Source of the DNA: Octopus sinensis
Lineage: Eukaryota
Direction of reading: 5' to 3'
NCBI RefSeq assembly: GCF_006345805.1
Contig: NW_021832249.1
Coordinates: 1 to 61,815 of the forward strand
Length of the DNA stretch: 61,815 nt
The notes under the pieces were generated by a model that was given only the letters and a program-made list of their open reading frames with translations, was not told the DNA's origin and searched no databases. A program made the translations under genes and the position numbers. Below are positions 1 to 61,815 of this stretch, piece after piece. How positions within the stretch are numbered: the first letter of the stretch is position 1; each line of letters opens with the position of its first letter.

Positions 1-24
1 ACTCTTGGAGCGGACTGTATTTGT

Positions 25-330
25 ATGTTAGCAATGACGGTACCCCGAGAGCCGATCACTCTTCGAAACAAGTTTCAAGGAATTGGCTATGAAGTCTCAA
101 AAGGACTGGCCGAACGAAGAGCACATGTCATCTTAGCCTGTCGAAATATCCCCAAAGCACAGCTTGCAGCCAAAGAACTCACAGACATTACTGGCAACCC
201 AAACATTCACGTGATGGAACTCGATCTGGCCTCATTTGACTCAGTAAGACAGTTCTCAGAGCAGCTCCACGAGTCCGATTCAAGCATATCCGCCCTCGTC
301 CACAACGCAGGACTGTCCTGTTCTCAAACG
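25..330 (+). pseudogene. Short-chain dehydrogenase/reductase (retinol dehydrogenase-like), N-terminal fragment cut by a hAT remnant
   Basis: GIGYEVSKGLAERRAHVILACRN...ELDLASFDSVRQF...LVHNAG are classical SDR Rossmann motifs. Homology stops after NAG where hAT sequence begins, and no YxxxK exon is seen downstream. Confidence 0.8.
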
Positions 331-711
331 CATGTGACCCCCAGGATTTTTTTTGCAGCCCCTCTAGAGTAACTAACTCTTTAAATTTTTTAATAATGTT
401 TAAATTTAATTATTCATTCTTAAGGTTAAACATATCCATAATTGGCGATTTCATTACTCAATTTGAAGCACGTTTTGGGATACATTTATATAAATTTAAT
501 TTTTAGAATTTTAAAGAATTCCTTCCTTTAATGAAAATATTCGCAACTCCATTCAGCGTGGAAATTAAGGATGCGCCTGCAAAGTTTCAACTTGAACTCA
601 TTAATTTACAACATGATATAGAACTGGCGGCATTGTTCAAAAATGCGTCCTTTATTAATTTTTACGAATTAATTCCTCAAGACAAATTCAAAAATATAAC
701 ACACAATGCAT
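317..711 (+). mobile_element. Non-autonomous hAT (Buster/SPIN-like) remnant; continues at 4237-4268 after the R4-like insertion
   Basis: Near-identical to the reverse complement of 35655-35970 and 34009-34082. Carries transposase C-terminal text KFQLELINLQHDIEL...FYELIPQDKF. Confidence 0.8.
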
Positions 712-3700
712 CCAATGTTTAATAAAAATTAATTATGTAAATTCTATCTTAAATTATTTAAGAATCCAGATCGTCAGTGATTTCTCTTCTTCGCTTGGAA
801 GAAGAGTTTGCAACAAAATTCTCATCATTTTCCATTTCTGCGTCAAAGTAATTGTTCAACTGAGTGTCCTCACGAAATGCCAGCTCCGCAAGTTGATTGG
901 CGGCAGAGGCGTACTCCTCGTTGTCTACCTTCATCCCATGTCTGTGTTCAATAAGCATACTCTCTAGAGTCCTCTTCAGCACAACCGACTGGATGTATGT
1001 CCTCGTTCCTTCTTCAATGGATAATTTGTCCATATGACTTTTAAAGAACTTTGAGACAACTCCATCCCATGTCAAGACAATTGGAATAATCTTCACTTTT
1101 GCTTCATAGAGAACCGACAGTTCGTTTGCAAGCAGGTCATATTTGTGAAATTTCTCCACTTCAACTTGCTTTAAACGGTCTTGCGAGGTAACTCCCACTT
1201 CGATTAAATGAATTTCTCTTTTCCTCTTGTCATAAACGAAGATATCAGGTTTATTGAATTGAACCTTTGTTTCAGTCATAATTGAAGTGTCAACTCTGAT
1301 TTCGACATTTTGGGTCGACATTGTTGACACGACTGAATGTCCTTTCAATTTCCTGCTTCGTTTTATTCCATACATTCGACACAAGTGGAGATGAATACAC
1401 TTTACCACTTCGTTGTGTCTTCGGAGATAATCACTGTTTAGCATCCTACCACACCGCGTGGCTAGATGGTCAACAGTCTGCCTGCTTTTTTTGCAGTGGA
1501 CGCATAGTGATCCCGTGTATGCAAAGAACAAATTCCTATCTTGCAAAAGACAGTACAATGCTTCGCTTCGTGGACCATTGTTCCCTTTCGATAGCCATTG
1601 CGAAGAAGTAGATATGTCGACATCTGATTCCTCCATACATTTGAACATCACCGAGTGTAGTGATTTACTGTTAATTCGGTTAAGCAAGAGTTTCCTTTGT
1701 GCGTCCTTCAGTAACTCAATGGTCAGATTTTCCCTGCCGACAGCTGCATATTTGGAGACAAGAAATTCTGCGATTGTGGCTAAGTGCCATTTTTTTCCAT
1801 TTATTACTCGCAGAATACCCGACCTCCGCAGACAGGTAGTCGACTGTTTTTCCAAACTTTTAAGAAACTGGAAGAGCATTAATTCGCTTTTGAAAGTCCT
1901 CTTCCAAGGGTCTTGCGGTCCAAATACAACCTCTCCTTATTTGCAGGCTGGAGGTGTGACTTGAGAGTCGTAAGTAATCGGCGTATTTGTTGGTCAATCT
2001 CATCAAATTCGTAAGGTTCAATATTGATTAGCCCAATATAATAATTATATAGGGATAATGCATATTCATCGATTCCACGAAACAAATTTACAGCATTCAG
2101 GTTTGTTTTTGACAACATAGTTATCCTCTTCTTGACATTCTTCAATATAGAGTCCATAACTTTATTCTTGAGAACATTACTTCCGCCATCTTCAAGTACA
2201 CCCAAGTAGCGATATCCGTTGATTCCATCGACAGTCTTACAGCATGATAAAGATTCCACATTAGATGCTGATTTTTCGGAATTCATCTCTAGGCCGAACA
2301 CTTTCAAAAAATCCATTAACAGCCTCCATCATTTTGACTAACACATCTTCTTTGAGCGCAACTATTTTCAGATCGTCAATAAAGAAGAATGATTGGTGGA
2401 GTATGTCAATATTGGGATCTTCCCGATATTTCGAGTTTGGAAACATGGAGTTAAGCATCCTGCTTAGGGGATCCATCGCCATAACGAATAGCAGCGGGGA
2501 CAATGAATCTCTGGGAGTATTCCCGGCTTAACTTTACTTTCCCATTCTTTCCCATCGATATGTAAGTTTACTGTCCACTTCTTGACTATGTTCTTTACAA
2601 AGTTGACAATCCAATGTGGTATTCCAGAGCAATCCAATACGTGGACAAAAGAACTCGTGATCAACTGAGTCAAATGCCTTCTTCACATCGACCCAAGCAG
2701 AATAGAGGCCATTTCCATACTCCTTATTAAGCATTGAGTAATAAGGGCTTGCTCTTTGGCGCCTTGACATTGCTTCCTCGTCCCAGCTGATTATCTGAGA
2801 TTAGCCAAATGCCTCGATGAAATCGGCCAGTTTGGCATTAACACATTTGGTGACAGTTTATACAAAGTTGGCATACACGTTATCGGGCGTAAGTCCTCGG
2901 GGTCTCACACTCACTTTTTTTAGGGATCAAGTAAGTTACGCCAGTGTAAAAACCAGCTATCAGGCGTGTACTCTCCATTAATTATTTCGGACTATCTCTT
3001 TAAACAGAAACCCATGCAAAGAATCCATCTTCTTAAGAAAAAAGTTAACGTTCCGTCGCATCCGCATGCCTTCCAGTCAGGTGCATATTTGAGATATCCA
3101 TAATAAAATCACTTGTGAATTGAGGTCGCATGTTTCACCGCCAGTACACCTCACACCCACAAAATCATAAACTACGGGCACCATATTTTTCTGCTCCAGA
3201 CATCTTCCCAAAATGATAAGCACTCACCATCACCAAACCATACAGGGTGCTTCGTTGCTCGAAGATAAGTTTCGATAAAATCTTCTGCGGTTTAATTCAA
3301 AACACGCATTGTCTTTCCGGAAATTTTTCCTCGAGGAATGGATAGATATCTGTTTCTTTTTGATTCTAATTAGATCAGTCAATAGAGTCTCAATTCTGGT
3401 TAGCTCCCCCTTCTTAGACTTCTTATATCCGTAGCGGCAGAGAACATCCATTGCCTTTTGCTTTTCTGCCTGAGGCAAGGTTTGTTTGGAGAAGGACGAA
3501 CTGTGTCAATTTCATCTGCCAATTTAGAGATTTTCTTTCCGTGTTTTCCAACCATGTGCTCTGTGGTCTGGCTCTCGTAGTTAAGGCCAAATAAGCACAC
3601 TGTGCAGAGAATATCGGTAATTTGATTAATATCTGGGGCGGATCATCTTTTGTAATATGATAAATTGCAGAATTGATCCAGCCAGGATATCAGTTTTTAC

Positions 3701-4236
3701 CATCCTTCGATGCACCTTGGAGTTGGCTTTCGAGAGTCTCTCTGAATAGACTGAACTTTCCCATTTGGAATTTGAGTTCCTCTAGGCAATTTCTGAAACT
3801 GGAAATTTCTACGTCCACATCATCTGCACTCTGGAAGAGTCGCATCCCTTGCACATTGTTATTCCGTCTAGCCATGCTCTTTAGTTGGCATAAACTAGAG
3901 CACTTGCCGAGTACTTCTCATTGAACTTCTCCAGGACAAGGTTCCAACCACCTCTTGGCATCCTTCCAAATCTTTGCTTCGCGGCAAGGGCAATCTGAGA
4001 CACCCATTCGCCTTCAGAGACACCATTGACATTTCCGATGATCGCAGAAAGAGAATGCAAGTTAATTTTGGCAGCATCACCAACAAGATCTTCTTTAACA
4101 CCATTAGCTCTTGTGGCATTGTGAGGTCCCATAGGCGACGGTCCTGTCTTTTTAAGTTCTTTTTATTTGCAGGAAGGCCCGTAGGTTTCGTTTTCCTTAA
4201 CTGCTTGGAAACGTACATGCACACACCACAACAACT
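712..4236 (-). mobile_element. Full-length R4/Dong-like non-LTR retrotransposon (RT + restriction-like endonuclease), copy A, frameshifted
   Basis: RT motifs (DVKKAFDSV, GILQGDSLSP-like, FIDDL), CxxC...HLATRC zinc motif, RHNEV and KPDI...IEVG...K RLE motifs. 12-bp TSD CACACAATGCAT at 700-711 and 4237-4248. Confidence 0.92.
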
Positions 4237-4274
4237 CACACAATGCATATATGAATCTACAAATTAATTTAACT

Positions 4275-5794
4275 AAAAAAATCCATGTTAAAGTAATTAA
4301 TTAATTAGCTTAATCTTCTCTTTTGGCCCATAATCCAGTGACCGTATGGGTGTGTTCTCGTCGAAGCACACTCCACATTCTGAGGCTGCCCTTGGTTGAC
4401 ATTCCGTTTCAGCTTTCTCCTCACTAGGTATCGATTATACCATGCCTCTCTTCAGCCTGCATGCTCTCCAATGTCTTCCTCAGAACCACGTCTGAATATA
4501 TGCTCTCACTCTTTCTTCCAGCTTGAGGACATCAAGATGAACCTTGAAAAATCTTGAGACAATTCCATCCCAGGTCATTATAACAGGGATTATTACTTTT
4601 ACTTTTGCGTGATGAATTGCTTCAAGTTCATTTGCCAATAAGTCATATTTGTGGAACTTCTCAACTTCGACCTGCTTTAGGCAATTTTGCGAAGTAACCC
4701 CCACTTCGATAAGGGTGATTGTATTCCTCACTTTGTCATGGACAAATATATCAGGTTTGTTATTCGCCACAGCTGTATCCGTACTAATCGTAGTATCCAC
4801 ACGAATCCCACAAATTCATTGCTAACAACAGATTGAACTGAGTGTGTCTTAGTCTCTTAGTTTTTTTATTCCATATTACGACAGAGATGTAAGTGAATAC
4901 ATCTGACTACTTCGTTATGCGTCTAAGATATGAGCTATTCAGCATTCTCCCGCACATAGTTGCAAGGTGATCAACTGTTTTTTGCCGAGTTACAATGCGT
5001 GCACTTATTTTCTCCATTATCAAAAAACATGTGTTGTTGCGGTCCTGAAGTAGACAAGTCTCCCTTCAGTCGGGGGAATGATTTCCATTAACCAACCATC
5101 CAGAAGATTCACAACATTTACTTCCGTGTCTTTTAGACATTTAAATAAGATAGAGTGAATCTGCTTCTTTTCAATTTCTTTAAGCAGATATTCATGCTGT
5201 ATTTTCATCAATGTCGACATTGTCAAATCCTTGCAATCTCAAGTTGTACTTTCTGGAAATGAATTCTACGATAGTGGCCATGTGGGTTTTCTTTGAATTA
5301 ATGACCCGTAGAATTCCTTCTTTCTCAGGCAGTATTTGTCTTATGTTCTAAGTCATTATAAAAATGGAGAAGCATCCGTTCAGCTTTATTACTGACAGAC
5401 TCCAGGCCTCTTCCAAATTTATTTCTTGGTAGATACAATCTTCTTTGTTTGTGTGTTGGAAATGTATACGTCTGTCCATAAGAATTCGGCGAATATTCTT
5501 ATCAATCTGCTCAAATTCTCAGGCTCCACATCAGTCAATCCAATGTAATAGTTATAAAGTGAGAGTGCATATTCATTTATCCCTTTAACAGGTTAACTGA
5601 GTTTAAATCAGTTTTTGTCAAATTTTCAATACTCGTAGATACTTCTTTATTGATTTTATTCATAATTTCTTCTTTAAGGACATTACTGTTCTTATCCTCA
5701 AGGACTCCCAAATATTGATATCCATCCAATCCATCAAGGAACCGGGCTTTGCCAGATAATAACTTCACATTTGTTGCGGATTTCTCAAAATTTC
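4275..5794 (-). pseudogene. Second R4/Dong-like family, 3' part (post-RT and RLE domain), degenerate
   Basis: NKPDIFVHDKVRNTITLIEVGVTSQ...KYDLLANEL and YQYLGVLED; diverged paralog of copy A. Confidence 0.8.
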
Positions 5795-7161
5795 TGGACG
5801 GCGCCGTTGAGTGGACACTAAGCAATATTTTTAATTAAAAATATTTTTACAATAATAATCTCCATTAAAAAATCAAAATTATTTAAATAATTTATTAAAT
5901 ATTCCTAATTTTTGTTTAAATTAAGAATCGCGTGAGAGTGAGAATGGTTTGTTGTATCTATTGCAATCCTTTGTTGAAAAATTAATTAATTATATTGAAA
6001 CTGGCTTGATAGAAGATGAAACACAGAGGAAAGAACGTTTTAAAATACGTTCTCTCAAAAAATTTTATTTATGAGCAATCTGTGCTTTTCATTCTGAAAA
6101 ATGGTAAAAAACTAAGATTCTTCACTATCGAACAAAATGAATTTAAGATGAAAACAATTGAGGTAAATATAAAATCAAATTTTGTAGGCTGAACACAATT
6201 TAAACCATTTTGGTCGTGATAGGCTTTATTCCAAACTCTGTGAAGAAATTTATCCGATTACGAGAAAAGAGGTCCTTACTGTTGTAAGCCGGTGTGAAGT
6301 TTGCCAGGTTTAATATTTATGAGCAATATAGGCGATGCGTTTGATGGCCACTAAACCAACTATTACTCCTATTATAGCTTATGAACCACGAGATCGTTAT
6401 TTCATAGATCTAATTGACTTAAGAAGATATGTGTTAAAAGATGAAAATGGAACAGAAATTGAATCCATTCACATTAGTAGACTCAAACGATTAGTTTAAT
6501 TTTTTGGTTAATAAGATTTTAAAAATTGTATAAAAAGTTTTTCAACTTAAAATAAGAAGCAAACACACCGCGGCCGAAGGCCGCATAGGGGAATAGTTGG
6601 ATTCCAAAAAAAATCCGGCCGTAGGCCAATTAGTTTAGGTTGGACTTTAAAAACTACACACCGCGGCCGAAGGCCGCATAGGGGAATATTTGGATTCCAA
6701 AAAAATCCGGCCGTAGGCCAATTGGTTTAGGTTGGACTTACTACCTGAAAGCCTAAGGCTGGATAAGAAGTAATACGTGTGCAGCAATTAAGGTTTGGTT
6801 AGGGTTCCCTTTAGAAATCTGTACTGGTCATCTCTAAAATTGCTGTTAAGATACCAACGTCTATTTTATTTAATAAATTTTACAAATAAATTCGATTTTA
6901 TAACTATTAAAAAGTATTATTTTAAAATGGTAAACCTCGAAATATAATAAACATTATGAATTTTAATCAATAATCCTAGAAAAAACGGTGTGGTTGGTTT
7001 TGTTAGCTCTCCTATTTTCTCAAAAGTCACCAAATTCATCGAAAATAGGCTTAAAATGGGATTTGGAAAAATTAATGTATGTTTTATAGGAGCAAAATTG
7101 AAATAAATGAGATTTTGAAAGTGTCCAACGAACGGCGCCGTCCAGCCTACGGCCGGTGACA
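5795..7161 (+). mobile_element. Internally deleted Ginger2/TDD-like integrase element; left TIR truncated
   Basis: The right TIR (reverse complement TGTCACCGGCCGTAGGCTGGACGGCGCCGTT) ends at 7161 and its inner part recurs at 5795. HHCC text NHFGRDRLY...RCEVCQ, a 24-nt intron at 6308-6331, then MATKP...PRDRYFIDLIDLRRY fused to C-terminal LKDENG...IHISRLKRL. Confidence 0.75.
6563..6739 (+). repeat. Tandem duplication of a ~93-bp unit containing GGCCGAAGGCC and GGCCGTAGGCC mini-palindromes
   Basis: acacaccgcggccgaaggccgcatagggg... occurs at 6563 and 6656; a related single copy is at ~44605. Confidence 0.85.
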
Positions 7162-8150
7162 TTAAATCATATGAATCAACATATTCTGACAATTTCCTGT
7201 TCACACATTTTGTCAATAATTTATATAGATTCAGCATGCACGTGATCAGCCTTAAATCCTTTGGGGAATTACATACATCCACTTTTGGAATGAGATAGGT
7301 CACCCCAGTGTAAAACCACTCCTCAGGTAAATATTCATCATTAATAATCTTTTGAATTTCGGCACAAGGGTGTTCATGGATTGAGTAAAGTTTTTGATAA
7401 AAAAGTTGTATACTCCATCACAACCAGACGCTTTCCAATTTGGAAGCATCTTGATAGTATCATAATTGCCTCTTCCGTAAAATTAGCATAAGAATTCTCA
7501 GATCCAGTTACTTTTTGCTACCCAGAAAATTCTTCTCCCTTCGCTCACCTTATCCAAAATACTAGTCCAAAAAGAAAGGCACTCATCTTCGTCGAAATTA
7601 ATCATCCCTTCTTGTTATCTCCACTAATATTTCTATAGAATCGCCTTCTATTAAGTTCGAAACACCAATTTGCCTTTCTAAATCCTTTTCTCGATTCATA
7701 AATTCTCAACTTTTCTCAATAATCTTGATTTGGTCACACACAACGGAAATAACTCTTTCGAATTCTCCTTCTTGACTTCTTAAACCCATAAGCACAAAAG
7801 GTATTGCGTGTTATCTTCGTCAAACTGATTCTTCCCTTCATTTGACTAGCCATTCGAATTTGCTCAAGTTGCTCTTTAAGTTTGGTAAGTTTGCCTTTCA
7901 TGTTGTCTTCCCAATTACTTTTAATACTATCCCTCTTGGTAAGGGTTCTCATAAGTGCACTGTCCTGCATATATGATGTCCGTGATAACATTAATATCCA
8001 CAATAGGCAACGAATCAATGTACTCCCTTATTGCTGCATTAATACCATTTAAAATTTCCATTTTAAGCAACTGCCTTGGAATTTTCCTAGTAGGGATACA
8101 AAACGTTCCTTCCATTGTAATTACTTTCCCAATTTGGCAACAAACTCCTC
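7162..8150 (-). pseudogene. Second R4/Dong-like family, 5' part (pre-RT to RT start)
   Basis: TYLIPKVDVCNSPKDLRLITCMLNLYKLLTKC and EILNGINAAI...ITDIIYAGQ parallel copy A; cut at YDLMS by the Ginger-like TIR. Confidence 0.75.
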
Positions 8151-11100
8151 AAAGCATTTTTTAAAATTTGCATGGCGTAATTATTATAATCACATTTCAG
8201 CCAATTTGCTAATCATGGCCCACCAATGGTCCAAAGTGGAAGACATCGAAAGAACATTCGAGAACATTCTAGATAAGTCTTCAGCGAAACTTTGTACCCT
8301 AACTGGAGGAATGAGCGACATGGAGAGCCAAGTCCAGTTTTAATTAATTATGGCAGCTGGAAGTCCTCCGAGGATGCGATATTCTGATTTGTACAGTCCC
8401 CTCCTTATTTCGCCGATTGAAAGACAAATCAACCAATTTGGCCCGCTTTGCTTACTTGGTTGTAAAGGAGGCCGACCTCCTGTTGTCCACGTGGACTGAC
8501 GACATGGCCATGCTCATTTATTTGATTGGAGACTCGATGGTTCAAAAAATAGTGGTCTCCTCTCGCTGGAACTTCCATATATCACAATTCAAAGACTTTT
8601 GTCTCCCTTCTGCCCGAGTTGTAATCGATTCCGCGGTGGAGTACTCCGTGATGAAGTCTTGAGTCATGTAGTGTCAGTCATCCCACTGTAGACTGTCCAA
8701 GTGACCCAGGACGACAGAGTTTCCCAACTGAGTTGCCTCTCCCGTACTCTCCGGTCACTCTGCCACCACAGAACTCCTCTTGTCCTCGTATTTGTGAATA
8801 ACATTTCGATGATCTGAATTTGTGGCGAATGTAGAGTTGGGGGTAATTTTTAAAGACATTGAGGCAGTTGGAGATTAATGTGCATGTATTAATCCCCGGA
8901 GTGACCTCCCCTCTCACAACCCAGCCTCCCCGACCATACTGAGTGTCTTTGTCTGTAATATATAGTCAGTAATGGACGATGTCACTGCAAATGGGGTAGT
9001 CGGGCAGATCAGTGCTACTGATATTGTGCATTACGGTTGTACTGACTTTGCCCACTATGAGACTCGGTTTGGATTTATCAGTGCTCGGCTGGGAGTGTCG
9101 AAGGTAGTTTGGGCAATTATGGGTAGACTGTCTCGTCTCATGTTCTAATACACAACTCTCACTCTGGTTTGTATGCCCTTTGCAATTTCTTTGTGACCTT
9201 GATGAGTCGTGCCCAGTTACCGATTCCTGACCCCCTCAGTAGTTTGCTTTCAACAAGAAAGGAAGAAACTGCTTGTAGGACATTTACAGTTTGGATTTTG
9301 CCGGTTGAATCGACTTAAGTATTTCTTAGTTTGGGATTTCAATGTCCGGACAGTCATGGGGGCTCCCATTTTTTGATTATTCGATGACCCTGAGTGCGAT
9401 GGTCTCCCGTCGTCGGGGGATATTCGAATGTTGGTGCTTTCGTGGTCGATGCATCCCATTTCCGCTGTCGGATCATTTCCCACTCCGATTCCGGATCGTG
9501 CACAAAAACGTATGAGAAACAATCCAAGCAACTCAACATTGACATTCTTAAATACTTTTCTAACCAGCAACAGCAGATCAGGCCAGAACACTTTCAAGGG
9601 TGATCGAGTGGCTGTTTTGAGGAGAGAGACATTCAAACGGCACACTCTTTTCAATATTCCCTAGTGCTGTGATAGACGAGTGTCGAGACAATGACTTGGT
9701 CGTGACACTGCTGGACGAAGGGTCTTCTCACATAACTCAGATGGAGAACATTTTGTCCTACCGTCTGTCCTGTCCTCAATTCGGCCACAGGTAGTTGTCT
9801 GAGTGAGTGGAGTCAGGCCGTGGATGTGTATTTGAGTGGGATGTTCCGTGCGATATGAATTCAGAGTGGAATACCCAAGTGAACAGTCACGTGGAACATT
9901 AGTCAAGGAGAACAAGTCGTGGCCCACATTGAGTTGAGGTGACCACTCGTTGTAGACAGTAGAGCGGGGAATACCTTTTGGGTTAACACTCTCATCAAGT
10001 GTTGTAAACTATCCATTTTGGATGTGCCTGTCATGGACTTTGATTTGTTAAACCACTTGATTGTACAGAAAATGGGACAACCCAATAAGATGTATGCTTG
10101 GTTATCATTATAGCACATACACACACTCACTGACGACTCTACGGACACTCCATGTCCAGGTTATCCCCGTTGCCATTGACTAGATCGGAAATTGGGAGGG
10201 AGTCGTTCGAAGGAACTATTTCGGTGGAGATTAGTCATGTTGAGAGTCCGTCATTGTTTATGTGCATAAATGCGACTCGTTGGGGTTGTTCAGAGAAATG
10301 AATGGAGATTTATACAGTCAGTACTCCAAGTTTAAGCACTGTATCCACCCGAAGGAGGGGGATTACGTGATCACATATTTCCGGAAAACAACGCAAGAAA
10401 AGATATTGGTAAGTCTGTGATCTGATGGCAGTTTCCGACGTGGAATTGTGAAGGAGGTGGTCGGGGAATCACGATGTGAGGTCACGTGGGTAGATACGGG
10501 GGGAGACTCCCACTGTAGTAGTGTCGGACATGTATATGATGCCCTCGGAATACTGCCGATTCAATGCCTTTGCTCACTATTGCTGTCTCCTCCAAGGGGG
10601 ACAGTGGTCTGCTCGGGCGAAGGAGGCATTCCAACGGTTGGTGGCGAGACCTGGGGACTATTCCGTGGAGTGTGGTGATGAAGGAGTGGTGAGACTGTTC
10701 TACCACTGTCCATTTCCTATCGACATATTGGAGGAGATGAAATTGATGGGATATTCACCAGATGGAGTAGATGTGGATGTAGTGTTGGGATATATTCTGT
10801 TTAGAGGACTGAAGAGATATGTATTGAGATGAAGGATGTGTTAGACTAGTCAGTCCTGGAGGATTGGCAATATGGATTGCGGAGTCACTTCGTTCATGGT
10901 TGAGTACTGGGGGACTGACGAAGAACTGTGGAATCTCTTGCTGGATTGTTTGAGAAGTCAAGTCATTGACGAGTCTTCTTTTTGAGTCCCGTCTAGTTTA
11001 CATTCTCGAATTGAATTGAAGGTTTTGTTGTTGATTATTGTAGGGCTACGACAAAATCCTACTACCCGACGGACTACTGGATGTCTGGGGTTATTTGGTA

Positions 11101-12405
11101 GACTATGAGAGGTTTGATGTTGTGGGGTGATTGTTAGTTTTTGTGTGCAGGCCATCTATTTGGAGGCCCACTGTGTATTTATTCAACACTTGATGTATGT
11201 GGCCAATGAAGAAAGTCTGTTTTGTGTACGACTTAGTTGACGATTGTAGTGGGACTAACCGTGTTTAGAGATATGACGGACTCCTCAAATATGTTTCCAT
11301 TCCTCTGCAGGCAAATGACGAGAACATTGTGTCCTCGTCACTCCAAGTCTTCTGACACGAGAGCACTGACTGATCCTCAAGTTGTTCTCCCAATTCTAAA
11401 TGCTTCACTGTCACCCTCAGAATAAACCGTTAAATTGTTTTTACATTTCAGAGCTGCATTTCGTTTTGAATGCGAAGTGATGGCCATGTGTGGTATTTGT
11501 TATTTGTTGAGGGAGAGTGAAGACATTCAGGTAGTCTCTCTTTCTTTACATCGCAGGTTTGGAAGAGATACTCAATCTTTTCAAGTCTTATTCCTAATAT
11601 GTCTAATCCATCCTGCCTCATCAAATAAAAATTGTGGAAAATTGAAAAGGTTGTTTTTTCTTCTAATATAGGTATCATCATTTCCTGCCCCACTATCTAC
11701 GACGAGTGAAACACTGCTGGGATTATTCTGCAAACAAGAGGATGAGTCAGTCATACATGCAGTAGAGGCGGCTATCGAGCATGTGCCAGATTTTCCTAGA
11801 AATGTGTAGTCATATTGTTACTTTCAAGTTTCCCCGTTGAGTTTGCTACCTCAATGAAAGAGTTTGGAGGAGGGTTTAATATGGAGGGAAATGGAAAATG
11901 GTAAGATATTATTAATCCCAGGCTACACCCATGGTCACGTGGGCGGAGACAGACTTCAAATTGTTTTCGCAGTCCGTTTAATCAATGTTAAGGACGAGGG
12001 AGTGGTGGTAGTGAGGACAGCCATTATTGTTTCGGTATTGATACAAGTCGAATTTGTAGAGAAAGTCTGAGGGAGGGTTGTATGCGTTCTTCTGCCATTG
12101 AAGGGTTCGGTGGTGTCCTCTTCTCGATACAGAATCTGGTGAATGAAGTGCAGATTGTGTTGAGGAAGAAAGTGGCAGGGCGCTGGAAGTGTGTGTCCAC
12201 TCGTAGTCGAGTATGTGCTCTTGTAATGTCCAGTTGAACTGGTTGGCTGTGGATCCCAAGAGGTTTGTGGATTCGAATCAGAAGATGACGATTCTGACTG
12301 GAAGATAACTATTTCTTCAGCAAAACGTTTGCTTTGTCCCCTTATTTGTAGCCCACATTACCATCTGGATAGTAGTGTGGACGAATTGAGTGAGCCTGAG
12401 GATGT
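8150..12405 (+). pseudogene. TDRD12: TDRD12-like (Yb family): degenerate DEAD-like helicase + extended Tudor + C-terminal CS/p23 domain; several frameshifts and stops, 5' end missing
   Basis: Spliced reading gives LRGCDILICTVPSLFRRLKDKSTNLARFAYLVVKEADLLL, TDIVHYGCTDFAHYETRF, ISVEISHVESPSLF...RGIVKEV...VTWVDTGE...SDMYMMPSEY, then PMVTWAETD...VQIVLRKKVAGRW...NWLAVDPKRF. GT-AG introns at 8177-8200, 8332-8356, 10409-10431 and 11901-11921. Confidence 0.7.
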
Positions 12406-12407
12406 TA

Positions 12408-15120
12408 CAGTGTGCGTCCTCCTGTAATTATTAAAATTTTCTTTCTTAAACATACCTGTTTTTATCTCATTTTTCCAAAGGAAAAAATTAAACAAAGTTT
12501 TTTACATAATAAACATTTAAAAATAATCCAAAGAAAATTTTATTTTAAAAAAATTTTGACATTTTAAACAAACAGTCACAAAATCAAATGCTAATTAGTC
12601 TTGGGACAAATTACTTAATACTTTGTAAAGTTTTTTTTTTTTTTTTACAAATCAACAAATTTATACAAACAAGACAAAAATTACAGATAGCTAAGTTAGT
12701 TAAAGGCCTCACGAGACACCCGACCAGCCGCGCGAATGGCGAAGACGTTCCCTCGGATCACAGCAATCGACAGACGTTCCAGGAGCCAAGAAAACTCTCT
12801 TGGATCGTGACTAGTCCTTGAAATCCGTCGACCGAGCGAGCGACGGAAGCGGAGTGTCTTGGGACCGAAGATCCCGGAGGACTCCAAGGCAATTGGAGTA
12901 AAGAGCAGCGAGTTGGACAGGTGGCCGTACGTATTGAGAATCTTTCGCTCTCGGCCTGCCTGGAGCGTGCCCAGGATTGGCGGCGGACAGCGCGAGATTT
13001 CCAGCGAGAACGTGTCCGAGCAGGTAGAATCCCAAATAAGGGATTTCCCCTGCTCGTAGGGGAAGGGACATGCCGTCAGGCGTTTGCCATCCCCTCTATC
13101 CAATCCAACAGGTTAAGGATAGGAGGGATGCCTGATGAGGCGAGGGCTCTCTGTACGACTGAGTTGAGTTTCATGTGACGGGGGCACGACCGGCACTCCG
13201 CCGGCAAGCGAGGGGATGCAAACCGTACTCGTCAACAGTTCCCCACAACGGCATTTGTGCGACTGGAGATTTTCAGCCCGACACGGAGGGAGATTGCAAT
13301 TCTTAGGCATTCCTTGTCCAACAGGTTCCCGATGGAAGGGAGAGGAGAGCCTTTAACCAGACACCGCTGCTTTCACAGCGACCTGCACGGAGGCAAGCGA
13401 CACGGTGTTGATTGGAGACAGGAAGCAGGCCTTCGAAGATTGCCTGACAAGAGATTTCGTCCCATTGGCGATGTACAGATGAGAGTTGGGCAGCTTCGAA
13501 CCAACCGAGCCTCCCACCGACCACGGGCTGCAGAGTAAACTTCAGACAATTTCCGTTCGGGGAGGTTTCTAAGAACGATGTCTGAGAGAGTACGAGAAGC
13601 GTGATGAGCGGATAGGAATGCGGGAGGGCAAGATCGGAATAGGATCTCAAGCAAGGCCACCCAGCGCACAGGCAGGGATGCCTGAGTCCAGCCTGGATCG
13701 TCGAAAGCCAGATTGCAAAGAGAGCTCGTACCGAGCCTGAGGATATTGTCAAGGTCGGAAAGAAGGTCGCCCTTTTGAAAGCAGGGTGCACATCTTAGGT
13801 GTAAAGGATCTTAGGGACGGAGAAGTGGTTTCGGAGGAGGAAAAAGCCACATGAGGCTCGATGACTTTAAGCTTGTCGATCATTTGGATAAGTGGGAAAT
13901 TTTTCCAGCGAGTGAGCATTCGAGGGCAGAAGGCCCCCATGGGGGCACCGAGAATCGTAAGATTTGATTTGTCCGTAATCCGGACGTCTGAGAGAATGGC
14001 CTCGGCACGGGAAATTGAAGCAGTGAAGTCACTCGGATTTAAGGCAATGTTCACGATTTCGGATTTTATGCGTTTATAGATAGGCCGATGTCCGAGAGGG
14101 AAGGGAGGATAGAACGAAGGTCGTCGAAAACAGCGTCGGGGGGACCGCAAATGGTTGCGTCATCCAGATACCATATGTTAACTGGGGATCGAACAGAGTG
14201 AGCGATACTGTTAACGCCCAAGGCAACAAGGACAGGACCCAGGGGATCTCCCTGTTGGACCCCGGTGGCCGAAGAGATGGGAAACATCGTCGAACATGAG
14301 GATACTCGGAGAAGCGTATGAGAGATGTACAATGGGGATAAGCGAACGGACCAGTTCGCGACAGCACTCCAGCAGGTAAAGTATCCGTTATTCCCAAACT
14401 GCATTTAAGCGATTTTTATAATTGTTACAAGCTTTTTACAAGTTTCAACAGGAATTTTATTCCATTCTTCAAACAAAATGATTTTAATTCCGCGATATTG
14501 TTTTGGATTATGCGCCCATACTTGGCTTTTAATTCCTTCCAAAGGTTTTCACTCGGATTAAGATCTGGGGACTGACTTGGCCATTCAAGGGTATCAATCA
14601 ATGTTCTTCTAGCCATTTTTTGGAGTTTTTTGGGGTGTGCTTTGGATCATTGTCTTTTGAAATGTCCAATTTCCTGCAATACCACATTTCTCAATTCACG
14701 AAAATAGATTTTTTTCCAAAATATCACAGTATTAGAAGCATTCAATATTCCGTCAATCACATGAAGTTCTCCAATGCCCCAAGAAGAAAAACACCCCATA
14801 GCATAATACTACCAACTCCATGTTTAACTGTTGATATGGTATTTTTTGGACGATATTCATCCTTCGATTTAAGCCACACGTAGCTTGTATAATTGTGTCC
14901 AAAAATTTCTATCTTTGTTTATCCGACCAAATAAGATAGTCGTCGTCTTTAAGTAAAATTTTTTGGCATTATTATCCGTGCATGGACGTGTTTCTTAGTA
15001 AGCAGCGGAACTTTACGTGGACGACATTTATGGAACCCTTCTTTCCCTTCAGTCTATTATTTTTATAATTGAGCAATTGTAAGTCTAGTGTAGCTTCCAA
15101 CAGTAACAGTGCGACCCATG
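12408..15120 (-). mobile_element. Tc1-like transposon, decayed, split by a CRE-like insertion
   Basis: TA|CAGTG terminus at 12406-12412; WPSQSPDLNPSENLW motif. The C-terminus NNGYFTKY* is restored when 12632-14375 and one TSD copy are removed. Right boundary approximate. Confidence 0.75.
12632..14375 (-). mobile_element. 5'-truncated CRE-like non-LTR retrotransposon (RT + RLE) with poly(A) tail
   Basis: GVQQGDPLGP, WYLDD, CRCG...C and WDSTC...ALESSG...RLSIAVIRGN motifs; poly-T at 12631-12648; 7-bp TSD GTAAAGT at 12625-12631 and 14376-14382. Confidence 0.9.
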
Positions 15121-15194
15121 CTTGCTTTAAATTTTTTTTATTTTTTTCAATAAAAAAGAATTTTTTTAATTAATAAAGAGAATTTAAAAATTGT

Positions 15195-15303
15195 GGCAAA
15201 TTTCAGAATTGGCAAATATCATTGAAAAGTAGAAGAATCGATAAAAATGGCGAATTTCAGAATTGGCAAATTTAAGAATTGCCAGATTCTAGAGAGTTTA
15301 CTG
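15195..15303 (-). mobile_element. Isolated pogo/Tigger-like terminal inverted repeat with subterminal repeats
   Basis: Reverse complement begins CAGTAAACTCTCTAGAATCTGGCAATTC; repeated tttcagaattggcaaat units. Confidence 0.45.
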
Positions 15304-15364
15304 AAAATGTTATAGTCGGTATTAATTTATATATAACCAAATAAAACCAAAATTAGTTTCGCCT

Positions 15365-15935
15365 TTGCAAGGTCATTGCTTAAGAAGTCGGCAATTGTGG
15401 TTGTGGTCCTTGTTGGTCAGAATAAATAACAATCCACATTGGTCAAAAACAACTCAAATAGTCAGATATATTGTCAACCTATCTTATCTTTTCTTTCCAC
15501 TTTATTTCTCCATCTGTCATTTGTCTTTTCTTTCATTTTATTTGTCCTTCTATCTCTGTTCCATTCTTTATTTCATTTCTTTTGTCCATCTTTCTTTTCT
15601 ATTTCTTTTTTATACATTTCCATCTTTCTTTTCTATGTTTTCTTACGATGGCTATTTGCTCTTCGTGCAAAACTAGCAACGATCGGAAGAAAGGTAGATA
15701 CTGTTCTGGCTCCAACAGTTTCTTTCACCTTTCGTGTGTTCGACTTTCCAGGCGCGTTCAGCTTCTCTCATAACCTGGAACTGCCCTGTTGTTGTTCTTG
15801 CAGGCCGGTCCGGCCACAACAGTCGCTGGAAATCCCTGCTGAAAGTCCATCTCCGTCAGCCGAAGATGCTTTAAGATTCATCTATTCTTCTCGCTGTAAC
15901 CGCCAAATTCCGGCACGGATCCGAAGGCAGCGAGG
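15365..15935 (+). mobile_element. Probable 5' UTR and PHD-finger-like N-terminus of a non-LTR (CRE-like) element
   Basis: MAICSSCKT...YCSGSNSFFHLSCV (CxxC...FHxxC) followed by QIPARIR, preceded by a pyrimidine-rich leader. Confidence 0.45.
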
Positions 15936-15959
15936 ATTCAAGCTGCTCTCTCTTTGTCC

Positions 15960-16100
15960 ATTTTTGAAAAAGGAACATTTATTTGAGAAATATCATCTAT
16001 TTGGAATGATCTCAAAATAGAATACGCAAAAGGTCTTATTGATAGCATGCCAGGCCGTATACATGTAATTAGAGCTAATGGAGGAATACTAGATACTAAA
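15960..16100 (+). pseudogene. Tc1 transposase C-terminal remnant
   Basis: LIDSMPGRIH.VIRANGG text matches the Tc1 SMP.R...VI...GG.T.Y ending. Confidence 0.55.
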
Positions 16101-16621
16101 TAAATTTGTTCAGTTTTTGGGTTCTGAATTTATCAATGAATAAAAAATCGTATTAAATATAATGTCACAGGCATGGAAGGCCCCCCAGGCTTAATGGGAC
16201 CCTACCCTTATTAGCTATTTCATACACTTAATAAATGAAATACCCAAAGGGGAACACTTGCATACTTGCGTGGTGTCAAAATATTTCTAGATTAATAAAA
16301 TTATAATCACATTAGTACTGCCTTAATTTCAGAAAAATAATAGATAATTATAAATCATATTGATAAATATTTCAAATAAATGTCATTACAATGTACAAAG
16401 CCAATTAAATATAGTTAAAACCAAAATTATATTAAAATCTTCAGAAACCTTTTTAATTTTATTTTTAAGGTAAAGTAACCAATGGTAAACCCATTTATAA
16501 AAATAAAATTGTCAATTTATAATGTACGAATTATGGAGATATTTCTGACCTTTTCTTCGAAGATCTCTCAGTTGTTTCAGATTTTATAGAATTTCCACCA
16601 CTTCGTAGATGTGGATGTTAA

Positions 16622-16707
16622 CTAACCCTAACCATAACCCTAACCCTAACAATAAACCTAACCAAGACCCTACCCTAACCATAACCCTAACCAAGACCCT
16701 AACCCTA
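16622..16707 (-). repeat. Degenerate interstitial telomere-like (CCCTAA)n array
   Basis: ctaaccctaaccataaccctaaccctaacaataaacctaaccaagaccctaccctaacc... Confidence 0.85.
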
Positions 16708-16741
16708 TATTTTAATTGTCGCATTGCATGTATAATTGATA

Positions 16742-18190
16742 TCTTAATAATAAAATGGTATGGTGTGTGTCGGTCTGTCTGTCTGTCTGTCTGTGTGTGC
16801 ACACCACTTCAAATTGGCAATACGATGTCCTCGACTTACATGATGAGGTCCTTAAAACCTTCCCTCAAAAAACAAATTAAAAAAAAATTTTCTGCATTTT
16901 GGTTTTTAAATGAACAACTACGATGTCCTCGACTTACATGATGAGGTCCTAAAACCTTCCCCCCCAAAAAAATTAAAAAAAAATTTTCTGCTCTTTTGGT
17001 TAAAATGAACAACTACGATGTCCTCGACTTACATGATGTGGTCCTTAAAACCTTCCCCCACAAAAAATTAAAAAAAAATTTCTGCATTTTGGTTAAAATG
17101 AACAACTACGATGTCCTCGACTTACATGATGAGGTCCTTAAAACCTTCCCCCCAAAAAAAATAAAAAAAAATTTTCTGCATTTTGGTTAAAATGAACAAC
17201 TACGATGTCCTCGACTTACATGATGAGATCCTTAAAACTATCCCCCCCCCCAAAAAAATTAAAAAAAAATTTTCTGCATTTTGGTTAAAATGAACAACTA
17301 CGATGTCCTCGACTTACATGATGAGGTCCTTAAAACCTTCCCCCCAAAAAAAAATTATAAAAAATTTTCTACATTTTGGTAAAAATGAACAACTACGATG
17401 TCCTCGACTTACATGATGAGGTCCTTAAAACCTTCCCCGCAAAAAAAAATTAAAAAAAATTTTCTGCATTTTGGTAAAAATGAACAACTACGATGTTCTC
17501 GACTTACATGATGAGGTCCTTGAAACCTTCCCGCCAAAAAATCAAAAAATTATTTCCTGCATTTGATTAAATGAACAACTTTAATGTCCTCGACATTCAT
17601 GATGAGGTCCATTAAAACTTCAAGGCAAAAATCTCACGTATTAAGAATATCCTTGATGAAAACGACAGCGAGAATATTAACACTGATGAACTCCTAATTA
17701 TTCGCGAGAAAGAAATTCAATTCATCCTATGTTTTCTCTTTAAAATTAAATGCATATATCATTATCGACATGAATCAAAATTAAAGCTATTATCATATTT
17801 GACTTTGACAGAATGTGAAATTACAGATTGCACGACTTTGAATAGAGTGTGGAATTAACAGATTTTGAAAAACCACTTTGATAGTTGAAACCACATTAGC
17901 ACAATCATTAACACAATTTACCACCAATTGACGCACGACCTTGAATAGAGTGTGCAATTAACAGATTTTGAAAAACACTTTGATAGTTGAAACCACATTA
18001 GCACAATCATTAACACAATTTACCACAATTGACAGCGCCATCAGAAGAATTTGCGTAAAATATTAACTATTTAGTTAATTTCGTAAAGCTAGAATTTATT
18101 TTATACATCTACATAAACTTATAGTTGTTTGATGAAACAGGCCCTCCGCAGGAGCTAGGTCGCGGTGAGCGAAGCGAGCTGCCGAGCTAG
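16742..18190 (+). mobile_element. Non-autonomous Helitron, copy 1
   Basis: A|TC start, (GTCT)n microsatellite, internal minisatellite, GC-rich subterminal gcggtgagcgaagcgagctgc, CTAG|T end, no TSD; same termini as 27874-30121. Confidence 0.88.
16820..17610 (+). repeat. ~95-bp minisatellite, about 8-9 units, inside the Helitron
   Basis: Unit tacgatgtcctcgacttacatgatgaggtccttaaaaccttcc(C)n(A)ntt(A)nttttctgcattttggttaaaatgaacaac. Confidence 0.95.
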
Positions 18191-18268
18191 TGTAAAAATA
18201 AATTTTAGACAAGCCATTCAAAAATAATAAATTAAACATCAAAATTATTACAAAAATAATTAAAATAC

Positions 18269-20861
18269 CAACAAAGGGCCCTGATTGGAAATGCCACGAA
18301 GAAACACTCCGACGCTCTTTCATGGGCAAAACTATTCCTCTTTCGTCTACGCTTTGGGCGTCCCGATACAGCAACAAAGAGATGGGCAATCCCTTGCTAA
18401 AGTTTTGAAAGCGCAGATCGCTGAATTCATGTCCAATTGCGAGTCCGTCCTGCCCCTACCGAAGGGACGCACAAAGTTGAAAGAAGGCCTTCAAAGGCAT
18501 CTGAGGCCGAAAGGATACGGCGGCTGGTACGGACAAAACTCAATGGAAGGAGACGTAAAGGCCGCTGTACGAACCATATCCTCGGACCTGGGCACCCTCC
18601 CATACAGCACTGCTACTATGTTTCTGCATTGAAGGCGAAACATCCCAGCGCCCTGAAGACTTTCGTGAATTCCACCTCCCTAATGTCATGCCACTAGTAG
18701 CCTCGGCCGCGGACGTCTCCGATAGCCTGAAATCTTTCCGTCGCAGCAGCTCTGGTGGTGTGGATGGCCTAAGGCCTGGCATGTTCGTGATTTGATGTCT
18801 CGGCTCTCAGGGGAAACTACCTTGCTCGAAAAGATCGTCGGACTCTCTAACAAGATTCTGTCCGGCGACTTATGCTCTTTTGCCCGTGAGATGATCTCTC
18901 CTCATGGTTGACGGCCCTAAAGAAGGCGGATGGCGGAGTTCGCCCCATTGCTGTCGGAAACATTTTCCGAAGGATTGCTTCCAAGATAGCAAGCAAGGCA
19001 GGCTCTGGGAACTTCTGTCGTACTTCGTACCAACACAGCTCGGAGTTGGTGTCCGAGGAGGCGCTGAGGCCGAGGTCCACGCTCTACGTGAGTTTGTTTT
19101 TTCTTCCAGGATTCCAACGAATTCTGGCCAAGACGATTTAAGAATGCATTTAATTCTGTTAGAAGAGACTGTATTCTTGAAGCTTGTGCCAAAGAATTCC
19201 GCACATCCTACCGATTGTAAATTTGGCATACTCCAAGCCTTCCGCACTTGTATTCGGAACAACAATACTTGATTCTGCCAATGGAGTTCAACAAGGTGAC
19301 CCTCTAGGTCCTCTTTTATTCTCCCTCGCAATTCACCACAACGAGATCATGTAAAAATGATCTTAACATGTGGTATTTGGATGATGGAGTAATTGGAGGA
19401 ACCCCTGAGGGCATCTTGGAAACGCTGAAGTCTCTTGTTTTTAAATTTGGAGCGCTTGGGCTTGAATTCAACTGCGGCAAATGCGAAATTGTGAATGTCA
19501 ACACGGACGAACTTTCCTTTCGTAAGTGGATGACCGAATTCGACAAATGCTACCTGGATGCACCTTCCCCCTCAAAGAGGACTTGATTTTTCTTGGATTT
19601 CCTATTTTGAAAGTGGTATCAAAGCTGTTATGAAGGCTAAAATTTCGGAATTTTCCCTTCTCTCTGAAAAATTACGTTGTGTGGATAGCCACATTGGGCT
19701 CTTTTTAATGAGGAACTGTCTATCTATTCCGAAGTTAACATACCTTTTGAGGACGGCCCAATGCTATCAGGAAACAGATCTTCTCGAAGACTATTCCGAG
19801 CATATGAGAGCTTGCACTGAGGACATCCTCAACGTTAGCTTCGATACGCAGTCGTGGAAACAGGCAACTCTTCCAATTTCCCTGGGAGGGATCGGCTTGA
19901 TCACCCCGGCAGATTCAGCGCACGGCGCATATTTTTCCTCAGTACTCTCGTCCAGAGATATGATCGACACTCTTCTTTCTCAAATAAACGAACAGAGGAA
20001 ATCATTTGCTGTGGATGATTGCGTCGCCGTATGGGAAAGCTGGGATTGCCATTGCCATCTGATGTGACCTGCCAATCGGAGTGGACGTCGAAAGTCCACG
20101 CCAATACGTTTCATGCCTAAAGGAAACCATGGACCAGAGAAGGTTGCTTGTTTACAAGCGGGCAGCCAGCCCCTAAGCGGCGCATGGCTAAACTGTTACC
20201 CTTGTAATACAACTGGCTGCCTTCTTAATGATGAGCCGTAAGAATTGGAGTTTGTCTGCGCCTCGGTCTACGCGTCTATGAAAAACACCAATGCGGTGCG
20301 GCGTGTGGACTGACGAGTTTGGATATCACTCCCTCTCCTGTCGAAACGGAATTAGACGTTCCTCACGGCATTCCGAACTGAACCAGATCATCTGTCGATC
20401 TCTTTGAACTGGGATTCCACACACAATTGGAACCTGTAGGGATTTTCGTAGAGGACGGCAGAAGACCGATGGGATGACCACATTTCCATCCAGAGGGGAA
20501 AGTGTCTGGTTTGGGACGTCACGTGTGTGAACTCCTTTTCCAATCAGAACATCAAATTATGCATCGAGAATCCTGGAGCCCCGTCTGAACGGGCAGAAAA
20601 GAGAAAAGCTGAGAAATACGCTGGAATTGGGAATGGGAGAGTGTTTGTCCCCCTGGCTGTTGAGACGTCAGGAATACAGGGGCCTTCTACTCGGACCCTA
20701 CTCCAGCGCATTGCCTCATTAATCGGAAGGGTTACCGGCGACCCGTGTGAGCACCGGTATTTAATCGAAAGAATATCTATAGCAATAGTCAGAGGCAATA
20801 CTCTGGCTATCTGCCAATGACTATTTCTCTTTTGGTTTACATAAATAAAAGTCTTTTTGAC
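18269..20861 (+). mobile_element. CRE-like non-LTR retrotransposon, decayed, distinct family
   Basis: ALKKADGGVRPIAVGNIFRR, WYLDDG and LAVETSG...ERISIAIVRGN; probable 8-bp TSD TAAAATAC at 18261-18268 and 20862-20869. Confidence 0.85.
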
Positions 20862-21239
20862 TAAAATACTATTTTTTACATATAATTTACGTCTGCCATT
20901 TACTTTTGCTTTTTTAATTCGAAGTGGGTCCCTTCACGCTTGATATTTAAAAATAAAATTTTAGACAAGCCATTCTAAAATAATAAATTAAACATTAAAA
21001 TTATTATAAAAATAATCAAAATACTATTTTTTCCATATAATTTATATCTGCCATTTACTTTTGCCTTTTTAATTCTGTAACGTCCCTTCAAGCGTGGGGG
21101 TCCTTTCAAGCCGGTGACATATAATATTTTTAAAAAACAAAAAAATAAACAATACTTTATTTAATGTTTTAAATCAATAGAAGTTATTTTTTTAGATATT
21201 GATTTATGGTAAATTCGTGAGAAAATGCTTGTTTAGTTT

Positions 21240-21983
21240 TTATATTTTTTTTAACTGTATGTTTTCTGTTGATACCCAGCCCGGTTTACGGAATTCATAG
21301 ATAATCAAAATTATGATTAAAAAGCCAAACCCAATGATTAAAAAACATGTAAAATGACTAAACTTATGTATCTAATTGTACTGGAGGGATGAATCCAATG
21401 GCTATGGCAATGCAAAAGGTAAATAAACCGACGCTTGCCACATCCCATTTTTCTTTTTTTGGTTAGGGATTCGATAAATGTGTGGCACATGAAAGTAGAA
21501 TGAAAGGAGAGGCGAAAAACTGAAATGAACACTAAAATTTACATGACCAGATACATTTGACCAGAAATCGTTTTTAGCATCCAGTACGCAGGACTTACGT
21601 TTGGCATAAAGTTCCTGACAAAGGAAGCGATGGTGATTCTCTCTCGCTTGGGAGAGAATCAAGTGTGTCGAATACCATGTTTATTGAGATTTTGGAAAAC
21701 GGGGAAAAATTGCCATGAACAAATCTAATGTAGATAGTTTTGACAGGCCCACATGATTCAAGAGTTAACTTCTGTTATGGCCCCCAGAACAAGCAATATG
21801 GCGAAAGTCAGTAGCAGCCACTCAAGATGATAAAAACTCAAATAGAGTTTAAGCGCTTTCATTAGTCCATCTTTTTTCTTGAAATCACGACATCGACTGA
21901 AAAGACGCCATGCATGAATAGAAAAAAACGATGATTGCAGAAATCATAATCTCACGTGGATAATTCTTTTGTGGATTTAACAT
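21240..21983 (-). pseudogene. C-terminal half of a bacterial-type APC amino-acid permease (GadC-like), intronless, with stops and frameshifts
   Basis: Stitched reading: MLNPQKNYPREIMISAII...GLMKALKLYLSFYHLEWL...LGAITEVNS*I.GP...FFQNLNKHG...FMPNVSPAYWMLKTISGQMYLVM*ILVFISVFRL...YRIP...GMW.ASVGLFTFCIAIAIGFIPPVQL...IIYEFRKPGW. Confidence 0.72.
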
Positions 21984-22019
21984 CTGATTTTCAGATATAC
22001 AAAGAATTAAGCCACTTTT

Positions 22020-22450
22020 CCGTGTTTTTTATTATTGTCAAGATAGACGTTAAAAAGGAAATATTATTCTTATAAATCCTTTTTCTTAACATTTTTCTTT
22101 TGGCATCGAGTATACATAGGCCTTTTTACAAGACATTTTAAACAAGACCTGAGAACAGCTATGACTACATCTCTGCAAGATCCATAGACTAAATTCTTTA
22201 AAAGAGAAAGAAGTCTATTCGACCAGGATTTCCATTTTTTCGGAGAAAATTTTTAATAAATATTCTCTTCTGTTCATCTTCTTCCACAGCGAACACATGC
22301 AAAAGAATCCCACTTGATACAGTCAACCCTCTTTGTAAAGTTCGAAACTCAGTCATTAGGTGCTTAAAATATATTAGTTTCATTTGAATTAGAACACACA
22401 TTTTGATATAATGACTTTGCTTTTTCCTTGAGAATTACATCATTATGAAA
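22020..22450 (-). pseudogene. pogo/Tigger transposase remnant (CENP-B HTH region)
   Basis: ILKEKAKSLY...F.APND.VSNFTKR resembles IL.EKA..L....F.AS.GWL..FKKR; highly decayed. Confidence 0.4.
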
Positions 22451-22639
22451 GACACCACCGGCTTTAACCATATCAAAAAAAATTTAAATAAGCCTGAAAA
22501 AATAGGTAAAAATAGAAAAATGGTCAAAAATAGAAAAACATAAGTAAAAAAATTTTAATTTTTGTAGTAAAAATGGAGAGTGGCAAATAATAGAGGTAAT
22601 AAATTAGAGATGTTGATCCAAATAATATTATTTACTTGA

Positions 22640-23150
22640 AAAAAGTGCCTCTATTGCCGAATCGATGTTTGCATCGCTAAATTGATATTAGCATTAGTGA
22701 TTAGATTCTGAAATCTGCCCTTTAAAAGTCTCGACAAAAATTTGATTATTGAAATGTTATGAACACACTTTTCAGTTCAATATCAGCTTGTAAATCAATT
22801 AATTCTAGTAGGTAAATTTTGGAAACCTTATCACTTTTTTATAATTAGTGGAGTCGCAAATAATCTCATTTAATTTGAGCCCTTTTTAAAGCCCCGTTAT
22901 TGCTTCAAATTGTGAGATTAAATTATCAATTATTTTTAAATATTTTTTCAGTTAAACCATCTTAGGAATTTTCCGACAAATATTGAAAATGTAAGTATTT
23001 TTTAGTAGATATCTGCGTTTTTTATAAACTTTATTTCTTAGCGAATACATCAATATACCCATTAATTTGATAATTGAGCTTATTTTTGCCTCGTAGTTCG
23101 ACATTCAGCTTATTTATTTTAAGTGAATAAGATAATTTAAGGAAGTTGAT
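22640..23150 (-). pseudogene. hAT (SPIN-like) transposase C-terminal remnant
   Basis: LFATP...LLELIDLQADIELKSVF...FQNL. Confidence 0.45.
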
Positions 23151-23848
23151 AAAATCTTAATATAAATATAACAGAAATTTACTTTCTGAGACAAAAGCTA
23201 CGATTTAACTATCTCACTACTGAAAAAAGAAGGACATCACCATAATCCGAATCCGTTTCAGTTGAAGATGATTTAAATTTTCGGTGATTCAAAGCCTTCG
23301 CCAGAATCCGATTAACTATACATATTACAACTTCAGAAACATTTTTAATTTTTATGTTGTTACAAATTAAATTTTTCTGATGTATAATGCAACAATGCTA
23401 TAATATTTGATTCCAAATATTATCATATCTCCATTTATTTATAAGTCCAGAAAAACCAGTTTTACTGGCAACCATAGAGAGAGCGCCATCAGTTGAAATT
23501 AAAACTAATTTCTTCAGATCAACTTAATAATTTCACAATTGAAGAAAAAATCTTTGTTCCTTTAGTTTTTCGTGAATTTTAGCGAAGCTAGATTAGCTTT
23601 ATCAAAATTTAATAACATTTACGTTATCAAAAATTAAAACGATGTAGTGAATAGCTTGACTAGTTTAAACCAAACTTATAGACATTTCCAATCAAATTAC
23701 ACATCTTCTCTAGGTTCGTGTATTTTTAGATGTGTTATAAGAACTAGTCTAAATATCGAAAAATATGTTTTACTTGTATTTCAGACTAAAAAAATTCCAA
23801 AATATGGCACCGAAAGCCACTAACTAAATGGTTTAAAAGACGACACCA

Positions 23849-26800
23849 AAACAATGTTTAATAAAAAATTAATTATGTAAATTCTATCTTAAATTATTTA
23901 AGAATCCAGATCGTCAGTGATTTCTCTTCTTCGCTTGGAAGAAGAGTTTGCAACAAAATTCTCATCATTTTCCATTTCTGCGTCAAAGTAATTGTTCAAC
24001 TGAGTGTCCTCACGACATGCCAGCTCCGCAAGTTGATTGGCGGCAGAGGCGTACTCCTCGTTGTCTACCTTCATCCCATGTCTGTGTTCAATAAGCATAC
24101 TCTCTAGAGTCCTCTTCAGCACAACCGACTGGATGTATGTCCTCGTTCCTTCTTCAATGGATAATTTGTCCATATGACTTTTAAAGAACTTTGAGACAAC
24201 TCCATCCCATGTCAAGACAATTGGAATAATCTTCACTTTTGCTTCATAGAGAACCGACAGTTCGTTTGCAAGCAGGTCATATTGTGAAATTTCTCCACTT
24301 CAACTTGCTTTAAACGGTCTTGCGAGGTAACTCCCACTTCGATTAAATGAATTTCTCTTTTCCTCTTGTCATAAACGAAGATATCAGGTTTATTGAATTG
24401 AACCTTTGTTTCAGTCATAATTGAAGTGTCAACTCTAATTTCGACATTTTGGGTCGACATTGTTGACACGACTGAATGTCCTTCAATTTCCTGCTTCGTT
24501 TTATTCCATACATTCGACACAAGTGGAGATGAATACACTTTACCACTTCGTTGTGTCTTCGGAGATAATCACTGTTTAGCATCCTACCACACCGCGTGGC
24601 TAGATGGTCAACAGTCTGCCTGCTTTTTTTGCAGTGGACGCATAGTGATCCCGTGTATGCAAAGAACAAATTCCTATCCTGCAAAAGACAGTACAATGCT
24701 TCGCTTCGTGGACCATTGTTCCCTTTCGATAGCCATTGCGAAGAAGTAGATATGTCGACATCTGATTCCTCCATACATTTAAACATCACCGAGTGTAGTG
24801 ATTTACTGTTAATTCGGTTAAGCAAGAGTTTCCTTTGTGCGTCCTTCAGTAACTCAATGGTCAGATTTCCCTGCCGACAGCTGCATATTTGGAGACAAGA
24901 AATTCTGCGATTGTGGCTAAGTGCCATTTTTTCCTTTTATTACTCGCAGAATACCCGACCTCCGCAGACAGGTAGTCGACTGTTTTTCCAAACTTTTAAG
25001 AAACTGGAAGAGCATTAATTCGCTTTTGAAAGAAATTGAGGCAAGTCCTCTTCCAAGGGTCTTGCGGTCCAAATACAACCTCTCCTTATTTGCAGGCTGG
25101 AGGTGTAACTTGAGAGTCGTAAGCAATCGGCGTATTTGTTGGTCAATCTCATCAAATTCGTAAGGTTCGATATTGATTAGCCCAATATAATAATTATATA
25201 GGGATAATGCATATTCATTGATTCCACGGAACAAATTTACAGCATTCAGGTTTGTTTTTGACAACATAGTTATTCTCTTCTTGACATTCTCCAATATGGA
25301 GTCCATAACTTTATTCTTGAGAACATTACTTCCGCCATCTTCAAGTACACCCAAGTAGCGATATCCGTTGATTCCATCGACAGTCTCACAGCATGATAAA
25401 GATTCCACATTAGATGCTGATTTTTCGGAATTCATCTCTAGGCCGACACTTTCAAAAAATCCATTAACAGCCTCCATCATTTTGACTAACACATCTTCTT
25501 TGAGGGCAACTATTTTCAGATCGTCAATAAAGAAGAAATGATTGGTGGAGTATGTCAACATATTGGGATCTTCCCGACTAATTTCGAGTTTGGGAAACAT
25601 GGAGTTAAGCATCCTGCTTAGGGGATCCATCGCCATAACGAATAGCAGCGGGGACAATGAATCTCCTTGGAGTATTCCCCGGCTTAACTTTACTTTCCCA
25701 ATTCTTTTCCCATCGATATGTAAGTTTACTGTCCACTTCTTGACTATATTCTTTACAAAGCTGACAATCCAATGTGGTATTCCAGAGCAATCCAATACGT
25801 GGAACAAGAACTCGTGATCAACTGAGTCAAATGCCTTCTTCACATCGACCCAAGCAGAATAGAGGCCATTTCCATACTCTTTATTTAAGCATTGGTTAAT
25901 GAGGGCTTGCTCTTTGGCGCCTTGACATTGCTTCCTCGTCCCAAGCTGATTATCTGAGATTAAGCCAAATGCCTCGATGAAATCGGCCAGTTTGGCATTA
26001 ACACATTTGGTGACAAGTTTATACAAAGTTGGCATACACGTTATAGGGCGTAAGTCCTTCGGGGTCTCACACTCACTTTTTTTAGGGATCAAGTAAGTTA
26101 CGCCAGTGTAAAACCAGCTATCAGGCGTGTACTCTCCATTAATTATTCGGACTATCTCTTACACAGAAACCCATGCAAAGAATCCATCTTCTTTAAGAAA
26201 AAGTTATACGTTCCGTCGCATCCGCATGCCTTCCAGTCAGGTGCATATTTGAGCATATCCATAATAAAATCACTTGTGAATTGAGGTCGCATGGTTTCAG
26301 CGCCAGTACACCTCACACCCACAAAATCATAAACTACGGGCCCCATATTTTTCTTGCTCCAGACATCTTCCCAAAATGATAAGCACTCACCATCACCAAA
26401 CCCATACAGGGTGGCTTCGTTGCTCGAAGATAAGTTTCGATAAAATCTTCTGCGGTTTAATTCAAAACACGCATTGTCTTTCCGGAAATTTTTCCTCGAG
26501 GAATGGATAGATATCTGTTTCTTTTTGATTCTAATTAGATCATTCAATAGAGTCTCAATTCTGGTTAGCTCCCCCTTCTTAGACTTCTTATATCCGTAGC
26601 GGCAGAGAACATCCATTGCCTTTTGCTTTTCTGCCTGAGGCAAGGTTTGTTTGGAGAAGGAACGAACTGTGTCAATTTCATCTGCTAATTTAGAGATTTT
26701 TCTTTCCGTGTTTTCCAACCATGTGCTCTGTGTCTGGCTCTCGTAGTTAAGGCCAAATAAGCACACTGTGCAGCATATAGAATATCGGTAATTTGATTAA

Positions 26801-27425
26801 TATCTTGGGGCGGATCATCTTTTGTAATATGATAAATTGCAGAATTTAATCCAGCCAGGATATCAGTTTTTACCATCCTTCGTTGCACCTTTGGAGTTGG
26901 CTTTCGAGAGTCTCTCTGAATAGACTGAACTTTCCCAATTTGGAATTTGAGTTCCTCTAGGCAATTTCTGAAACTGGAAATTTCTACGTCCACATCATCT
27001 TGCACTCTGGAAGAGTCGCATCTCCCTTGCACATTGTTATTCCGTCTAGCCATGCTCTTTAGTTGGCACATAAACTAGAGCACTTTGCCGAGTACTTCTC
27101 ATTGAACTTATCCAGGACAAGGTTCCAACCACCTCTTGGCATCCTTCCAAGTCTTTGCTTCGCGGCAAGGGCAATCTGAGACACCCATTCGCCTTCAGAG
27201 ACACCATTGACATTTCCGATGATCGCAGAAAGAGAATGCAAGTTAGTTTTGGCAGCATCACCAACAAGATCTTCTTTAACACCATTAGCTCTTGTGGCAT
27301 TGTGAGGTCCCATAGGCGACGGTCCTGTCTTTTTTAAGTTTTTATTTGCAGGAAGGCCCGTAGGTTGCGTTTTCCTTAACTGCTTGGAAACGTACATGCA
27401 CACACCACAACAACAATAATATAAT
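23849..27425 (-). mobile_element. Full-length R4/Dong-like non-LTR retrotransposon, copy B
   Basis: Highly similar to 712-4236; a 391-aa RT stretch is open (24917-26092); 13-bp TSD AAAGACGACACCA at 23836-23848 and 27426-27438. Confidence 0.93.
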
Positions 27426-28044
27426 AAAGACGACACCATATAAATTATCTCTAAATTAGACATCGCGATTAAAAAGTTTAAAATAAATCCTTGGGAAATA
27501 AAAGATCTCAAAATAAAATTCGAGGAAATGAATATGGAGAAGACGGAAATCTTATTCAAAAAAGAAACAGTTTCAACTGGGTCACTGGGTAGGCAAATTA
27601 CTCGATATTTTCGACGGTTGATTAGATTGCACGTTTTAATTAGATTCCATGGTTTGATTAGAATCTACTTGTTCGAGATTGATTAGTTTGAATGGGTAAA
27701 CTTGTTCGAGATGGTGCACACTTCATATCACCCAGAGCACGTTGCATAATCTATTTATAACAATAGATTGGAATCGTAAATACATATGACATCACCATTA
27801 TAATTTTGACATCACCATGTTCTGGATGAGAGTCTGTACGAAATTTATTAGACGTCCTTAAAAGTTGAGTTAATCTTAATAATAAAATGGTATGGTGTGT
27901 GTCTGTCTGTCTGTCTGTCTGTGTGTGCACACCAACTTCAAATTGGCAAAGTACAGATAAATTGTCAAAATCTTTCCCCCTTATAATTAGCCAATAATGG
28001 GGAACAAGCTTAAAATCATGAACTCCTCCAAGAATCTTCCACCC

Positions 28045-28745
28045 TACGATGTCCTCGACTTACATGATGAGATCCTTAAAACCTTCCCCCCCAAAAAAAA
28101 TTAAAAAAAAATTTTCTGCATTTTGGTTAAAATGAACAACTACGATGTCCTCGACTTACATGATGAGATCCTTAAAACCTTCCCCCCCAAAAAAAATTAA
28201 AAAAAAAAAATTCCGCATTTTGGTTAAAATGAACAACTACAATGTCCTCGACTTACATGATGAGGTCCTTAAAACCTTCCCCCCAAAAAAAATTAAAAAA
28301 AAAATTTTCTGCATTTTGGTTAAAATGAACAACTACGATGTCCTCGACTTACATGATGAGGTCCTTAAAACCTTCCCCCCCAAAAAAAATTAAAAAAAAA
28401 TTTTCTGCATTTTGGTTAAAATGAACAACTACGATGTCCTCGACTTACATGATGAGGTCCTAAAAACCTTCCCCCCAAAAAAAATTAAAAAAAAATTTTC
28501 TGCATTTTGGTTAAAATAAACAACTACAATGTCCTCGACTTACATGATGAGGTCCTTAAAACCTTCCCCCCCAAAAAAATTAAAAAAAAATTTTCTACAG
28601 TTTGGTTAAAATGAACAACTACGAAGTCCTCGACTTACATGATGAGGTCCTTAAAACCTTCCCCCCCAAAAAAAATTAAAAAAAAATTTTCTGCATTTTG
28701 GTTAAAATGAACCACGTTAAAGTCCTCGACATTCATGATGAGGTC
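28045..28745 (+). repeat. ~96-bp minisatellite, about 8 units
   Basis: Same unit as 16820-17610. Confidence 0.95.
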
Positions 28746-29551
28746 CATTAAAACCGTCGAGGCAAAAATCTCACGTATCAAGAATATCCTTGATGAAAAC
28801 GACAGCGAGAATATTAACACTGATGAACTCCTAATTATTCGCGAGAAAGAAATTCAATTCATCCTATGTTTTTCTCTTTAAAATTAAATGCATATACCAT
28901 TATCGACATGAATCAAAATTAAAGCTATTATCATATGTGACTTTGACAGAATGTGCAATTACAGATTGCACGACTTTGAATAGAGTGTGCAATTAACAGA
29001 TTTTAAAAACCACTTTGATAGTTGAAACCACATTAGCACAATCATTAACACAATTTACCACCAATTGACGCACGACCTTGAATAGAGTGTGCAATTAACA
29101 AATTTTGAAAAACACTTTGATAGTTGAAACCACATTAGCACAATCATTAACACAATTTACCACCAATTGACAGCGCCATCAGAAGAATTTGCGTAAAAAT
29201 ATTAACTATTTAGTTAAGTTTTTTGTAAAGCTAGAATTTATTTTCGGTATGCCTCTTTTCCTAAACTTTTTTATTATTCAAAAATAATTTTTTCAATAGA
29301 TAACCGAAGGAGGGAAGACGATCTTAAGAAAAGAAGTTTTTCGTAAAGATAGAATTTATTTTCTGTATGCCTCTTTTTTCCTAATATTTTTTATTATTCA
29401 AAAATAATTTTTTAAATAGATAACCAAAGGAGGAAAAACGAAGCTGAAGAAAAAACGGTCAGCTTAATAAGGTAATTAATTAAATCTTTTTTGTGTGTCG
29501 CTTTTTTGCCTGCCGCATCTCTGCCTGCCGCATCTTCGCCTGCCGCTTGAA

Positions 29552-30009
29552 TTTTTAAACTCCTTAGATCCCTCTGGAATGCCGAATCATCTTTTAAAAT
29601 TAAAGATAGGCGTTCCAGTGGTTTTATTACGAAATCTTGCGCCACCTAAATTATGCAACGGAACGAGGTTAGTTATCAAAAACTTGATGGCTAACGTAAT
29701 AGAGGCGACGATATTAACAGGTAAGTATAGAGGTAGGATGTTTATATTCCACGAATTCCGATAATTTCTGATGAATTACCATTTAGATTTAAAAGGCTGC
29801 AATTTCCTTTGAGGATGAGTTTTGCAATGACAATAAACAAGGCCCAGGGACAGTCATTAAAGGTAGTTGGGTTATTTTTAGAGAGTGAGTGCTTTTCACA
29901 TGGACAGCTGTATGTGGGATGCTCGAGGGTAGGCAAAAGAGAAAATTTATTCATATATGCCAAGGAAGGACGGACGACAAACATCGTTTATCAACAGGCG
30001 ATAGAATAG
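29552..30009 (+). pseudogene. PIF1-like helicase C-terminal fragment of Helitron RepHel
   Basis: [32 protein letters not shown]...LCNGTRL; FAMTINKAQGQSL...FSHGQLYVGCSRV...TTNIVY; one frameshift. Confidence 0.92.
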
Positions 30010-30124
30010 GGTTACATTAAACCAGGTAGTTTTATACATCTACATAAACTTATAGTTGTTTGATGAAACAGGCCCTCCGCAGGAGCTAGGTCGCGGTGAG
30101 CGAAGCGAGCTGCCGAGCTAGTCC

Positions 30125-30590
30125 TAAATATAATCAAGCGCTCACGAGGCATTTCAATTTTAAGTCGTTGAATTATAAAATTATTTTCATAGAAATTAAA
30201 AGAAGAGACTTTAATCCTCAAGGTTTCAACAATATTTTCAAAATTCAATTTCTGAACAAAAACGATCTTTATATCTTCTACCCATCTTTATATCTTCTAA
30301 CATTAATAAACCCGCCTGGAATCTCATTTTAACTTGCTGCGGTTACATGGTAATTAGAATCGGATATCTAAGTATATTTTTTAATGGCCTTGTATTTTTA
30401 CAAATTTTACACTCTTATAATTTGTTCAATAATTGGGCGTTTCAAAGTTAAGTAGAATTTACTACACTTCTTATAGAGCGTTAGTATTTTTCAGTGGAAT
30501 TCTTGATGAATATCAAATGCGAAATTCTTCATCTCCATTTCATTGTTCAAGAATATAACCAATTTGTTTTTTTGGTTATTCTGATCCTAT
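30125..30590 (-). pseudogene. Ginger-like integrase N-terminal (HHCC) remnant cut by the Helitron
   Basis: IIEQII..CKICKNTRPLK and KIEMPRERLII parallel the other integrase copies. Confidence 0.45.
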
Positions 30591-30594
30591 AAAT

Positions 30595-30625
30595 CAGTGA
30601 TTCTCAAGTACGAATGTGTCGCCCC
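30595..30625 (+). mobile_element. Orphan Buster-type hAT terminal repeat
   Basis: CAGTGATTCTCAA...GTCGCCCC preceded by the 8-mer CTATAAAT, which has a central TA. Confidence 0.5.
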
Positions 30626-30629
30626 TTCT

Positions 30630-33042
30630 GTGGTTAACACTAAAACTTCCTCCGATTGCATCTACCTCCGTCGTAAAATGAACAGCAAGCTGTTGGATGG
30701 CGATGTCCGTGGAGCTGTCAGACTTGTTGCCTCCTCTAACCGGCTTTTGTCCCCATCTCCTCCCGTTTTGTCTAATTTGAGATCCAAGCACCCCAGTCTT
30801 CCAGTAAACTCCCGCACCCAACCCGCTATCGATACGACCGCCCTTCCGCAACTGCTGGTTACCGCTTCACAGGTCGAGAAGGCACTGAAAAGTTTTTCCC
30901 CAAGCAGTAGTGGGGGTATAGATGGGCTGAAGCCCGGACACATTAAAGACTTGACTTCACCTCTTACTGCTGAGGCAGGCCGTCTCCTCTTGGAATCTAT
31001 CACCAATCTCTGTAACCGTCTTATCGGTGGTAATTTACCGGATTTTGCTCGGGCGATTTTCTTCTCGGCTAATCTCACTGCTTTGGGTAAAAAAGATAAC
31101 GGGGTCAGGCCGATCGCCGTGAGTAATGTTTTCCGTAGATTGGCCGGAAAGCTCGTTTGCCACGTTGTGATCCCCGAGTTGGTCCCGAAATTTTTGCCAG
31201 TCCAATTGGGCGTCGGCGTCAGTGGAGGGTGTGAATCGGCTGCCCATGCCGTAAGAGAACTTATGGATTCTTCATTGGAATATCTTTTAGTTAAACTTGA
31301 CATATCAAATGCGTTTAACACAGTGAGACGGGATCATTTGCTCGAGACCTGCCTTTCTCTCGCCCCCTCCGCCTATCCTCTGGTCCACCTTTCGTACTCA
31401 CAACCCAGCCTCCTCCTGTTTGGCGATTCCTTTATCGTCTCATCGACCGGAGTGCAACAGGGAGATCCCCTGGGGCCTTTTCTATTTGCTATGTGTGTCA
31501 ACTCCGTCGCTCATTCTGTCCGCTCTACAGTAAATATCTGGTACTTGGACGACGCGACGATTTGTGGACCTCCCCGCTCTGTCTTAGACGACCTGCGGAG
31601 CATTATCCCGGCCCTTTCATCCATCGGTCTGGAGATAAACTCAAGCAAGTCCGAAGTCCTAAATCTGAATATTCCTTCCGATTTTTTTGCCGAAACTCTG
31701 GACACCCTGGAACCTATTCTAAAAGGCGCGCGGGTATCAGAAACAAAGGACCTTGGTTCGCCAATTGGTCACGAGGCCCTCTTACAAACGCTCATCGCCA
31801 AGGCAAGCAATCTGTCAAACATGATCGAACGGCTTTCCCTCATTGATGCCCACGTCGGGTTCTTTCTTATGCGTAACTATTTCTCAACTCCGAGGCTTTT
31901 GTACACCCTAAGGAGTTCTTGTTTTCGCATGCCTAATCTGTTATCCGATATCGATTCTATCTTGAAGTCTGGAGCCGAGTATCTGTGCAACATCCATTTC
32001 GACGCTCTGGGGTGGCTTCAATCTTCCCTGCCTGTTAATCTCGGGGGGATTGGCCTTCGTTCGCCCGTTTATCTGGCTCTTCCTGCCTTCCTCTCGTCCC
32101 TGGCATCATCCCGTGCCCTCACTGACATCGTTCTCAGAAACCTTCCCGAACGAAAAATGTCAGTTGATCACGTGGCCGCTCTCGACCTTTGGGATTCTGC
32201 GTATACCAAAAGACCTGCCGACCCATCCGTCCAGGGTCAGTGGGATTCGATCACTTGTGACACTCTCTCCTCTGTCCTGCTTCAGAGTTTCGACCAGCAC
32301 AGGCTGGCCTGTCTTCGTGCGGGCTGCAGTCCGGGCAGTGGGGCCTGGCTTGACGCCCTTCCCCAACCGAACATCGGGACACTACTAGACGGCGATTGTC
32401 TCAGAGTCGCTATTTCTCTGCGTCTCGGTTTGAATATCTGTGAAATTTACAAGTGCCGCTGTGGGGCCATGATCGACCAGTACGGACTACACCCTCTTTC
32501 CTGCAGACGCAGTGCTAGGCGGGCACCACGCCACACAGCCTTAAATGACGTTGTCTTGAGGGGTCTCAATGCTGCCGGAATTCCATCAATCCTAGAACCG
32601 GCTGGGCTTGCTAGGGGAGACGGAAAAAGACCTGACGGTCTATCCACCTTCCCCTTTGAGTTTGGCAAGTCGCTGATTTGGGACGCGACATGTTCAGATA
32701 CTTTCTCTGAACCTAATCTTCCCTTGTCAGCCGTCGCAGGCGGTTCGGTGTCCCTTAGAACAGAAAAGCTTAAGATTGCGAAATATAGAGAACTCTCGGA
32801 GCGATATCTATTCGCCCCTGTTGCTGTCGAGACTTCAGGGGTCATTGGGGAAAAGTCTTTGACTTTCCTTTATAAGCTCGGACGTCTGATCTCTCTGAAG
32901 AGAAATGACACACGCGAGACGGGCTGGCTTCTTCAGAGGATTTCCCTTGCCATCGTACGAGGAAACTGTTTCTCCATCTACGAAGCGGGGAAGTCCTCTA
33001 ACTAACTTTATCACATTCATTTTCTATTATTAAAAAAAAAAA
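30630..33042 (+). mobile_element. CRE-like non-LTR retrotransposon, 5'-truncated, with uninterrupted RT + zinc finger + RLE frame and poly(A)
   Basis: Open ~790 codons to the stop at 33005: GVRPIAV, LDISNAFN, QQGDPLGP, WYLDD, CRCG...HPLSC, RPDG...WDATC...AVETSG, RISLAIVRGN; A11 tail at 33032-33042. Confidence 0.93.
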
Positions 33043-33870
33043 GTCGGCAATTGAAGTATGCCACAATTTGGAGGATCTTTTCTACGTACATGGGCCATGT
33101 AAATTCTACAGTCGGACAAAGGGACAGAATTTAAAAATGCAGAAATTCAAGGTTTATGTCAAAGGTTCAGAATACTTCACATTCATGGAAGACCAAACAA
33201 TCCTAGATCTCAGGTTATTCTACCAATTAATTTTTAGAATATAGTGGAACGTTTTAATCAAACGATAACAAAATCAATCGCCAAACTTATTGAAGAAAAT
33301 GGGAATCATAATGAATGGATGTCGATTCTACAGTATACAGTTTACTGCTACAATACTACAATGCATTCGTTCTCGAATGAGACACCTTTTAAACGCTATC
33401 GAGGAATTTCGGGGATAAAGTCCTTACATATGGACGAAATCACAGAAGGTGATACATTTAGACTTACTTTTAGACTCAGTGACGAGCTTGATTGACGATT
33501 CAACTATTTCTGAATCCACTAATCAAAGCGGTTTAAATTCATAAATTACAATATTGTAGAATGCTTTAATTTTCAGATAACTCCAATAGGAGGTGACGAC
33601 AAATACTACAAGCGTATGAATAGAAGAATGGGTTTCCATTGTTCGAAATATAGTTATGCTATTGGAAATCAAGTTAAAATTAATGTGAATTTAATTTAGG
33701 TACGATTTGCTAAAGATCACGGAACGAATCCATTTTTGAGACTCGATAAGTTTGAGTCCCAATATTCTGAGACTTGCAAAATAGTCACAATTTTATCAAA
33801 TTCACGTGTCGAGGTATTCATCAAATTTATGTTTAGATCGAATTTCCCGATGGAAGAAGAACATCCGTAT
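33043..33870 (+). pseudogene. Ginger/KRBA2-like DDE integrase core fragment
   Basis: KSAIEV..LEDLFYVHGPCKILQSDKGTEFKN...HGRPNNPRSQ, a probable 24-nt intron, then VERFNQTI...YNTTMH...ETPF. Confidence 0.75.
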
Positions 33871-33882
33871 TAATGTCTAGAA

Positions 33883-35989
33883 CAGGGGTTCTCAACCTTT
33901 TTAGCTCAAGGGCCAAATCGATAATTAAGATTAGCTTCGCGGGCCGCACAAAAAATATTTTATATATTTTTATATTTTCCATTTTACTAAATATTGATTT
34001 GAATTAATATGTAGATTCATATATGCATTGTGTGTTATATTTTTGAATTTGTCTTGAGGAACTAATTCGTAAAAATTAATAATTGATAAAAATTTCAAAG
34101 ATTTTGATAAAAAAGACGTTAACAACCTCATGAATTTCTATGCGAAAAATGCACATAAAGATCACAGGAAATCCGACTCACTCCCTTCCAACAGAAGCCT
34201 AAAAAAACGGGCTGAACCGCTCCTCCTCTCGGTAAAGGAGGTGGAAGATACCTTGCGCTCAACAAAACCATCTTATTCTCACAGCCCGGACAAAATCCCG
34301 GTGATCCTATTAAAAAACCTTGGCCTCGAAGGTGTCAGATTCCTAACAGCAATCTTCAACCATTCTATCAACAACAACGTAATTCCGGCATTATGGAAAC
34401 AGGCCTTAATAAGGCCGATACTGAAGCCTGGAAGACCAAGAGGGGACCCGGCATCTTTCAGGCCGATTTCCCTGTTATGCTCGATGTCAAAAATCATGGA
34501 AAGACTGGTTCTTGGCAGAATAGAAGCTTTCTTATCCGAAAGACATTTTCAACATGTTTTTAAGAAGGCGAAGTCCACGTCTTCGTACCTCCAATCCTTG
34601 TCTAACTTCATCTGTACCGGTTTTGCCAGCAAACCGAGGCCCCAAAAGACCGTGCTCCGCTCCGTCGACATCTACAAAGCCTTCGATTCCGTCGCGAGGA
34701 AGCTCCTCTCAAGGAAGATATTCCAATCCGACTTTCCCCTGAAGCTAAAAATATGGATTACCAACTTCCTAAGTGGACGAAGGGGAAGGGTGTGCCTCGG
34801 TGGTCTGAAATCCAAATCTCGTCTTCTACCCAACGGAGTACCTCAGGGATCCCCCTTATCCCCGGCCCTCTTCAACCTATTTTTGGAAGACCTCCTTCGC
34901 TCGACAACAATGACATTGTTCTCTGATACGCGGACGACATCGTACTAGCCTCACGGGACCGGGACATCCAGAAGGCTTCTGAAAGGCTCCAAGCTAACTT
35001 GGATCGGCTGAACCTATGGCTGACGGACAACCGGCTCGTGGTAAACGCGGCGAAGTCCGCCACGTCCCTCTTCACCTCGGATAAAAGATTGGGAAGGACG
35101 TCAGTCGACTTAAAGCTGAATAATATATCCGTTCCCTTCTGCAGGAGTCAGACGGTCCTAGGGGTAACCCTCGACATGCACCTCTGTTTCTCCCCTCATG
35201 TGGACAACCTCCTTCGCAAATGCGAACAAAAACTGAACATTCTACGAACCCTATCTGGAATTTGAAAAAACGGGTCGCACCCGGTACTGGCGAATATCTA
35301 CCGCCAGTACTTCGAACCTTGTGTTGCGTACGCTTGCGGATCATGGAATCCGCGGCTATCATGGTCCAACAGGAGGCGAATCGAGGAAGCCCAACAAAGG
35401 GCTCTCAGATTAACAGATCGTTGGTCACTTGATAGTCAACGCCCCGGTCCAGCCTCTCTGGAAGATCTCATCAAGCTGAACCTGGGCCCGTCAGCGACTG
35501 CTCCGCCAAAAACGGCATCCCGCCCTGTGCGATCTTGTGTGGGCTCGTGGAAAGAACACCGAGCGAGGATGAGGTCCCTGGTTGAGTGCATCGGGATCAC
35601 GTGACATTTGTTCGGTTTTTAGAGTGGTCTTGGTGATTTAGTAAATAAATAAATAATGGACGCATTTTTGAACAATGCCGCCAGTTCTATATCATGTTGT
35701 AAATTAATGAGTTCAAGTTGAAACTTTGCAGGCGCATCCTTAATTTCCACGCTGAATTGAGTTGCGAATATTTTCATTAAAGGAAGGAATTCTTTAAAAT
35801 TTTGAAAATTAAATTTATATAAATGTACCCCAAAACATGCTTCAAATTGATTAATGAAATCACCAATTATGGATATGTTTAACCTTAAGAATGAATAATT
35901 AAATTTAAACATTATTAAAAAATTTAAAAAGTTAGTTACTCTAAAGGGGCCGCAAAAAAAATCCTGGAGGCCGCATTTGAGAACCGCTG
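33883..35989. mobile_element. Non-autonomous Buster-type hAT with a nested LINE fragment
   Basis: TIRs CAGGGGTTCTCAA and TTGAGAACCGCTG; exact 8-bp TSD GTCTAGAA at 33875-33882 and 35990-35997. Confidence 0.92.
34084..35655 (+). mobile_element. 5'-truncated Jockey/I-group LINE (RT only) with (TAAA)n tail
   Basis: SFRPISLLCSMSKIMERLV, DIYKAFDSV, GVPQGSPLSPALFN and YADD after a frameshift; tail at ~35643-35655. Confidence 0.85.
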
Positions 35990-35997
35990 GTCTAGAA

Positions 35998-36740
35998 TAA
36001 GGTCAGATGAGACCAAAATCAATTTGTTCGGATCAGATGGAATTCAGCATGTGTGGCGCAAAAATGGCGATGCACTAAATCCAAAATGCATAGTACCTAC
36101 AATGAAACATGGCGGCGGAAATATAAAGATATGGAGATCTATGAGCTCGCAACGACCTGGTGAACTTTATATCATAAATGGGATCATGAATGGAGACATA
36201 TACATTAATATAGTTGAGGAAAAAATGATTCCCTTTATCAACGATCATTCAGAAAATCCGATTTTCCAACAAGATAACGAACCGAAGCATACTGCAAAGA
36301 AGACTAAAAGTTTTTTGACTGAAAAAAAATCTTGCAAATGGACTGGCCGAGCATGTCGCCAGATTTAAATCCAATTGAACACCTGTGGTGCTATTTAAAA
36401 AGAAAAATTGAAACATTTGACGTCACAAATAAAAAAAATCTAGAAAATTTAATTATTGAAGAATGAAAAAAAATTCCAAAGGAAATTTGTATCAATGACC
36501 TAGAGACTAAAAGCAGTCATCAAAAATAAAGAAAGGCACACCAAATAATGACTTTTTAAATGGTGTACTATTTATGAGGCGGTTTTAAATTGATTTTTGG
36601 TTTAGAAAAATAACAATTAGTAAATCAACTTTAATAAGAACTAAATTGCATAAAGATAGTTTAAGTAATTAATTATTAGTATCGAAAATTGATTTTTTGT
36701 CAAAAAGTCAAGGGGTGTAATATTTTTGGACCATACTGTG
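35998..36740 (+). pseudogene. Tc1 transposase DDE fragment with right TIR
   Basis: SDETKINLFGSDG...KHGGGNIKIW...FQQDNEPKH...PDLNPIEHLW; the terminus ...tggaccatactg reads CAGTATGG on the minus strand. Confidence 0.85.
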
Positions 36741-37637
36741 AAAGAAAGATCAAATTAAAGGGTATAAAGAAAATTAAAATCAACAGATTCTATACAATAA
36801 TACTGTCTTTTATAAAAACCAAATCAAAAGATGTACTAATCACTGTTAGTAGTGTTTATCGGCATTCATTGATGCCTTCAAATCGACTCCTTTGGTATAA
36901 GAGAAGATTCAAAGAGCCAACAAACACAACAATAATGAATAGTGAAAATAAACAGAAAATAGATAAATAGAATGTAAAAACGTTCATGATAATGCAAATA
37001 TTGTGTACAAATTCAATTTTAATAAATACAAAATTTTCTAGTGCATCACAAGAAAAACAAATAATAATAAACGTGCAAACACGCTGGTATAATTTAGTGT
37101 TTATATATCAATTATTTTTTTAATTCTAATTAATTATAAAGTATAGTCTAATTGATTTTTGTTGATTTCAACAAGTTCACCTTTAGTAATTTTAAGAAAA
37201 ACCACTTCTGAAATATATATTTGATCTATAATACTTATTATTTTTCCAAATTGGAAAACTTAAATTTTATTTTTTTATTTTTAACGCCCACGATTGCATA
37301 GCAAACCCAGCACAAACAATCACAACTAATTAATCGAATGAAGAAGAGGGAAAGAAGGAACTGTTTGTGTCGATCAGCATTAGCCCCCAAATCATTAATA
37401 CAGTCTTCCGGATTCTGAAATTTAGTCCGGAAAAAAACTGCATCCTCACGGAGGTCTACAGATCCAGTCCTTTTTTGATATTTAGTGTGGAGAACAACTC
37501 TTTGTTTACTTCGAAAGCTCAGGACTTGGTTAGGAAATTAATTAGTTTCTTTTTATTGATAAAAATTGATATAATCAGTGCCACAGTAAACACTGACTTT
37601 ATACTCACCATCATAACACAAATATAAATTATCATGT

Positions 37638-39645
37638 TGATTTTTGTTGAGGCTGGTCGCCAACTATTGTCTTCTATTACGGATCTATGCAACCGCCTTA
37701 TCGGGGGTGATTTACCTGACTTTGCACGGACGATTTTCTTTTCCGCTAATCTCACCGCCCTGGGGAAAAAAGATAATGGTGTTAGACCGATCGCCGTCGG
37801 CAATATTTTTCGCAGATTGGCCGGAAAGCTGATCTGCCACGCAGTAGTCCCCGAGTTGGCCCAAAAATTTCTGCCCACGCAATTGGGAGTTGGAATCAGC
37901 GGAGGTTGTGAGTCGGCCGCCCATGCTGTAAGGGAACTAATGGAGACTCCAGAAGAATTCATTGTGGTTAAACTGGACATCTCCAACGCATTTAATACAG
38001 TCAGAAGAGATTTTCTGTTGGAGTCCTGCTATGCTCTTGCCCCCTCGGCTTATCGTCTTGTCCATCTATCTTACTCTCAACCAAGTCTCCTCTTGTTCGG
38101 TGATTCCGTTATTGTATCTTCGACCGGTGTACAACAGGAAAATCCTCTTGGTCCTCTGTTATTTGCAATCTGCGTCAACTCCATCGCCCATTCTGTCCTT
38201 TCCCCTATAAACATCTGGTATCTTGATGATGCTACAATATGTAGACCACCATGCTTTGTCCTAGAGGACCTTCGCGTAATTATCCCTGCCCTCTCATCTA
38301 TTGGTCTTGAGATAAACTCTGCCAAATCCGAAGTTATAAATCTCAATATTCCACACTGAATTTTTGTCGAAACTATGGCCGTTCTGGAAGATATTTTAAA
38401 AGGCGTGCGGATCACCGATAAAAAAACCTCCTCATCCTTGGCTCCCCAATTGGTCGCGAGGCTTTGTCTCAAACTCTTATTGACAAGGCAGCTGTTCGGT
38501 CATGCATTATTCAAAGACTCTCTCTCATCGACGCCCACGTCGGGTTCTTTCTTCTCCGTAATTACTTTTCAACTCCGATTCGACCCTCTGGGTTGGATTC
38601 AATCCACCCTGCCTGTAACCCGCGGTGGGATTGGATTCCGTTCTCCCGTGTCTATTGCTCTTCCTGCTTTCCTTTCGTCAACGGCATCATCCCGTGTTTT
38701 CACTGACATTGTTCTCAGAAACTTTCCCGAACGAAAAATGTCAGTTGACCACGTGGTTGCTTTGGACCTGTGGGATTCATTGAACAACAAGAGACCCAGT
38801 TACCCGCGTATCCAAGCTCAATGGGACGCTATCTCATGCGAGGCTCTTGACGTACATCTACGCAAAAATTTCGATCAGCACAGACTTGCATGTCTCCGAG
38901 CAGGCTGCTGCACAGGGAGTGGGGCCTGGCTGGATGCTTTCCCTGTCCCTTCCACCGGTAACCTATTTGACAAGGATTGTCTACGAATTGGATTATCATT
39001 GCGCCTCGGAATGGAAATCTGCGAAATACATAAATGTCGTTGTGGTGCTGTTATTTACCGTTTCGGTCTACATCCCCTTTCCTGTCGTCGCAGTGCAGGG
39101 CGCGCACCACGCCATGCAGCACTTAACGACGTTATTCAGAAGGGGCTCACGGCCGCTGGAATTCCATCAATTCTTGAACCCATTGGGCTTGCGAGGGGAG
39201 ACTGAAAAAGACCCGACGGTCTATTGACTTTCCCGTTTGAGTTCGGCAAGTCTCTGATATGGGATGCGACGTGTTCAGACACTTTTTCGAAGCTTAATCT
39301 TCCTTCTTCAGCTGTCGAGGCTGACTCAGTCTCTCGCAAAACCGAGAAGATGAAGATCGGAAAGTACAAGGAGCTCTCTAAACAATATCTGTTCACTCCT
39401 ATCGCCGTCGAGACTTCCGGCGTCATCGGCGAAAAGTCTCGTTCCTTTTTGAAAAAGCTTGGCCGCATGATTTTCCACAAACGGGGAGACCCACGCAAGT
39501 CCAAGTGGCTTCTCGAAAGGATTTCCTTGGCTATAGTACGTGGCAACTGTGTTTCCATTTACGAGGCCCGGAATTTAGTTAGTTAATAACTATTTTATTC
39601 TCCAAACAGTTTATTGGTAAAAACAGCACATAATTTTTAATAAAA
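37638..39645 (+). mobile_element. CRE-like element, sister of 30630-33042, 5'-truncated and decayed
   Basis: Same motifs as 30630-33042; TSD AAATTATCATGT at 37626-37637 and 39646-39657. Confidence 0.9.
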
Positions 39646-39774
39646 AAATTATCATGTCAAGATAAGTCTTTTACTTTGTTAGATAAAAAAAGATAAGCAT
39701 TTTCTTTGTTGTTTATTTATTTTTTTATTTTTTACGCTTATTTTTTAAAACAAAATAACAAAAAATAACTAGAG

Positions 39775-42517
39775 CAGCGGTTCTTAACCTTTTTTAGACT
39801 GGGGACCATCTTAAATAATATATTTTTTGCTACTAGCGCATAGTTTTTGACTTCTTCAAATAAATGTTCGACTATTTATTATATAAAAATTATCAAAATA
39901 ACAAACAATTTAACAGTAATTCTGATCTTGTTTGTCCAGAATAATTTTACTTATGTTGGGCTCTATGTTCCATTAAGCTACTTGCATATCATTTTGTATT
40001 CGTAGTATACTTTGTTTTTAGAAAAGTCAGGCACGACATCGCCATTTCACAGTGATAAGTAGTTTGGAATGCAAGTATTGATTCCAATGCAGTTTTACTC
40101 AAAATGGGGAATTCTTGCACAATCTGACACCTAAAATTGGAAAATAATCTGAGCAGACTGATTACATTGAAGTTGAACCAAGCTCTTCTAAAAATTGAGT
40201 TTTTTATATTCTTTAAATGAAGTCAAGAAAGGTTGAACGATCCAGTTTGGAATTGGATCTCCAACTGGAAAATAACCATCAATTTTTTATTTGAGATTTT
40301 CAGGTGCTTGATTATTAGACTTAGAAAAAAATTATAAGGTGGATTGTATCCGAGATGATATTCAAGCATTGGGAACATTGATGTTATTTCTTTTTTTAAT
40401 TTCATTATCCATAATAATAACTTTTTCTTAAAAGCTATTATCATTTGATTAACCTCTACAATTGATATAAAGACCTTTAAATAAATTAACAAAAATGTTA
40501 CCCTGCATTTACAAATTAAACTCATTTAGAATGTTTAAAAAAACTCATTAACTCGGCCTAATCATGCTGCATATTATCGCGTAAAAACAAAGATATTGCA
40601 AGAAAAAGTTCACCAATTTTCGAAAGAATTTTCCCTATTGAAAGCCACCTGATTTTAGAATGGTAAAGTAGTATGGAATGATCAGTTTGCAACTTTTCAC
40701 AGAGTTTAGAAAATTCGATGATTCTGTGTACGAGATCGAATATAGTTCACAATAATGCTTAGTGTTAATCTTAACAACAAACACATAGTTTTTGAACAAA
40801 GTGCATATTTGTGCAATGTACAATGTTTTGTAACAATATCAGGAGCCAAATCCTTCATACGAGTAACAAGTCCAGATTGATGACAAATTATCGCAGGTGC
40901 ACGAGTACATATAGATTCAAATTTACCCCAGTGGATTTTATTTGTCTTCATAAAATTGTCAAAAAGATTAAAGATGTACTCTCCACAAGTGTGTCCATTC
41001 ATTTCCAAAAAAATAAAAACTCATAAATGACATTCACTTTATCAACAAAGCAAAGATAAGACACCACTGCATTTACTTTTATTGATTCGTTTAATTAATT
41101 CCTCCAGGATATTACATGAAAATTCTGAAATTCTACGAAAAATTGAATCGTTAGATCAGGGGTGCGCAAGCTTTTTGGGTTTGCGGCCGCATAACATTTT
41201 TTTTCCTTCTCTTCCACGGCCGCACATTTTCTGCATTATTTTTTCGATATTAATATAGTAATTTTTTTAATTATTAAAAGTGACCGCATAAGTTGCCCAT
41301 TGTCATCGAGACCGAATGAGTTCTTGGACAGGAAGTGCTCTCGTTCATCAGGGACATCATATTATTAAAATAAATAATTATTTCATGAACAAAAGATAAG
41401 AAAGAAAGAAAATTAATTAAAAGAAATGTATTATGAAAGTTATTCTAATGACGGCCAGGATCTTTGGTATTTTTTGCGAGCTTATTGAAATCCACTGGTA
41501 GGGTAGATATCATTATGCGCAAACATGACTCTAAGTTTGCATCCGTTATTCATCAAAATTAAATCATTTTTTAATTTCAATAATTCAATTTGAAATTCCA
41601 ATGGCGCATTCTCAATCGAAACAGTATGTGGTGCTGCAGTTAATTGAAGTTTGAGTTCAATTTTTTTAAATTCGTTAAATCGCTCTTTAAATTGTTTCAA
41701 AATATAATCGAATATAGTATTAAATATATTTGATGTAAGATCGTCATAATTAATTATTTTGTTATCAATGAGATTTTTGACTTTTTGAAAATGAAATAAT
41801 TCATTTTTTTCTATGTGAATCTTAAGTAGGCGGCATGTATCCATAAAATCGTTAATTTTTTATACATTCGACAAATTGTTTGGTCTTTACCTTGCAAAGA
41901 TATATTCAAATTATTGTATGTGAGTAAATCAACCAGAAATGCTAAGTCCAATAAGAAATTTTTTTATCCAAAGGACACTCTTTTTGCTTTGAAGAGTAAA
42001 AGTTTGATATTTCTTTTCGTAAATCAAGCACACGACATGATGTTTCACCTTGTGACAACTAGGACAACCAGGTGGTCTAAATGTCTTTGAAAATGTTGTT
42101 TAGCATTGTCCCGTTTTATAGTTTTAACAATCTCATGGCACAATAAGCATTGCATGCTATTGTTGTCTGTTTCGACTACGAAGTATTCACTTTCCCAGTT
42201 GATATTAAATTTTCTTTTTTCTTCATTCAAAGTACGTCGTCTTTTAACAGGTAATGACATAAATAAATTAAGCCGTTTATGATAATTACTTTTAATAAAG
42301 GTTAACCATTATATAAAAATAGAATTTTATTTAATATGAATATTTTTAATTATTATTTAGGGTTTTTCTTGATTAATTAACACTATGAGCATTATATTTA
42401 AGATTAGTTGCTCGATGACCTAATTGTGCCCACGGCCGCACATTCATCGACTAACGGCCGCACTTGCGCACCCCTGCGTTAGATAAAGGTATATCCTTAA
42501 GCTTGATAACTGTATAT
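39775..42517 (-). mobile_element. Decayed Buster/ZBED5-like hAT; 5' part missing; split by 41157-42476
   Basis: TIR CAGCGGTTCTTAACC at 39775; IPLSNDSIFRRISEF spans the nested insertion; HCTLHKYAL and NYIRSR motifs. Confidence 0.75.
41157..42476 (-). mobile_element. Internally deleted SPIN/GTF2IRD2-like hAT
   Basis: TIRs CAGGGGTGCGCAAG and CTTGCGCACCCCTG; exact TSD CGTTAGAT at 41149-41156 and 42477-42484; RKFNINWESEYF...CLLCHE N-terminus. Confidence 0.92.
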
Positions 42518-42859
42518 CAGTGGTTCTCAACCTGGGGTCCGCGAAAGATTCCAGGGGGTCCGCGAGATTTTTCTGAAACTTTATTTAAATGTTTCTATTT
42601 AATGATAACAATTTTAAATTAATATATAATAGAATTAAATCATAATTAATAATATCTCTTTTAGATATATTATAAATTAATATATTTTAATATTCAATAA
42701 TACTGAGGGGGCTAAATAAATTAATATATTTTAATATTCAATAATACTGAGGAGGCTAAATTACTTTAAAGCTAAATGTAACTCAATTATTTATAAAAAT
42801 CGTATATATATATTTATTTTTTAGTAAAAGTTAATAAAATTTTTAAGCACGCTATTGAT

Positions 42860-45736
42860 ATGAATTCCTCGAATGTTATTAAGATACGCAAATATAATCC
42901 TGATTATATAAAATATGGGTTTATTTGTAATGATAAAGATGGATTTGAAAGCTCAAAATGTGTTGTGTGCATGAAAATTCTGTCACACAATAGCATGAAA
43001 CCAACAACTCTTGTGAGACACTTGCGCACATGTCATCCCAATCTAATCCACAAAAATAAGAATTATTTTATTTCTTTGCGTAAAATGATGAAAAATCAAG
43101 TATTGACTCGTTTCATACAAAATTTGCCTTCTGATAATTCCATGCTATAGCATCTTACATGATTTTATTACGTATAGCGAAAGAAAAGAAACCTCATAAT
43201 ATTGCAGAAAAACTGATTTTTCCTTGTTGTAAAGACATAGTACGTACTCTTATTGGCACTCATGCTGAAAATATGATTTCGGAAATACCAATATCGAATG
43301 ATACTGTTCATCGACGAATTTCTGAAATGTCAGAAAATATTAAGTGTCAGGTTATTGATATTATATTATTTATTTTAACAGGTGGTAGAACAAATAAAAA
43401 CTTCATGCCATCAAAATTTCGCTATACAAGTTGATGAATCCACCGATTTAGCGAACTGTGCTCAATTAATAATATTTGCTCGTTATGTCTATGACGGAGA
43501 TTTTAAAGAGGAATTTTTATTTTCCTATTCGCTTGAATCGACCACTAAAGGAGAAGATATTTTTCAAGCAATTTCTATGTTTTTTGACAGTGTTGGGTTA
43601 TCTTGGAATAATGTATGTTGTTGCACAACCGATGGAGCTCCAACAATGCTTGGCTTTCATTCTGGCTTTAGAGGCCAAGTTAGACTTGCTAACCAGTAAA
43701 CGAAACATATGCATTGTATGCTACATCGATATGCACTTGCTGCAAAACATTACCTTCAGATTTAAGATATGTTCTCGATGATGTCGTACATATCATAAAT
43801 TATATTAAAAAGAGTGCTTTAAATTCGCGCATTTTCAGACTTATTTGCGAAGAATTTGAAAAGGATGGAAAGGCTTTGTTATTCCACACTGAGGTGAGAT
43901 GGCTATCTCGGGGAAACATTCTTGCCAGAGTTTTTTCTTTGAGGAATGAATTATCTGAATATTTTATGTGACCGGTTTCTGAGCGGACCCGGTTTTTGGA
44001 AGGACCAGGTGCGTATATTAAAATAAACAATGGATAAAATAATTTATTTTCATTAGAAAATAAAAATTGGTTTTATTTTTTATTATATTATTGTAATAAT
44101 TAATTAATTAAATTCATTATAAAAAATGGGTTTCGTTGTACTTTCAAAAGCAAATCTTCAAAAAATTAAAAAAATCAAAGAGTTGAGGGATCTAGATGAA
44201 GTGATTGAAAAAAGAGAAAAGCATAGATTTAGTCAAAGAGATTAATGGCAACAAAACCTCCTATTAGGCCAATCATTGCGAGAGGCCCGCGTGATAGATA
44301 CATAGCCAATCTCATTGACTTAAGGAGATATTCGGAATTAAACGATTCAAATTCATGGGTATTATCATTGTTATATTTTAAATTCTTGTTGTCATTGATT
44401 CGTTTTCAAAGTATGCAGCTGTTGAATTATCTAAAACTAAGACAGCAAAAGAAATATCTAGTCTCTTCAGAAATATTTTCTATATTATTGGAAAATAACT
44501 ACAACTATTCTTTAGAAGATGAAAATGGAAATGTCCATAAGAATATTAATATTTCTAGAATAAAAAAGTTTAACTAAATTTTAAAATTCTCTAAGTGAAG
44601 AGATACCGCAGCCGTAGGCCGCATAGGGGACTAGTTGAATTTTTATATCAAACCTTGTGGGTTAGAATAGTTTTTTATTGACAGTTATTTTAAGATTTGA
44701 TTTTTAAAATATTTAGGTTTAAAATCATTAAATAAAAATATAATGTTTTTTAATATTTTACATAAAAATCAAATAAAATTACTTATTTAAAATTTAAAAA
44801 GCACTTTTGAAGGGTATGTTGGTTTTGTGAGCAACGATAAAATCAGAAACAGCTTAAGAAATTATTTAAACATGGTCTAATTTATTGTATAACTATTTTC
44901 AGGATAAAATAAAACGATTTATACAATTTTTTATGTGGTCCTTCCAAAAACCGGGTCCGCTCTAAAACCGGTGACATTTTATTCGCGAAAACAATTCCAA
45001 ATCATCTGAATTTATTTCGAAATTAATGGATAGTTCATGGCTATCTAAACTTGCTTACTTGAGAGATGTCTTCTCTCGTATAAATTCACTCAACAAATCG
45101 CTTCAGGGAAGACATGAAACAATAATTGATTTTGTGGATAAAATTAAGTTTGTTAACTGTTTCATATTAATTATTAGTGCTTTTTTGATGAAGTTAACAC
45201 TGTGGAAAGAAAAAGTAAAACTAAATAAATTTACTATGTTTGAATCTTTTGAAGAACAATCTGTAAATATAGATGCATTTGAAATCAAAAAAATAACCGA
45301 ACTTATTTATGCACATTTAACATATCTTCAACAAGAAGTAAATAAATACTTTCCAGAATTGAACGAAATTGATTTGAAATTCATTCGTACACCATTCAGT
45401 GTTGATCCACGTTTGGTCGATGAAAATATCGAAGAGGCTTTTGTTGACATGATCAATAATTCAAACGCAAAAGATTTGTATGAAAAACTTGCTTTATCAA
45501 GATTTTGGTGCGAAATGTGTGAGCATTATCCTTCCGTAAGCGCAAGTGCATTAAATTTGTTGCTTATATTCCCGACAACATATTTATGCGAACATGGCTT
45601 CTCAGCACTTCTCAATATAAAAAATAATCATCGCGCAAGACTGAATATTGAAGATGACATCAGAGTTTGCTTGTCGACAACCGAGCCTCTTATCGAAAAA
45701 ATTGCCTCGAAAAAACAATATCAACATTCTCATTAA
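42860..45736 (+). pseudogene. Buster-type hAT transposase with two tiny introns, a nonsense codon or frameshift, and a nested Ginger-like insertion
   Basis: BED-like CVVC...RHL...H, DESTD, TDGAP, HCMLH, EVRWLS and PTTYLCEHGFS; introns at 43351-43381 and 45148-45177. Confidence 0.88.
43967..44976 (+). mobile_element. Internally deleted Ginger2/TDD-like element
   Basis: 41-bp TIRs TGTGACCGGTTTCTGAGCGGACCCGGTTTTTGGAAGGACCA; 5-bp TSD TTTTA; removal restores the frame SEYF-IRENN; MATKP...DLRRY...DSFSKY...NINISRIKKF. Confidence 0.88.
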
Positions 45737-46599
45737 TTTTCTCTATTGATTTAATAATAAATTTTGTTTTTAGATAAGTAAAATTTTTTTGACAAAAAAC
45801 TTAATAAATATGTAGGGGTCCGCGAAATTTTTCATTTACTCACAAGAGGTCCGGGGACAAAAAAGGTTGAGAACCACTGCATTATGGTGTTGCGAAGTCC
45901 GGGCCCTCGGGGCGGTTGGAGATTTACAAATTACATTTGCGACTTGGATCAAATCAATTGTAGCGTTAGTCGAACATACAAGAATAGTTAGTAGAATATT
46001 CTAACCCCAACAAACTTCTAACAACAACGTGATTCATACAAAATGGCGCATGCTTTTGAATTTGTTAAGATCGCTGACTTTGCTGAAACCTTTACCTTTA
46101 AATGGCTCCGCTCTAGCCACTTAGTAAAAGCAAAGAAAAAACAAGACTCCTAAATATCAAAAATTCACAACAATTCAAAACACATTGGATTCGTATTTGA
46201 CCATTTATTCTTTCACGTTTTTCGTTTTTTTGTTACGCTTGACTCTTCTTTTAAAACACTTTAATCCGATCGATTAAATTGGAGAGAGTTAAATTGATGG
46301 TTATATATTTTAGTGGTACACTATAATAAGCGCATTCCATCAAATCTGGTTCCAACATTAAGATTCGATTCAAAGATGACACTCCTCTCCAATATATTTT
46401 CACTGCAAAAAAGATACATTCATTTAGACTCTAAATGAGTCTCTGAGTCTTAGACTCTCTAAATTTTAGAGCATAAATCAGATTGCAAACTATTGATTAG
46501 TGTCAATACTAGACATACATAATTGAAATCTGGCTCGCCCCGCATATCTATCCTCTTTGAACTCCAGCCAACTGCTGATCAGGATGATTCTCCAACTCC

Positions 46600-47270
46600 A
46601 AACTGAATCATCTGAAATCACAGAGATGGAGAGAGGGATGATGCCTGAGCAGAAAAATCGTTACAAGACCATTTGCGAGGATAAATACGAGAGGCTTCTG
46701 AACCAATCAAACCAACACAGACGTGCCTGTCTGGTGACTGGAAGATGCGAATCGAGTGGAGCTTGGATCAATGCACTCCCCGTTGATAGTGTCGGAACTC
46801 ACCTTGACGACGATACTGTCCGCATTGGCATCAGACTTGGACTGGAGATTTGCCGGACTCATAAATGCCGGTGTGGGGCCACCGTCGATTGTTATGGACA
46901 CCATGCTCTCTCTTGTCGAAGAAGTGCAGGACGATTTCCAAGACACAAGGCGATCAACGAAATTGTCAAGCGAGCCCTGGAGTCTGCAGGATACCCAGCC
47001 GTACTTGAACCGGTCGGGTTTGATCGAGGAGATGGAAAACGTCCTTATGGGATCACAATTTTCCCATTTGAAGAGGGGAAACCCCTAGTCTGGGACGCAA
47101 CCTGTGTGGACACTCTCTGCCCGTCCAACATTGCCGGGAGCGCAGTGGACAGACTGTATGCCGCGGAAAAAACGATGAGGGCGAAGGAGAGGAAATATGA
47201 AGCGCTGCGAGATCGATTCGTGTTCTGTCCGATTGTGGTCGAGACAACTGGAGGAGTGGCACTCGCTCTA
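46600..47270 (+). pseudogene. 3' fragment (zinc finger + RLE) of another CRE-like family
   Basis: SSGAWINALP...CRCG...HALSC...GKPLVWDATC...VVETTGG. Confidence 0.85.
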
Positions 47271-47989
47271 CTTATTACAAATAGGAGTGGCACTCGAATA
47301 TTAAAAAGAAGCACTTATGGAAGAAATTAAGAATTTTTTAATGAAAACAGAGGAAAAAATAAATAGTCTTGAAGAGTGGGCGTGCAGAAAATACACTGGG
47401 TCAAATTAGTCATAATTGTTTTTATTTATTTTTCAAAAAAGATAAAAGTGCACATAGTTTTTTTACATCATAGATCATAAAAAATTAAGTTTATTAATAA
47501 AAAGAAATTAATTAATTAAGTAATTTTCTAAGTCCAGAGCCTTCGAAGTGAGCAGAGGATGACACTTCACGCACCTCTCTCCCTTCAAAAAAATTACAAA
47601 ATTATTTTAATTGATAGAAAAAGTTTTCATTTATTCTCAAGAGCTGGAATATTAAGTGCCGATGAGTTTTGAAAATCCGGGTGAGATGTCGAGCTTCCTA
47701 GCGTTTATTTGGCCGCACCACGATACGAAAGTGTAATTTAATTGTAACGTTTTATTAATCACATAAAAAGTATCAGTTTATCCTAATCTAAGGATTTCAA
47801 TCTTGTATTTTCACACATAAATGAGAGGTAACGGATTATCTTCATTAGGATGTCAAACTTCGTAGAGAAGTTAGGTACGCTTGCAGCGAAAATGTGGGTC
47901 TCTTGACGCAGAAGATCTTTTGAAATTTCTTCGAAGAGCTCTAAAAAGTCATATCGCAATCTTGCATACAAAATATGCACCATTGCTAT

Positions 47990-48270
47990 CTGCCTTGACG
48001 TCTCTAATGCATTTGACAACGTATGGCATTTGGAACTCCTAGAAAATGTCGCCAAAATCGGTCAGGTGGCTGGGGAGCTATCTATCGACAAGACAGTCGT
48101 AGATAAGATTTAGAAGCCGAATGTCGGAACCGTAGATCTCAGAATAGGAGTACCTCAAGGCTCGGTCTTGAGCCCTCTTTCTTCAATATCTACATTGCCA
48201 ACATTCCAAATAATCCCAGCAGTCGTCTTATGATCTACGCGGACGACATACTAATAACGGACACTATGTA
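47990..48270 (+). pseudogene. Jockey/I-like RT fragment
   Basis: LDVSNAFDNVWH, GVPQGSVLSP and IYADDILI. Confidence 0.75.
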
Positions 48271-48499
48271 GAGAGAAGACATTTTTTGGAGGAAATAATT
48301 GAGAACCTAAAATACCTTGGAGTTAAAGTTGGGGCCAAGGGTTCTTACTTAATATACATCGATTTGAGGAGGAAATGCGCTCAAATTCTTATGAGCATAA
48401 TTTACCTCCACCTTAGTCCGAAAACGTTTTTATTTGTTTATAAAATGTGCATCGAGCTTCATTTGAGAAAGAACATTGACAAATATAACAATAAGGCTG

Positions 48500-48830
48500 T
48501 TTTGTATCTTCAGTACTTTGAATAAACGCATGGGTACCCATGGGAGAGGTTGGAGGAACATGTCTGGGACAACTATGGCCAACTTCGCGATCAAAAAAAC
48601 AATTATTCATTTGCAACACAGCATTCCAACACGCTGCAAGGCATATCACGACCTGGATCGGAGAGCGCAGAAACTCAGATGGACATTCAATCAAAATATA
48701 CAACAAAATTGACTACATACTTTCTTGACAATCACAGAAAGCTTTACTCTGTGACGCCAGAACAATCACAGAAAGCTCGAGGAACGTTAACATCCTGTGA
48801 CCATAAACTATTGGAATTCGCAGCGTAATT
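48500..48830 (+). pseudogene. RTE-type apurinic-like endonuclease fragment
   Basis: FICNTAFQHAARHITTW...IYNKIDYIL. Confidence 0.75.
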
Positions 48831-48899
48831 TGTCCCAGCTCTGTTGGAGTGATGTTTGGATCGGGAATTTTAATCCTGATTCCTTCCACAGCATACATC

Positions 48900-50130
48900 C
48901 ATCTTCAAAAGGCCTGTCCAAAGAAGATTCGGGGGATTTATGTAGAATCTCCAAGGATAGCCTTCGGCAGGATGAGTGAGAGGACAGGAAAGCTGGGAGG
49001 GCAAGGTCCAGGGCGGATCTTAGACCAGCTCCGCCAGAATTAAGAGGTAGTTTACACTGGGTCCACCCATCATTATCGAAACGGACATTTAGGATCCACT
49101 CGGCACACAATCTTAACGTATCATCGATAGAATGCAATATTTCATCTTGTATAAAGCAGGGCGAGCATCTCAATAAATATAACAGTTTGGGCACGTGGAT
49201 GCAATTTTTGAGGAGGAAAAAGGCCGTGTGGGAGTCAAGTGGAGAGAGGCGTTCAGTAAAACGGGACATTTCGACACTCTTAGCTCTGAGGTGGTTTTGC
49301 ACTTCGGACTCTCCGAAAGGACACCCAAGAAAATAAACATCGTTGAGGCGTGTTTGTTTTGTGTCTGGCAAGATTTCTGAAATCTTTTCCATTACTAAGC
49401 CAAAGTCTTGAGTTGGGACTGAGATATTTATGATCTCAGTTTTTTTGGTGTTGATTATCAGCCCCATTTTTGCCAGGGCAGGAACAATTTTATATAACTC
49501 ATCCAAGACGACATCAACAGGGCCACCAATAGTGGCATCGTCAAGGTACCAAAGGTTGAGAGGTGTCTTTACATTACGAGCCACCTCGTCGATTGACAGA
49601 GCGAATAGTAAGGGCCCAAGAGGGTCACCTTGTTGGACTCCAGTCCGTAAACGGACAATGTGTTTGTCAAAGACAAGCGAACTTTCGGACCCGTAAGCAA
49701 GGTGAGCCAGACTCATGATCTCTGGGGTACGCTGCGAGCACGATTCCAGCATACAGTCCCTTCTCAGACTGTTGAACGCGTTTGAGATATCCAGCTTCAC
49801 CGCAAAGGAATTTGGGGAATGTCTTGTGTCAGGTGAAAAAAAAGCTCTTGTCGCGTGGACAGCAGCTTCACATCCGTTGGAAACACCAACTCCCAGTTGG
49901 ATTGGAGATAATTCAGCGGCAACACGGGGACAGACTCTTCGGGCTGCAATTTTGCATGCGAGCCTCCGGAAGACATTACCGACTGCAATGGGGCGGACTC
50001 CTCCATCGTTCTTTCGGAAAACAATAAGGTGTGAACAGAAAAGTAGATCCCTTGCAAAGCCTGAAATCTCAGCATTGACAATCCGTTCGACAAGCTTAAA
50101 GACTAAATCGATAATTATGAGTATCATTCC
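48900..50130 (-). pseudogene. CRE-like RT fragment, another family
   Basis: Open ~410 aa: FRKNDGGVRPIAVG, LDISNAFN, QQGDPLGP, WYLDD, LNSGGAGLRSA; RLE absent. Confidence 0.88.
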
Positions 50131-50259
50131 AGGCCGCACAAAAAATATTTTATTTGATCAAAAAAGGCTTTATTAGTTAATAAGAGAATCAATGTGAGAC
50201 TTGATTTTGCCTGGCGTCTACTATTTTATTGAAAAGAGGGGTAAAGTTCAAAGACAAAG

Positions 50260-50760
50260 TTCGTAAAGTTGAATTAGGTGTTCACTAGTTAATCGATTTC
50301 GATACTTACTTTTTATTCGCATAAGTTTACTGAAAATATCTACACATCATACGTTTTTCCAATGACTGATGCATTTTTTAGCATTATCGACCAAGTTCGG
50401 ATATTTTCATTCTTGAATTTGACTCCAAAAATCCAATAGTTTACTTAAATTAAATAGCGCTGTAAATCTGCCTCAATTTAAATTAGCTCCAGCTCATACA
50501 TGAATCGGTTGCAGTATTTGTTCCCATAGGTGACGGAAATATTTTCATAATATGTAGAGCTTCTTTAAAATCATTCAAACGTGTTTCAAATTCATCGATT
50601 AAATCACTAATAACAGAGATATGTTTTTCGATTGAGTTCCCTTTTTTTTAATGATATCAAAACTTTCTTGACACTTTTTTACTTGCCCAAGACGATCCAC
50701 CGTCTCTATTTGATGAGAATGCCCGTCATATCAACATTCCACTCAGGAAAGTTTTAATAA
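50260..50760 (-). pseudogene. hAT (SPIN-like) transposase remnant
   Basis: EFETRLNDFK...ELELI.IEADLQ...NLCE. Confidence 0.45.
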
Positions 50761-50834
50761 CTGACTAATCAGGCAATACATACTTTCATCATTTATTTTT
50801 TAAAAAGTGTTAATAAATATTTAATTAGCAGCAG

Positions 50835-50945
50835 AGGATAAGATGAATGGCAATTCCCACGCAAGATCACTATTGATACGCGTTGGAATAGCCATTTCCG
50901 TTCCCGATGATAATTTCCTGCCCCGTCGCGCTCGCAGATCGAGCT
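50835..50945 (-). pseudogene. Very short CRE-like 3' remnant
   Basis: RERKWLFQRVSIVILRGNC. Confidence 0.6.
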
Positions 50946-51867
50946 TGGCCGCTCACTTCCTGACGTTGTTATTTTGATTAGACTGTTTATAAAAATTATA
51001 ATTTTTATTTTCCGAGGTTGGTAACAAGCCAAACATCTTTTTACTCGACAAATTGAGGAACACAATCAGTCTTATATAGATTTTTTTCTAAATCGCTGTT
51101 AAACTCGATTTCAAAAACGCTTTTGACAGCGTTAAGAGATATCGAATTATTCAGACCTCCATCAAAGGGCCTTTTGGTCGATCCCAGTGGGCTCGAATTT
51201 TCATTGACCCTTAAATGGGCCCTAAACTGCGTAGTCTTAAACAAACTTTCTCTTTTCTAACTGTCTTTGATTTAACTTCAAATTTGTAAAAAATAATTAA
51301 ACACTGTTGATTTCAACACTGAGATATTCTATTTTAGATAAAGATGCTACTAAATCTCACAAATTTGAAGAAAGTTTGCTTCAATAACATCAGCCATATG
51401 GATCCAGTGTACTTGTGTAATTTTCATACTTTTCCACCACTTTTATTGTCCTCAATACTTTTTCTACCCTTCGATATAGGTTTGACATGGGCACTCCTTA
51501 ATTAACAGTATCTTAATTCCAGTTCTAAATTCGATTGGTAAGCTGTAAATATTTGGGCTCTTTTTCTTTCTTCTTTTGTTATTACTATTTACCTATATTT
51601 TTATTTTGACTTCACAGCTACATTTTGAATTGAATATTCGTCATATTTAATTACAAAATTATTAATTAATCTATTTTATCAAATTATTATGTAATACTTA
51701 TTTCAAAATCTTCATCAGGAGAGTCTATCAGAACACTCGACTAAATTATATTCTACTGAAAATTGTAGTTTTCAAAATCATTTACAACAGAAAAATTTTA
51801 ATAAATTTGTAATAATAAATTTTTTTTTAATTTCTTAATAAAATGTATTTATTATTTAAGTGCTGAG

Positions 51868-54082
51868 ATGGAAGAAAGTAATCATCAAAATAACGGCATT
51901 GAAAACATTTTTAACAATGTAAAAATAAATGTATAAACCATAACCAGGATGAAAGCTCTATCGGACATCGGACTCGTTCAAAAGTCCAAATTAACGAAGG
52001 CATGGACGAAATTCTCGATTTACTGAACTATCCGCAAGAACAAGTTTCCAAGTCAAAAACATGGCGCGATCTATTGATTACTGTCAAAACCACAAAAAGT
52101 TTTTCTTATGTAAAAGTTGTTTAGATTTATCCCTCGAAAGCGAAATTGATCCCTGTTCGGTGGAAGAAGTGAATCAAGAAGACTACAACATTGGACGTTT
52201 TTCCAGTTGATTTTTAGTTGTTATTATTTTATATTTAATTTTAAATTCAAGTCTAACAATATATATTTTTAGAAAAAGAACTTCTCAAAATAAACGAGCA
52301 CCGAAATTCACGTGTTGAAAGAAAAGATCAAATTCAACACTCAGAGCAAAGCCAAATTGTTGAAAATGAGCAATCGTATCTTCTTAAGGTGCAAATGACA
52401 ATGGTATGTATCCCTACCAATTAAACTCTCCAGTTTGTTCAATTAGTTGTCCAATTATTCATGGTTAGCACAAACACTCCCGATTACAACACAGACATAA
52501 TGGCTTCTGAATGCCGTTATATTCTGGTTTGCTAAACCTTGACATGCCAGGACACTCTCTCAAAACATTATCCTGTCAATTGTCCCCAAAGACCACCAAA
52601 TCTTGATGAAGCCATTAAAATGTTGGATAAAAAGAACATTATCAAACTATTTCCTTCAAAATATGATGAACTATTGTCTGAGGAGGTACTTGGGAGTCTA
52701 AAATGTCCCTCAAAAGGATTTAAAAGTTCTTTTCTGCCAATTTGTATTTTCGAGATTCTAAAACTCGGTTAATGTTCAATCACATGGATTTGCTGGCGTC
52801 GAGAATGGACGTTTTTCCATTTCCGAGATTATTTATGAGCAAATATCCTGAAATGAACAATCGACGTCGAGTTTTAAGATATGACGAATTAAAGTATAGG
52901 AAATGTATTTATAACGTTAGCCTTTTTGCATATGGTCTTGAAATGTGTCAGACAGGTGGGTGGAAGTATTTGGATGTGAATCGGAATTATCTCACATATT
53001 TGAGTCCTGCTTATCTCAAATCATATAATCACAGAATTGGTAAAAAAAATTCAAGAAGTATTCATTTTAATGCAGTCAAGGTTGGTTTAGTACTATACAC
53101 AGAGTTTTTAGTTTTTAAAAACATATAAAATTCTGCCTCCGAATATCACGGATTGTCAGCTTCCTAATATTCGTATTCCCGAAGTTGACTGTATTTGGAG
53201 ACTAGACGACATTGAAAAGCCGAATTGGTTGTTTGTTAGATTTTTGTCTCAATTGTATCCCAATAGGCATATACTGTCATTTCGTTGTTTATTTTTGAAC
53301 ATAAACTGAAAACTACTCATCCTAGCAATTTCTCTAGTCATGGAATTTCTAAGTTGTCTAATTTTAAAGAATTGAAACATTACAGGTTTTCGGTAATCTG
53401 TAATAAGAAATGATTGTATAGAGGAAACTTAATACTTGCTTGAATGATCTGATTAGACGAGTAGTCGAAAATATTAATTCCAGTGAAATTCGATATGAGT
53501 GGTGTGTTTGATTTCTTTTTATATCTCTTTTTTGTGTAATTAAGTTCTGTGAAATTTATTAAATGCTGATTAAAGCTAGAAAAAATAATAGAAGATTCAT
53601 ATTCTTCCATTTTTCATGAATTAATACTTACTTATTTAACATTTTGTTTAGCTATTCTATTTTTATATTCAATATATACATCAACGATTCTGTGATCAGT
53701 ACAATCATTTAAAAAAATCAAAGGTCAACAAATACCCTTTCCTAATAAAACAGTGCAGTCCAATTTTGATTTGGAACGGTCTTTAGGCTGAAATATCTCA
53801 GTTTTAGAAACACTTTGTAGGATCTCTGCCTAGAATAAATAATTGCTTTTGAATGAAAACTTCGATTTACAACAAAATTTACCTGTGGAAACATTATTCC
53901 AAAAGTTTCAGTCTGAAACAACTTACGATATTTTTAAAACATTTGATAGTAAAGTTTTCGACATTTTTTTAACAATTACAGCTCAAAAATATTCAGGAGT
54001 TGATTTTGATATTTTGAGTCATACTTCAGACCATTTTGGCACCCTTGATGGGGCTAGTTTCATTGGTGCGAGCCCAAATTAA
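51868..54082 (+). other. Possible multi-exon host gene or pseudogene of unknown family
   Basis: Chain of same-strand ORF pieces (52539-52772, 52742-53128, 53843-54082) with no TE motif recognised. Confidence 0.3.
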
Positions 54083-54192
54083 CATGAAACATTTAAATGG
54101 CTGTATGAGAGACTTCTTATCGTTTCAAGAATGATCCCATGTACGTACAGGACTTGAATACAAGCATAATCATATTCCTCCATTTTAGAGTA

Positions 54193-55064
54193 CACTAGGT
54201 GCAAAAAAACCGTTTTTTAAATACGGCATATTTTGCAAAGATAACCGTGATTTTTCTTTGTCGATATCAAAAGGGACTTAATATTCCCGCGATCAACTAT
54301 CGTGACTTCATCTGAAAATTCATTAAATATGGTACGACTGAAAGAATGAAAAATTCGGGGAGACCAAAAATTCTTAATAAGGACGATATCCTTATTTTAC
54401 TCAACCTGGTTAAAGAGGACCCCCAAAAAAAAGCTGATTGCTTAAGGAATGATCTCCGTAAAATAACCGGAAGAACAGTCGGTAAAAGATCCATCGCAAA
54501 TTATTTAAGAAGGGAGCAAATATATGCTCATGTATGTAGGAAAAAACCATTATTGAACAAAATAAATAGTGAAAAACGCTATAACATGGCAAAGCATTTC
54601 ATTACTGTGCCAAACACTGAATAGATGAGGACAATTTTCAGTGACGAATGCAGTTTCGAAGTTTTTAATATTAAAAAACAACAATATTGTTATCGAAAAA
54701 ACAATACAGGCCTTCAAAAAAGCAACCTTTCGCCTACTGTAAAATTTGGAGGGGGAAAGTTATGGTCTGGGGCTGTTTTTCATATTATGGAATGGGCTCG
54801 CTTGCTTTTATACACGGGAATATGAATTCCGCACTTTATATCAACACACTATGTAACCATTTATGGGAATCTGCAAAAAAAATGGAGCTTAGTGACTTTA
54901 TTTTCCAACAAGACATGGCACCATGTCATACTTCCAAGATGACTATGCAATTTTTTCAAGAAAAGAAAGTAAACCTTTTACCATGGGCACCTCAATCACC
55001 GGATTTAAATCCGATCGAACATATATGGGCTCATATGAAGAGGGAATTAAACACCTTTAAATAA
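54193..55064 (+). mobile_element. Tc1-like transposon, decayed
   Basis: TA|CACT terminus; SGRPKIL...KKPLL, FSDE, KFGGG, FQQDMAPCH and WAPQSPDLNPIEHIW. Confidence 0.88.
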
Positions 55065-55189
55065 TCAAAAATAAAACGGTTTTTTATTGCGTTTGATTTT
55101 TTGTTAGTTATAATTTGTTAAGTAAAAATGATTACAAGTTCAAATATAAAAATAAAACTAGTGTTAAAAAATGATAAATTATTTAATTC

Positions 55190-55404
55190 TCTCATAAGGT
55201 AGCCGAATGGTTGAGTGCTCGTAACTAAATCTCTTGGTCCCGGGTTCGATTCCTAGAGGCTGCCTGTGCCGGAAGCTCCGATCGGGTTTGACGAGTGACG
55301 CCGTCATAGACATCTCACCATACACGGACTCCGCATGGAACGGATCTCCGGATGGGATGTTGAGCTTCCTAGTCTTCTTCAGCCACACGCCAACATAAAA
55401 AAAA
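55190..55404 (+). mobile_element. tRNA-derived SINE
   Basis: A box TAGCCGAATGG (55200), B box GGTTCGATTCC (55243-55253), ~130-bp non-tRNA body and an A8 tail. Confidence 0.65.
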
Positions 55405-55467
55405 CAGTTAAAAAAGACAAGAGAAAAACTCTCCCACCTCGGATTAATTAAAATTAATACAGTAGAC

Positions 55468-56597
55468 CTGGCATTCTCAACCTTTTTTTGTTCATCGCCC
55501 CCTTAGATATTTTATCGCCCTCTTTGAAATTTTATCGCCCCCTTGTCCACATACAATTTAAAAATTTTTGGGCATTGTCCCTTAATTGGTTGTTTTTTGT
55601 ATATAACTTAAAAATCAAAATTTAAAATAATAAATCAAATGTAAAAAATTGAATTTTTATTAAAAATTATTAGTGAGACCCTTGATATTGATGCTTACTC
55701 GATAAATATAGGGTTTTCGGATCAATATAATAATTTTTCGAACCAATATAATAACTTCAATCGAACCAGCGATGGTTCGCCGACAAATAATCCTATTTTT
55801 ATTATGGATAATGCGAGGATTCATCACTACCGTGGACTGGAAAATGTTTTTTCAGTATAGAAAAACTTGGTAGTCCGTGGTAAAGCCAAGAATGAAAAAG
55901 ATCTTAGATGCCTGATTACATCTAAATTCAACGAAATATAACAAGTGAACATTGCGGATCCTTCTACAGAAAGATGTTAACGTATTTGAATAGATGCTCA
56001 AATTCTGAAGTGATTCAAGAATAACGACATCAGTAGATATTATTTGTCGGCGAACCATCGCTGGTTCGATTGAATATTCAGAAGATTTGAAAAATTATTA
56101 TATTGATTCGAAAAATTATTATATTGGTTCGAAAAATTATTATATTGGTTCGAAAAATTATTATATTGGTTCGAAAAATTATTATATTGGTTCGAAAAAT
56201 TATTATATGATTCGAAAAGTTATTATATTGATCCGAAAACCCTATATTCTATGTCGGGTTTAATTCTGCTCAACTTTAGGCCATATTAAACCCATATTTT
56301 AAATATTCGTTTTGATAATGACTACTTTTCTTATTTGAGCGAGAAGACATCTTAGATACCAAACAAGAATGTAAAAACAGCGTGCTATTCTAAATATAAA
56401 ATTTAAGGATAAACACTATAGAAAAAATATTAATAAATCTAAAACATTATTAAAATTAACATGTATAAATACTTGTATTATATTAAAATTCGAATATTTT
56501 ATTAAATATATTATCGCCCCCCTCTACAAAATTATCGCCCCCCTGTACAAAATTTTCGCCCCTAGGGGGGCGATTCGCCCCCGGTTGAGAACACCTG
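55468..56597. mobile_element. Buster-type hAT MITE
   Basis: TIRs CTGGCATTCTCAACC and GGTTGAGAACACCTG; ATCGCCCC subterminal repeats at both ends; exact TSD CAGTAGAC at 55460-55467 and 56598-56605. Confidence 0.9.
55711..56242. mobile_element. IS630/Tc1-like non-autonomous element with long, repeat-expanded inverted termini
   Basis: TA|GGGTTTTCGGATC...GATCCGAAAACCC|TA; inner IR tcaatcgaaccagcgatggttcgccgacaaataat; ~21-bp tandem units; IMDNARIHH remnant. Confidence 0.65.
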
Positions 56598-57558
56598 CAG
56601 TAGACTATTCATTTAACGAAAATGAAAATTGAGCATTCGTTAAATGAATTTAACGAAAAAAATTGTTTAATTAAAAATGTGTCATGAAATCGGTAATTTT
56701 AGGTTCCTTCTTTTTAATTTTTGCCAATATATTTCTCAAATTTGTAATTAGGTGAATATGTTCACCAGATTCTTGCAAAAAATATTTTTCAATATTTTCC
56801 AAATATTTAAGTGCACCTGCATAACCAATGGGATTGTCATTTGTGCTATCTATTTCTTCATGCTCATTTTCTTCCTCACATTGTATTGTATCAAGATACG
56901 CGTTTTCTTTGCAAACGACAGGTGCACAGACAGGAAACTCAATCATAATTTCACTTTTATTATCTTTAATTGTAAGGTGATTTAAATTTAATACCTTTTT
57001 CGTCAGTGGATTTTTCAAATATTTTTTCATCTATCTTCGCCCAATTATTTAATGCCTTGTTAAAGCAATTTTTGATAGTGTCCACTGTGACTTCGTTCCA
57101 AGCCTCAATAATTAAAGGTAGAGCATTCACTAATTTGAATTTGGTAAGTTCATCTGTATATGACAATGTTCCTATATTTCTTCCCATACTCAAATTTCTA
57201 GTCATTCCTTTTTTATACAACGATTTAAATGAATGCACAATCCCTTGATCAATTGGTTGAATCTTAGATGTTGTCTTTGGAGGAAGAAAATACAATTCGA
57301 TATTACTGAATTCGCCATCAAAATAGTGAACTGGCGCATTATCTAAAAAAAGCAAAATCTTTCTATTTTCCACACTCATTTTGGAATTTAACCGTTCAAC
57401 CCAGTTTTTAAAAATTAAACTGGTCATCCAAGATTTATTGCTATTTGCATATTGAATCCCAAGATTATTCATATTAATATTTTTAAAACCATGAGGATTT
57501 TTGAATTTTCCGATTACCAACGGATGCTCTTTATCTCCTTCCATATTTGTGCATAATA
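56598..57558 (-). mobile_element. pogo/Tigger element, 3' half (DDE_1) with terminal repeat
   Basis: LCTNMEGDKEHPLVIGK...SWMTS..F...LFLDNAPVH...FLPPKTTSKIQPIDQGIV; terminus TA|CAGTAGACTATTCATTTAACG. Confidence 0.88.
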
Positions 57559-57650
57559 TGTCGCGAGCGCTACGAGCGACCGAGCGCAGCGAGCGATCAC
57601 TCAATTTCTAGATGCGATGAATCAACAAATTCATAAATTGACAAATACCC
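57559..57650. mobile_element. Probable orphan Ginger-like TGT terminus truncating the Tigger gene
   Basis: TAATA|TGTCGCGAGCGCTACGAGCGACCGAGCGCAGCGAGCG; no mate TIR found in the window. Confidence 0.4.
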
Positions 57651-57652
57651 GT

Positions 57653-58685
57653 GAATGAATGAATGAATGAAGTTTATTGTAATTAACAGAGAAAGAGAAA
57701 GTGACAGGAATTAAGGACGGTGATAGGACGAGACTGATGCAAAGGCAACTGAAATCTTCTGAGCTTGCGTCCAATTCATCTGTCGTGAGCCAGAGTTAAT
57801 GGTGGCTATGTTGCTGAATTACTCCCTTCTAGCAGGAGCTCTTGCAGCATATCCATGTCCACTCCAAGTAGGGTCAGGGCTCCTACACAACAGCGGAAGC
57901 ATTCCAGTTGGGAATCTCTGTTGTGTAGGTCCTGATCTGAGTGGGGACCTCTTTGTGACAAAGCTTTGTCACGGTGGGTTTTTCTCCTCTTATGAGGGAC
58001 AGCAGAGCGGACCACTTCTGAGTTATGGCACTCATTAGTGGTTGTCTCCGAGTTTGTGAGTGTGCTGGGGGCCGGCGACGTCTGAGTAGAGACATCGACT
58101 TTGGACGGACTTCGGGGAGCCGCTTTTGTCCAGACTGATTTTATCGGTTCGGCTTTCACCCAGCGTACTGGGCTTTTTGTCTGTGGGCTCTTTGCAGCCC
58201 TTGAGGCTGCTGTTGCTGCTTTGGCAGATGGACATCCACCGTAGCACGCCAAGTGCCCAGTGTTCTTGCAATTAATGCAAGTTTTTGCAGCTGGGACATT
58301 CGGTTTTGGCTTGGAACTCGGGCAGTTTTGGTGCCTGTGTTCTTTACCGCAGAGGAGACAACGGAGTTTTTCGGAGCATCTGTAGGACGTATGTCCAAAC
58401 TGATTGCAACGGAAGCATCTCGTTGCTGAGGGCTTGTGCCATTCGCAGCGGATATGGCTGAAGCCCGCAGTTATTCCAAAGCGGATGAGGGTGTTGGTCT
58501 CGGCTCTGGAATCCAGCGTGAGTCTGCCGATAGGCATGTCGGTTCCATTACGAGAGAATCTTTCGAACTTGAAGTCCGATTCTAGACTTTCTTTCAAGTG
58601 GAGGTTAAGATCCTCTGTCGAGATCCAATGAGGGATTCCTTTAAGGACCAAGACTGAGGCCTTCTCAGCTATTGAGGCAAGTTTA
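57653..58685 (-). mobile_element. LINE-derived element with gag-like ORF1 (zinc knuckles) joined directly to a 3' tail; no ORF2
   Basis: CFRCNQFGHTSYRC, CLLCGKEH...C and CINCKNTGH; stop at 57806, ~130 nt, AATAAA, then a (TTCA)n tail. Confidence 0.75.
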
Positions 58686-58974
58686 TTTATTTGATCAAAT
58701 CTTAATACAGAACCCGTTTAACGGATAACCATCTTGCCGATTGCATGAGAATAGCACTAAGCTCATATGAGCCAGAGAATTACAATTCCAAAAATCCCAT
58801 CAACTTTTAATTATAAGACAAAAATTTTGTTATTAAAATAAACAAGTCGATCGATCAAAAATCGCAAAATGAAATCGACCAAAAATCACCACTGGCCTAT
58901 GCGATCATAATAATTGGTTAATACTCAGTTGGTAATTAACACGTTACTAAAGTAAGAACAACGTTGGTTGACTG

Positions 58975-59672
58975 TCACTGCTTACCGAAACCAGAAAATC
59001 CCATGATTTTGGCGACATCTGGTTCCTCAATTTCATCGGGGGCATTGACCGTGCGTTTACCAAAGGAGGAGAAGCCGAAAACAGAAGCAATATACGCCCC
59101 ATCTGCATCAACTTCCACTGCTCTCTTCTTTTTGTCCTTCATCTCCTTCCTCCTCTCCTTCCTATTCTCCTTCCTCTTCTCTTTCTCCTCTGAAAACACT
59201 GCCAGTCGTTCATGGATGTCGTACTCGGGGACATGCCTCGACATCCGATTGGCCTCGATTCGCTCACGCACTTGGGAGACGGTCGACTTTTCCACCTTCA
59301 TCGACATTCCCAGGTTCTTCTGGTCTGCAGAGGTCACATTTGAGGAATACGCTTTTTTCCGTTGATGTGGTCGAGGTAGTTGGTCGAGTCCTTTATCAGG
59401 CAGTCACAAACCTCGCAAAAATATCTGCGTGTTTCACTTTTAGTACCCTGGTTGGAAAGAGGTGGGTGCCGAAGCTGTCACCATACGGATTTGCCCTAAT
59501 TTGGAGTCCAAATCAGGCTGTTAGGGTCAAACATGTTCATTACCTTCAAATCTCTTTGCTTTAGGGGTTCCGCTGTTGTTTTCTCTGGCCTTTTTGTGTT
59601 TTTTTTGCTTAAATATTTTGCGTATTCAAATAGACTTTTTGTGTGTTTTAAAGTATAGTTTTTATCAGCCAT
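58975..59672 (-). CDS. ZMAT2: Zinc finger matrin-type protein 2 (SNU23), spliceosomal B-complex protein; 4 exons
   Basis: Spliced frame is open: LKQRDLK-PDLDSKLG...[40 protein letters not shown]...MGFSGFG; GT-AG introns at 59518-59543, 59425-59446 and 59325-59350. Confidence 0.93.
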
Positions 59673-59793
59673 CGAACACAATAAACCAGAAGCGAATTTG
59701 AAAAACAATAAATTATTTTGTTTATATTTTAAATTTAATTGTTAATTTATATATTTCAAACTAGAAAATATTCAAACATCATCAGCAATTGAC

Positions 59794-60184
59794 ATGGAAG
59801 ATTTGTTTGTTTGTATTTCTCAACACTTTTCTTTTTAATGACCCCCAAGTTGTTATCATAGGTGAAACTCAGGAACAAATAACAGTCATAACTAGCGATT
59901 CGAAGGCAGAAACAGTGGGTGGGGTCGTGTGCTGATTAACATAGACCTCAAAATCTTCATTATATACAGTGTATATCTCCAAGCAAAGTGTATATTATAC
60001 ACTTTGCTTTCAAACTTTAAACACAAAAATCTGTGATAAATATCAAAAGCATGCTTGCATTTATCCAAAGTTAACTGACAAACTGAGAAGGAAAGGTCTC
60101 GATGTTCAAGAGATTGCTGCAAGGAAGTTTCTCTTAGATGAAAAGAATCAAGAAAAATGGGAGGAATTACTGAATCCCAACTAG
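59794..60184 (+). CDS. Small hypothetical protein (~100 aa), 3 predicted exons
   Basis: ATG at 59794; removing GT-AG introns at 59813-59861 and a 30-nt gtgggtgg...aacatag gives one frame ending KFLLDEKNQEKWEELLNPN*. Confidence 0.5.
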
Positions 60185-60255
60185 GAAAATACTAAAGAAA
60201 ACTCTTAAAATGAATATTCTGGCTGGGTTCGACACATCCATAAGAGAATATATTA

Positions 60256-60930
60256 TGTCACGGTCCAGTGGTGTGCCTATGCCGTAGGTGTGCCTCCATC
60301 GCAATTTTTTTCCGTTTTTTTTTGTAAATTTTTTTTCCAAATTATCAACTATTTTTTTCCAATCTAGAGTCTTTTGGCATAAAACAACATAGAATGCAAT
60401 TTTAAAACTAATTATTATTTTTTTATTATATAGATATTTATTTTGTAAAAATTATAAAATACTATTAATTACTATTTTGTGTGGGCATGAAGGTTACCCT
60501 CTGGAATGCTGAAACTGATTTAATCAAAAATTATCAACGATTCGGAGAATTCACGGAAGACATAGATCGATCGAAAAGAGTCCGCTATCGTCGGCTTTCA
60601 AAAATAATGATTTTTTTTGTTAGGGTTAGGGATAAGGTTAGGGATAGGGAAAAGGTTAGGGTTAGTGATAAGGTTGGGGTTAGGGATAAGGTTAGGGATA
60701 GGGATAAGGTTGTGGTTAGGGTTAGGGATAAGGTTGTGGTTAGGGTTAGGGATAAGGTTGAAGTTAGGTTAGCTTTTGGGATAAAGTTGCAATTTTATCA
60801 TGCGACAAAAGTTGTAAAACAGAATGGCGACAACTATGAAGTTGAGAATGATGAGGGGATTTTGGTAAAAAAACATTTTTCACAATTAAAATAATTATAA
60901 AAACATTCTTTTGTAATTTTAAATGATTAG
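60256..60930 (+). mobile_element. Ginger-like deletion derivative (left TIR, telomere-like array, integrase C-terminus)
   Basis: TATTA|TGTCACGGTCC terminus; KVVKQNGDNYEVENDEGILVKKHFSQLK*; the right end is not in the window. Confidence 0.5.
60620..60771 (+). repeat. Degenerate interstitial telomere-like (TTAGGG/ATAAGG)n array
   Basis: ttagggttagggataaggttagggataggg... Confidence 0.88.
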
Positions 60931-61777
60931 TAGGCAACCAAAAAATTGCACTTTTTAAAAAAAAATTGCAAAAATGAATTTTAAAAATTGTAAAAAATTG
61001 CAAAAATAATTTTTTTTAATTGTAAACATTACATTATGCAAAAAATTAACGAAATTATTTTCCACTAGTGCCCCTATTGAAAAAAACACATTCCCCACTA
61101 TTGAATAACTTAAAAAAAACAACAGTAAATGAGTCTGAATGGTATTATTTTATATTTTGATATTTCTTTAACATTTAACCTGCAAGATGATTCAGATGGC
61201 AAAGGATATGTTTCCTGCTCAAAAAGCCGTATGAGGGAAGGATGTCTGATTTTATAAATTGGTATGTTTGCCTCCAAAAACGCTTGTGTTACTTTGATCC
61301 CCAATCCTTTCGAGTATCCGTTATCGCCGAAAGAAATGTTTGTGAACTCTGAGATGAATTTGTCCATTCTATAAATTTAAATTCAAAGAAATACTGTGTG
61401 CTTTTAAATGTTTTTTTGAAGAACGGTGCGCATCAACAAAAAATTTTGTGTCACACCGTCAACAGTTGAGCAATTGGAGCAAAATAAATTCCCTTCACTG
61501 TCAATAACAAACTCGGGGAATTTCTTTGCATAAAATGAATTTTCTGTGACACTGTCCTTTACCATTACACAAAAACAACTAAAACACGTTTTAATAATCT
61601 TTACTATAAATTATATTATTTTTTAATAAAAATTTTTTTTTAATTTAAAAAAATTGCAAAAAATTGCAATTTAAATCGAATAAAAATATAATTAAAATTA
61701 TGTCTATTCATTACTTTATTTTATCGAATTTTAATTAAATTATATTTAATTGCAAAAAATTGCAATTGGTTGCCCTA
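60931..61777 (-). mobile_element. Non-autonomous TAG-ended hAT with a CGGBP1-like transposase N-terminal fragment
   Basis: TIRs TAGGCAACC and GGTTGCCCTA; exact TSD ATGATTAG at 60923-60930 and 61778-61785; VTQAFLEANIPIYKIRHPSL...PSES. Confidence 0.85.
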
Positions 61778-61815
61778 ATGATTAGGTTTTAGAGTTAATG
61801 CATCCTTAGGGTAGA

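Follow-up and report, generated by a model that had tools for sequence, protein, structure and literature searches.

A truncated and decayed GadC-family permease gene of probable chlamydial origin in a contig of Octopus sinensis

We found the C-terminal half of an amino-acid permease gene of bacterial type within a stretch of 61,815 nucleotides (hereafter the window) that was otherwise filled with transposons. Most probably it was a non-functional, 5'-truncated remnant of DNA from a Simkaniaceae-like intracellular bacterium that had been transferred to the octopus germline. Horizontal transfer had already been proposed in a preliminary description of the window, and it was still the best explanation after our analysis, in which the donor was narrowed to Chlamydiota and, among these, was closest to Simkaniaceae-labelled genomes.

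Results

Extent and identity of the permease relic

The relic was 0.73 kb long (about 245 codons) and covered residues about 219-466 of a protein of ~471 aa, which would correspond to roughly TM7-TM12. The following features were placed on it:

21264 to 21989, minus strand: relic of the C-terminal half of a chlamydial-type APC/GadC-family amino-acid permease, defined by TIGR03813, Pfam AA_permease_2, a profile of 45 chlamydial proteins and the alignment to the permease of locus L063
21243 to 21263, minus strand: tail of the reading frame past ...RKPGWV, ending in a stop (..STENIQLKKI, then stop), near the C-terminal end of the homologues; the alignment path guided by locus L010 reached 21246
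21758 to 21760, minus strand: in-frame TGA at an invariant Trp (EVNS-W-IM), from the frameshift-aware alignment
21539 to 21541, minus strand: in-frame TAA at an invariant Tyr (YLIM-Y-IF), from the frameshift-aware alignment
21366 to 21925, minus strand: span of nine reproducible frameshifts, at about 21925, 21881, 21751, 21698, 21669, 21644, 21495, 21462 and 21366, each within 10 nt on either side

A crude stitched translation of 251 residues matched two GadC-type models of NCBIfam, namely TIGR03813 (E 1.8e-25, profile positions 223-466 of 479) and NF053662 (E 2.4e-23). With the frameshifts corrected, the corresponding values were E 1.6e-36 (126 bits) and E 6e-33, and the relic matched Pfam AA_permease_2 (PF13520) over positions 215-423 of 427 with 44.9 bits against a cut-off of 27 (E 1e-11). 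The uncorrected stitched translation gave no match in Pfam. When all six frames of the 61.8-kb window were searched with a profile of 45 full-length chlamydial homologues, only 21989-21264 matched, at profile positions 219-466, and a tblastn comparison of the relic with a Simkaniaceae locus gave E 5.7e-47. For the detailed alignments we wrote a protein-to-DNA aligner that permits frameshifts, and its significance was judged by shuffled queries: the best homologue scored 502-503, while 20 shuffled queries reached a maximum of 52. According to this alignment, the relic was 55.6% identical to the L063 permease at the amino-acid level (143 of 257 aligned positions).

Read on the minus strand in three frames, the relic contained the motifs NPQKNYPR, NKHG, MPNVSPAYWML..GQMYLVM, YRIPNQKKKNGMW, IGFIPPVQL and IIYEFRKPGW. 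The motif series listed in the preliminary description was thus present in full. The extent given there (21240-21983) was close to the profile-defined one (21264-21989), and its remark that no intron was evident agreed with the alignment, which was collinear and had no gap of intron size. The GC content of the relic (37%) was higher than that of its flanks (23-28%) but lower than that of the donor genes (39-46%).

Decay of the relic and noise in the assembly

The relic had neither a start codon nor an open frame, and its match was confined to profile positions about 219-466 instead of the complete 12-helix transporter core. Since the start codon, the N-terminal six or so helices and the open frame were all missing, no transporter could be made from this locus today. 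We infer that this copy never functioned in its host.

Only two in-frame stops lay on the best alignment path, the TGA at 21758-21760 and the TAA at 21539-21541. Both had been placed exactly, and at the same Trp and Tyr codons, by the preliminary description, which was also right that the frame was shifted but had undercounted the shifts. The best path contained 9-10 frameshifts, nine of which were placed consistently under four different reference proteins. Reading the stops through alternative genetic codes (TGA as Trp, TAA as Tyr) was considered and found unnecessary: each stop was a single-base change from the ancestral codon, and the frame was broken many times.

Several of the frameshifts adjoined homopolymer runs. 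When the young retroelement copies of the window and of an O. sinensis contig were compared with each other, they differed by 24-48 gaps per 3.4 kb, ~80% of them of the 1-bp homopolymer type, and these differences suggested that the assembly or assemblies contain indel noise from long reads. An argument that the assembly was too clean for frameshift errors was therefore dropped. Because such 1-bp homopolymer indels were abundant in the assembly, a share of the 9-10 frameshifts may stem from the assembly, and the decay of the relic may be overestimated. This noise had no bearing on the two nonsense substitutions or on the absence of half the gene.

Assignment to the GadC branch of the APC superfamily

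In a search of all PDB chains, E. coli GadC (4DJI/4DJK) was the sole match to the relic (E 9.5e-5); SLC7, AdiC or other APC structures gave none even at E 10. The best NCBIfam models for the relic were of the GadC type, followed by the tyrosine-tyramine antiporter (E 1.1e-20). The intact donor-type protein of locus L063 scored against the NCBIfam models as follows:

TIGR03813 (GadC type): 480 bits
NF053662 (GadC type): 458 bits
tyrosine-tyramine antiporter: 323 bits
L-type (SLC7-type): 57 bits

The claim that the gene was bacterial and GadC-like, not an animal SLC7 or SLC12 transporter, was borne out both by the PDB search and by these scores (480 versus 57 bits on the donor-type protein). Judged by its profile matches, the relic is a member of the glutamate:GABA antiporter branch (TC 2.A.3.7) of the APC superfamily. 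A shared function or substrate does not follow from this, since even the intact Simkaniaceae homologue (480 bits) fell below the equivalog cut-off of 650 bits, as did the relic itself (126 bits). E. coli GadC (b1492; 4DJI/4DJK), a glutamate:GABA antiporter assigned to TC 2.A.3.7, belongs to the same APC subfamily as the relic, but the two were only 24% identical. Animal SLC7 proteins (LAT/CAT) have the APC superfamily fold (AA_permease_2) in common with it; however, no SLC7 structure matched the relic.

At loci L063 and L007, which belong to complete Simkaniaceae genomes, the genes within 3 kb on either side of the permease were those of MgsA, an ABC-F ATPase and an outer-membrane protein, and none encoded a decarboxylase. 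Both loci shared the arrangement in which the ABC-F ATPase gene was located upstream on the opposite strand and the MgsA/RarA gene immediately downstream. These genomes are reported to encode a glutamate decarboxylase, at a site away from the permease, and a glutamate/GABA antiporter (PMC8382752).

Donor lineage

A word-indexed search of 5.8 billion proteins with the relic as query retrieved three metagenomic "amino acid transporters" with 32-37% identity, with which the relic was collinear up to their C-termini. When the relic was combined with the Simkaniaceae sequences in a profile, the same database yielded 75 proteins. The named ones were labelled Chlamydiales, Chlamydiota or Chlamydiia and, further down, Aerophobetes, Pseudomonadota and Legionellales. 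With either query, no eukaryote-labelled homologue was present among the named matches. The metagenomic matches also served as queries for an exhaustive HMMER search of 1.84 billion cluster representatives, the results of which were unnamed. Its 150 best representatives were all farther from the relic than the Simkaniaceae loci were, and no closer sequence came up.

We also scanned one genome per prokaryotic species with seeded motifs and confirmed 227 relatives, although the taxon list was biased because the patterns were taken from chlamydia-like matches. The best 80 of the 227 were almost all Chlamydiota (Simkaniaceae, Rhabdochlamydiaceae, Parachlamydiales) or MAGs labelled PVC, with two Gammaproteobacteria at the far end. 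In both tblastn and frameshift-aware comparisons, the top scorer was Simkaniaceae M30B1 (CP073763.1, a complete genome), followed by loci L018, L012, L007 and L030. The frameshift-aware score was 502-503 for the M30B1 permease versus 117 for E. coli GadC.

In a neighbour-joining tree of about 237 columns, the relic was sister to the clade of L063, L030, L007, L012 and L018. Support was moderate: in 83 of 100 bootstraps the sister group of the relic fell inside a Simkaniaceae-type set of six members, that is, the five-member clade and L032. For the bootstrap tree, the relic was corrected with a Rhabdochlamydiaceae protein as the guide in order to avoid circularity. A frameshift-aware homology search and a phylogeny had been called for in the preliminary description; here the named matches were chlamydial or other bacterial, and the relic was placed next to the Simkaniaceae-type clade.

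Taken together, these comparisons suggested a donor from the Chlamydiota that was closest to Simkaniaceae-type sequences. Since the identity was only 56%, the actual donor was probably an unsampled relative and not the M30B1 species. We state the donor in these broad terms because the scan was biased to chlamydia-like motifs and the tree method was simple.

The closest counterpart was the permease of 'Candidatus Andegerimia shunetia' M30B1 (Simkaniaceae; CP073763.1, ~1,423,392-1,424,807; positions 2731-4146 of locus L063), which was collinear with the relic and had the same C-terminus. The two had in common the blocks GLMEALKLYLS, AILLV.GAI.EVNSWIMGPVK, FQNLNKHG, YRIP, AI.IGF.PP and LIIY.F.KPSWV. 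Orthologues of this permease were found in M30B2 (CP073762.1) and in other Simkaniaceae-labelled MAGs. Unlike the M30B1 gene, the octopus copy was only a half, was broken, and lay in animal DNA without the bacterial neighbours (the ABC-F ATPase and MgsA genes).

Host and flanking DNA

The transposon field of the window included RVT_1 ORFs, a Tc1/mariner ORF (DDE_3), a pogo/Tigger ORF (DDE_1) and a borderline hAT ORF. A reverse-transcriptase ORF located 3 kb from the relic was 85-99% identical to Octopus sinensis proteins. Moreover, a 20-kb stretch of the O. sinensis contig VCDQ01010235.1 carried the young retroelement (98.4% identical) together with several further repeats of the window (93-100% identical); this stretch represented a different locus, because its overall arrangement differed. 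Since its transposons matched O. sinensis proteins and repeats so closely, the window is to be regarded as octopus DNA of the O. sinensis group. The same identities (85-99% to proteins, 93-100% to contig repeats) spoke against the "reduced parasite" that had been suggested as the host. The sequences on the two sides of the relic were as follows:

23852 to 27422, minus strand: young retroelement copy (RVT_1), 97-99% identical to 713-4236 and 98.4% to VCDQ01010235.1
23170 to 23496, minus strand: weakly hAT-like remnant of a transposase; no recognisable transposon piece lay closer to the relic on its 5' side; tblastx E 4e-4 to 43625-43941 on the plus strand
20863 to 21075, strand not assigned: AT-rich tandem unit of 155 bp that flanks the relic on its 3' side; a part of this unit recurred at 18193-18268, beyond the retrotransposon remnant
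18269 to 20862, plus strand: decayed remnant of a non-LTR retrotransposon, with ORFs that resembled the tail of the 802-aa RT ORF at 30597-33005 and with a shared flanking repeat

Octopus repeats were thus present on both sides of the relic, at distances between 400 bp and 1.9 kb, a linkage known from one assembly. On the 5' side, the relic was separated from the young retroelement copy, which would anchor it in octopus DNA, by 1.9 kb of AT-rich sequence that matched nothing in Pfam or NCBIfam. The hAT-like remnant within this interval had no Pfam or NCBIfam matches of its own and only chance-level ones in a PDB search. On the 3' side, the remnant at 18269-20862 came to ~400 bp from the relic, and its C-terminal ORF ended at 20820. 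Copies of the 155-bp unit were recognised by comparing 18193-18268 with 20948-21024 and 20863-20920 with 21018-21075. Since 18269-20862 splits this repeat, the retrotransposon appears to have inserted into it. An exact-ORF look-up of the relic and the transposon ORFs returned no record of the same locus in other assemblies.

Absence of the N-terminal half and of bacterial neighbours

The N-terminal half of the permease was absent from the whole 61.8-kb window, according to tblastn with three metagenomic and five chlamydial proteins and to the six-frame profile search. Frameshift-aware alignment did not find it in 21990-24000 either (score 35, against 32-43 for shuffles), and an apparent extension of the relic to about 22080 was rejected as lying within the noise. 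The preliminary description had stated that this half was replaced by a Tigger remnant. The half was indeed missing; the Tigger part did not hold, because 21984-23860 contained no DDE_1/pogo signal, and the sole pogo/Tigger ORF (DDE_1) of the window was located at 56966-57604.

A frameshift-aware search for MgsA, the downstream neighbour in the donor, scored 53 compared with 44-54 for shuffles and thus did not find it. No match besides the relic was obtained when the window was compared with 80 chlamydial loci by tblastx, and no bacterial families were detected by NCBIfam and Pfam in the six frames of 21984-23860. The window contained no further copies of the relic, and a repeat search revealed no terminal inverted repeats or target-site duplications around it.

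Other elements of the window

Three retroelement copies, at 713-4236, at 23852-27422 and at 8064-11530 of the O. sinensis contig L084, were 97-99% identical to one another, and the element is therefore young and possibly active. For the reverse transcriptases at 24917-26092 and 758-2316 (both on the minus strand), the next-best named relatives after O. sinensis were from microsporidia and Babesia, with 41-50% identity. The microsporidian relatives belonged to Nucleospora, Vairimorpha, Hamiltosporidium, Dictyocoela and Pancytospora. This patchy distribution among hosts and parasites could reflect horizontal transposon transfer.

An intact ORF of 802 aa at 30597-33005 (plus strand) had an RVT_1 domain and a Cys/His-rich, nuclease-like C-terminal tail, and we take it to be a non-LTR element of the restriction-like-endonuclease type. 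Its decayed relatives were found at 12696-13103, 18269-20862, 37634-39586, 46557-47330 and 48808-50139. Tandem arrays with a period of ~95 bp at 16741-17687 and 28044-28824 were related to each other and also to 11730-12577 of L084. A hAT-like remnant at 43625-45736 (plus strand) included an ORF at 45026-45736 with a borderline match to Dimer_Tnp_hAT (E 2.5e-4, 21.2 bits compared with a cut-off of 21.4). Two ORFs of 120 aa were located on the minus strand. The one at 41482-41844 had a faint match to the C-terminal part of the P element, and the one at 58975-59337 had a Lys/Glu-rich centre and the motifs FGFSSFGK and MGFSGFGK, with no Pfam match at E 0.001.

Discussion

The origin of the relic can be pictured as follows. 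The octopus lineage would have been infected by an obligately intracellular chlamydia whose DNA entered germline nuclei, where a piece of it may have been joined to a chromosome through non-homologous repair. Either only a part of the gene was inserted, or the 5' half and the neighbouring genes would have been lost later via deletion and transposon turnover. The inserted piece would then have drifted without selection and acquired the two nonsense substitutions and several frameshifts.

Transfer of non-functional DNA was not the only possible origin. The relic might instead be a pseudogenised duplicate of a chlamydia-derived octopus gene that was once functional or still is, with an intact permease elsewhere in the cephalopod genome. 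The 12 functional genes of bacterial origin reported in Octopus bimaculoides indicate that this lineage can domesticate bacterial genes (PMC6011040), and the relic could be younger than it appears if indel noise inflated the frameshift count. We considered this origin unlikely, because that published list contained no permease or transporter (PMC6011040), no eukaryote-labelled relative was retrieved from the 5.8-billion-protein database by the relic or by the relic and Simkaniaceae profile, and the relic was intronless and lacked its N-terminal half within the 61.8 kb.

It was very unlikely that a virus or mobile element had picked up the fragment, either in a chlamydia or in some other chlamydial host, and had then inserted or amplified it in the octopus genome. 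In favour of this origin, the relic was short and isolated in a dense transposon field, and the hAT-like remnant lay on its own strand 1.2 kb upstream. However, the relic was not repeated in the window, had no terminal inverted repeats or target duplications, and was not adjoined by a transposase or viral signal.

Fusion of chlamydial contaminant reads to octopus sequence during assembly was a highly implausible source. Chlamydiae infect marine animals, so that contamination is conceivable, and the locus is known from one assembly, but a contaminant would be expected to be intact and accompanied by its bacterial neighbours. What we found was half a gene with two nonsense codons and multiple frameshifts, no bacterial genes nearby, octopus repeats 400 bp to 1.9 kb away on both sides, and a best bacterial homologue that was only 56% identical. 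Finally, there are many APC-superfamily genes in animals and the uncorrected Pfam scan gave no match, but a decayed native transporter (SLC7 or related) with a superficial likeness to GadC had a practically negligible probability given the 56% identity to chlamydial proteins over the whole half-gene (24% to E. coli GadC), the match to GadC with no SLC7 or eukaryotic APC structure even at E 10, the 480 bits (GadC-type) versus 57 bits (L-type) of the donor-type protein, and the lack of introns.

The preferred reading, a chlamydial fragment decaying in an octopus chromosome, has well-known parallels. Fragments of Wolbachia are present in the chromosomes of insects and filarial nematodes, where most of them are truncated, have no function and are degrading amid the repeats of the host. 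The well-documented insertions of this kind in animal chromosomes nearly all derive from Wolbachia or other symbionts of arthropods and nematodes. The proposed route was the same for the relic, namely a fragment of an intracellular bacterium in a host chromosome. Unlike in the Wolbachia cases, the donor would be a member of the Chlamydiota and the recipient a cephalopod, and we observed a single 0.73-kb piece and not a multi-gene block.

Transfer from bacteria to octopus has been described before. The 12 genes of bacterial origin in O. bimaculoides include Zn-metalloproteinases, ACS, D-AL, PGS, SRL and UCP (PMC6011040). In contrast to the relic, these genes are intact and expressed; no permease is among them, and a chlamydial donor is not mentioned (PMC6011040). 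The relic is a pseudogene fragment, and transfers of this class are left out both by surveys of this kind and by a metazoan HGT compendium (PMC13342648). In a limited search of the open-access literature we found no reports of chlamydial DNA in the genomes of cephalopods or other molluscs, or of chlamydiae in octopus.

It is conceivable, though rather unlikely, that the relic is the tip of a substantial transfer of Simkaniaceae-like DNA to cephalopod germlines, with many fragments and possibly an intact, expressed permease elsewhere. If so, it would suggest that cephalopods had a long-standing germline-associated chlamydial symbiont or pathogen. The relic alone had no functional consequence and gave no support to acquisition for host nutrition or acid tolerance, which the preliminary description had suggested as possible roles. 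The type of event is known, the donor-recipient pair is unusual, and the locus has no present function. Pieces of intracellular bacterial DNA in the chromosomes of an animal record, as molecular fossils, past infections that extended to its germline. If the present case is borne out by reads and by orthologous copies in related species, the octopus germline would at one time have been accessible to a Simkaniaceae-like chlamydia, and the relic would be a datable marker of that association.
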